A stretch of 55,648 nt of DNA from contig NIVC01001538.1 of NCBI GenBank assembly GCA_002269645.1, positions 1 through 55,648 of the forward strand, given 5' to 3'. The translations under genes and the position numbers were made by a program. Origin of the DNA: Macrostomum lignano. Lineage: Eukaryota. Below the pieces are notes generated by a model. That model did not search any database. It saw nothing but the letters and a program-made list of their open reading frames with translations, and was not told where the DNA came from. The first letter of the stretch is position 1. Each line of letters opens with the position of its first letter. This document shows positions 1-55,648 of the stretch, piece after piece.

Positions 1-591
1 CATTTGGTAATTTTTTATACAATTTTATATTTCTGTTAGGTGGTCCCCTAAAAACATTTTAAACACAAAATACATCCCTTGTTAAATATCCTACCCATTT
101 TCAATTTTTTACTTTTACGGAACTGTACGGACGCAGAATCAGAAGTGAAATATAGTATTATAAGATTAAATGTCTCATAGAAACACATAAAACTAGTTTT
201 TTATTTTTAAAAATTAGATACATATGGCAATAAATATTTTTTAAATTAATATTCGGCTGAATTTTGTTAAACTGCTGAAATTGTTTACTTCGCGCATGCT
301 TGTGTTCTGAAATACTCTCCTTTAATTGCGTTAATAATTAGTGCAGACCACATCTGTGAGTTAAAAAACTGTGTTCAACTTGCATAGAATTTTTCAATGA
401 GCAGAAAAGGCATTTTGTGATCCATTTTATATAACATCTTGACTTAACGTTTTTAGCTGTTGTCCAAAGTTCATTTACTTTTTACCATACCACAATAAAA
501 AGAATAAGCCTAAGCCTAGTAGGGTGTAACCGTATTTCATTCATCTATTAAGAAGAGTTTACGCTTACGCGGGCGTACGGAAGTGAGAAAA

Positions 592-1971
592 ATGTTCGAG
601 TTCTTAATTTACGCCTTCGGAATCACCATCTCTGGCTATCTGTTCTATGCCATAATTTTTTCCTCGACTTCCTTCAGTTGTCAGATACAGAATTAAAATG
701 GCAGTTTACTACCTGCACCTTTTTACTCATGGATTTTATCAACATTTCCAAGTTTGCTCAAACCAAAGGATCCAAGAAATTTTAGGTAAGTTCTTAGTAT
801 TTTTTTAAATTAAGAACGATATCCACCTTTTATCTTTTTACTAGGGTTTTTTGAGGCTCTATAGTTCCCCTTAGAATTTTAAATATTAAATATATTAAAA
901 TTGTAAGCAAAAATGGAACAGATGAGCCATGGCAATATTTTGTACATTTTGAATGTTTGAGCTAAAATGATGTTTTTTCAGAAAGAAACCTATATTAGAA
1001 AAGAATTTTTTATATATTTTCTTAGTTATTTATTTTTAAGATAATATAAGTTGTTTGGTCATAAACCAAAATATAAAGTCAAACTGCCATCACTACATAC
1101 ACCAGGTATCCCATGGTGCTAATGTGGTTCACCACTAGACTATTCGGCATTCGAGTTCAAGTTCTAGACAAGAATCGAATCCGCGACCTACCTGGAAATT
1201 TCGTAGTCATTTCCAATCATCAGTCCAGCTTGGACCTGATAGGCATCAGTCACGTTTGGCCCTCGCCATGCATTTTAGTGGCCAAGAAGTCCCTGCTCTT
1301 TGCTGGATGGTTTGGCCTCGCTGGCTGGCTGTGTGGCTGTGTGTTCGTCTCCCGAGGCCGCCAGTCCGCATCGCCGAGATGCGTCGCCTTGGCGACCGTC
1401 TGGCTAACGCCAGCAGCCGTTTTGCGCGTATGGATTTTCCCCGAAGGCACCCGACAGTCTGGCGGCGAATTTGGCGAGTTCAAGAAGGGCGCCTTCCATC
1501 TGGCGGTGCAGGCTCAGGTCAGTGCACTTCACAGCCCTGTTTCTTTTGCACTTTTAGCAATTAATTAACCAATCGACACAGCTGATGCGCCATATCTGAC
1601 AGATTTCTGACGCTCTTTCTGACAGATTTCTCGCGCTCTATTTGACAGATTTCTGGCGCACTTTCTGACAGCCCTATCTAACAATGACATTAATTTCGCA
1701 CTCATTTTTCACCACTGCAGGTCCCAGTCGTGCCCGTGGTCTTTTCGAGCTACTCAAATTTCTACTCGAAGCGTCAGCGCCGGTTCGACTCGCCCGGCCT
1801 GGTGCTGGCCAGGGTGCTCGAACCCGTGACCACCCAAGGCCTCACGGAGTCGGACGTGCCCGCCCTCAGCGAGCGAGTCCGGGCCGTCATGAGCCGCGAG
1901 TATGGGCCACTCAGCGAGGAGGCGGCCAAGTGGCGTCCGCGGCGGCTGATAATGAGATCAAAGCTGACTGA
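592..1971 (+). CDS. AGPAT1: 1-acyl-sn-glycerol-3-phosphate acyltransferase (LPAAT), 3 exons: ~592-785, 1106-1517, 1721-1971; contains several apparent single-base frameshifts
   Basis: Exon 2 encodes the acyltransferase motifs NHQSSLD and WIFPEGTR, plus [13 protein letters not shown]. It splices to [16 protein letters not shown]. Exon 1 ends [10 protein letters not shown](R). GT-AG junctions at 786/1105 and 1518/1720 keep phase. Frame changes are needed in exon 1, around 1365-1425 ([25 protein letters not shown]) and near 1930 (C-terminus ...[10 protein letters not shown]). Confidence 0.9.
1592..1675. repeat. Short intronic tandem repeat, ~22 bp unit (tctgacagatttct...)
   Basis: 3-4 imperfect copies of tctgacagatttct inside AGPAT intron 2. 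Confidence 0.7.
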
Positions 1972-1996
1972 GCAGGTCCCGCTGGCCTGGCTCTGC

Positions 1997-2682
1997 TCTC
2001 ACTCCTCCTCTCCCTCTCGTTCTCCACCTCTCCCCCTCCGATCTCCACCTCTCCCTCTCCTTCTCCACCTCTCCCTCTCCTTCTCCTCCTCTTCCTCCTT
2101 CTCCACCTCTCCCTCCTTCTCCACCTCTCCCTCCTTCTCCACCTCTTCCTCCTTCTCCACCTCTCCTCCTTCTCCACTCTCCCTCCTTCTCCACCTCTCC
2201 CTCCTTCTCACCTCTCCTCCTTCTCCCTCTCCTCCTTCTCCCCTCACCCTCTCCTTCTCCACCTTTCCTCCTCTCCACCTCTCCCTCTCCTTCTCCACCT
2301 CTCCCTCTCCTTCTCCACCTCTCCTTCTCCACCTCTCCCTCTCCTTCTCCACCTCTCCCTCTCCGATCTCCACCTCTCCCCCCTCCTTCTCTCCCTCTCC
2401 TTCTCCTCCTCTCCCTCTCCTTCTCCTCTCCCTCTCCTTCTCCACCTCTCCCTCCTTCTCCACCTCCCCCCCTCCGATCTCCACCTCTCCCTCTCCTTCT
2501 CCTCCTCTCGGCCTCTCCTTCTCCACCTCTCCCTCCCTCTCCCCCCTCCTTCTCTCCCTCTCCTTCTCCACCTCTCCCTCTCCTTCTCCACCTCTCCCTC
2601 CTTCTCCTCACCCCACCTCTCCTCCTCACTCAAACTCTCTCCCCCACTCCACCCTTCCCTCTCCCTCTTTCTCCCCTCTCAA
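1997..2682. repeat. Polypyrimidine (CT-rich) low-complexity minisatellite
   Basis: Near-continuous ctcc/ttctcc/acctctcc units immediately after the AGPAT stop codon. Confidence 0.95.
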
Positions 2683-3271
2683 CAGAAAAACCAGTGTTCA
2701 TTTAAAGTTCAGAATGGGGCCTTGATAACTTGTCCACCACTGAGGTATATAGTATACTGCATGCATCGCTTTATACTGTAAGTAGTCTATAACAAATATT
2801 GCTAAATACAGCTTTTTTAACTCGAAGGGAAATCAGTCTGCGATTTTTGTTATAATTTTTTGAATTGTTTTTGCGCTTCCAAAAAAATTTACCGAAGATA
2901 ATTGCTTTTTTATTTCACTACTTCAAGAGTCTCATTGCCAACTTTCCACTTGGTATATATCATTCAGGTCAAAGGTTTTTTGTTAAACAGATCCGCTAAA
3001 CATTGTGCTACATTCCGTGTCGCTTTTACTTTATTATTTTATTTCATTGTGTTTTTAACAATAGTTTCTTTTGTTGTTAAATTAATGACTATATTTTACA
3101 AACGCGCACACAAAAATTTTTTTCTGTTTACCAAATTCACATTTAAGGCTACTAACAATAACAATAATAATACAATAGAAATAAACCGACATTAAACAAT
3201 ATTTTCAAAAGATTTTTTAGAGTGCAGTAACAGATACAAATATTCGTTTGATTTTCGGATTTATTGTATCA

Positions 3272-3560
3272 CCCACAGCTCACTCCCTGTCCCTCAAGAA
3301 CACCCACCTCACTCCCTGCCCCTTAAGAACACCCACCTTACCCCCTGCCCCTCAAGAACAACCACCTCACTCCCTGCCCCTCAAAAACACCCACCTCACT
3401 CCCTGCCCCTTAAGAACACCCACCTCACCCCCTGCCCCTCAAGAACAACCACCTCACTCTCCGCCCCTCAAGAACACCCACGTCACTCCCTGCCTTTAAA
3501 GAATACCCACCTCACTCCCTTCCCCTCAACACCCACCTTACTCCCCGCTCCTCTAACCTT
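3272..3560. repeat. ~30 bp minisatellite (cacccacctcactccctgcccctcaagaa)
   Basis: About 9 imperfect tandem copies. Confidence 0.9.
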
Positions 3561-3765
3561 TAAACAGCTGTTCACGCAGATCGCATCTTAGAACGCGAGT
3601 CACAAATCTGTTTATTCACATCGACGAGGCCACAGAGATGGTGAAGCAGGACTCGCCACTCGAGGGCGTGTCCGACATCCGTGGCTGTTGCAGCGGATGA
3701 CGACTGTCGGCTGTGGATTCGAACTTGCGACCTTTGTTATTATTATTGTTATAAGCGATTTTACT

Positions 3766-4026
3766 ATGAATACTATTATAACGCCTGCTGTTGAAATCCG
3801 GAGCCCAGCCTCCAACGGTGACAGCAGCTGGCAGACGAACACCGAGCAGTGTTGACACGGTCTGCGTGTGCCTCGATACGAGAATCCTCGGAGGTGGCAG
3901 CGTCGGCAGAGGCTCCTTGTTGGTGTCGCCGTGGGCATAATCATCGCTGCTGCAGTTGCCGTTGGCATTTACTACAGATTTGTCATGACTGCTTTGGGTT
4001 CGGTTGAACAACTCGCAGACCGCTAG
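3766..4026 (+). pseudogene. Disrupted ORF with one hydrophobic transmembrane segment (type II-like), unknown product
   Basis: Frame from ATG 3766: MNTIITPAVEIRSPASNGDSSWQTNTEQC*HGLRVPRYENPRRWQRRQR-LLVGVAVGIIIAAAVAVGIYY-RFVMTALGS. A basic cluster is followed by a ~21-aa hydrophobic stretch, with one in-frame TGA. Confidence 0.4.
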
Positions 4027-4104
4027 GATGCAGGGCTGCTGGCCTGCTGAAAGAAACAACGTTGATGAGGCGGCTACACCAGAATCATTACCAAAGCTAC
4101 AACA

Positions 4105-5500
4105 ACAAAAACAACAACAACAACAAAAAATTTCGCATGCAGCCCCACATGCAAGGTCACTGCAGTTAGAGCACGCGTCAGATGGCAGTATAAAGCCGCA
4201 GAGCCTGAGAGCAGATGAAGTCCGCCCCGTTAGTAGTGTCAGGCACCCCGGCGTCACACAGGAGACAGTCTGCGTATCGATGAGTTTGGGCCTGACCCGT
4301 TGGAACTGGCCCTACAAGGTAAGCAACAGAACGTACAAGGATCAACTAACTGGTGGCCCGCCTGTTAAAGTCGCCAGTTGAAGAATGATGGACGGGCCCT
4401 GCAGCTTGGCCTGACCGTACAGGGCCTCGGTCCCGACGCTCTCGTCAGCTCAAAAAGCCGCACGGAGCTGCCCTGATCAGAGTTCGCCGAGTCCAACTGC
4501 CGCTCCAGCGTAGCCGTCAGCATCCACGTCTCGGCGTTGTATATAAGGACTACGGTTTCGACCACCGCCTGGCACAGCCGAGCCCTCTGGCGGTCGGGCA
4601 GCGCTTCGGACTGGAGGACGGCCCGGATCGAACGGAAGGCCGCCCAGGCAAGTTCGCCGCCGCCGGAGATGGCATCGCTGGCAACCGCTGGCATCGTGCG
4701 AGCTTGGTCGTCTGCACGTCAGGTCCGCTGTGATGTCGGTCGGCGCTCGATGCCACCTCGACCAGCCTGTCGATTTGACGCTGGGCGCCTTCAACGGACG
4801 AGGACAGGAGGGCGAGGTCGTCGGCGTAGCCAAAGAACGCTCTCAGGCGCTTTTTGCTGTGGCGGTGACCGATGCATCTGCGCAGCAGGAAGCCGTCGTC
4901 AGCCGAGGGGAGTGCGGTCCGAAGCACCCAGTCCAGCAGCAGCACGAAGAGGAACGGCGCAAGCGTGTCGCCCTGCAGAACTCCTGATGAAGTGTCGAAC
5001 AGGTCAGACCGGCCGTCCGCCGTCACCACAGCAGCTCGAGTATCGCAATACAGCGCCATGACAGCGTCGATTAGCTGCAGCGTGACCCCGTAGGCTCGAA
5101 GGACGAAGGAAGAGCGGCTCTCAACACCGAGTCAAACGCCTTTCGAAAGTCAACAAAGACAATGATCAGAGTAGACTGGCGGATGCGCGCCTCCTCGATG
5201 ACTCGGCGGAGTGCGAGAATGTGTCACTGCACCGCGTTGCGGCCGAAATCCGTTCTGCTCGTACCGCAAGTAGCTCGTACGGGTCCAGCACAGACTGCAG
5301 GCGATCGAGCAGCAGCCGGTTGAAGAGCTTCGCGATGCAGGACATCAGCGAGATCCCGCGGTGGTCTTCTTTCCACGTTGTCCCTGCCTTCTTCGGGATC
5401 GGCACTATGTGCGCGACGGTCCACTCCGTAGTAGTAGTGATGTTGGAATACTTCACTTCGCACTGGTCTCCAAGCGCGCCGACGAAGGCGCCCGTGAATT
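4105..5500 (-). mobile_element. 5'-truncated, frameshifted non-LTR retrotransposon (RTE-like reverse transcriptase fragment)
   Basis: Minus-strand motifs: WTVAHIVPIPKK, DHRGISLMSCIAKLFNRLLLDRL, VDFRKAFDS, LYCDTRAAV..GVLQGDTLAPFLF, YADDLAL and YNAETWMLT. A (TTG)n-type tail lies at 4101-4130 on the element strand. Confidence 0.9.
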
Positions 5501-5514
5501 GAATCAATAAACTC

Positions 5515-8500
5515 ATACATCAGAATCACAACCAAAGCTACATCAGAATCATTACCAAAACTACATCAGAATCATTACCAAAACTACATCAGAATCATTA
5601 CCAAAACTACATCAGAATCATTACCAAGCTACATCAGAATCATTACCAAAGCTACATCAGAATCATTACCAAACCTACATCAGAATCATTACCAAACCTA
5701 CATCAGAATAACAACCAAAGTTACATCAGAATCATTACCAAAACTACATCAGAATCATTACCAAAACTACATCAGAATCATTACCAAAACTACATCAGAA
5801 TCATTACCAAAGCTACATCAGAATCATTACCAAAACTACATCAGAATCATTACCAAAACTACATCAGAATCATTACCAAACCTACATCAGAATAACAACC
5901 AAAGTTACATCAGAATCATTACCAAAGCTACATCAGAATCATTACCAAAACTACATCAGAATCATTACCAAGCTACATCAGAATCATTACCAAAGCTACA
6001 TCAGAATCATTACCAAACCTACATCAGAATCATTACCAAACCTACATCAGAATAACAACCAAAGTTACATCAGAATCATTACCAAAACTACATCAGAATC
6101 ATTACCAAAACTACATCAGAATCATTACCAAAACTACATCAGAATCATTACCAAAGCTACATCAGAATCATTACCAAAACTACATCAGAATCATTACCAA
6201 AACTACATCAGAATCATTACCAAACCTACATCAGAATAACAACCAAAGTTACATCAGAATCATTACCAAAGCTACATCAGAATCATTACCAAAACTACAT
6301 CAGAATCATTACCAAAGCTATACATCAGAATCATTACCAAAACTACATCAGAATCATTATCAAAGCTACACCAAAATCACAACCGAAGCTACATCAGAAT
6401 CATTACCAAAACTACATCAGAATCATTACCAAAACTACATCAGAATCATTACCAAAACTACATCAGAATCATTACCAAAGCTACATCAGAATCATTACCA
6501 AAACTACATCAGAATCATTACCAAAGCTACATCAGAATCATTACCAAACCTACATCAGAATAACAACCAAAGTTACATCAGAATCATTACCAAAGCTACA
6601 TCAGAATCATTACCAAAACTACATCAGAATCATTACCAAAGCTATACATCAGAATCATTACCAAAACTACATCAGAATCATTACCAAAACTACATCAGAA
6701 TCATTACCGAAGCTACATCAGAATCATTACCAAAACTACATCAGAATCATTACCAAAACTACATCAGAATCATTACCAAAGCTACATCAGAATCATTACC
6801 AAAGTTAGAACAGAATCATTACCGAAACTACATCAGAATCATTACCAAAACTACATCAGAATCATTATCAAAGCTACACCAAAATCACAACCGAAGCTAC
6901 ATCAGAATCATTACCAAAACTACATCAGAATCATTACCAAAACTACATCAGAATCATTACCAAAGCTACATCAGAATCATTACCAAAGCTACATCAGAAT
7001 CATTACCAAAACTACATCAGAATCATTACCAAAGCTACATCAGAATCATTACCAAACCTACATCAGAATAACAACCAAAGTTACATCAGAAACATTACCA
7101 AAGCTACATCAGAATCATTACCAAAACTACATCAGAATCATTACCAAAACTACATCAGAATCATTACCAAAACTACATCAGAATCATTACCAAAGTTAGA
7201 ACAGAATCATTACCGAAACTACATCAGAATCATTACCAAAACTACATCAGAATCATTATCAAAGCTACACCAAAATCACAACCGAAGCTACATCAGAATC
7301 ATTACCAAAACTACATCAGAATCATTACCAAAACTACATCAGAATCATTACCAAAACTACATCAGAATCATTACCAAAGCTACATCAGAATCATTACCAA
7401 AACTACATCAGAATCATTACCAAAGCTACATCAGAATCATTACCAAACCTACATCAGAATAACAACCAAAGTTACATCAGAAACATTACCAAAGCTACAT
7501 CAGAATCATTACCAAAACTACATCAGAATCATTACCAAAACTACATCAGAATCATTACCAAAACTACATCAGAATCATTACCAAAGCTACAACAGAATCA
7601 TTACCAAAACTACATCAGAATCATTACCAAAGCTATACATCAGAATCATTATCAAAACTACATCAGAATCATTACCAAGCTACATCAGAATCATTACCAA
7701 AGCTACATCAGAATAACAACCAAAGTTACATCAGAATCATTACCAAAGCTACATCAGAATCATTACCAAAGTTACATCAGAATCATTACCAAAGCTACAT
7801 CAGAATCATTACCAAAACTACATCAGAATCATTACCAAAGCTATACATCAGAATCATTACCAAAACTACATCAGAATCATTACCAAAACTACATCAGAAT
7901 CATTACCGAAGCTACATCAGAATCATTACCAAAACTACATCAGAATCATTACCAAAACTACATCAGAATCATTACCAAAGCTACATCAGAATCATTACCA
8001 AAGTTAGAACAGAATCATTACCGAAACTACATCAGAATCATTACCAAAACTACATCAGAATCATTATCAAAGCTACACCAAAATCACAACCGAAGCTACA
8101 TCAGAATCATTACCAAAACTACATCAGAATCATTACCAAAACTACATCAGAATCATTACCAAAGCTACATCAGAATCATTACCAAAGCTACATCAGAATA
8201 ACAACCAAAGTTACATCAGAATCATTACCAAAGCTACATCAGAATCATTACCAAAGTTACATCAGAATCATTACCAAAGCTACATCAGAATCATTACCAA
8301 AACTACATCAGAATCATTACCAAAGCTATACATCAGAATCATTACCAAAACTACATCAGAATCATTACCAAAACTACATCAGAATCATTACCGAAGCTAC
8401 ATCAGAATCATTACCAAAACTACATCAGAATCATTACCAAAACTACATCAGAATCATTACCAAAGCTACATCAGAATCATTACCAAAGTTAGAACAGAAT

Positions 8501-9570
8501 CATTACCGAAACTACATCAGAATCATTACCAAAACTACATCAGAATCATTATCAAAGCTACACCAAAATCACAACCGAAGCTACATCAGAATCATTACCA
8601 AAACTACATCAGAATCATTACCAAAACTACATCAGAATCATTACCAAAGCTACATCAGAATCATTACCAAAGCTACATCAGAATCATTACCAAAACTACA
8701 TCAGAATCATTACCAAAGCTACATCAGAATCATTACCAAACCTACATCAGAATAACAACCAAAGTTACATCAGAAACATTACCAAAGCTACATCAGAATC
8801 ATTACCAAAACTACATCAGAATCATTACCAAAACTACATCAGAATCATTACCAAAACTACATCAGAATCATTACCAAAGTTAGAACAGAATCATTACCGA
8901 AACTACATCAGAATCATTACCAAAACTACATCAGAATCATTATCAAAGCTACACCAAAATCACAACCGAAGCTACATCAGAATCATTACCAAAACTACAT
9001 CAGAATCATTACCAAAACTACATCAGAATCATTACCAAAACTACATCAGAATCATTACCAAAGCTACATCAGAATCATTACCAAAACTACATCAGAATCA
9101 TTACCAAAGCTACATCAGAATCATTACCAAACCTACATCAGAATAACAACCAAAGTTACATCAGAAACATTACCAAAGCTACATCAGAATCATTACCAAA
9201 ACTACATCAGAATCATTACCAAAACTACATCAGAATCATTACCAAAACTACATCAGAATCATTACCAAAGCTACAACAGAATCATTACCAAAACTACATC
9301 AGAATCATTACCAAAGCTATACATCAGAATCATTATCAAAACTACATCAGAATCATTACCAAGCTACATCAGAATCATTACCAAAGCTACATCAGAATAA
9401 CAACCAAAGTTACATCAGAATCATTACCAAAGCTACATCAGAATCATTACCAAAGTTACATCAGAATCATTACCAAAGCTACATCAGAATCATTACCAAA
9501 ACTACATCAGAATCATTACCAAAGCTACATCAGAATCACTACCGAAGCTACACCAGAATCACTACCGAAT
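5515..9570. repeat. 23 bp tandem satellite (ctacatcagaatcattaccaaa[a/g]), roughly 175 copies, with higher-order variant blocks
   Basis: The 23 bp period is read directly. Variant units aataacaacc, agttagaacag and atcaaagctacaccaaaatcacaaccg recur in ordered blocks. Confidence 0.97.
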
Positions 9571-10189
9571 CTATATTCATCAGATACGAAAGGTCCAGAA
9601 ACGCAATGTACATTGTCGGAAACTTATGAACGCTCACCTGCAGAGCCAGTTTCTGAAATTGCTGCATCAACGCCCACATCAGCTGCTCCGGAACCGCTGT
9701 AATTATTAGTAACCATGGTTACAGACCGTGATGTTGGCTGTTAGTGACAAACAGTGCAAAAGCTCAGTGAGCTGCCCATTGTGCCATAAGTTTGTTTAAA
9801 AGAATTGTGACCTGCGCTCTCGCCAATATATAAGAAACCATGTGAGCCCCATCTGCATAGAAAATTCCGCTGCATTCACTTCAAACCGTGCGACTGCATT
9901 TTGATGGACAGGCAGTCACTCCGTAGATGCATTGTATTAAGACAATGGCAATAGTGCTATTGGCACAATTGAAGTGCTCGAATATTATTTAGTTATGAAA
10001 AAATGTTAAGAAATTATTGCTGTCAGTTTCGCCCGCATAGAGCATCGTTGCAGATGATACTGATATTTAAGGTCATGGTTTGTGTGAGAAATTCACCAAG
10101 AAATGTAATACTTCATTTTGAGCACGAATAAATGCACTTCTATATGACACTGTATGTCATGAGTACATGTATAGTACATGTAGCTCGTA

Positions 10190-10260
10190 GTAGCAGTAGT
10201 AGTATTAGTAGCAGCAGTAGAGTGTTAGTATTACTACATGTACAGCATTAGCAGTGTAGT

Positions 10261-10330
<70 letters not shown>

Positions 10331-10656
10331 CAGGGGCGTAGCCAGAGGGGGGGCAAGGGGGGCCGTGGCCCCCCAATCACCAACTCTGGCCTTGGCGCCT
10401 CCCCCCCCCCCCTATAAGAAACTGGCGCCCCCCCCTAAAAGAAACTGGCGCCCCCCCTAAAAGAAACTGGTGCCCCCGGCCCCTCCTAAAAGAAACTGGC
10501 GCCCCCCCCCTAAAAGAAACTGGCGCCCCCCCTATAAGAAACCGGCGCCCCCCTAAAAGAAACTGGCGCCCCCCCCTATAAGAAGCTGGCGCCCCCTAAC
10601 TCACGCCCCCCCCAATCAAAATTCCTGGCTACGCCCCTGGTAGTAGTAGTAGTAGT
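10190..10656. repeat. (AGT)n microsatellite, interrupted by a MITE
   Basis: agt repeats at 10190-10330 resume at 10640-10656. Confidence 0.9.
10331..10639. mobile_element. Non-autonomous hAT-like MITE (309 bp)
   Basis: 15 bp perfect TIR caggggcgtagccag / ctggctacgcccctg. The flanks gtagtagt on both sides fit an 8 bp TSD. Internal tandem units of aagaaactggcgcccccc. Confidence 0.85.
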
Positions 10657-11651
10657 GAAATAATAAGACGGAAGTCAAGCTGACATAATCTAGAGATGGA
10701 ATCTGTGTAATTATCGTCACAAAGATTTTATTTATTTTCAAATCCGGGACAGATCAAGCAATCGTGTGTAATAAAGTATCAAGAATACTCGAATGCAGTC
10801 AAATTTTTATCACAGCATCCTGTGTGTGAGTGATCGGAAATATTTTTGTTTGTTGTTGTTAAACGGGGGTGGGAGGCCGGGAGCTACCCGCGGATCAGCC
10901 CTGAGAGGGGCTCTGCCGCTGACGGGCACTACCAGGGGCATATAGCCCGAGATACCCGAGATTGGGCCATGACGTCGAAGCCAGGGGGAGCTGCCAACCC
11001 AAAACTATGGACTAAGACACCGCCAACCCAAAAGTGGAATCAGGGACGGTGCTAGGACCGAGTGCACCCGAGCCACCACCCAGCAGACAAGTCCCGGGAG
11101 TGCACGAAAAAAATTGGAAAAAAAATGTTTGGGATACTACTGAAAAGCAGTCCGAGAGCGGGGAAACCCCGAAGTCTCGGAAATGGCTCAATTTGGAGTG
11201 AGTCTGGAAGGCTTGTATCCGAGGGCGAGACTCCTATCAGGCCACCAGAAAGCCTATAGGGCTGCAAGCCACAATTGGGTGTATTGGAGGCAAGGCCAAG
11301 GGGTCGGCAAGGGGCACAAGGAGCAAGAGGACCCGGACTCAGCCGGTTTCCCCGATTCGGGACGAACATCAACCCCAGCACTCCAATCCACTGTCAGGAT
11401 GAGAGCCAAGACACAAGGGCAGGGAGACAACCAGAGGAGCCAGCAGATGGACCGGGCAGGGAGGGCAAAGCTCATAACTCCGGAATTTTGGAGCGGCATT
11501 CAAAGGCCTTACATTAAGATAAAAACACAAAGATAAAACACAAAGGGATAAAAACATTGGGAGGAGCGCCTGAACCCTAAACCCGGGACTCAGCCTCAGG
11601 GCTGACATGCTACTGGGCTCTACCGTACACCTTTGTGAACAGTTTATGGCC

Positions 11652-11744
11652 GCCCGTTAGCGGAGCCCATCCCACGCTAAAAATAGCCCGTTAGCGGGGT
11701 CCGCCCCACGGTGGGGTGGGCTCCCTTAGCGCGGGCCAGCCCAC
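11652..11744. repeat. ~95 bp hairpin-forming dispersed repeat, copy 1
   Basis: Internal inverted arms ggagcccatcccac / gtggggtgggctcc. A reverse-complement copy is at 22455-22551. Confidence 0.75.
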
Positions 11745-12009
11745 AATGGTTAGGATATGCCATTGCGGGGCTGTGGAGAAGCAGACGCCAGAACTTGACT
11801 CGCATTGGTTGTCAAGATACATGGCACTAATTCAAAATAGAAAAAAAACTTTTTTTTCGGCTCCATTGAGTGAGAACTAAATGCATTGACCTTGCCAGGG
11901 CGCTAAAATTGGCGCCCAAAGGCTGAAATTGGCGCCGGTATATTAAACTTGGCGCCCAGAAGTAGCAAGCTGATATATGCTGCCACTTCTACGCTCGTTG
12001 GCACATTCC

Positions 12010-15000
12010 AGCGCTAATTTGGGGATCCTGGCGCCGATTTGGTGATCCTGGCGCCAAATTTGACTTCCGGCGCCAATTTGAGCTTTCCCGCGCCGATTTG
12101 CGCTATCCTGCGCCGATTTGAGCTTTCTAGCGCTGGTTTAGGTTTTCTTGAGCTGATTTCAGCATTTCGGCGCTGATTCAGCGATCCTGGCGCCGATTTG
12201 ATGATCCTGGCGCCGATTCGGCGATCCTGGCGCCAAATTTGACTTTCGGCGCCAATTTGAGCTTTACCGCGCCAAGTTAAGCTTTCCAGCGCTGGTCCGG
12301 GCTTTATGGCGCTGATTTCAGCATTCCAACGCTGATTTGGCGATCCTCGCGCCGATTTAGTGATCCTGGCGCCAAATTTGACTTTCGGCGCCAAATTGAG
12401 CTTTCCCGCGCCGATTTGAGCTATCCTGCGCCGATTTGAGCTTTCTAGCGCTGATTTGAGCTTTCTAGCGCTGTTTTAGGTTTGCTTGAGCTGATTTCAG
12501 CATTCCGGCGCTGATTCAGCGATCCTGGCGCCGATTTGGTGATCCTGGCGCCAAATTTGACTTCCGGCGCCAATTTGAGCTTTCCCGCGCCTATTTGAGC
12601 TTTCCAGCGCTGGTCCGGGCTTTTTAGCGCTGATTTGGCGATACTGGCGCCGATTTGGTGATCCTGACGCCAAATTTGACTTCCGGCGCCAATTTGAGCT
12701 TTCACGCGCCAATTTTAGCTATCTTGCGCCGATTTGAGCTTTCCAACGCTGGTCCGGGCTTTTTGGCGCTGTTTTCAGCATTCCGGCTCTTATTCAGCGA
12801 TCCTGGCGCCGATTTGGTGATCCTGGCGCCAAATTTGACTTCCGGCGCCAATTTGAGCTTTCCCGCGCCGATTTGAGCTTTCCAACGCTGGTCCGGGATT
12901 TTTGGCGCTGTTTTCAGCATTCCGGCTCTTATTCAGCGATCCTGGCGCCGATTTGGTGATCCTGGCGCCAAATTTGACTTCCCGCGCCAATTTGAGCTAT
13001 CCTGCGCCGATTTGAGCTTTCTAGCGCTGGTCCGGGCTTTTTGGCGCTGATTTTAGCATTCCGGCGCCGATTTGGTGATCCTGGCGCCCAATTTGACTTT
13101 CGGCGCCAATTTGAGCTTTCCCGCGCCTATTTGAGCTATCCTGCGCCGATTTGAGCTTTCTAGCGCTGGTTTAGGTTTTCTTGAGCTGATTTCAGCATTC
13201 CGGCGCTGATTCAGCGATCCTGGGGCCGATTTGATGATCCTGGCGCCGATTCGGCGATCATGGCGCCAAATTTGACTTTTGGCGCCAATTTGAGCTTTCA
13301 CGCGCCAATTTTAGCTATCTTGCGCCGATTTGAGCTTTCCAACGCTGGTCCGGGCTTTTTGGCGCTGTTTTCAGCATTCCGGCTCTTATTCAGCGATCCT
13401 GGCGCCGATTTGGTGATCCTGGCGCCAAATTTGACTTCCAGCGCCAATTTGAGCTATCCTGCGCCGATTTGAGCTTTCTAGCGCTGGTCCGGGCTTTTTG
13501 GCGCTGATTTTAGCATTCCGGCGCTGATTCGGTGATCCTGGCGCCAAATTTGACTTCCGGCGCCAATTTGAGCTTTCCCGCGCCGATTTGAGCTTTCCAG
13601 CGCTGGTCCGGGCTTTTTAGCGCCAATTTGAGCTTTCCAGCGCTAGTTAAGGTCTTCTCAAGCTGATTTCAGCATTCCGGCGCTAATTCGGCGATCCTGG
13701 CGCCGATTTGGTGATCCTGGCGCCAAATTTGACTTCCAGCGCCAATTTGAGCTTTCCCGCGTCGATTTGCGCTATCCTGCGCTGATTTGAGCTTTCTAGC
13801 GCTGGTTTAGGTTTTCTTGAGCTGATTTCAGCATTCCGGCGCTGATTCAGCGATCCTGGCGCCGATTTGGTGATCCTAGCGCCAAATTTGACTTCCGGCG
13901 CCAATTTGAGCTTTCCCGCGCCGATTTGAGCTATCCTGCGCCGATTTGAGCTTTCTAGCGCTGGTTTAGGTTTTCTTGAGCTGATTTCAGCATTTCAGCG
14001 CTGATTCAGCGATCCTGGCGCCGATTTGATGATCCTGGCGCCGATTCGGCGATCCTGGCGCCAAATTTGACTTTTGGCGCCAATTTGAGCTTTACCGCAC
14101 CAAGTTAAGCTTTCCAGCGCTGGTCCAAGCTTTATGGCGCTGATTTCAGCATTCCAACGCTGATTTGGCGATCCTCGCGCCGATTTAGTGATCCTGGCGC
14201 CAAATTTGACTTTCGGCGCCAAATTGAGCTTTCCCGCGCCAATTTGAGCTATCTTGCGCCGATTTGAGCTTTCTAGCGCTGGTCCGGGCTTTTTGGCGCT
14301 GATTTTAGAATTCCGACGCTGATTCGGTGATCCTGGCGCCGACCGGCGCCAATTTGAGCTATCCTGCGCCAATTTGAGCTATCCTGCGCCAATTTGAGCT
14401 ATCCTGCGCCAATTTGAGCTATCCTGCGCCAATTTGAGCTATCCCGCGCCGATTTGAGCTTTCTAGCGCTGGTTTCAGCTCTCTAGCGCTGGTTTAGGTT
14501 TTCTCGAGCGGATTTCAGCATTCCGGCGCTGATTCGGCGATCCCTGGCGTAGATTTGGTGATCCTGGCTCCAAATTTGACTTCCGGCGCCAATTTGAGCT
14601 TTCCCGCGCCTATTTGAGCTATCTTGCGCCGATTTGAGCTTTCTAGCGCTGGTTTAGGTTTTCTTGAGCTGATTTCAGCATTCCGGCGCTGATTCAGCGA
14701 TCCTGGCGCTGATTTGATGATCCTGGCGCCGATTCGGCGATCCTGGCGCCAAATTTGACTTTCGGCGCCAATTTGAGCTTTCACGCGCCAATTTTAGCTA
14801 TCTTGCGCCGATTTGAGCTTTCCAACGCTGGATCCGGGCTTTTTGGCGCTGTTTTCAGCATTCCGGCTCTTATTCAGCGATCCTGGCGCCGATTTGGTGA
14901 TCCTGGCGCCAAATTTGACTTCCAGCGCCAATTTGAGCTATCCTGCGCCGATTTGACCTTTCTAGCGCTGGTCCGGGCTTTTTGGCGCTGATTTTAGCAT

Positions 15001-15325
15001 TCCGGCGCTGATTCGGTGATCCTGGCGCCAAATTTGACTTCCGGCGCCAATTTGAGCTATCCCGCGCCGATTTGAGCTTTCTAGCGCTGGTTTCAGCTCT
15101 CTAGCGCTGGTTTAGGTTTTCTCGAGCGGATTTCAGCATTCCGGCGCTGATTCGGCGATCCCTGGCGTAGATTTGGTGATCCTGGCGCCAAATTTGACTT
15201 CCGGCGCCAATTTGAGCTTTCCCGCGCCGATTTGAGCTTTCCAGCGCCGATTTGAGCTTTCCAGCGCCGATTTGAGCTTTCCAGCGCCGATTTGAGCTTT
15301 CCAGCGCCGATTTGAGCTTTCCGAG
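12010..15325. repeat. Complex GC-rich satellite of ~19-21 bp related monomers (ggcgcc-aatttga...) arranged in higher-order units
   Basis: Recurring monomers ggcgccgatttggtgatcct, ggcgccaaatttgacttcc, ggcgccaatttgagctttccc and agcgctggtccgggcttttt. The array ends in five pure 20 bp copies at ~15225-15320. Confidence 0.95.
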
Positions 15326-15514
15326 CGTTTTTGGGCTTTAAGGCATGGCTTCAGGGATCAGCGCAGATTTATATCTATTTGGCACTATAAAAATCAAAAG
15401 TGTCATTTTCGGACTTGTTATTGTTGATTGTTTTGTTATTGATTATTTTTCAATTAGGTATACTCCATCTAGATCACTGTTTGCTGAGAGTTCAGGATCT
15501 ACTAAATATCGTTA

Positions 15515-15992
15515 CTCAGCAACATTGAAAAGTCGCCACTCTATGCGCCAGAGAGTAATATATTATTAGTGAGTGAGTTAAAATATTATAAATAAAAGAT
15601 ATGATATAAACTAATCAAGGTAGCTTTAATCCAGTGGTTCTCAATCTATGGGTCGCGACCCCCAGTGGGGTTGCGTGACCATTTTCTGGGGGTCGCAGCA
15701 CGAAGAAATGTGTGAGTTGTCATACATAATAATGCATTACATGTATATTAATTTTAAAAGGGGTCGCGAACATTAAAAATGATGCAAGTGAATAAATTGG
15801 GGTCGCCTGAAAAAAGGTTGAGAACCGCTGCTTTAATCCGTTCAACCCTCGCACACCGCTCCCCCACTTCATTCCTCAACTCACGTCTGCCGCGTGGCGT
15901 TGCGTCACTCGCAAAGATTGAGAGACTTCACCTGCACTTTCAAAAGTGACGACCACAGACTTCTGTGATGGCGACTTTTCGATGTTGCTGAG
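15515..15992. mobile_element. Outer inverted-repeat element hosting the hAT MITE (putative older MITE)
   Basis: ctcagcaacattgaaaagtcgcca (15515-15538) and tggcgacttttcgatgttgctgag (15969-15992) are inverted repeats matching at 23 of 24 bases. Confidence 0.55.
15632..15830. mobile_element. hAT MITE (199 bp) of Charlie/SPIN-type terminal sequence
   Basis: TIRs cagtggttctcaa / ttgagaaccgctg. Perfect 8 bp TSD ctttaatc at 15624-15631 and 15831-15838. Confidence 0.92.
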
Positions 15993-16479
15993 ATTTACGA
16001 AGTTATTATAATTGAGTTATGATTTACTTTTACTACTTAATTGTGTAATGCCTTTGTCCTAATCTTTAACCCACTCGATGCACTGTTAGTGATGAGTTAT
16101 GTTGCCACACAGAATCGCCCATATCGCTTTTATCGCTTTTTATCACCTTCCTCCAGGCCATTCAGTCATGCTACTCTCGTCCTACCCTATAGGTAGTCTG
16201 TATCTCTACCTATTGTCCTATCTCGCGATCCTCTCCTTTACAGTATATCACTCTTCTGATCTTTCATCACCCTAACCTACAGGAGTAGGGGGGGAGGGGG
16301 GGAGATAGGGCGCATGAGGGCGGGAATCAGAGTTTTCGCAGACGGAAATCTTCCTAATGAAGTTTATTAAGCCTTTGAATAGGCCTTTAACCCCCCCCCC
16401 CAACTAAAACCGCACCTGCGTGTAATCCCACAAGGTGTAGTATATATAATGTATGAAACAATATTTGATGTTTAATGTT

Positions 16480-18210
16480 TGAATGTCTAAATGTTTGAAA
16501 GACTGCCAGAAATCATAGAACCTAGAAAAGCTCATTTTTAATCTCAATCCACGATTCTTAATTCCCTTTCCCAGAAGGGCATATGGCACCTTTTGCGAGA
16601 AACTTGAAAGACTGGGTCAGATATCATAATTCATAAGGCAGAGAGGAGCTTATGGCACCTTTTTCTAAACGTTTGAAAGACTGGATCATCTATCATAATT
16701 CATAAGGCAGAGAGGAGCTTGTTATGGCACCTTTTTCTAAATGTTTGAAAGACTGCCAGCTATCATAGAACCGTGAGAAGCTCATTTTTTAATTTCAATC
16801 CCCGATTCCGAATCCCTATCCCTTATTCCTCGTTTTGGAACCCGAATCCACGATTCCTAAATCCATATCCCTGATTCCTCATGTTGGAATCCGAATCCAC
16901 AATTTCTAATTCCATATCCCTGATTCCTCATTTTGGAACCCGAATCCACAATTTCTAATTCCATATCCCTGATTCCTCATGTTGGAATCTGAATCCACGA
17001 TTCCTAATTCCATATCCCTGATTCCTCATGTTGGAATCCGAATCCACGATTCCTAATTCCATATCCCTGATTCCTCATGTTGGAATCCGAATCCACAATT
17101 CCTAAATCCATATCCCTGATTCCTCATGTTGGAATCCGAATCCACGATTCCTAATTCAATATCCCTGATTCCTCATGTTGGAATCCGAATCCACGATTCT
17201 TAATTCCCTTTCCAGAAGGGCATATGGCACCTTTTGCAAGAAACTTGAAAGACTGGATCGTCTATCATAATTCATAAGGCAGAGAGGAGCTTATGGCACC
17301 TTTTTCTAAATGTTTGAAAGACTGCCAGCTATCATAGAACCGTGAGAAGCTCATTTTTTAATCTCAATCCCCGATTCCGAATCCCTATCCCCGATTCCTC
17401 ATTTTGGAATCCGAATCCACGATTCTTAATTCCATATCCCTGATTCCTCATGTTGGAATCTGAATCCACGATTCCTAATTCCATATCCCTGATTCCTCAT
17501 GTTGGAATCCGAATCCACGATTCCTAATTCCATATCCCTGATTCCTCATGTTGGAATCCGAATCCACGATTCTTAATTCCATATCCCTGATTCCTCATTT
17601 TGGAACCCGAATCCACAATTTCTAATTCCATATCCCCGATTCCTCATTTTGGAATCCGAATCCACGATTCTTAATTCCATATCCCTGATTCCTCATTTTG
17701 GAACCCGAATCCACAATTTCTAATTCCATATTCCGATTCCTCATTTTGGAATCCGAATCCACGATTTTTAGTTCCCTTTCCCAGAAAAGCATATGTCACC
17801 TTTTGCAAGAAACTTGAAAGACTGGGTCAGATATCATAATTCATAAGGCAGAGAGGAGCTTATGGCACCTTTTTCTAAATGTTTGAAAGACTGCCAGCTA
17901 TCATAGAACGGTGAGAAGCTCATTTTTTTATCTCAATCCCCGATTCCGAATCCCTATCCCTGATTCCTCGTTTTGGAACCTGAATCCACAATTCCTAAAT
18001 CCATATCCCTGATTCCTCATGTTGGAATCCGAATCCACAATTCCTAAATCCATATCCCTGATTCCTCATGTTGGAATCTGAATCCACGATTCTTAATTCC
18101 ATATCCCTGATTCCTCATTTCGGAATCCGAATCCACGATTTCTAAATTTATATCCCTGGTTCCTCATGTTGGAATCCGAATCCACGATTTCTAATTACTT
18201 ATCCCTGATA
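16480..18210. repeat. 49 bp minisatellite embedded in ~570 bp higher-order repeat units
   Basis: The unit ttcctcatgttggaatccgaatccacgattcctaattccatatccctga has period 49. A spacer block (gactgccagctatcatagaaccgtgagaagctcatt...) recurs at ~16500, 16750, 17320 and 17890. Confidence 0.92.
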
Positions 18211-18514
18211 AGATGCACTTGTTTATATCCCTCAGAGGGGAATGGTGAGGGGAAGCTTCTGACGTTCTAGTTTCTTTAGCTATACAAGTAAATATAGATG
18301 TAGTCTTCGCATAAATATTTATGGCACCTTTTATCGAAAGGTTTGAAAGCCTTTAATCGGTTTTTGGTAGAAGAAAATGACAAGTCAAAGTGGCTGTCAA
18401 ACCATAAACTCAAGCCAGACTTGTCCACAAACGTGTCCGCAAAATTCGGCAAAAAGCCTTGGGACTGCGCCTGTATGTGTATTCTAATATCAAAACACAG
18501 CTAATAAAAGCAAA

Positions 18515-19310
18515 AAAAGAAGCGTCATGTATAAATGAAAGAAGCGTCATGCAAACAATCATAGAAGCGTCATGTAAACGATCATAGAAGCGTCATGTCA
18601 ACAATCATGGAAGCGTCATGTAAAAAAGCATAGAAGCGTCCGGTAAAAAATCATACAAGCATAATGTAATAAATCATAGAAGCGTCCTGTAAACAATCAT
18701 ATAGGCGTCATGTAAAAAAATCATAGAAGCGTCATGTAAAAAATCATAGAAGCGTCATGTAAAAATCATAGAAGCGTCATGTAAACAATCATAGAAGCGT
18801 CATGTAAAAAATCATAGAAGCGTCATGTAAACAATCATAGAAGCGTCATGTAAACAATCATAGAAGCGTCATGTAAAAATCATAGAAGCGTCATGTAAAC
18901 AATCATAGAAGCGTCATGTAAAAAATCATAGAAGCGTCATGTAAAAGTCATAGAAGCATCATGTAAAAAATCATACAAGCGTCATGTAAAAAATCATAGA
19001 AGCGTCATGTAAAAATCATAGAAGCGTCATGTAAAAATCATAGAAGCGTCATGTAAACAATCATAGAAGCGTCATGTAAAAAATCATAGAAGCGTCATGT
19101 AAACAATCATATAAGCGTCATGTAAACAATCATAGAAGCGTCATGTAAACAATCATAAAAGCGTCCGGTAAAAATAACAGAGGCGTCATGTAGAAAAGAA
19201 AATGAGCTTTATGTAAAAATGAAAAAAGTAAAAAAATGTAAAAAAATAGAAGCATTACGTAAAAATCAATAAGCATCATGTAAAAAGAAGCGTCATGTCA
19301 AAAAGTAGCG
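18515..19310. repeat. ~22 bp minisatellite (tcatagaagcgtcatgtaaaaaa)
   Basis: About 30 tandem copies, degenerating at both ends. Confidence 0.93.
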
Positions 19311-19686
19311 TCATTTCAAAATAAAAAAAGAGTCACGTGAAACTGTGCTGTGACTCTTGAGGAGAATTACTAAGATGTTAAGGCTCACGGGGAATAACTG
19401 AGATGTACTCGTAAATGCTTATGAGGGATTTTTGAGATGTCTAGGTAAAATTCAGAAGCTACATGTAGTTTATTCACTTTTTTATTACATTCTTTGTTAG
19501 TTCCCCACGAGGGGCGCTAATAGAAGAAGCGTCATTTTAAACAGATGAAAGTAGATATAAAAGAAGAGTCATGTCGAAGTTAGGAGATTCATTTGGGAAT
19601 CGCTACGATGTCAAGGCTTGGAGGAATTGCTATAATGCTGTAATGTTATAATGACTCTTGGGGAGAATTACTAAAATGGCAATGCT

Positions 19687-19716
19687 TTAGGGTTAGGGTT
19701 AGGGTTAGGGTTAGGG
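19687..19716 (+). repeat. Interstitial telomeric repeat (TTAGGG)5
   Basis: Five perfect TTAGGG units. Confidence 0.85.
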
Positions 19717-20136
19717 TTGACAGATTTTTTAAGATTTCAAGGCTTATGGGGGTCATCGCTCAGATTTCAAGGGGGGGGGTTTGATATGTTAAGACTTGTG
19801 GGGGAGGAATTGCTGAGATGTCAACGCTTACAAGCGATTGCTGAGGTTATTGCAAAGAGACACTACAATCTACATGTAGTTTATTAAAAAAACTCGTACT
19901 GCATTTTTTGGCTCCCCAAGGGGGGGCGCTGATTGCTAGTTAAATTCTGAAAATATGAACCACGAAAAGACAGGAGCAGTTGAAACTGAAAAATAACAAA
20001 ACTTAGTTCGTATCATATCGGCCATCGGGTGTTTCATAGTCTAAATCTGGGATAAAAGTAATCAAACTGGTTTTAAATAAACATTCATCTGCTTCTCATT
20101 TTCTATTAATGTTGCTATGGTGACCAAAGTATCCAG

Positions 20137-20328
20137 GCGATATCCAAGTGCAGGTTTGTGGTGCCCCTATGACATCGCAGCGGCCAGGCCATAGGCGTTG
20201 TACATCCTGGGCTCCAGGTCCGGCTGGACAAAGAATGCCGGCAGCCGAGTGGCCAGGCGGCAATCTCGCCCTCTGCACTCCGGCAACGGCAGAGCGCGCT
20301 AGAAGCCCTCGTAGCGATCGGGCAGAAT
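20137..20328 (-). pseudogene. KDM3: Isolated, disabled exon of a KDM3/JMJD1-family JmjC histone demethylase
   Basis: After a ccag acceptor the sequence reads [43 protein letters not shown]....GTTNLHLDIA (stop plus frameshifts). This matches the KDM3 signature PLPEY..R.G.LNLASRLP..FVRPDLGPKMYNAYG...GTTNLHLD. Confidence 0.8.
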
Positions 20329-20747
20329 CTGGATGAGAGTGCAAAATGTGTTTTTGACTGGTTAGTTTCGTTGCTTCGATACATGTCGGCTGTTTTGTGA
20401 TATTAATTTACAGTTTCTAAGGTTGTAACTTGTTTCATCAATGATTTAACGGCCCAGCCTTGCTTGCGTCAAAAACTCTAGAATTTTAGCAAAGTAAATC
20501 AGTATGTCGATTACTAGCCAAGGTAAATTCTAGTACCTAGGAAGAAGTACCTAGGTATCCAGGTAATAAAAGTTCCTAGGGAGCGCTGGGAGGAGTGGCG
20601 CTCCCACCAGACCCCTAAATCCGCGCCCCTGGCTACAGCTGTTGCGAAATATTTTAAAAGTGTCATTTTTAGTCAGTTCAGTATACTTCAGTATTTCTGT
20701 TTTACTGAACTTTTATACTTCGCAATTCAATTTACGAGGGGTGTTAA

Positions 20748-20810
20748 TTCAGAAGTACAATTCAGAAGTACAATTCAGAAGTACAATTCAGAAGTACAAT
20801 TCAGAATTTA
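20748..20810. repeat. 13 bp tandem repeat (ttcagaagtacaa) x4
   Basis: Read directly. Confidence 0.85.
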
Positions 20811-22454
20811 CGATACAGTTGTAATCAGATAAGGATTTATGGATTCCGACTGGGGCTATTTGTTTTAGACGAGTCAATTATGGATGGAATGTGCTCATCT
20901 GTTGTGGTAGGATGCAATGACTCACTAGGCGGCGCCGCCAAGCATCAGAACGTGGCCGCCGGCCGGCCATCGTTGCGGAACGCCATCTTAGCGGACAAAA
21001 TCAGCGATGGCCTCGTTCAGCAGGGGAGGTGAACAGCGTCCCGAGTAGCCAAACCACGGCTAGCCAGCCATGAGGTCTGCTGGCAGCGGATTCTGTCACC
21101 TGCGGGTTGATTGCGGCGGATTGCGACTTCAGTGCAACCTGAGCAACTGTAAATTAAAATCACAAAACAGCCGATATGTATCGAAGGGCGATATTTTTTC
21201 AGACAGGGTATCAGAGTATCGCTTTTAACCGATACTTTTTCTGAGTATCGTGCCCAACACTGGGTAATTATTATCCCTTTTTAATTGTTTCTTTTCTACC
21301 ATTTTTGTTTTATTTTCAAAGTTTTATCTTAAATACGAGCGGGTCCGAAAGATCAGTTTGCTCTAGTGTAAACAGAATTCCAAACAATATTATCGCTTTG
21401 CTTAAAATGCTAACATTCAGTATCTATTTCTACTCCAGCATAAGATCAATTTATTTGACTACTTTACTCTTTATTTGACTTCCTAAACTAGAAAAGGAAA
21501 TAAGATCATACAGCAACCACAATTCAAGTATTTCAGGGCCAATGAAGTGCCAAAGGGGCGCCAGATTGCCAGAATTTAACGAACGTGAGATTTTGAATAT
21601 CCGCGTGAATTTAAATTTTGTTCAAATTCCTAATTTTTTAACTTTGTGCGGAAATTCAAAATTTATTTTTCCGCCTTTTTTGACAATATTTACAAACGGA
21701 TTCAGTATACGAGTATTCTGAAAATAAAGATAACTGCTAAAGGACAAGTCCAATCTATAGAAATTAGAAAACTGGGACTCAGCGATTCTGCGAATTAGGA
21801 AATTAGCCTGTCTGTCAATTTTAGAATATCTCGCTTAGTACCTTACTTTGCTAAGTTTGTTTTTTTAAATCTTTTACGTTTGAAACGAAATGGATGGCTA
21901 GTCGTCCTCACTTCTTGCGCCTGTACTATTTTTCTTTGACCATATTTCCACCTTTAAGGTTTTGGAAGAATATAAGATTCCTAGCATATTGCAATTATAA
22001 GCTAGACATAAAAGAAAATACAATGAGTACAATGCAAATTAAGAACCAACGTTTGCTTACCTTTGGAATAAAGAAATAACGAAAGCCTTACGAGCGTATT
22101 AAGAATAAATCTCAAGATCTTAAAGATTCAACTGAGTCAAATAGTTTGATAAATGATATGTATTAAAAAGTAGAAACTATACGTTGAATGAAACGCGTTT
22201 CTTTAAAGAATACAATTCCTTGCAGCTTAAAACGAAATGCGTTCTAGGAGTTTTTTAATTTTGGGAGAGTTGGGAAAGACAAAGAGCCGTCTTCATCCAG
22301 CATACATTAATATACGAGAAATGAGTCACGGATGTGCAGTGTTTTCAGCTAGCTTCATTGCTAGTACAGTGCTTGAAATAAGTACGCTAGTACGCTAGTG
22401 CGCACTGGCGTTCCACACTCACCCAACACCCACCCCACCTCTCCCTCTCCGCTC

Positions 22455-22551
22455 GTGGGCTGGCCCCCGCTAAGGGAGCCCATCCCACCGTGGGCTGGGT
22501 CCCGTTAACGGGCTATTTTTAGCGTGGGATGGGCTCCGCTAGCGGCGGGCC
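22455..22551. repeat. ~95 bp hairpin-forming dispersed repeat, copy 2 (inverted relative to copy 1)
   Basis: aacgggctatttttagcgtgggatgggctcc is the reverse complement of the core at ~11660-11690. Confidence 0.75.
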
Positions 22552-23389
22552 GTTAGGTGTTGTGAATGGTCATTTTCTTTCCTGCAGGGCGGATGGGGGG
22601 GGGCTCAAGTCCCGTTCTAGCCACACTGCAGTCCAGAGTACGCACTCACTCCAGGTACACCCCTAAACCAAGGCCGAGGGCCAAAAAACTAATTGGAATG
22701 CACGAAATAAGAAGGGCTATTTTTAGCTGTGTACATTAACTCCGGTGAGGACACTTTTGGATTGGCCTAGCGAGAGCTAGGCCAATTGGATTGTGCACAA
22801 CCCGAGAAAGCCGCCTTAGAGGCAGCCAGGGTAAAAACAGTCAGAGACCTAAAAATGTAAACTAAACATATTTTAGTTTACAACGTCCTAAAAGATCTAA
22901 ATGGCTCTTAGGCTGACAAAAATAAACGATGCAGATTCAAGTTTACCTAATTTTATTGACTTTTAATTGACTTTAATTGACCCTAATTGACTTTTAATTC
23001 TAATTGAACTTTTTGAAACTTTATATTCTGTTAAAATGTTTTCGTTCAATTTTAACAAAACTGCAATTCAATTTCGAAAACTGGTCATTCGATTTTTAGA
23101 CCCCAGAAAAAATTAATTTTCTATTAAACTTCACAAAAACAAAGTTAAACTAAAAAAATAATAAAATTACGTGTGTCTACACTTAAGAAATCAAAATTTG
23201 AGGTGTCTTGACACTGTATTGCTGTAATATTGCTCACAATGATCCCTACCGATGAAAGAATACAGTACGTGGTTCGCTCACCCTTCCATTGTCCGTTGTC
23301 AAGGGTTACTCAGAGTTTGTAATATTAATCCTAGTAAAATTAGTTGATGATTAATTGATCAAAATATTGAGGAACGAGCAAAATTTTTA

Positions 23390-23895
23390 CCAACCTTCAG
23401 CCTTCGCTGTCCAAGTGTAAAATATGAACTAGTTGGTAAACTTGAACACTCGGGAGCAGATCGTCCACATTCAACATGTTGGTGCTGAAGCCGATAGCCG
23501 ATTCAACTACGTCAATGGACTGGGTCAGGTTGCCAGTGCTGCCACTCCAGTCCACAGCCAGACAGTACCCAATTGGTATTCAAGCGACACTTGAGGTGAA
23601 AAATGAGCGGAGTTGGGAGCCAGGTAGTTCCATTCCAGAATCTGCATCCCCATGGTCTTGAAGGTGTCACAGTCGGCGATCTCTACCAGACAGTGGTAGC
23701 CGGGCCTTCTGTTTCATGTGAATAACAGTTGAGAAGGTGGTCTGGACTTTGTTCAGATCCAGCAAAGGAACGGACCACAGCCTGGACGCGTTGCTGCCAT
23801 GCGGTTTCGCTCCCTCGCCAGTCCAGGTGACCCCTTCCGACTTGTGCGTTTCCTCACCGACGCTTTTGCAAGCCAAGTCCAGAATGTCCATTCGA
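23390..23895 (-). pseudogene. Coding-like segment of unknown family, broken by frameshifts
   Basis: MDILDLACKSVGEETHKSEGVTWTGEGAKPHGSNASRLWSVPLLDLNKVQTTFSTVIHMKQK, then in other frames PGYHCLVEIADCDTFKTMGMQILEWNYLAPNSAHF and IGYCLAVDWSGSTGNLTQSIDVVESAIGFSTNMLNVDDLLPSVQVYQLVHILHLDSEG*. GC content is higher than the flanks. Confidence 0.4.
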
Positions 23896-24328
23896 ATATT
23901 CGAAATCAACAGAGCGGAGGTGTGAGAGATTTTTTGAAAAGTTTCCCAACAAAATCTCGCTTATTTATGCCTGTTTTCAGCCGAAAATGACTCAGTCCAT
24001 TGAGGTGTCTCCAAGCGAAAAATCTCACACCTCACATTTTAGCTTTTAGCTTTTAACTATTGTCTTTACTGGATTTTTCAATTAGAAATCATCTATACAA
24101 AAAAGCAGTCACAAAAAAATTGAAATATTTTATCAAAGCTACACTTAGTGGCAGCGCAGAGCAGACATACTGAATTTTATTTTTTAAGTGGTTGATCGTC
24201 GCTATGGAAACAAAACCAGAGTGCGTTAAACAAGACGTATGGAATTTTAGAAGAAATAAATTTTTGGCACAATATATGCACTACATACATGATTACTAGT
24301 AGTCAAAGAGGGACATTTCAAGCGGCAG

Positions 24329-26724
24329 TTAATCGCTGATGGGGGGCAGGCTGCCTTTGTACATCACGCTAGGCGTTCCGCGAATTCCGTCGAGTCCGGT
24401 CACGCGAAAAATGCTGCCGGCCTGCGGGTGGACGGTGAAGCTTCACACAAGCTTAACAAAGACACAAGCTCAACAAAGACACAAGCTCAACAAAGACACA
24501 AGCTCAACAAAGACACAAGCTCAACAAAGACACAAGCTCAACAAAGACACAAGCTCAACAAAGACACAAGCTCTACAAAGACATCAGCTTAACAAAGACA
24601 CAAGCTCAACAAAGACACAAGCTCAACAAAGACACAAGCTCAACAAAGACACAAGCTCAACAAAGACACAAGCTCAACAAAGACACAAGCTCAACAAAGA
24701 CGCTTGCAAGCTGAACAAAGATCGACATAAGCTCAACAAAGACACAAGCTCAACAAAGACACAAGCTCAACAAAGACACAAGCTCGACAAAGACACAAGC
24801 TCAACAAAGACACAAGCTCAACAAAGACACAAGCTCAACAAAGACACAAGCTCAACAAAGACACAAGCTCAACAAAGACACAAGCTCAACAAAGACACAA
24901 GCTCAACAAAGACACAAGCTCGACAAAGACACAAGCTCAACAAAGACACAAGCTCAACAAAGACGCTTGCAAGCTGAACAAAGATCGACATAAGCTCAAC
25001 AAAGACACAAGCTCAACAAAGACACAAGCTCAATAAAGACACAAGCTCAACAAAGACACAAGCTCAACAAAGACACAAGCTCAACAAAGACACAAGCTCA
25101 ACAAAGACACAAGCTCAACAAAGACACAAGCTCAACAAAGATCGACACAAGCTCAACAAAGATCGACACAAGCTCAACAAAGACACAAACTCAACAAACA
25201 CACACATATCAAAAAAGAACACAGGGAACCAAGAAAACCATTCAAACCCACCCAGAGCCCGTCACACAATCGATTTCATGTAAAAACCACAACACGCACC
25301 TGCGGAGGCGGCTGCTCTCCATCGCGCACACCCCATTGGTTGGCGGTGGTCACAAACAGCTCTCCGTCCGACCCGAAGCAGCAAGACGTCACGTTGGGCA
25401 CAGGCATGGGGATCTGGCTGACCACCTGGCCACTCTGCGGGTCCAGGCACAGAACCCGCGAGCCGTAAAAGCAGGCCACCCACAGCCGCCCATCTGCATC
25501 CACAGCCAGACCGTCCGGAAACCCGAGCTTCTCCTGCTCGGGCAGCTTTGAGAAATCGATAGCAACTCGCCGATTCGAGATGCTGAACCCCTCAGCGTCC
25601 CAGTCATAAGCGTAGATGGTTCGGACGGGTGAGTCGGTGAAGTAGAACGTGTTGCCATGCCAGCCCAAGCCGTTGCTAAGTGAAACTCCCGTCTCCATCG
25701 TCTTGATGGAGCCACCCAAGTCAAGGCCGAACAGGCTGCCAGCGTTCGGTTTCATAATGGCGCCAGCGTTCGTCTCCAGGCTCATCGTGCCGGCCAGGAG
25801 GCGTCCGGCTGGGTCGCATTTGGCGTCGTTGAACCTGCGGAAGTTTCGTCAGTTAATCACAGCTCTTTGATGCCTCATCATGACGTCATCCTACGTCTTT
25901 AACGTCGTCGTAAACTAATCAGGGCACCTACTAGCTAAAAAGACCTGTCGGGCTTTTTGAGAAACGTTTGTGCTGCTCGAAAGCAGTTAGTCGAACTTTA
26001 ATTAGTGGCTTAACGAACGTAACTATTGGATTGACGCTTGGTGGAGAACCGGTCTTGATGGCGTACTTCTAGCGACATTGTCACACAATGCGTGAGAGGC
26101 ATTGCTGCCCATTCCGCCGACTCCCCTGAGCAGGCACACAAGCGCGCAGTACGCAGTCATACGCACAGGCACACACTCACACAGGAGTGTACAGCGGCCC
26201 TGACTTTATTTATCGTTAGGCATGTACACTTCACTGTGCCTTGGGGGTTGGCCCTCAAGCTGGGCATTAATTGCACGAGCAGAGCCAGGCCGAAATTCCA
26301 ATTCAGCCCCAAATTAATGTGACTGCACTTAGAATCGAGCCTGGGCCGCTGGCACACCAGAGCGCCGCATTGGACCACTAGGCTACATCGCTCTCACACT
26401 GCCAACCCACCTGTTCGACAGTCCGGGATCTACTTCGTGCAGCACTCGACGCTTCAGCTCTCCAGCCTGCCAGTCGCAATGCACGATGCTCTTGCTGGCC
26501 CCAGCTAGAAAGCCGCCACTCTGACACGGGATGACGAAGCTCACAGGCTGCTCGCTCACCTTGACAGTGCTGTGATAATTATTCGGCTCATTCCACAGGT
26601 GCACCTCGCCTTCGAAGATGCTGACGAAGTACAAAGTCTTGGTGACCGGCTCCCAGAATGGACCTTCGCTTAGGGATTTGGCTACGGAGTCCAACAGACA
26701 GTTCACTGTGTAGTTTGAAGACAT
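24329..26724 (-). CDS. RGN: SMP-30/regucalcin/gluconolactonase (SGL family) paralog A; exons 26411-26724, 25300-25834, 24329-24421 (313 aa)
   Basis: Motifs EGPFW, RFNDAKCDPAGR, SNGLGW, YFTDS, PDGLAVDADGRLWVA, VTSCCFG and C-terminal AGSIFRVTGL. GT-AG junctions are in consistent phase (314+535+93 = 942 nt). Confidence 0.93.
24445..25200. repeat. 17 bp minisatellite (acaaagacacaagctca) in intron 2 of paralog A
   Basis: About 40 near-perfect copies. Confidence 0.95.
26080..26388 (-). mobile_element. tRNA-derived SINE, 3'-truncated copy in intron 1 of paralog A
   Basis: Reverse-complement homology to 29316-29687. The head has A-box-like tagcctagtgg and B-box-like ggctcgattc. Confidence 0.8.
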
Positions 26725-27269
26725 TTTTATAGCTTATGTTGAGCTCTGAAATGGTTTCGAATTTATCATTTTTGACCAACTTGGCAGCGGATTAACAATC
26801 TAGAGGTTCAAAAAACGCATTTCTAGTTAACATAAGACTTTAGAGCAGAGAATAACCGTGACACTAAACAATATATGGTGATTTAAGATCACGGGTTGTT
26901 GGTCCTCTGAAGCTGATGCTGACCTTGGAAGAAACTACTAAAAGTTATAAAAAACAGTTTTAAATTCTTCATAAGGAACTTACAGACTACTAGCAATTTA
27001 ACAATGCATGTAAAATTAGATTTTTTCAAAAACTGCATTAATTCGATTATTAAAATTGTTATTTTGCTTATTAGCAAGCGATTTTTAGTGGCGTAGAAAA
27101 TGGTTCACTATTTTATACATTTCATACGCTTTAATCCAATCATAACAAATAAGGACTGCCTTGTAAATACATAAAGATATTTGGTAAATCGTTAAATATG
27201 CAAAACTTCCTACTTATAAATATATTGTTTATCAGTAGTAGTCTAAGAGGGACAATTCTAGCGGTGCAG

Positions 27270-28903
27270 TTAATCGCTGATGGGGGGCAGGCTGCCTTTG
27301 TACATCACGCTGGGCGTTCCGCGAATTCCGTCCAGTCCGGTCACGCGGAAGACGCTGCCGGCCTGCGGGTGGACGGCGGAGCAGCAGAGCAGTCGACACT
27401 TCGAACACAGAATATTAAACCCGGACTGAGGGAGTCACAAAGACACAAGCTCATCAGACACAAGCTCATCAGACACAAGCTCATCAGACACAAGCTCATC
27501 AGACACAAGCTCATCAGACACAAGCTCAACAAAGACACAAGCTCAACAGACACAAGCTCATCAGACACAAGCTCAACAAAGACACAAGCTCATCAGACAC
27601 AAGCTCAACAAAGACACAAGCTCAACAGACACAAGCTCAACAAAGACACAAGCTCAACAGACACAAGCTCAACAAAGACACAAGCTCAACAGACACAAGC
27701 TCATCAGACACAAGCTCAACAAAGACACAAGCTCAACAAAGACACAAGCTCATCAGACACAAGCTGATCAGACACAAGCTCATCAGACACAAGCTCATCA
27801 GACACAAGCTCAACAAAGACACAAACTCAACAAAGCACAACACAAGCTCAACAGAGACAAACTGAACAAAGACCAAACAACCCATATCCAAAAAACACAG
27901 ATAACTAACCGAACCATACGAACGCACCCACACAACAAACCCAAACCCACAATCGATTTCATGTAAAAACCACAACACGCACCTGCGGAGGCGGCTGCTC
28001 TCCCTCGCGCACACCCCAGTGGTTGGCGGTGGTCACAAACAGCTCTCCGTCCGACCCAAAGCAGCAGGAGGTCACGTTGGGCACAGGCATGGGGATCTGG
28101 CTGACCACTTGGCCACTCTGCGGGTCCAGGCACAGAACCCGCGAGCCGAAGAAGCAGGCCACCCACAGCCGCCCGTCCGCATCCACAGCCAGACCGTCCG
28201 GCACGCCGAGCTTCTCCTGCTCGGGCAGCTTCGCGAAGTCGATAGCAACTCGCCGATTTGAGATGCTGAACCCCTCAGCGTCCCAGTCGTAGGCGTAGAT
28301 GACTCGAGCGAGCGAGTCGGTGAAGTAGAACGTGTTGCCATGCCAGCCTAAGCCGTTGCTGATTGAAAATCCCGTGTCCAGTCTCTTGATGGAGCCGTCC
28401 AGGTCAAGGCCGAACAGGCTGCCAGCTTCAGGCTTCATCAACACGGCGGCCTCCTTCTCCCAGCTCATCGTGCCGGCCAGGAGGCGGCCAGCTGGGTCGC
28501 ATTTGGCATCGTTGAATCTGAGCAATGGTTATATCAGTGAATCATCAATGAAGCTTTCGCTCATTCGCAATTTAATTCACACCTGATTGGCTCCTGAGGA
28601 TCTACTTCGCGCAGCACTCGACGTTTCAGCTCTCCAGCCTGCCAGTCGCAGTGCACGATGGTGTTGTTGATGCCAGCTAGGAAACCACCACTCTGACAGG
28701 GGATGACGAAGCTGACACAGCTGCCCTGCTTTTCGGTCACCTGGATGGTGCTGTGGTAATTATTCGGCTCACTCCACAGGTGAACTGCGCCGTCAAAGGC
28801 GCTAACAAAGTACAGTCTTGGTGACGGGCTCCCAGAAGGGACCTTCGCCTACGGTTTTGGCTACAGAGTCCAACAAACAGTTTACTGTGTAGTTTGAAGG
28901 CAT
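27270..28903 (-). pseudogene. RGN: SMP-30/regucalcin paralog B; exons 28583-28903, 27983-28517, 27270-27362; 2 bp deletion in exon 1
   Basis: Same exon structure and motifs as paralog A. Near 28813 it reads gtacagtcttgg where paralog C has gtacagagtcttgg, giving a frameshift and early TAG. This could be a real lesion or an assembly error. Confidence 0.8.
27440..27860. repeat. 15/17 bp minisatellite (tcagacacaagctca / acaaagacacaagctca) in intron 2 of paralog B
   Basis: A mixed tandem array related to the one in paralog A. Confidence 0.92.
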
Positions 28904-29100
28904 TTTTATGACCTTTAGCAAGCTCTGATCAGCTCTGGAACCACGACTGCTATTCAATGAAGAATTAATTTATGCAGAGTAAAATGTCTGCAAGACAGTC
29001 CCATATAGAAACGCTTGTTCAGTCAGATTAGATAAAGCTTTAAGACTCAACTAGCTTTCATAGGTGTGGTGGCTAAATCTACGACTTTAACTGCGACGCG

Positions 29101-29215
29101 AAAATGCAGATAAAACCAAATCTGCGACATGCTTAGCACCCTGGAGACAAAAATGCAGATAAAACCAAATCTGAGACATGCTTAGGACGCTGGAGACAAA
29201 AATGCAGATAAAACT
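29101..29215. repeat. 49 bp tandem duplication (aaaatgcagataaaaccaaatctg...ggagaca), ~2.3 copies
   Basis: Read directly. Confidence 0.8.
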
Positions 29216-29315
29216 TGGCTTCGAAAATTATTTTACACAAAGGTATGCAAAACAGGGTTCCTGCTGCTTGGTTGAAGTTTCATTATTTTGACTTTCAGAC
29301 ACCCTTATACCCTAA

Positions 29316-29687
29316 GGCTGTAGCCAAGTGGTCTGGCGCGGCGCATTGATGTGCCAGCGGCCCAGGCTCGATTCCAAGTGCAGTCACATTCATTTGGGGC
29401 TAATTGGAATCTCGGCTTGGCTCTGCTCGTGCAATTAACGGCCTTGAGGGCCAACCCCCCAAGGCGCAGTGAAGTGTACATGCCTAACGATAAATAAAGT
29501 CAGGGCCGCTGTACACTCCTGTGTGAGTGTGTGCCTGTGCGTATGACTGCGTTCGTATTGGCGCGCTTGTGTGCCTGCTCAGGGGAGTCGGCGGAATGGG
29601 CAGTAATGCCTCTCGCCGGTTGTGCGACAATGTCGCTTGAAGTGCGCCAGGGTGCACACTGCCCTTGCCTCTAATAAAAATAAAAAA
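29316..29687 (+). mobile_element. tRNA-derived SINE, apparently full length (~370 bp)
   Basis: The head ggctgtagccaagtgg...ggctcgattccaagtgcagtca has a pairable acceptor stem (ggctgta/tgcagtc) and Pol III A/B boxes. The body is shared with two other copies. A-rich tail: ctaataaaaataaaaaa. Confidence 0.85.
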
Positions 29688-30124
29688 CAACCCACATCCC
29701 AGCCAAAGCACAGAGTGTACATGTCTGAAGATTAGAAAATCAGCGCCACTGTACACACCGTGTGAGCGTGTTTATGAGTGCGTGCCTGTACAGTATTGGT
29801 GAGCTTGTACTCATGAGGTCAGAAGTGAGCGGACTGGCTGAGGGACGATGTCGCGGAAAGCATATGCAGGATGCCACAGCGGTCCTGCAAAAATTATCAT
29901 TATAACAAACAGCTGCTATTCCACAGTACAATTTCATAAAGTTGCTTTTTTATGGTTTTAGTAATGCGTTAAATTCTCAAAAATTTTTCACTGCGCGTCA
30001 AAAACAATTTGATCTGCGAAGTACTTGAACTGATCAAAACAAGTCGTTGATTACAGATTATTGGAAAATTGTGTCAGTTGTTGCACAGCTAGTGGATATT
30101 AGTACGAGCTTATACAGAGAGTCC

Positions 30125-30405
30125 TAAACCTAAACCATAAACCCTAACTTACCTAAACCATAAACCATAAACCCTAACCTGAACCCTAAACCACAACCTA
30201 AATTATAAACTCTAAACAAAACCCTAAACCCTAACCCTAAACCACAACCTAAATTATAAACTCTAACCAAAACCCTAAACCCTAACCCTAAACCCTGACC
30301 TAAACCATAAACCTAAACCCTAAACCCCAACCTAAACCGTAACCTAAATGGAAAACCTAACCTGAACATAAAACCCTAATCTAAGCTAAACCCTAACATA
30401 AACCG
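30125..30405. repeat. Degenerate telomere-like (CCCTAA-related) tract
   Basis: Repeated aaaccctaa / aaaccataa / cctaaacc units. Confidence 0.75.
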
Positions 30406-30862
30406 TAGTCAAAAGTCAAAAAGGATCCCCTGACTAGACACAATTCTGGTAGACTTCTTTAAACTAGTACTTTAAGTATTTATTAAGGACACAAATAATC
30501 TAAATATGCTAAAAGTATTAATAAATGTTGTCTTGAAAGGTAACACAGTTAAAGACGCGCTTATTGTGCATTTCTCAACAGATATATATTGAACTTGCAT
30601 CCAATTCAATAATAAGTTGATCTTCACCGATCAATAATTTCCTGGTTGAATTCAACTCAAAACAGAAACACTAAACATAGAATAAACATGGTTTTCCTAT
30701 AAAAATGAGAAAATCACAAAGCATTAGGCTATATTTGCATGACTTGACTGTGAAGTTATAAAAAATCCAAGTTTTTGGCATAAAATACGCACTACTTATT
30801 GTTTATGCTCGTAATTATTATGTTCATCAGTAGTAGTCTAAGAGGGACAATTCTAGCAGCAG

Positions 30863-32858
30863 TTAATCGCTAATGGGGGGCAGGCTGCCTTTGTACATCA
30901 CGCTGGGCGTTCCGCGAATTCCGTCCAGTCCGGTCACGCGGAAGACGCTGCCGGCCTGCGGGTGGGACGGCGGAGCTTCACGTTTGACATGCGACCAGCC
31001 AGTACTCAACTTGTCAGTGAGTGGTGTCTTCGGATTATTTCGTTTAACCCTTTTAATCCTTTAAGACAACCTTTAAATCTTAATTTTACACACAAAGACA
31101 CACCTAGAGAATGGCACTCATCGACAAAGACACGCCTAGATAAAAATACACCGTAGCAAAGACAGACCGTAACAAAGACACTCCTCGACACAGATCCACC
31201 TCGACAAAGACATTCTTCGACAAGACAAGCCTTGGCAAACACACATCTCGATAAAGACATTTCTCAATGGACACCACGACAAAGATACTCCTCGATAGAC
31301 ACCCTCGACAAAGATACTCCTTGATAGACACCATGACAAAGACACCCTTGATAGACACCGTGACAAAGACACTCCTTGATAGACACCGTGACCGTGACAT
31401 AGACACTCCTCCACAAAGACACTCCTCGACAAAAAAATCCTCCATAGACACTCCTTGACAAAGACACTCCTCGACAAAGACACTCCTCGACAAAGACACT
31501 CCTCGACAAAGACACTTCTCGACAAAGACACTCCTCGACAAAGAGACTCCTCGACAAAGGCACTCCTCCACAGACACAGACACAACTCAAAAATGACACA
31601 CCTCGATAGACACCTCAAGAAAGACACGTCGAATATAACACACATGAAGGGACGCAAAAGCCGCAAATACACGAATTAACCCACCTGCGGAGGCGGCTGC
31701 TCTCCCTCGCGCACACCCCAGTGGTTGGCGGTGGTCACAAACAGCTCTCCGTCCGACCCAAAGCAGCAGGAGGTCACGTTGGGCACAGGCATGGGGATCT
31801 GGCTGACCACCTGCCCACTCTGCGGGTCCAGGCACAGAACCCGCGAGCCGAAGAAGCAGGCCACCCACAGCCGCCCATCTGCGTCCACAGCCAGACCGTC
31901 CGGCACGCCGAGCTTCTCCTGCTCGGGCAGCTTCGAGAAGTCGATGGCAACTCGCCGATTCGAGATGCTGAACGCCTCAGCGTCCCAGTCGTAGGCGTAG
32001 ATGACTCGAGCGACTGAGTCGGTGAAGTAGAACGTGTTGCCATGCCAGCCCAAGCCGTTGCTAAGGGAGAATCCTGTGTCCAGCGTCTTGATGGAGCCGT
32101 CCAGGTCAAGGCCGAACAGGCTGCCAGCACCGGGCTTCATCACTAAGCCAGCCTCTTTTTCCAGGCTCATCGTGCCGGCCAGGAGGCGTCCGGCCGGGTC
32201 GCATTTGGCGTCGTTGAATCTGCGGAAGTTTCGTCAGCAAATACTGAAGTTTTTGACTCTGTACTGTGATGACGTTATCGGAGCATTAATATGATTAAAA
32301 TAGTAAGCGTATATTCGCTAACGATTTCGTCACTTATTGATTGGTTTATGGACATAGAATGTGCATATTACATTTCTGAGTTAAACTAGTGTTAATAGTC
32401 ACCTAATAGGCTCCTGAGGATCTACTTTGTGCAGCACTCGACGTTTCAGCTCTCCAGCCTGCCAGTCGCAGTGCACGATGCTCTTGTTAATTCCGGCTAG
32501 GAAGCCGCCACTCTGGCACGGGATGACAAAGCTGACGAAATTGCCAGGCTGTTCACCCACCTGGAAAATAAGAAATAGATATTCTCAGGAAGGGCTGTAT
32601 GGACACCCTGGTGCAACGCCTTCGGGGACATTGTCCGCCACAACGACGCAGCGCCCAGGCAATTTACGCTGGGCTGGTCTTTGCTCCGCTCACCTGGATG
32701 GTGCTGTGATAATTATTCGGCTCACTCCACAGGTGCACCTCGCCATCAGCGATGCTAACAAAGTACAGAGTCTTGGTGACCGGCTCCCAGAAGGGACCTT
32801 CGCCGCAGGTTTTGGCTACAGAGTCCAACAGACAGTTCACTGTGTAGTTTGAAGACAT
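30863..32858 (-). CDS. RGN: SMP-30/regucalcin paralog C; exons 32694-32858, 32403-32560, 31685-32219, 30863-30955
   Basis: Same motifs as paralog A. Four exons in phase (165+158+535+93 = 951 nt), with one extra 133 bp intron relative to A and B. Confidence 0.92.
31090..31625. repeat. Degenerate ~16-17 bp minisatellite (cgacaaagacactcct) in the last intron of paralog C
   Basis: Shares the acaaagacac core with the arrays in paralogs A and B. Confidence 0.85.
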
Positions 32859-33089
32859 TTTTTGTAGCTCAGCTTGAATCAGCCCTGAAACCGTTAGTCA
32901 GGCAGGCGAGCAGGTTGGCATGTGCTGGCCTACATTAAATACAGTGCCTGTCATTTATCAGATAAGACAAGAGAGCGTAGTTGTACAAGATTTGGTGACT
33001 GCAACTTCCTTTATCTTGGCTGAGAAGGCATTAAATGTTTCGTATACTCGCGTACGAGCGTATAGTCAACAACAGCGCATGACTGCGGG

Positions 33090-33350
33090 CTAGAGGATGA
33101 GAGAGAGGAGAGGAGAGGAGAGGAGAGGCGAAAAGAGTAGACGAGAGGAAAGGAGAGAAGAGGAGAGGATAGGAGAAAAGAGGAGGAGAGGAGAGGAGGG
33201 AAGGCTAAGAGAGTAGAGGAGAAGAGAGTAGAGACAAGAAGAGAGGAGAGAGGAGAGGAGATGAGAGGAGAAGAGAGGAGATGAGAGGAAAGGAAAGAAG
33301 AGAGAGGAGAGGAGATGAGAGAAGAGATGAGGAGAGGAGAGGAGAGGGCT
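33090..33350. repeat. GA-rich (gagag/gagga) low-complexity tract
   Basis: Purine-only stretch that resumes at 36610-36710 after the 32 bp array. Confidence 0.9.
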
Positions 33351-36300
33351 CAATGAGGTTGAGTTGCTGAGATGTCAAGGCTCAATGAGGTTGAGTTGCT
33401 GAGATGTCAAGGCTCAATGAGGTTGAGTTGCTGAGATGTCAAGGCTCCATGAGGTTGAGTTGCTGAGATGTCAAGGCTCCATGAGGTTGAGTTGCTGAGA
33501 TGTCAAGGCTCAATGAGGTTGAGTTGCTGAGATGTCAAGGCTCAATGAGGTTGAGTTGCTGAGATGTCAAGGCTCCATGAGGTTGAGTTGCTGAGATGTC
33601 AAGGCTCAATGAGGTTGAGTTGCTGAGATGTCAAGGCTCAATGAGGTTGAGTTGCTGAGATGTCAAGGCTCAATGAGGTTGAGTTGCTGAGATGTCAAGG
33701 CTCAATGAGGTTGAGTTGCTGAGATGTCAAGGCTCAATGAGGTTGAGTTGCTGAGATGTCAAGGCTCCATGAGGTTGAGTTGCTGAGATGTCAAGGCTCA
33801 ATGAGGTTGAGTTGCTGAGATGTCAAGGCTCCATGAGGTTGAGTTGCTGAGATGTCAAGGCTCAATGAGGTTGAGTTGCTGAGATGTCAAGGCTCAATGA
33901 GGTTGAGTTGCTGAGATGTCAAGGTTCCATGAGGTTGAGTTGCTGAGATGTCAAGGCTCAATGAGGTTGAGTTGCTGAGATGTCAAGGCTCAATGAGGTT
34001 GAGTTGCTGAGATGTCAAGGCTCAATGAGGTTGAGTTGCTGAGATGTCAAGGCTCAATGAGGTTGAGTTGCTGAGATGTCAAGGCTCAATGAGGTTGAGT
34101 TGCTGAGATGTCAAGGCTCAATGAGGTTGAGTTGCTGAGATGTCAAGGTTCCATGAGGTTGAGTTGCTGAGATGTCAAGGCTCAATGAGGTTGAGTTGCT
34201 GAGATGTCAAGGCTCAATGAGGTTGAGTTGCTGAGATGTCAAGGCTCAATGAGGTTGAGTTGCTGAGATGTCAAGGCTCAATGAGGTTGAGTTGCTGAGA
34301 TGTCAAGGCTCAATGAGGTTGAGTTGCTGAGATGTCAAGGCTCAATGAGGTTGAGTTGCTGAGATGTCAAGGCTCAATGAGGTTGAGTTGCTGAGATGTC
34401 AAGGCTCAATGAGGTTGAGTTGCTGAGATGTCAAGGCTCAATGAGGTTGAGTTGCTGAGATGTCAAGGCTCAATGAGGTTGAGTTGCTGAGATGTCAAGG
34501 CTCAATGAGGTTGAGTTGCTGAGATGTCAAGGCTCAATGAGGTTGAGTTGCTGAGATGTCAAGGCTCAATGAGGTTGAGTTGCTGAGATGTCAAGGCTCC
34601 ATGAGGTTGAGTTGCTGAGATGTCAAGGCTCCATGAGGTTGAGTTGCTGAGATGTCAAGGCTCAATGAGGTTGAGTTGCTGAGATGTCAAGGCTCAATGA
34701 GGTTGAGTTGCTGAGATGTCAAGGCTCAATGAGGTTGAGTTGCTGAGATGTCAAGGCTCAATGAGGTTGAGTTGCTGAGATGTCAAGGCTCAATGAGGTT
34801 GAGTTGCTGAGATGTCAAGGCTCAATGAGGTTGAGTTGCTGAGATGTCAAGGCTCAATGAGGTTGAGTTGCTGAGATGTCAAGGCTCAATGAGGTTGAGT
34901 TGCTGAGATGTCAAGGCTCCATGAGGTTGAGTTGCTGAGATGTCAAGGCTCAATGAGGTTGAGTTGCTGAGATGTCAAGGCTCCATGAGGTTGAGTTGCT
35001 GAGATGTCAAGGCTCAATGAGGTTGAGTTGCTGAGATGTCAAGGCTCAATGAGGTTGAGTTGCTGAGATGTCAAGGTTCCATGAGGTTGAGTTGCTGAGA
35101 TGTCAAGGCTCAATGAGGTTGAGTTGCTGAGATGTCAAGGCTCAATGAGGTTGAGTTGCTGAGATGTCAAGGCTCAATGAGGTTGAGTTGCTGAGATGTC
35201 AAGGCTCAATGAGGTTGAGTTGCTGAGATGTCAAGGCTCAATGAGGTTGAGTTGCTGAGATGTCAAGGCTCAATGAGGTTGAGTTGCTGAGATGTCAAGG
35301 CTCAATGAGGTTGAGTTGCTGAGATGTCAAGGCTCCATGAGGTTGAGTTGCTGAGATGTCAAGGCTCAATGAGGTTGAGTTGCTGAGATGTCAAGGCTCC
35401 ATGAGGTTGAGTTGCTGAGATGTCAAGGCTCAATGAGGTTGAGTTGCTGAGATGTCAAGGCTCAATGAGGTTGAGTTGCTGAGATGTCAAGGTTCCATGA
35501 GGTTGAGTTGCTGAGATGTCAAGGCTCAATGAGGTTGAGTTGCTGAGATGTCAAGGCTCAATGAGGTTGAGTTGCTGAGATGTCAAGGCTCAATGAGGTT
35601 GAGTTGCTGAGATGTCAAGGCTCAATGAGGTTGAGTTGCTGAGATGTCAAGGCTCAATGAGGTTGAGTTGCTGAGATGTCAAGGCTCAATGAGGTTGAGT
35701 TGCTGAGATGTCAAGGCTCAATGAGGTTGAGTTGCTGAGATGTCAAGGCTCCATGAGGTTGAGTTGCTGAGATGTCAAGGCTCAATGAGGTTGAGTTGCT
35801 GAGATGTCAAGGCTCCATGAGGTTGAGTTGCTGAGATGTCAAGGCTCAATGAGGTTGAGTTGCTGAGATGTCAAGGCTCAATGAGGTTGAGTTGCTGAGA
35901 TGTCAAGGCTCAATGAGGTTGAGTTGCTGAGATGTCAAGGCTCCATGAGGTTGAGTTGCTGAGATGTCAAGGCTCAATGAGGTTGAGTTGCTGAGATGTC
36001 AAGGCTCCATGAGGTTGAGTTGCTGAGATGTCAAGGCTCAATGAGGTTGAGTTGCTGAGATGTCAAGGCTCAATGAGGTTGAGTTGCTGAGATGTCAAGG
36101 TTCCATGAGGTTGAGTTGCTGAGATGTCAAGGCTCAATGAGGTTGAGTTGCTGAGATGTCAAGGCTCAATGAGGTTGAGTTGCTGAGATGTCAAGGCTCA
36201 ATGAGGTTGAGTTGCTGAGATGTCAAGGCTCCATGAGGTTGAGTTGCTGAGATGTCAAGGCTCCATGAGGTTGAGTTGCTGAGATGTCAAGGCTCCATGA

Positions 36301-36608
36301 GGTTGAGTTGCTGAGATGTCAAGGTTCCATGAGGTTGAGTTGCTGAGATGTCAAGGCTCAATGAGGTTGAGTTGCTGAGATGTCAAGGCTCAATGAGGTT
36401 GAGTTGCTGAGATGTCAAGGCTCAATGAGGTTGAGTTGCTGAGATGTCAAGGCTCAATGAGGTTGAGTTGCTGAGATGTCAAGGCTCCATGAGGTTGAGT
36501 TGCTGAGATGTCAAGGCTCAATGAGGTTGAGTTGCTGAGATGTCAAGGCTCAATGAGGTTGAGTTGCTGAGATGTCAAGGCTCAATGAGGTTGAGTTTCT
36601 GAGATGTC
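33349..36608. repeat. Highly homogeneous 32 bp satellite (ctcaatgaggttgagttgctgagatgtcaagg), ~100 copies
   Basis: Only the variants ctcaatg/ctccatg/ttccatg are seen. The array is flanked by GA tracts on both sides. Confidence 0.98.
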
Positions 36609-37569
36609 GGAGAAGAGAGGAGAGAGAGGAGAGGAAAGGAGAGGAAAGGAGAGGAGAGGATGAGAGAGAGGAGAGGAGGAGAGAAGAGAGGAGAGGAGAG
36701 AAGAGAAGGCTGAGAAGATACAAATCTTAATCAGACTGGGTTGCTATTGTAAAGTTTCAAAGGACCCGGGGCCCAGGTAGAGACTCAGAGAGGCTTTGTG
36801 GGCCGCATGTGACCCAAAGGCCGGAGTCCTGAATGCTCTACAACCCCTACAGCCAGTTATAAAGCATTATGCTTACTATTTCAAGTATAGTTTTTCTTCA
36901 ATAAAAATGAATTCAGCCTGCTGTAAAACACACAAAAACCTCAACGATTCGCCTTGTAATTGCTGAGGACACGCAGACCATGGATAAAACAGCAAGCTTG
37001 GCTTTCTGCTTCAAAAAATGTCTGTCGGGGCTGAAATGAAAACTCTACAACCCAACGCAATTCAGTAATGCAAGTTGTTCCCCAATCCATTCGATAAATC
37101 CGTCGCAACTTCCCTCCACCGCTCTTGTCTACCTTGCCCCAGCAGACTTTAAGCATGGAAAATACGTTGTCAATGACAACCGAAGCTAAAAAGCCCGTAC
37201 TATATATAGTTAAGCTGGAAGCCTGTTGTACAGACTGAGAAGCTCAACCGCTGTTTGCTCTAACCGCCAGCTTTCCCGTGTTTGCCTGCTCCTCCTGCAG
37301 CCAAACAGCCAGCGTCAACGCCTCATCAAACATTTCCCGATAATCCTATTGAAGCTCTCTGCACTCATGGATCGACTTTCACTTTGCTGCAAGCGTATTA
37401 ACCTTGCTTAATAGTTTCTATATAGTGACTTGAAGAGGCCAGTACAGGTTTAAGTAGATGCTGTACAAACTGCACTATATAGTTTATTATTATCTATTCA
37501 GGTAAGATTAATTCGAATTGCTTACGAATTGTTTCGTTCTGATCATTGGCGCTAATTCGATAACAGTAT

Positions 37570-38270
37570 ATTGTGGCGCTAAATAGACTGTGTTGAGATG
37601 CTGAATAGACTGTGTTGTGGCGCTGAATAGACTGTGTTGAGATGCTGAATAGACTGTGTTGAGTCGCTAAATAGACTGTGTTGTGGCGCTGAATAGACTG
37701 TATTGTGGCGCTAAATAGACTGTGTTGAGGCGCTGAATAGACTGTGTTGTGGCGCTGAATCGACTGTGTTGTGGCGCTAAATAGACTGTGTTGAGATGCT
37801 GAATAGGATGTGTTGAGTCGCTAAATAGACTGTGTTGAGATGCTGAATAGACTGTGTTGTGGCGCTGAATAGACTGTGTTGTGGCGCTAAATAGACTGTG
37901 TTGAGATGCTGAATAGACTGTGTTGTGGCGCTGAATAGACTGTGTTGAGATGCTGAATAGACTGTGTTGAGTCGCTAAATAGACTGTGTTGAGATGCTGA
38001 ATAGACTGTGTTGTAGCGCTGAATAGACTGTGTTGTTGCGCTAAATAGACTGTGTTGTTGCGCTAAATAGACTGTGTTGTGGCGCTGAATAGACTGTGTT
38101 GTTGCGCTAAATAGACTGTGTTGTTGCGCTAAATAGACTGTGTTGTGGCGCTGAATAGACTGTGTTGTGGCGCTAAATAGACTGTGTTGTGGCGCTGAAT
38201 AGACTGTGTTGTTGCGCTAAATAGACGTGTTGTGGCATGCTAAATACGCTGTCTTGTGAAGCTAGACTGT
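37570..38270. repeat. 22 bp minisatellite (gcgctgaatagactgtgttgtg)
   Basis: About 30 tandem copies. Confidence 0.93.
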
Positions 38271-38403
38271 GTTTTAACGCTAAATAACTGTGTGGCCTTT
38301 AAAAGACATTTATAAAGGCCTAACAAACGCCTGGAACTCTATAGATGAAGCATTGAGGCTTTGAGGCACAAAAACTTACTGTCTGCACCCTCAGCCACAC
38401 AGA

Positions 38404-39707
38404 ATGCAGTCCAGCACAACCAGCTGCTATCTGAGGCTCGAAGCCAACTCAGTGCCTCTCGGCCGACTCGAATTCCGCCTATTCGCTACGAAAGTCCCCC
38501 TGACTTGCCGGAACTTTGCCAGCCTCTGCGTTGGACACGAGAACGGCTGTTCGGGCTACAGGGGCAGCCGGGTCCACCGGTGCATACCCGGCTTTGCTAT
38601 ACAAGCTGGCGACTTCCAGTCTGGCAACGGCACTGGCGGCTGGTCTATCTATGGCAGGTATTTCCCCGATGAGGATCTCACTGGCAGGCACGATAGGAGA
38701 GGCCTTTTGAGCATGGCCAACTCCGGTGAGCATTGTGGGATGAAATTGGAGACACAAGAGTGAGAAGAGAGGGAGAGACAGGGGAGTCACAGGGATGAAA
38801 AGAGATGAGGACACCGGTGTGAGATGAGATTGGAGACGGGGTTGAAAAGAGAGGAGACAGGTGAGGTGAGATGCGAGACATAGGGGTGGGATGAGATGGG
38901 AGACACAGGGTGAGATAAGATGGGAGACACGGGGGTAAGAAAATATAGGAGACACGGGGCAAGATAAGAGACACAGGGAAGAGATGAGATGAGAGACACA
39001 GGGAAGAGATGAGATGAGAGACGCAGGGAAGATATAAGATGAGACGCAGGGAAGAGATGAGATGGGAGACAGGGTGAAGATGAGATAAGAGACACAGGGA
39101 AGAGATGAGATGGGAGACAGTGGGAAGATATGAGATAAGAGACACAGGGAAGAGATTAGATAGAAGACACAGGGAAGATGAGATAAGACACACAGGGAAG
39201 AGATTAGATGGGAGACGCAGGGAAGAAATGAGATGAGAGACACAGGGAAGAGATGAGATAAGAGACACAGGGAAGAGGATAGGAGACACAGGGAAGAGAT
39301 GAGATGGGAGACACAGGGAAGAGATGAGATGGGAGACACAGGGAAGAGATGAGATAAGAGACACAGAGAAAAGATGAGATGAGAGACACAAGGAAGTGAT
39401 GAGATAAGAGACACAAGGAAGAGATGAGATGGGAGACACAGAAGCGAGATAGGAGACACAGGGGTGAGAAGAGACGTGAAGCACTGAAACGAAAGCGATC
39501 GATCTGCCCCAACTTTCAGGCCCCGACACGAACAGCTCCCAGTTTTTTATCACGCTGGCCCCCTGTCCGTGGATGGACGGTCGTCACGTGGTATTTGGCG
39601 AACTAACATCCGGTTGGGACGTGCTCCAACGAGCCGAAGACCTGGGCACCCCGTCGGGAAGACCCACAAAACTGCTGGTTATTGCAGATTGCGGAGTGTC
39701 GTCATAG
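38404..39707 (+). CDS. Cyclophilin-type peptidyl-prolyl cis-trans isomerase; exons 38404-38725 and 39520-39707
   Basis: [48 protein letters not shown]|[23 protein letters not shown] and IADCG. Catalytic R/F/Q/N/W/H positions are retained. The phase-1 GT-AG intron is consistent. Confidence 0.93.
38745..39465. repeat. GA-rich ~25 bp minisatellite (gagacacagggaagagatgagat) filling the cyclophilin intron
   Basis: Tandem imperfect copies. Confidence 0.9.
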
Positions 39708-40054
39708 CAACGGGAAGACCCGTACAGAAGTTTCCCAATCTTTCCTACTTGTACTGTCGCTACTGTGAAAACAAATTAATATAAGCCTATACCGATATGT
39801 ATCGAAAAATGATTGGTGAGAAAATTAAATAAAATATTTATGCAAAATTACTAACCAGTAGATTGTGTAGAAAGTTAAAAAAATATTCTGATTAATAACT
39901 ATGAAAAACGATTTTCTTGTCTTATATTTTTGTTACACTGAAACATATTAAACCAGCATATAAACAATCGTAACAAGGATTGTAGCACAAAATTGAGATA
40001 CAATAACATTATAACAAGCAAAAAATGAACGACTAGTGTAGTTGAACCATTGTA

Positions 40055-40906
40055 TTATTGGAACCAGGCAGTGGAATCTGGGTCGTTCATATATCGTCGA
40101 AAATCTCGCTCAAAATTAGCTTTGCAACCGGAGCCTGCAGGCTCGGCGGCAGAACTATTGTTGCTTTGCGGAATCTGCTTTTTCTGCTTTTTCGGAGCGG
40201 CCATGCCCAGACCGAGTCGGTCCCGCTTGACAACGGTTGCTAGGGGCTGAGAACGGCCCTGGCCATGTCGACCCAGTCCGCTGCCGGGTGTCCAGCCCTG
40301 TTTAAGCATCATCCGATAAGCTGGGCCAGAGGCTACGCACAATTTTCTGTCAGCTGCTGAACCCGAGGCTGGAGCGGCTGCCTCATCAGGCATCAGAGCC
40401 AGCTGATGAGCAATCGATGCTTGATGAGTTCGAATTGGATCCGAAAAGTTCGATTTACAAATCTGGCAATACAACAGTTTCCGTTTGGCTGGCAATGTCG
40501 GTTTCATCTGTCGAGTCGCGGGCGGAGTCGCCGCTACTACAATGAGGTCGTCATCGTCATCTGTGTCGCTTTCAAGTTCGTTAGCGTCCAGATCGATCCA
40601 AACTAGGGAATCTGCTGTTCTCCTAGCAGCTTCCTCACCATCATCAGCATCATTGACAAGGTCATTGTCGCTTTCACTGTCACTAATAACAATGCAATCG
40701 TCTGAACCTTCGGGCACTGCAGTTGCTGCTGTTAAATCAATAATTTCTGCCTTCGGACGCACCGTGACAATTCTTTGCTGCGGCTCAAGTGTCGAAGGAT
40801 CTACTTCGTCAGCTGAATCGGAATCAATTAAGCTGACAAATCCATGGCTGTTGCGTAAAGTCGATCGGCTTCGACTAGAGCGAGTCGATTTTGAAATCGA
40901 ATTCAT
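40055..40906 (-). CDS. GPANK1: GPANK1-like protein (zinc-finger-like motif + G-patch), intronless, ~283 aa, acidic SIM-rich N-terminus and no ankyrin repeats
   Basis: YCQICKSNF...HQASIAH, G-patch GPAYRMMLKQGWTPGSGLGRHGQGRSQPLATVVKRDRLGLG, and C-terminal ERDFRRYMN, similar to the GPANK1 end ERDLRTYMN. First ATG at 40906. Confidence 0.8.
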   Translation of the reverse strand: MNSISKSTRSSRSRSTLRNSHGFVSLIDSDSADEVDPSTLEPQQRIVTVRPKAEIIDLTAATAVPEGSDDCIVISDSESDNDLVNDADDGEEAARRTADSLVWIDLDANELESDTDDDDDLIVVAATPPATRQMKPTLPAKRKLLYCQICKSNFSDPIRTHQASIAHQLALMPDEAAAPASGSAADRKLCVASGPAYRMMLKQGWTPGSGLGRHGQGRSQPLATVVKRDRLGLGMAAPKKQKKQIPQSNNSSAAEPAGSGCKANFERDFRRYMNDPDSTAWFQ

Positions 40907-43099
40907 GAATTGTTTTTTAGTGTAAATTATTGTGAACAATCTTTCTGACAGACGCTTCGATACATTTATTTGCAAATCGATTTGACATCCATTAAGTGTC
41001 TCTTTAGATAGAACCAGTCAGGTTAGAGAGGAGATTAAAGAGGAGTGGAGGGTAGAAGGAAGAGGGTAAAGAAGGGAGAGGATCTCTCCTCACTTTGACA
41101 CTTTGAATATTCATTCATCCTAATCCTATCAAACCAATAGCTCCAATGGTCTTTCAAGTCTCATTCGAGTGGTACTATTACTAGATAGGCCTATGGGAAC
41201 TAGATATAAGAAATATATATTACCATACCTGTATACTTTAAAAACATCTCTGTATTTATAACTTCTAATAATCCAATAGCCATAACTATAGCTATAGTGG
41301 AACTATAAAAATTGATAACTGACAACTAATAAAATTAGAAGTATAAGCATATCCATTAGTCTGTTTCATTATATACAAGCTACCAGAAATATCCAGCATA
41401 AGTCTAGAGAAATATTAGCTTTTGCATAAATGCCTGGCATAAAAACAACTACACATGATTTTCTGGAGTGCCATTACAACAAGTCCCATGTAACTTAATT
41501 GTATTTGATAAAACATAGAATTTAAATTCTATAATTTGTGTTGCAATAATGCAACAACTTTTTTGTTTAATGTTTTGATATGTCTTGTATTTATAAATTG
41601 TAACAGGGGTATTTTTTCTATTTAATGAAAGTTCACTAATGCCATCAAGCTATTATAGTGCTTTTTGTTCTCCCTCTTTAAAATCTTACTATTATTAGCT
41701 TACTAGTAGCATATTATATAAATTCGGTAGCAAAAATGTACTTTTGGCCTAAGTGGTCTTATGGCACTTGTACTTTATCTTATCCTATGTATTATGGCTT
41801 AAAACTATGTTTTATTCTCTCACTTCATTACTGGAGAGATCAGAGGGTTACATCTAACAGTGGTAGATTTATTGCCCTAGGTCTAGAGGTCTTATCCTTG
41901 GGTGGATATTCTGCCTTCTAAGGTGATATTATAGATTCTAAATCTAAAAGTCTTGTTCTCTAAGAATGGAGAAAATTCTCTAGTATTTTGCCATAGTTAT
42001 GGCTATGGCTATGGGATCCTATGGCAAATATGGTAAAATAGGTGCCTACAACAACTACAGATATGCCTACAGTAGATAGCTGCTCTTACAGCTACAACTA
42101 TGGAAATATGGTAGTTGCTATCATATTTTGTAGATTCCTATAGCCATAGTTATTAATTTAAAAAAATATTAGAAACAGGTTAAGTAAAAAAGATACTTTG
42201 GTAAACTATAAATTATATATAGACTTAGAAACTTAACTTATAGCTCGTACCTAATAAAGTACAATAAAATATTAGCAAACACTAACTTTTAATAATGTGA
42301 AAAAGTTTAGCAGTAATACTTTCAGTAGTGATTAAGTATTGTTCCTCTTTGTAAAAATATGAAATATAATCTTACAAAGGCAATCAAGTGTTTTCTTTGT
42401 TTTCTATCTTAATTTGCAATTGTTTAACTACTAGGTTATCTTTCTGGTTCAAAATATTTTGTTTCCTAGACTTTGTGAAAATTATGGCTATGGCTACTAT
42501 GGGAATATAGTAATATTGGAGTCTCTTTGGCTATGGAATATGGAGAATTGGAATAAGCCATAGTTTTGCTTATAGCTATAGATAGCTATGGTACATGGAC
42601 CCTCCTTATAGTGGAACACTAAAATTCTCCCAACCTTGGGGCTATTCCTATGTCACTATCTACTACTCAAAATAAGTAGGCTAACATGAGAGCAAATACT
42701 TAGCCTTAAAGCTGATTATCAGTTTTGTTTCCAATGTTGAATAATTTGGAGACCACTTAAATATTGCTCAGACTAAATCAGAACAGAAAAGACATACTTT
42801 ATTTGGCTTTGTCTTATAGCTGGTTTCTATTTATAACAAAATTTTTTCATATTTTTTAAAACAAAATATCATATACAAGATAACTGTCCATGCTACCTCC
42901 CATTGTCCATTATACTTAGAATAGCCTAACCTACGCTTGGTATAAGTCTGGCAGTGGCACAGGCATAAATGATAAAATGAAATAATTAATTGATATTAAT
43001 TAGTACCATTAAATAATGGTACTAGTGTAGCTTCATTTGCAACATTATTTTTCTTTTGAATTTAGCTAAACTAATTGCCTAATAGGCAGTGCTTATTCC

Positions 43100-43512
43100 C
43101 ACGGTATTGTAGGAATAATTTCTGTCTTATTCCAATGGTACTGTGGGAATAATTTTCTGCTTATCCACATGGCACACTGACGAGATAGCTGCCCCATCTT
43201 CTACATATGCCGTGGAAATAATTAGTTTAGTACTTACGGTTTAAGTGCAGTATAACAATATAACTTTGCTTGACAATTTGTTTAATTGAAGTAAAGATTA
43301 AATAACTTTTTTATGCAAAAAACGCTGGTTGTGGTGTTGATCCAGATCAACAGCATCTTAGTATCCTCAATTCAAATTCCCTTTTAAAAAGCTATAAACT
43401 ATTCATATACAGCATATATATGTAGAAGATATGGCAGCTATCTTGTCAGTGTGCCATGCGTAAAAGCAGAAAATTATTCCCACGGTACCATTGGAAAAGG
43501 ACAGAAATTATT
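43100..43512. mobile_element. Foldback/MITE-like element with ~100 bp inverted arms
   Basis: ttccaatggtactgtgggaataattttctgc...gagatagctgccccatcttctacatatg has a reverse-complement match at ~43410-43500. Confidence 0.75.
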
Positions 43513-44277
43513 TGGAAAATTAGGAGTTTGATCATTCAATACTTCATTTGGTGGCACTATCCAACTGAATTTTTGGTCGCAGTAATAAAATATGCTTATA
43601 AATATAAGAATACTTATTGCCTTAGAAAAAATAGATTTAGTAATGTGCAAGCGCTTAATGCTACTAATAGTAATAATAATAGTTTTTGTAAATAAATTTT
43701 GTCAATAATAATTTTGAGTTTAATCACTCAAGAATAGTATTCACATATTATTTGTTTTAATCTTCTAACATTTAATAATAATATTCATGTAAAATTTGTA
43801 TGTATTTTTAAACTGAAAACTAATTTTAGCCCTATTTGTTTTAATACTGCATATATCAAAATTAATATTGATCAAGTCTCAAAATAGTATAAATAGACGG
43901 GATCTGGCCAGAGAGCCACCAACTGGCTGATTGCCTGTTCCTAAATTAGTCTCAAGTCTCGCTACTTGTTGAGCCTTAAACTGTTACTTAGAAATCTTTT
44001 CAAGACTTAGTAAATTTTTCGATTCAAAGAGTGAAGTGGAAGTTAATCATATCACAGATACTACTGATACTCAGAATACCAAGGAGATTGAAGTGAAACA
44101 AAGTAGATCTCGGGAATACATATACAGTATTGAGAAGGCAGTGACCCTCTAATCTCGGGAATGCCTAAAGCCTAAAGGACTGGACTAGACGATCAGATAC
44201 TTAATTAACTACAAAAGGGTTACAAGGAAGATCATTCTGAGAAATACATTCCAGGCCAATAGTAGACCACTCGGCAT

Positions 44278-44345
44278 ATACTAAGAACGCTACCAAGGCA
44301 TATACTAAGAACGCTACCAATACATATACTAAGAACGCTACCAAT
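44278..44345. repeat. ~22 bp tandem repeat (catatactaagaacgctaccaa) x3
   Basis: Read directly. Confidence 0.8.
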
Positions 44346-45597
44346 AGAAGTAGATACTTAGACTAATCCTTAGACATATACCTAGACTTATCCTTAGACT
44401 TATACTTAGACTGATACTTAAAGACTTATACTCAGACCTATTCTAAGAAAAATTTCTCAGATTATTCTAATATTGATAAAAATTTATTAATTGAATAATC
44501 TTGGTGGCAACTACCAACCTAAGAAGAACACTTGAGAGATTAGTAAATTAGCCCTGTGACAGCTTTTGGTGACAGTGTGAAATTATTATTACAGACAGAA
44601 GTAACCCCTACGACAGTAAAAATGTTTTTTGCTATTCTTCCCACTCAGTAACTATCAGGCTGCAGGCCACCATCCCTTTGGGCCATAGATAACTCATAGG
44701 GTAGACTTCTTTGCCACATTAGCATTAATGATAGATCCAAATATTCAATTGAAATCCAAAAGGTCTCACTATTTTAGAAATCCAAGTATTTTGGATTCAG
44801 AAATTCTATTTTCTGAATTTCTGAATGTGCTTTTACATGATCTAGAGGCTTTTCATATTCCTGATTCCATTTTTAGAACTGGTTCAATACTTTTCATTTT
44901 GCCAATTCCGTTTTCAGAATCGGTTCTAGAACCTTACTTTGGTTCTGGAATTTGGTTTGACAAAATTTCTCAATTCGTTTACATATTTCTATGGAAAAAA
45001 TGAAAAATATTTAAAGTCAATTTAACTTCAAATATAACTTCAAAGGTAAGTAAGTAACTTGGAAAAAATTTTTTAATGTTTAAAGTAATTTTTGACTAAA
45101 AATAAAATTTACTTGATGCTTTTCATTTTCTTAGCGAATCTGGTTCTGGAATCGGATTTTATTCCAATTCTGGAGTAGACTTTGTAAAAAAGGCTACTAG
45201 TTATCTAGAGTGTGGTAATAATAATAGGTTATTATATTCCTTTGAACTATTGACTTGTAGTTACCAAAATTATATATAGTACAAAAAAGAATCTTACTAC
45301 AATACTTTTGTCATGATAATAACATCTTAACAGCAGTCAGTAAGCCCTAGTTTTAAATTTAAGGAAAGTCAGAAAAATGAAAGCAAAGGCGAACATTTGC
45401 ATTTTATCTTTGATAATACAAAATTACGAAATTACAATTTATTAATCAATCTTCACGCGACATGTTTTGCCAAACAATTGGCATCTTCATACTTTAGGCA
45501 AGGCAATAATATATTTTCAGAGAGATGGTAAATTATTTAAAGTCTAGTAGGCCAAAAAGATTGTAAGTATGGGTAACTGAGTTAGATGGCCCTAGAT

Positions 45598-45795
45598 AAG
45601 AGGCAAGCGCATGGGGTCAGAACACCCTTAGATGGACTTCACTGCTGAGATTGGTAACAAAACTTTAAACTTTCTCAATGTCTCTACTCTTGAAGTGTTG
45701 TACATTAAACAGCTAAAGCCCACCATGAACATCCAACTCGGTGGTAGAGGGGCGAGTGTCTATCTAAGGGTGTTCTGAACCCATGTGCTTGCCTC
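45598..45795. mobile_element. Small hairpin/MITE-like element
   Basis: aggcaagcgcatggggtcagaacacccttagat versus atctaagggtgttctgaacccatgtgcttgcct (~33 bp inverted arms). Confidence 0.65.
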
Positions 45796-46164
45796 CTATT
45801 TAGAATGTTTCTTTATGAACTATGAGTATATACAGTTTTATTTAAATTTTATATGGCTAACAAATAGCATACAGGCACAAAAGAGTGGTAAAGTATAAAT
45901 ACCCTGGGCTAGATTTCCTATGAATTAATTTCTCACATATATTTGCTCTTAGAGTTTTAAAAGGCACCAACAATTCATTCCATTGTTGTACCACTGACTG
46001 ATTAGGCTTCTGTCATAGTATTAGCTTTTATATATTGTGATTTCTAGCATTTGTTAATCATATGCAATAGCATAGGCTGTCATCAGCCTAAAATGATTGT
46101 GTAAGAGCAATAAAAGTAAGTATAAATTGAAATTTTTTATTTCAGATCAAATTCATTAAAAAAC

Positions 46165-49100
46165 ATGCCTAAGAAATTTCAAATTAAGAAAAAATCGAGG
46201 TTCATTGACCAAGAAGGCAAATCACGCATATTCGACTGAGTTCTACTGCTGCTCAGGAATTGTCTAGGTAGGTAATATGTTTTTTGGTTAAAATTGCTTA
46301 TTAATATCATCCTTATGATGGCAAAGGAAGCTATGAAACTTCTAAAAGGTACAGTTGGCATGCGTCCGGCTTTCAGGCATGTCAATCAGCATAGTGTCAC
46401 TGTTAGTGACACTACTATGACTGAGTTGGTCCCAAATATCGAAAGTATTGATCTCTTCTCTACTGACCATGCATTGGATCCATCAGATCCCAGCACTGCC
46501 AGCAGATATGATATCCATCAAGAAAAAGAGGAAGAAGCCTGGTCCAGCTTAGCAAGCCAACTTGAGACTAGATTGGCCTCTTATTACTCTCGTCTTTCTC
46601 CTGCATGTTGCGCATGCAGGGAAGTAGGAGAAACTTTTCGCTGCAAAGCCTGCCATTTGCTCAACATATGCAAAACATGCCTTACTTCTGCTCACTCACA
46701 TAATCCACCACATGTCGTCTACAAATGGACCGTTTTTTTTATTGATTAGAGGCAGGGGGGTTGTGTGCACCCTGGCGCACTTTAGGCGACAGGCACACAA
46801 CCGGCGAGAGGCATTACTGCCCATTCCGCCAACTCCCCTGAGCAGGCATACAAGCGCGGATAGGTTACGCAGGCACACACTCACACAGGAGTGTACAACG
46901 GCCCTAACTTTATCAATTGTTAGGCATGTACACTTCACTGCGCCTTGGGGGGTTGGCTCTCAAGGCTGTTAATTGCACAAGCGAGCCAAGCCGAAATTCC
47001 AATTCAGCCCCAAATTAATGTGGCTGCACTTGGAATCGAGCCTGGGCCGCTGGCACACCAGAGCAGCTGCGCTACTGCTGGGCTACAGCCCCCCTACAAA
47101 CAAATGGACTGTGAGTTCAAAAACAGTTATCATTGTTCTATGCCATAGACATGTGTTAATGAAAATTTCTATTAGCGTGCTGAATCAGCACTGCTGATAA
47201 TGGGGCATTACTGCACGCTGTCTATGGCCAAAGAACAATGAAATATTCACACGCTGACTGAGTGCAGGAAGGACCGTAGACATAAGTGCGTGCATCCCTG
47301 ATCCTTCAGTGACTCAGCTACCCCTTGAGACCCCACGCTTGTGTCTAGGTCCTTGCCGCACTCAGTCAGCATGTAATATTAATGCATTGTCTCAAACTTT
47401 TGTTTCGATTTTAAGACGCCAAGTTCGTTTATTTATTTACCTACTTACCTAGCCTCTTATTAACGAATCTCTAAACGTCTCCATGTATATCTGTAAAATA
47501 TGATGGTAAAGTTTTTTAACATAAAAGTGATGTTATGTGTCCTTTCAGGGCTCATTCTACAAGACAGTTAAAACTGTGGTTCATATTACCAGACGCAGTG
47601 TTTGTAGCTGCGAGACTGTCACTTCCAGGTCCATTACAGCACTAAATAGAGAAGGTGTATTAAGTTTTAATCTACCATGTACTATTTGTATTCACTGTAT
47701 TTGTCAAATTTTATCTGCTATTCTTAAATTACTTCAAGCATTCTCAAGAGAATGTTTTGATAATTAGGCCCTGTCTTATGTCTTAAATGTCTGCATAGTG
47801 AAACCAAATTAATAGAATTCAATATAATATATTGAAACAATTAAATATGGTAGTCTTTGTGGATCTGCTGCCATCTGTTCTTTGAAGAATATTTCAATAG
47901 AAAAAGATGTTGGGTGTCTTATTGATATGAAATTGTAATGTAAAGTTACTTAAAGTATATTCTCGCTTTCAAACCAGGAGACAAGATTTCACTTTCTGTC
48001 AAGGAGTGTGCCTGTACTGATATTTTTGCCAACCTCTTATTGCATGGATTCTGGCCGACGCAACCTTTCACTAATGTTACTAGAATCGTTGCTATCATTT
48101 TAACCTGCTTCTGACACTGGACAGCATTTCATCACGTTATTCCGTGTCACTGTCATCACTATGTGAAGCCTGGAGTAACAGCCAGAATTCTCTATGGCTA
48201 CGTCCACCAATTCAGGTAGGCAGCACAGTAAAAAATTTAAGCAAGAACAATTTCTTATTATATCTAATAATTATAGGCTTCCCAAATCATAGTATAATTC
48301 TTTTATTAAACAATTAATCAGATAAGTTAGCTGACAACCTGCTCTCAGTAGGTATATAGGTATAATAAATTGTAGTTTTATGTGTGCCTGGCTTTTTTAT
48401 TAATTATTTTTTACTTTTTTTGCCAGTTGTAGTTTGAAATACTTTCGAAAACTTTGAAAGACTATTCTTAATCAGAAAATGTGATCTAACAATCGTCTAT
48501 TTTAGGTCAACATATTCCATGCGTTAAACACATCCAGCAGCTTTCAAGCATTTTGACGGCTTTTGATATATATTCGCTGGGGCCCTAAAGCAACATGCCT
48601 GTCGTGCTTCATCGTAAAGGTTTTATTATTTTATCTTACTCGTCAATTATATTTTCTGCATACTTATATTTTTATAATGAAAAATATAATAATTAATATA
48701 TTTATATATATGTTTTATAATTATATTTAAACCAGTTACAAAACATACTGTTAAGGGTTGTGCCCTGCCCTTTCTATACAGGAGACACAAACGAACAGCA
48801 GCGGCTTAGGCAATGACGCTAATTGTGCCGCTATATCTACTGAAGTCGAAGATGTCCTATGCTGCTTCTCTGTCAGTAGAAATCCAACCATTCCTGTTTT
48901 TTAGATGCTGGATGCCTGCTTCGGTTTTAGACACCGAAGGCTTGCTAGAAAAGCTGTGCTTCCACCATCCACTGGCTATTTTGTCAATGTGGACTTTCAA
49001 ATGTCAGAAGTCCCTAGCAAGTCCTATTGTCCCAATTGGACTGCTGGATGTTGTGGAAAAGACCTTACGACTGCATCTGACGAAAGTAAGCTTGACATTT

Positions 49101-50770
49101 TTGGCTTATTCTGTGGATCCTGCCGGCACTCTGCTGTTTCTTATCTTTCCGACCTCGTGACAAAAGGAGAAAGGTAAGATTGCAACACATACTTCTATAA
49201 AGACATGTCCATCTACTTTTATTTCTCCTTTCATTCTGGAAAATCTTTTTCTTACTAGAAAAGGTTCTTTTTAAATAATTTCATGTAAATTCTGTATATA
49301 CTACTAATATAAAGTGCGCATTGGTTTTTCATTGTTTCTCAGGCTTGCCTACTCTAAAGCCATGGTTTCTAAGCTTCTGGACGATAATCCAGAAGACCAG
49401 AAGCTTGTTGTCTCTTATGACATCGGTTGCAAGCTTGCTGGTCACTTCAGTGATGCCAAAGTCAGCTTTGCCATTCTAGCTTTTCACTCATATGGCCACA
49501 AAGAGGCCTGCCAAACTAAGTTTGGCATTTGACACCAATCCGGAGTAGGCTTGACTGATGGCAAAAGCTGTGAATGGCTTTGGTCTATGTCACGGCGCTT
49601 TGGGCCACAGTTGAAGGAAATGACTCATGTCAACAGGCGCGAATTCCTTAACTATTGGGTGAGCTCCGTCAATCTAAACGTCATTAATACTATTAGTGAG
49701 TTGTCCGAAATTCTATGAAGTATAAGCATATACTTTGCAGCATTTTCCTAAACTATATCATAATCTCTTTATAGGGACAAAGTTTTTAATTACTAAGGCT
49801 TTTCTTACCAGTTAGCCTCTTTCAGCTGCCTGCCTTCATTTAATGCATGAATTTGTTCGCGTATGTTCATTTTCATCATTTTTTTCATCATAACTTTTTA
49901 ACTTCTTCCTAAATTTGTTTATAGGTGTCTGGCTTTTTCAACAAACCAAGGTAGAGGAGCAAAGCCTGAAGCGTTTTCAATTGAAGTTCAATCATTCTGC
50001 CAAAAGAATGGACTAGATGATATGTTGCATGTTTGCAATGGCCTAGTAGGGCTGTTCTACATTAAGAAAACTGAGTTACTACGTCAGCTATTGTAAACAT
50101 TGGAGGGAATGGTGAGCAATGATTATGGATAAGCTACTTTAATTAAAAAGGCATTATTTAATATTTAATATATTATTTTTTAATATTTAATATTTAATAT
50201 TTAATTGCGTCGTAAATGTTTAAATGCATTCGTTTTTGTTTTTGTCCCGTATCCAAAGAAAAATGTAAGCTGAAGCACTAAATATGTCCACACGCTGGAT
50301 AATAATGGCTAGTGTAGGCATCTACTTTATTTACTTTACTTTCACCAGGTGATATTGAATCCTTTGTCGGCAATTGTCGCGTTTGGGAGCAGGAGCTGCT
50401 GCATTCCGCTGATAATGACACTTGTGGACTAACGAGGAGAATGCCTAAAGAAGCTGTTCTCAGTAAGCTGCAGCAGCTAGCATGTGAACGTGCGTTTCTA
50501 ATTCGACAAGCAGCTACTGCAGCTGGCCAAAAGCTCAACAAAGTGCTAAACAGGTCTCTTAACAAACTTACTGCGAAGGGCGAGAAGCTAGTCAAAGAGC
50601 ACAATGCAAATTGCTATCCTACTGGAATGATCAGATTGACCAACATTTGGAACACCTGCACTGACGCTACTTCTGCAGTGCCTGATCACGCACTGAAGCG
50701 ACAAGTGGTCAAGCTATTAAAGCTTTATCAACGAATCAACGAAGAGGCTAGCCTGGTGGAGAAGAGCAGA
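46165..50770 (+). mobile_element. Decayed, intron-containing Kyakuja-Dileera-Zisupton (KDZ) transposase gene with CxC cysteine clusters
   Basis: Spliced exons give CCACRE..FRCKACHLLNICKTCLTSAHSHNPPHVVYKW (46600-46730), ECACTDIFANLLLHGFWPTQP (~48005-48065), LDACFGFRHRR (~48905), LDIFGLFCGSCRHSAVSYLSDLVTKGER (~49090-49172) and VVSYDIGCKL...AFHSYGHKEACQTKF...GVGLTDGKSCEWLWS (49343-49590). These match the KDZ hallmarks D-x-x-F, G-x-F-x-x-x-CRH..GE, YDIGC, FHxxGH...CQ and GxGLxDGExCERxWS. Premature stops and frameshifts are present. Confidence 0.87.
46733..47090 (-). mobile_element. tRNA-derived SINE inserted at the end of a KDZ transposase exon
   Basis: Full homology to 29316-29687. Poly(T) at 46733-46740 is the tail. 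The flanking direct repeat acaaatggac (46721-46730 and 47099-47108) is the likely TSD. Confidence 0.87.
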
Positions 50771-52190
50771 GGAGAGTAGGGAAGAACGGGGAAGAGGGGG
50801 AAGAGCGGAGGAGAGTGGGGAAGAGCGGAGGAGAGTGGAGAAGAGCGGAGGAGAGTGGAGAAGAGCGGAGGAGAGTGGGGAAGAGCGGGGAAGAGGGGGA
50901 AGAGTGGAGGAGAGTGGGGAAGAGCGAAGGAGAGGGGAAGAGCAGGGAAGAGGGGGGGAGAGCGGAGGAGAGTGGAGAAGAGCGGAGTAGAGTGGGGAAG
51001 ATCAGAGGAGAGTGGGGAAGAGCAGGGAAGAGCTGCAGAGAGGAGAGAAGAGCTGCAGAGAACAAAGAAGAGAGGATAAGCAGAGGAGAGCAGAAAGAGG
51101 GGGAGAGTGGGGAGCGATATAGAGTAGAGAGAGGGAGAGGGTGAGTGGGGGATGGGGGTAGAGTGAGTGGGAGGGAGAGGTGGATGGGGAGAGGTGGTGG
51201 CAAGGGGGTAGAGTAGGGGAGAGCGGGAGGCGGGGGAAAAGAGGGAGCAGTGTAGAGTAGGGAGAGGGGAAGAAGGGGAGAGGGGGAAGAGGGGAGAGGG
51301 GAAGAGGGGGAGAGGAGGAAGAGGGGAGAGGGGGAAAGGGGGACTAGTGGAGAGCAGGGGTAGAGTGGGGAGCAAGGGGAGAGGGGTAGAGTAGGGAGAG
51401 GGGCAGAGGGGTAGTAGGAGAGAGGGGGACTGGTAGAAAGGGGGAGAGTGGGAGTGAGCAGGGATATAGTAGGGGAAAAGGGGAGAGCAAGGGGAGAGCA
51501 GGGGAAAGCTGAAAGAGAGGGTGAGTAGGGAGCAGTGAAGAGTAGCAAGGGGGGAAGAGGGGAGAGAGGGTCTGGAAGAGAATGGAGGAGAGTAAGGGGA
51601 TAGCAGGGGAGAGTGGGAAGAGGGAGAGGGTAGGAGAGTAGTGAAGAGTAGGTTTAAGGGGGAGGAGAAAGGCAGACTGGATAATAGAAGAAAGAGTAAG
51701 GGAACAGTGTAGAATAAGGATGGGGAAGAGGGGGAATTAGAGCCTAGGGGAGAGAGGGAGAATAGGTGAGTAGGGTAGAGTAGAGGGAGAGATGAAAACT
51801 GAGGGAGAGGGGAAGAAAGTAGAGAATGTAGAGAAAGAAAAGGGAGAAGTGAGGGAAGGGGGGACTAGGGGAGAGAAGAGAATGGGCAAGCAATATAGTG
51901 TAGGGAGAGAAGAGAGAAAAAGAGACTTGGAGAGAGGGGGAAGAATGGGGAAGCAAGGGTAGAATAGGGGAGAGATAGAGAGCATTGGAGAGCAAAGGAA
52001 AGTGAATGAGATAAAGTGTGGAAAGAGGGCAGGAGAAAGTAGACAAGAGTGGTCAGAGCAAAGGAAAGGTAGAAAAGCCAGGGAGAATAGGCCCCTAAAG
52101 AAAGAGAGGATAATAAAGGAGAGGGAGTATAGTATAGGGTAAGGAGATATAGGGGAGAGAATATAGGGGTAAGAAGAAAAGTGGGGAGAA
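50760..52190. repeat. GA-rich polypurine tract truncating the KDZ ORF
   Basis: It begins as regular gaagagcggaggagagtgg units and degenerates rightwards into gagtag/gtatag-rich purine sequence. Confidence 0.9.
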
Positions 52191-52242
52191 TTAATTCTTT
52201 AAATTTATTTTTTTAACTGCATATAATATAATTAATTATAGT

Positions 52243-52792
52243 GGCAATCCTACACTTCCGTTCGGTAAATTATTTTGACATTGAATTTTGAACAGGCGTG
52301 GTAAATAACAATGTAACCAAACAAAACTAAAACAGTGGAACATGGTAGCAGTCTGTTAGAGCGCATAGTCACTTAGAGTGTCTATAGGTCATTAAGGTGT
52401 CTACAATGGATAGTAATGTCCAATCCAGTACAGGATAGCCCCAAATGGACATTGGGGATACAGACGACGCCAGAGAAATTCCTCAATGTGTGCATCAAAG
52501 AGAGCGTCGCTCGTGCCATGCATGTTGCGGATCTTGCGCTTCGCGTGGGCCCATGTGCCCTCCACGGTGTTGGTGTGGACATGTCTCCATGGCAATGAAG
52601 ACTGGAAGATATGAGAAATTGAAGCTCAATAAAACAAGCAGCTCACAAGCAACAGCTCCTTAAACTGACACCCCTTTAAACTCTGTTCGCTCAAACTTTT
52701 GGCCATAGACACATTGCCAATCGACGTCATTTGACTCGGTGGTACGAATTCAAATGTGAAAATAATTTACCGAACGGAAGTGTAGGATTGCC
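52243..52792 (-). mobile_element. Non-autonomous Merlin (IS1595-like) DNA transposon, internal deletion derivative
   Basis: ~45 bp TIRs ggcaatcctacacttccgttcggtaaattattt / aaataatttaccgaacggaagtgtaggattgcc. The internal C-terminal transposase remnant HTNTVEGTWAHAKRK...GTSDALFDAHIEEFLWRR (52401-52595) matches the IS1595/Merlin HTNxIEGxW...EFxWR motif. The TSD is not cleanly readable. Confidence 0.88.
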
Positions 52793-55648
52793 ATTAGGCC
52801 TATAGTCATATAGAAAGCTTAGCTCTGACTTGCTAACCTAGATTTATATAATTTAAAGTTGCTATATAAGACAAGGAGAGAAAGGCAAATAAAGATACAA
52901 AAAATTCATAGTAGGCTAAATTACTTGAAGTATAAAAAACTGAAATAGTATGGCAGGACTATTACTTCCATCTAGGCCAATGATAGAGATAGGCCTATAG
53001 GATAGGGCCTGTATATATACTAATGTAGGCCTTGTAGGCCAAATTAAAGTAATTTGCCATGTATTTTAAGCTATTAACTATCTACCTAATTGTGACCTTA
53101 CTAAACCACAGAATTCACATTGGCTATATATTAGTTCATATAATCATATGTGAATTATATTAGAATATAATTCACATACCACATGCTACAGCATGGCATG
53201 TGCTAAGCAGTTCCAAAATACCATAAGCTAGGGGCCTACCTACCATAAGCGAGTGGTCAGATATAATAATATATCAGTGCTTTACAAGGCCTACATGTTC
53301 GGTATAGCCTTAGAAGCATTCGTTTTGCATGGTTTTCGCTATGGTCTGGCGAACCTGAATTCGCGAAACTTATTATTACTTAATTTTTTATTAATAAGGA
53401 ATTTATTTTTCTGTCTTAAATTTTTCATAAAGTATTAAAGCTTAAAGAAAATAAAGTTTTGTTTTATAAGATGACGCAAAATTTGTTTTAAAACATTTGC
53501 CTCGGAACATATGCCTCGGTTCAGTTGATATCAACATCTGGGCCTCTTTTACCACTTATCTCATCTTGGAACTCGGATTAGGCTATACACACGTGTATAC
53601 ATAAAATATCACGCGGAAATTGCAGCTCAGAAAACGTACCTGAATTCTGCAGCCGCACCACCACCTACTCGACCAGATTAGAAACGAATATCTTGAGTTG
53701 CAATGTCGTCGCGGCCGTGCAACTTCTCTTAGAACTTCAGCAAATTTTAGTTACTATTACAAAAATAAAAATAAAAATTCTAAATATACTGAGAATTTAT
53801 TGAATTGCATGTACATGCGTTTTCCCCGACGCTGAGGGTCGAGAAGATCCAAGGCAATTGTGGTTAAGAATTAAGAGGATTCGATCCTCAACCCTTACCG
53901 ATTTCTTGTCTTATCTTAACTCATTGCATGGTTCTGTACGTGCGGCGGTGCATGGATTCGGCGATGTCTTGCGATGTTTGTCTTTGGCTTACCGATTTCC
54001 CGGGATCCTCTATGGAGCTCCCTCGTCGATCTCTCTGCAATCACTCCCGCTAAAGCTCCTCTAAATATAATTGTTCGAAATCACTGAAGCAGCAAGATTT
54101 TAGCAAAGTTGCTATAAAATGCATTTTTCAAGTCCGGGGTGAAAAATATTAGAGAGTTGTTGAGCAGATCTATGACGTCACGTACCCGACCAAGCGTAAT
54201 CCGTAGCCACATCACTGCATGCAAATGTACGGTACGTACATGTGTATAGATGTACGTCAGCCATTTGTAACTTCTCGCTATACATACATGTATGTACATG
54301 TACGACATGTATAGTAGAAGTTTATATAGAGAAACTTCTCGCTAGTTTTTTTGTCCCTTGATCGCCATGCAATTCCCGTACACTCCTAAATATGCATGTG
54401 TGACGTAATCAGGTTTTTAAAAGCTCGTACATGTAAGTAACATGTAACTTGCGATTGATATAAATTTTTGTTTTAATTTTAAGTACGGCCATTTCAGTAG
54501 GTCAGTTTTTGGAAGCCATCATGCACTATAATTCTGTCCACAGGAAGCGCCCATGGAGCTGCGGTCAAATTTGACAGCAAATGGTCACGCCATCATGCAG
54601 CAATACCAGAGTCTCACGACCCTGGAGATGAGTGTTAATTGTACTCCTATGAATGCGCGCGCCTGCGTACGTAACGGTGTTGGTTTAGGAGTCAGTGCAA
54701 ATGAAGGTAGAATTGCCTATATAGCCGCTGGTTCAGGTATACAGCAATTATAGCCGTCCTTGACATATATACATATGTATTATAGTCATTATATTTTCTT
54801 TATTAATTGCTTTTGGCGAAGTGTTGAACCAACCCTCCCAACAATCCCATGTAAAGCAAACTGCCTCTACTATTCAAAACCCGCACTCATGGCCTGCATA
54901 TGAGTCCTAAATGCATATACTACATTCATAATTAATGCACTAATCACTTATAATTGTCTGGATCTCCGTCCGTGCCTGCTGCTACAATAAACTAGCAATA
55001 TTAATTAGCAACGATCTCTATACTGCCTGAAGCTTGACTATAACGTACTCGCCCAGTGAAAAATGATTCATGGATTCCACGTGGGTTCCACGTGGCCATG
55101 TGGAATTTAAATGTTTCTTTAATTTTTGCAAATTAATGACTTAAAGATGACATAATGGTATGCAAAGTATTTTTTACGCATTATTTTTTTATTTTTACTG
55201 TCCTAATGTTGATGTGGATTTTACAAGGAATTCATGAGAAATAAGCGTATATTGATTCAATATGGAATCCACTTCGATAAAAAACTGTGATACACCACAT
55301 TCAGACGTTTTTATGAAATTTCTAAAATTAATTATTATATTTATATGCTTTTAAGTAAAAATTAATATCTTAAAGCTAAATTATAATCGGAAAAAAGGAC
55401 ACTTTTTGTTAAAATAGACAAAATAGAAGTAAACAATAAAAATGTTTCGTGCTTTTTAAAATTAAATTACTTTTTTATATTCGTCAATGTCTTGGTTCAA
55501 GGCCTTGAAAGATAAATTGCCTTGTTTATGGCTATTTAAGCACCTTAAAAAAATTAGTAGACCTAGCCTATAGGCAATAACTTATAAGACCATGGCCTCC
55601 ATGGGATTAGAAATTAGATAAATCAGTATTTTATCATAGATAGGCCTA

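Follow-up and report, generated by a model that had tools for sequence, protein, structure and literature searches.

The contig NIVC01001538.1 of Macrostomum lignano, a free-living flatworm in which transgenesis is possible, contains at 46.2–50.8 kb a series of exons resembling a KDZ transposase gene, which raises the question whether this locus is a working gene or the relic of a mobile element, and to which of the named KDZ groups it is related. The window, as used here, is the whole stretch of DNA that was analysed (55,648 nucleotides, positions 1 to 55,648 of the forward strand in assembly GCA_002269645.1). To our knowledge few eukaryotic DNA transposons are as poorly characterized as the KDZ elements, and we know of defined ends only for Zisupton and a few fungal elements and of no structure or biochemistry. 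The analysis indicates that the locus is very probably the fossil of an autonomous DNA transposon of the KDZ superfamily; as a fossil, the window copy alone adds little.

Exons and domains of the window gene

When analysing positions 46315–50779 on the forward strand, eight exons separated by GT-AG introns were found (the first-pass annotation had claimed at least seven), encoding a B-box/ZZ-like cysteine cluster, a CxC-type cluster and the KDZ core. Exon 1 (46315–46731) consists of the N-terminal region and carries at its end the first cysteine cluster, CCACREVGETFRCKACHLLNICKTCLTSAHSHNPPHVVYKW, at 46606–46728, which was recognised by the module HMM (E=3.6e-16). The second cluster, SVCSCE...ECACT, begins in exon 2 (47549–47654) and extends into exon 3 (47978–48215), which holds the remaining CxC region, and exon 4 (48506–48619) contains a CPAC-type motif, here CLSC. 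The KDZ core starts in exon 5 (48905–49173), identified by its Pfam KDZ match and by a tblastn alignment with 60% identity to the M. lignano protein P0001, and continues in exon 6 (49343–49695), whose 353 nt and phase are the same as in an intact M. lignano paralogue, L001. The catalytic Asp of LDACFG in exon 5 lies at 48911–48913; exon 6 contains the second Asp, in SYDIGC, at 49419–49421 and, within TDGKSCEW, a Lys at 49563–49565 in the third catalytic position. Exon 7 (49925–50023) is followed by exon 8 (50349–50779), which encodes a C-terminal helical region, has a GA-rich tandem repeat in place of the P0001 tail and ends with the stop codon TAG at 50777–50779. Both cysteine clusters and the KDZ core (DACF, YDIGC and DG(E>K)xCE) were found in the places where the first-pass annotation had put them.

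All splice acceptors are AG, and the donors are GTGTAT, GTAGGC, GTTTTA, GTAAGA, GTGAGT and GTTGCA; the original donor of exon 1, GTGAGT, is now at 47111, behind an inserted SINE. A homologous M. lignano contig (L005, NIVC01002209.1) is 97% identical to the window, and when its copy of the gene is spliced at the window exon coordinates, it remains in frame through all seven introns until a private 1-nt deletion in exon 8, which validates the splice junctions. A candidate 5' exon at 46166–46265 on the same strand starts with an ATG at 46166 and is followed by the donor GTAGGT at 46266; the paralogue L001 has a short first exon, and tblastn gave support neither for nor against the candidate, the N-termini of the relatives not being conserved.

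The protein reconstructed from the exons matches the Pfam KDZ profile PF18758 over profile positions 6–211 of 217 (E=4.4e-33, 115 bits, cutoff 26.6), a match on which the first-pass annotation had let its reading depend. With the CxC1 profile PF18802 it scores 16–20 bits, under the cutoff of 26.9, and its CxC region aligns to the CxC2 region of the fungal KDZ protein P0008; among the relatives, 41/60 pass the Pfam cutoff for CxC1 and 39/60 that for CxC2. The catalytic acids in the window and in L005 are D, D and then Lys, and the triad is intact in P0001, P0006 and P0007. The exchange of Glu for Lys fits a dead copy and is no argument against descent from the KDZ family.

When the profile was compared with PDB sequences, only weak, marginal matches were obtained, to ZZ and B-box structures for the cluster of exon 1 and to coiled-coil proteins, and relatives gave ANCHR-like B-box matches in Pfam. 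In an AlphaFold model of P0001 (pLDDT 81.6, pTM 0.83), D278 is located in a strand, D390 comes just past one, and E438 lies where a helix begins. An RNase H-like DDE core is expected to show this order, and it is this topology together with the Pfam match that suggests the fold. When the full-length P0001 model was compared with the PDB by Foldseek, nothing significant was returned, only long-helix noise at E>0.1. In a live element, judging from knowledge of the family, one gene of 8–9 exons would give a spliced transposase of ~700 aa, in which the zinc modules at the N-terminus (a B-box/ZZ-like finger of cross-brace type, then the CxC cluster) would bind the element ends and the RNase H-like DDE core (Asp of LDACFG, Asp of YDIxC and Glu of DGE) would excise and reinsert the element, creating a short TSD.

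Element ends and comparison with Zisupton and Dileera

The paralogue L001 contains an intact 630-aa KDZ gene with seven intron positions and phases the same as in the window gene, and lies within an element of 9.9 kb (6646–16569) bounded by 249-bp TIRs with 2 mismatches (99% identical). The termini are of the form 5'-CA...TG-3', the element starting with CACCCGTG and ending with CACGGGTG, and in this single element the flanks show a 6-bp direct repeat, CTCATT, with mismatches in the 7- and 8-bp readings. The L001 terminus CACCCGTGTCACACTCCG matches CATCAGTGTCACAATCACG, which was found independently at two loci, at the point where homology breaks off 5 kb upstream of a further KDZ gene of clade A, and the left end of L007/L008 begins with CATCAG. 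The TIRs and the 6-bp repeat are known from one paralogous element, and the CA...TG termini from paralogues only. Outside the transposase gene the L001 element has no ORF of at least 120 aa, and tblastx of the window element against the L001 element showed nothing in common except the transposase. No ends could be defined for the clade B elements (L006 and the four copies L009–L012), where satellite arrays and rearrangements confound the comparison, and the right end of the P0010 family falls in an assembly gap. With TIRs that are 99% identical and an intact ORF, the L001 family looks, as far as sequence can tell, like a candidate for activity in M. lignano now or very recently.

Around the window copy neither TIRs nor a TSD were found by repeat search or by sensitive blastn of the upstream against the downstream region, and the terminal motif of the paralogues was not found there either; the first-pass annotation had looked to genomic copies for both features, and they were obtained at L001 instead. 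The identification of the window copy as a transposon is based on homology to its relatives, not on ends of its own.

Zisupton (Bohne et al. 2012) was reportedly first described in fish, and occurs also in some invertebrates and fungi. The elements described here share with it the KDZ core (the same Pfam domain), a multi-exon transposase gene (PMC9297572), TIRs and animal hosts, and RepeatMasker-type pipelines would probably label them DNA/Zisupton. However, Zisupton proteins, up to ~1400 aa long, include a Ulp1/SUMO-protease domain, and the TSDs are 8 bp, whereas the proteins here are of ~650–900 aa, the flanking repeat of the paralogue is 6 bp, and no match to Peptidase_C48 or SWIM was found in the window protein, in P0001, P0006 and P0007 from M. 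lignano or in 10 bilaterian relatives. Peptidase_C48 (Ulp1) was found in a separate fungal clade, and the Ulp1-bearing proteins P0076, P0083 and P0086 are located elsewhere in the tree and are without the B-box-like module. It is therefore improbable that the window element is Zisupton proper, with a zinc finger, a SUMO protease and an 8-bp TSD, and already described as such.

The N-terminal module itself follows the same division. Among members with enough N-terminus it is present in 34 of the 41 from Macrostomum, Bilateria and the fungal CxC2 group, and in none of the 46 from the remaining clades, including the Ulp1-bearing and the Puccinia CxC1-type proteins. The zinc module thereby provides a tangible character on which KDZ classification could be revised, one that sets the bilaterian/Macrostomum and fungal CxC2 proteins apart from the Ulp1-type and CxC1-type.

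Cryptococcus KDZ1-3 encode a CxC plus KDZ transposase in elements of ~9–11 kb, KDZ1 having a TIR of 236 bp (PMC11343200), and Dileera and these elements thus resemble L001 in size and in their long TIRs (236 bp in KDZ1 vs 249 bp in L001). Dileera differs in its strong CxC1 match and its 8-bp TSDs and, in Puccinia, in termini beginning GACC...; the Puccinia CxC1 clade is without the B-box-like module and is found elsewhere in the tree.

Decay of the window copy

The exons of the window gene do not join into an open frame. Exon 3 contains a 1-nt deletion at ~48096, visible as a frame change in tblastn and in its length of 238 nt vs 239 nt in L005 and L001, and in-frame stops are found in exon 4 (TGA, 48554–48556), exon 6 (TGA, 49530–49532) and exon 7 (TAG, 50014–50016). 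A tRNA-derived SINE of 369 bp is inserted on the reverse strand at 46731–47099, 1 nt before the exon-1 donor, and is flanked by a 10-bp TSD, ACAAATGGAC, at 46721–46730 and 47100–47109. Two further copies of this SINE, with ~85% identity, are present inside the window, and ARAGORN made no tRNA call on the SINE head. Intron 1 also contains a small MITE-like hairpin inverted repeat (47242–47380, no strand assigned), detected by repeat search.

The same dead KDZ gene is present in L005, without the SINE and without the exon 3 frameshift. The three nonsense codons and DGK are common to both copies, the frameshift and the SINE are private to the window, and L005 has further private lesions, for example the deletion in exon 8. 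Since the three stops are common to both, the gene died before the two copies diverged, and the L005 copy is the allelic or homeologous partner of the window copy. The window copy is a pseudogene, an immobile relic unable to work, and it is decaying largely by CpG transitions, a possible sign that transposons in M. lignano are targeted by methylation. The spliced KDZ transposase in an animal that the first-pass annotation had proposed thus holds as a KDZ gene with introns, but its exons lack an open frame.

A functional or domesticated spliced gene expressed from the window locus would agree with the clean GT-AG exons and with a structure kept in the intact paralogue, and a family of host genes could likewise explain why paralogues of ~40% identity have kept their intron positions. 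A relative, moreover, has an uninterrupted 748-aa ORF on a 2.9-kb Logan contig, indicating that relatives are probably transcribed and spliced. At the window locus, however, such a gene would have to tolerate three stops, a frameshift, the Glu>Lys exchange and a SINE next to the donor of exon 1, and the presence of the same stops in L005 together with its own further lesions points to neutral decay, which makes expression of a working protein from here very unlikely. Adjoining the KDZ relic, the window also contains a G-patch ORF that is 98% identical to BOX15_Mlig032911g2.

Relatives in M. lignano, Bilateria and fungi

The proteins closest to the window are all M. lignano KDZ proteins with ~50% identity, the concept protein being 48–51% identical to P0001 over 90% of its length. 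Clustered at 50% identity, the M. lignano proteins form at least 12 groups, with 15–50% identity between them, and identical proteins on 4–5 contigs indicate multi-copy families. Neighbour-joining places the window beside P0001, P0007 and P0011 (93% bootstrap) and recovers Macrostomum clades A, which includes the window, and B at 88–89% each (88% for A), the bootstrap of the supergroup node being 21.5%.

An exhaustive search with a profile built from P0001, P0006 and P0007 revealed as next relatives uncharacterized proteins of ~850–900 aa from amphioxus, echinoderms, molluscs, a nemertean, a priapulid and fish, for example Branchiostoma belcheri XP_019643793.1, Priapulus XP_014669631.1, Patiria XP_038050149.1, Lytechinus XP_041481377.1, Astyanax XP_022539248.1 and proteins from Littorina and Tubulanus. 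They have the same three-module architecture (B-box-like, CxC1/2 and KDZ), no Ulp1 domain and often several copies per genome, and by profile score they are the closest relatives outside Macrostomum, with 125–200 bits vs ~96–110 bits for the fungal CxC2 proteins. Their identity to P0001 is ~24–28%, while the Macrostomum proteins fall into clades of their own (A and B) and have a CxC region that is more divergent than that of the bilaterian relatives and under the Pfam cutoffs.

Many fungal Kyakuja members are linked to a TET/JBP gene. Among the neighbours of the fungal matches no TET/JBP genes were found, Cauli_VI-domain genes being present instead. By elimination the fungal CxC2 clade would correspond to Kyakuja. 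Set beside Kyakuja by its published description, the elements studied here share the KDZ core, a CxxC..[YF]RCxxC..CxxC..H..H..W module directly ahead of the CxC cluster (the first window cluster aligns with the one ahead of CxC2 in P0008, BLASTP 2e-9), the lack of an Ulp1 domain and, in the L001 paralogue, CA...TG termini like the 5'-CA...TG-3' reported for Kyakuja-1/2_LB (PMC12730594). Unlike fungal Kyakuja, for which 7-bp TSDs and no TIRs are reported (PMC12730594), L001 is bounded by TIRs of 249 bp and flanked by a 6-bp repeat, and it also differs in having no TET/JBP passenger, in its 8–9 exons and in its animal host. The first-pass reading as Kyakuja-like rather than Zisupton-like is thus borne out for the missing SWIM and Ulp1 domains and for the N-terminal cluster shared with fungal CxC2 proteins, but the architecture is bilaterian-wide and not specially fungal.

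The idea that the element came recently, by horizontal transfer, from a Kyakuja-type element of a basidiomycete could draw on these alignments of the first cluster and CxC region, on the similar termini and on a word-index search that gave only fungi after M. lignano, but it is hardly credible, as proteins of Bilateria (Branchiostoma, Priapulus, Mytilus, echinoderms, Littorina, Tubulanus, Astyanax) outscore fungal CxC2 in the exhaustive search, the divergence among the M. lignano clusters speaks for an old radiation within the lineage, the introns are animal-like and kept among paralogues, and in the current tree no fungal sequence is nested in the Macrostomum clade.

With the window copy read as a fossil KDZ transposon, a wider proposal can be made, to which we give slightly less than even chances: the elements of Macrostomum, together with their relatives in Bilateria, may constitute an unnamed fourth KDZ lineage, combining a B-box/ZZ-like finger, CxC and KDZ in ~650–900 aa without Ulp1, encoded by a gene of several exons in elements that have long TIRs ending in CAYCMGTGTCACA and make a TSD of ~6 bp, allied to the fungal CxC2 (Kyakuja-type) group and with at least one family (L001) still or very recently active in M. 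lignano. The first-pass suggestion of an undescribed invertebrate lineage is upheld in that a literature search found no description of the M. lignano KDZ proteins (among the papers searched, "Macrostomum" and "Zisupton" co-occur only in a Tc1/mariner study, once each), but the proteins are present in UniProt and NCBI with automatic KDZ, CxC or B-box labels. M. lignano appears as host of a diverse KDZ radiation in which at least one element looks intact, a candidate active KDZ element in an experimentally tractable flatworm, and the same three-module architecture is spread over Bilateria under the label "uncharacterized protein".

Gene model and encoded protein

When the region 46.1-50.8 kb was translated in six frames, plus-strand coding blocks between AG and GT gave a final KDZ gene model of eight exons, all on the plus strand: E1 (46315-46731), E2 (47549-47654), E3 (47978-48215), E4 (48506-48619), E5 (48905-49173), E6 (49343-49695), E7 (49925-50023) and E8 (50349-50779). 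The donor of E6 is a perfect GTGAGT at 49696, an earlier GT at 49659 not being used, and the resulting junction ...NTIS|VWLFQQ... agrees with ...NNIS VWLFSR... in P0001, a related M. lignano protein. Comparison with a paralog suggests that an ATG at 46166 may start an additional short first exon.

In the joined product two cysteine clusters, first CCACREVGETFRCKACHLLNICKTCLTSAHSHNPPHVVYKW and then SVCSCE...ECACT...HGFWPTQP, are followed by the KDZ core motifs LDACFG, SYDIGCK, FHSYGHKEACQ and GLTDGKSCEW. Exon model, motifs and a match to Pfam KDZ (PF18758; E=4.4e-33, 115 bits, cutoff 26.6) bear out the multi-exon KDZ gene with two cysteine clusters proposed in the first-pass annotation, and its coordinates (46165-50770) were confirmed. 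CxC1 also matched the second cluster, at 16-20 bits, below the cutoff of 26.9.

From what is known of the family, the P0001-type protein would be a DDE/RNase H-like transposase, with two zinc modules that may bind DNA. Three acidic positions of the KDZ core are invariant among intact relatives. In an AlphaFold model of P0001 (pLDDT 81.6, pTM 0.83) D278 lies within strand 273-280, D390 after strand 385-388 and E438 before helix 439-455, a predicted order of elements that is the one expected for a DDE/RNase H-like fold, and the C-terminal half after the core is long and helical. A Foldseek search with the whole model against PDB gave no informative match.

Inactivation of the window copy

When the window exons are joined, the reading frame is interrupted. 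For comparison a homologous contig, L005 (NIVC01002209.1), could be used; it runs parallel to window 28-51 kb in the same order (96-99% identity), also holds the KDZ gene and carries BOX15_Mlig032911g2, to which the G-patch ORF of the window (40055-40975, minus strand) is 98% identical. Spliced by the window exon coordinates, L005 stays in frame over all seven junctions until a private deletion, which supports the exon model independently. TGA codons in E4 (48554-56) and E6 (49530-32), a TAG in E7 (50014-16) and the changes DGE>DGK and ER>EW in the third catalytic motif (49563-65) are common to both copies, and the shared stops and DGK show that the element was inactive before the window and L005 alleles or homeologs split. 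A 1-nt deletion in E3 (about 48096) is absent from L005, where E3 has 239 nt and therefore no frameshift at that exon. L005 has lesions of its own: its start codon reads ACG for ATG, E3 holds a TAG, and E8 has lost 1 nt. In place of the P0001-type C-terminal tail the window copy has a GA-rich tandem repeat.

A tRNA-derived SINE of 369 bp (46731-47099, minus strand, T-run at its left end) is inserted 1 nt ahead of the E1 donor with a 10-bp duplication, ACAAATGGAC. It is missing from L005, the 379-nt alignment gap equalling the insert and one duplication copy, and since L005 is 97% identical the insertion is polymorphic, with 10 bp of target sequence duplicated, and later than the inactivation of the element. 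The SINE family (about 370 bp, tRNA-derived, poly-A tail) has three window copies of about 85% identity, the others at 29316-29688 and 26059-26363, and a further copy on L005 at 19352-19724. Overall, the window KDZ copy is a dead transposon of an ordinary kind, and its family is under-described.

When comparing window 41950-51379 with L005 1-9008, 143 of 175 substitutions were transitions and 32 transversions, and about half are located at ancestral CpG, including 11 CA<->TG double hits. CpG observed/expected is 0.28 upstream of the gene (41.0-46.2 kb), 0.56 in the KDZ gene and 0.81 in the host genes at 25-33 kb. According to PMC11292947, M. lignano has retained both DNMT1 and DNMT3, and its methylation levels are low. 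Decay of the element by 5-methylcytosine deamination of a methylated transposon fits these data. Divergence is unevenly spread: it is about 2.8% over 45-49 kb, which takes in the 5' half of the element and the region upstream, and about 0.25% over 49.1-51 kb, where exons 5-8 lie with their introns; gene conversion, haplotype recombination or local hypermutation are possible causes.

Relatives and the N-terminal module

A word-indexed search with the window product revealed one strong match, M. lignano A0A1I8GP41 (P0001, 703 aa; 48% identity across 90% of the query), the remaining matches being basidiomycete KDZ proteins only (about 30% identity across 22% of the query); P0001 as query added two M. 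lignano proteins. An exhaustive profile search gave 3388 representatives with E below 1e-3, of which 51 fell below 1e-30. M. lignano P0010, P0012, P0013, P0026, P0028 and P0039 and one Logan contig ranked highest, several of these M. lignano proteins being multi-copy, with the identical protein on 4-5 contigs. Next, at 125-200 bits, came "uncharacterized" proteins of bilaterians (three Branchiostoma species, Priapulus, Mytilus, Littorina, Tubulanus, Lytechinus, Patiria, Apostichopus and Astyanax), with fungal CxC2 proteins (Mycena, Serendipita, Laetiporus, Artomyces) below them at about 96-110 bits. All ten bilaterian proteins scanned with Pfam have KDZ and CxC1/CxC2, two have weak B-box matches and none has Peptidase_C48.

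In a neighbour-joining tree (208 core columns) the window groups with P0001, P0007 and P0011 (bootstrap 93%); Macrostomum clades A (88%) and B (89%) and fungal CxC2 (93%) are also recovered, deeper nodes having 15-42%. A 2.9 kb Logan contig (SRR30276804_113339, 210-2456) holds an uninterrupted 748-aa ORF, P0009, a clade-A relative; the contig, which shows no DNA similarity to the window, is a spliced transcript or else a copy that lacks introns.

An HMM of the module CxxC..[YF]RCxxC..CxxC..H..H..W matches the window at E=3.6e-16. Counting was confined to proteins in which 200 or more residues precede the KDZ core; the module was present in 5/6 of Macrostomum clade A, 3/3 of clade B, 22/26 of the bilaterian group and 4/6 of the fungal CxC2 group, and in 0/46 of all remaining clades, which include the fungal proteins with C-terminal Ulp1 (P0076, P0083 and P0086, from Trametes and Mycena) and the strong-CxC1 proteins of Puccinia. 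In the fungal CxC2-KDZ protein P0008 it aligns to residues 82-130, immediately N-terminal of CxC2. Known structures gave marginal matches to ZZ and B-box, and several M. lignano KDZ proteins are labelled "B box-type domain-containing" in UniProt. The layout is thus like the CxC-bearing fungal type and unlike the SUMO-protease Zisupton, as first proposed, but it is not specially fungal: it is usual in a bilaterian-wide group of proteins, which is nearer to the window by profile score than any fungal protein.

Paralogous elements, their ends and neighbouring features

The intact paralog P0006, at the M. lignano locus L001, has nine exons, the last eight corresponding to the window exons in position and phase (L001/window lengths for E2-E7: 103/106, 239/238, 108/114, 326/269, 353/353 and 96/99). 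The surrounding element (L001:6646-16569) has 249-nt inverted repeats at both ends with 2 mismatches, begins CACCCGTG, finishes CACGGGTG, is flanked on each side by CTCATT and is more AT-rich than its flanks; no other sizeable ORF was found in it. Homology of two loci of P0010 (clade A) begins exactly at CATCAGTGTCACAATCACG, identical to the L001 terminus at 14/18 positions in register (estimated chance about 4e-6). The L001 ends and the matching P0010 breakpoint are good evidence that this is a genuine cut-and-paste element whose terminal motif is conserved. Around the window copy neither TIRs, a TSD nor the terminal motif were found.

KDZ elements are already known in animals, for example Zisupton in fish and other metazoans. 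Pristionchus is another animal case (PMC9297572), and a Daphnia protein belongs to the KDZ set of Iyer as cited by PMC12730594. The CA..TG termini of the M. lignano paralog elements resemble Kyakuja, and the long TIRs and size of about 10 kb at L001 resemble the Dileera-type Cryptococcus KDZ1, while the 6-bp flanking repeat, seen in one element, differs from the 7 bp of Kyakuja and the 8 bp of Zisupton/Dileera (PMC12730594, PMC11343200). The proposal of an undescribed lineage holds in that no publication on Macrostomum KDZ elements was found, but the proteins already stand in public databases under automatic labels. One possibility is that bilaterian and Macrostomum KDZ form an unnamed lineage with its own end structure.

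A SET-domain gene lies immediately downstream of the clade-B KDZ genes at two M. lignano loci (L006 14863-16865; L010 13238-14236) and may be a passenger of that element family. In the fungi Artomyces pyxidatus and Suillus plorans a Cauli_VI (PF01693) gene adjoins the KDZ gene (L002 6814-8156; L003 13214-14393); a TET/JBP gene was seen at neither.

Upstream of the window KDZ gene are two small MITE-like inverted-repeat elements, at 45592-45803 (46-nt arms, 89%) and 43114-43512 (95-nt arms, 91%). A 71-nt inverted-repeat pair (52239-52796, 80% complementary) encloses an IS1595/ISXO2-like (Merlin-type) transposase ORF fragment (52401-52595; Pfam E=1e-4, sub-cutoff). Three tandem SGL/regucalcin (SMP-30) genes with microsatellite-like coding-frame repeats in between occupy 25276-32170 on the minus strand, and L005 also has such a gene (16164-18177). 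At 30123-30404 lies a degenerate interstitial array in which CCCTAAA/CCTAAAC-type units (7-nt, TTTAGGG-like) are intermingled with CCCTAA-like ones. Sub-cutoff reverse transcriptase fragments (RVT_1) of a non-LTR retrotransposon (4550-5516, minus strand) adjoin a 23-bp satellite. Much of the window consists of large satellite arrays: 5516-9573 (23-bp x176), 12030-15323 (20/139-bp), 33347-36608 (32-bp x102 at 98% identity), 16797-18209 (49-bp) and 18518-19192 (23-bp). Repeat families of the window also occur on another M. lignano contig, and L001 carries the 23-bp array of 18518-19192 and the 32-bp array.
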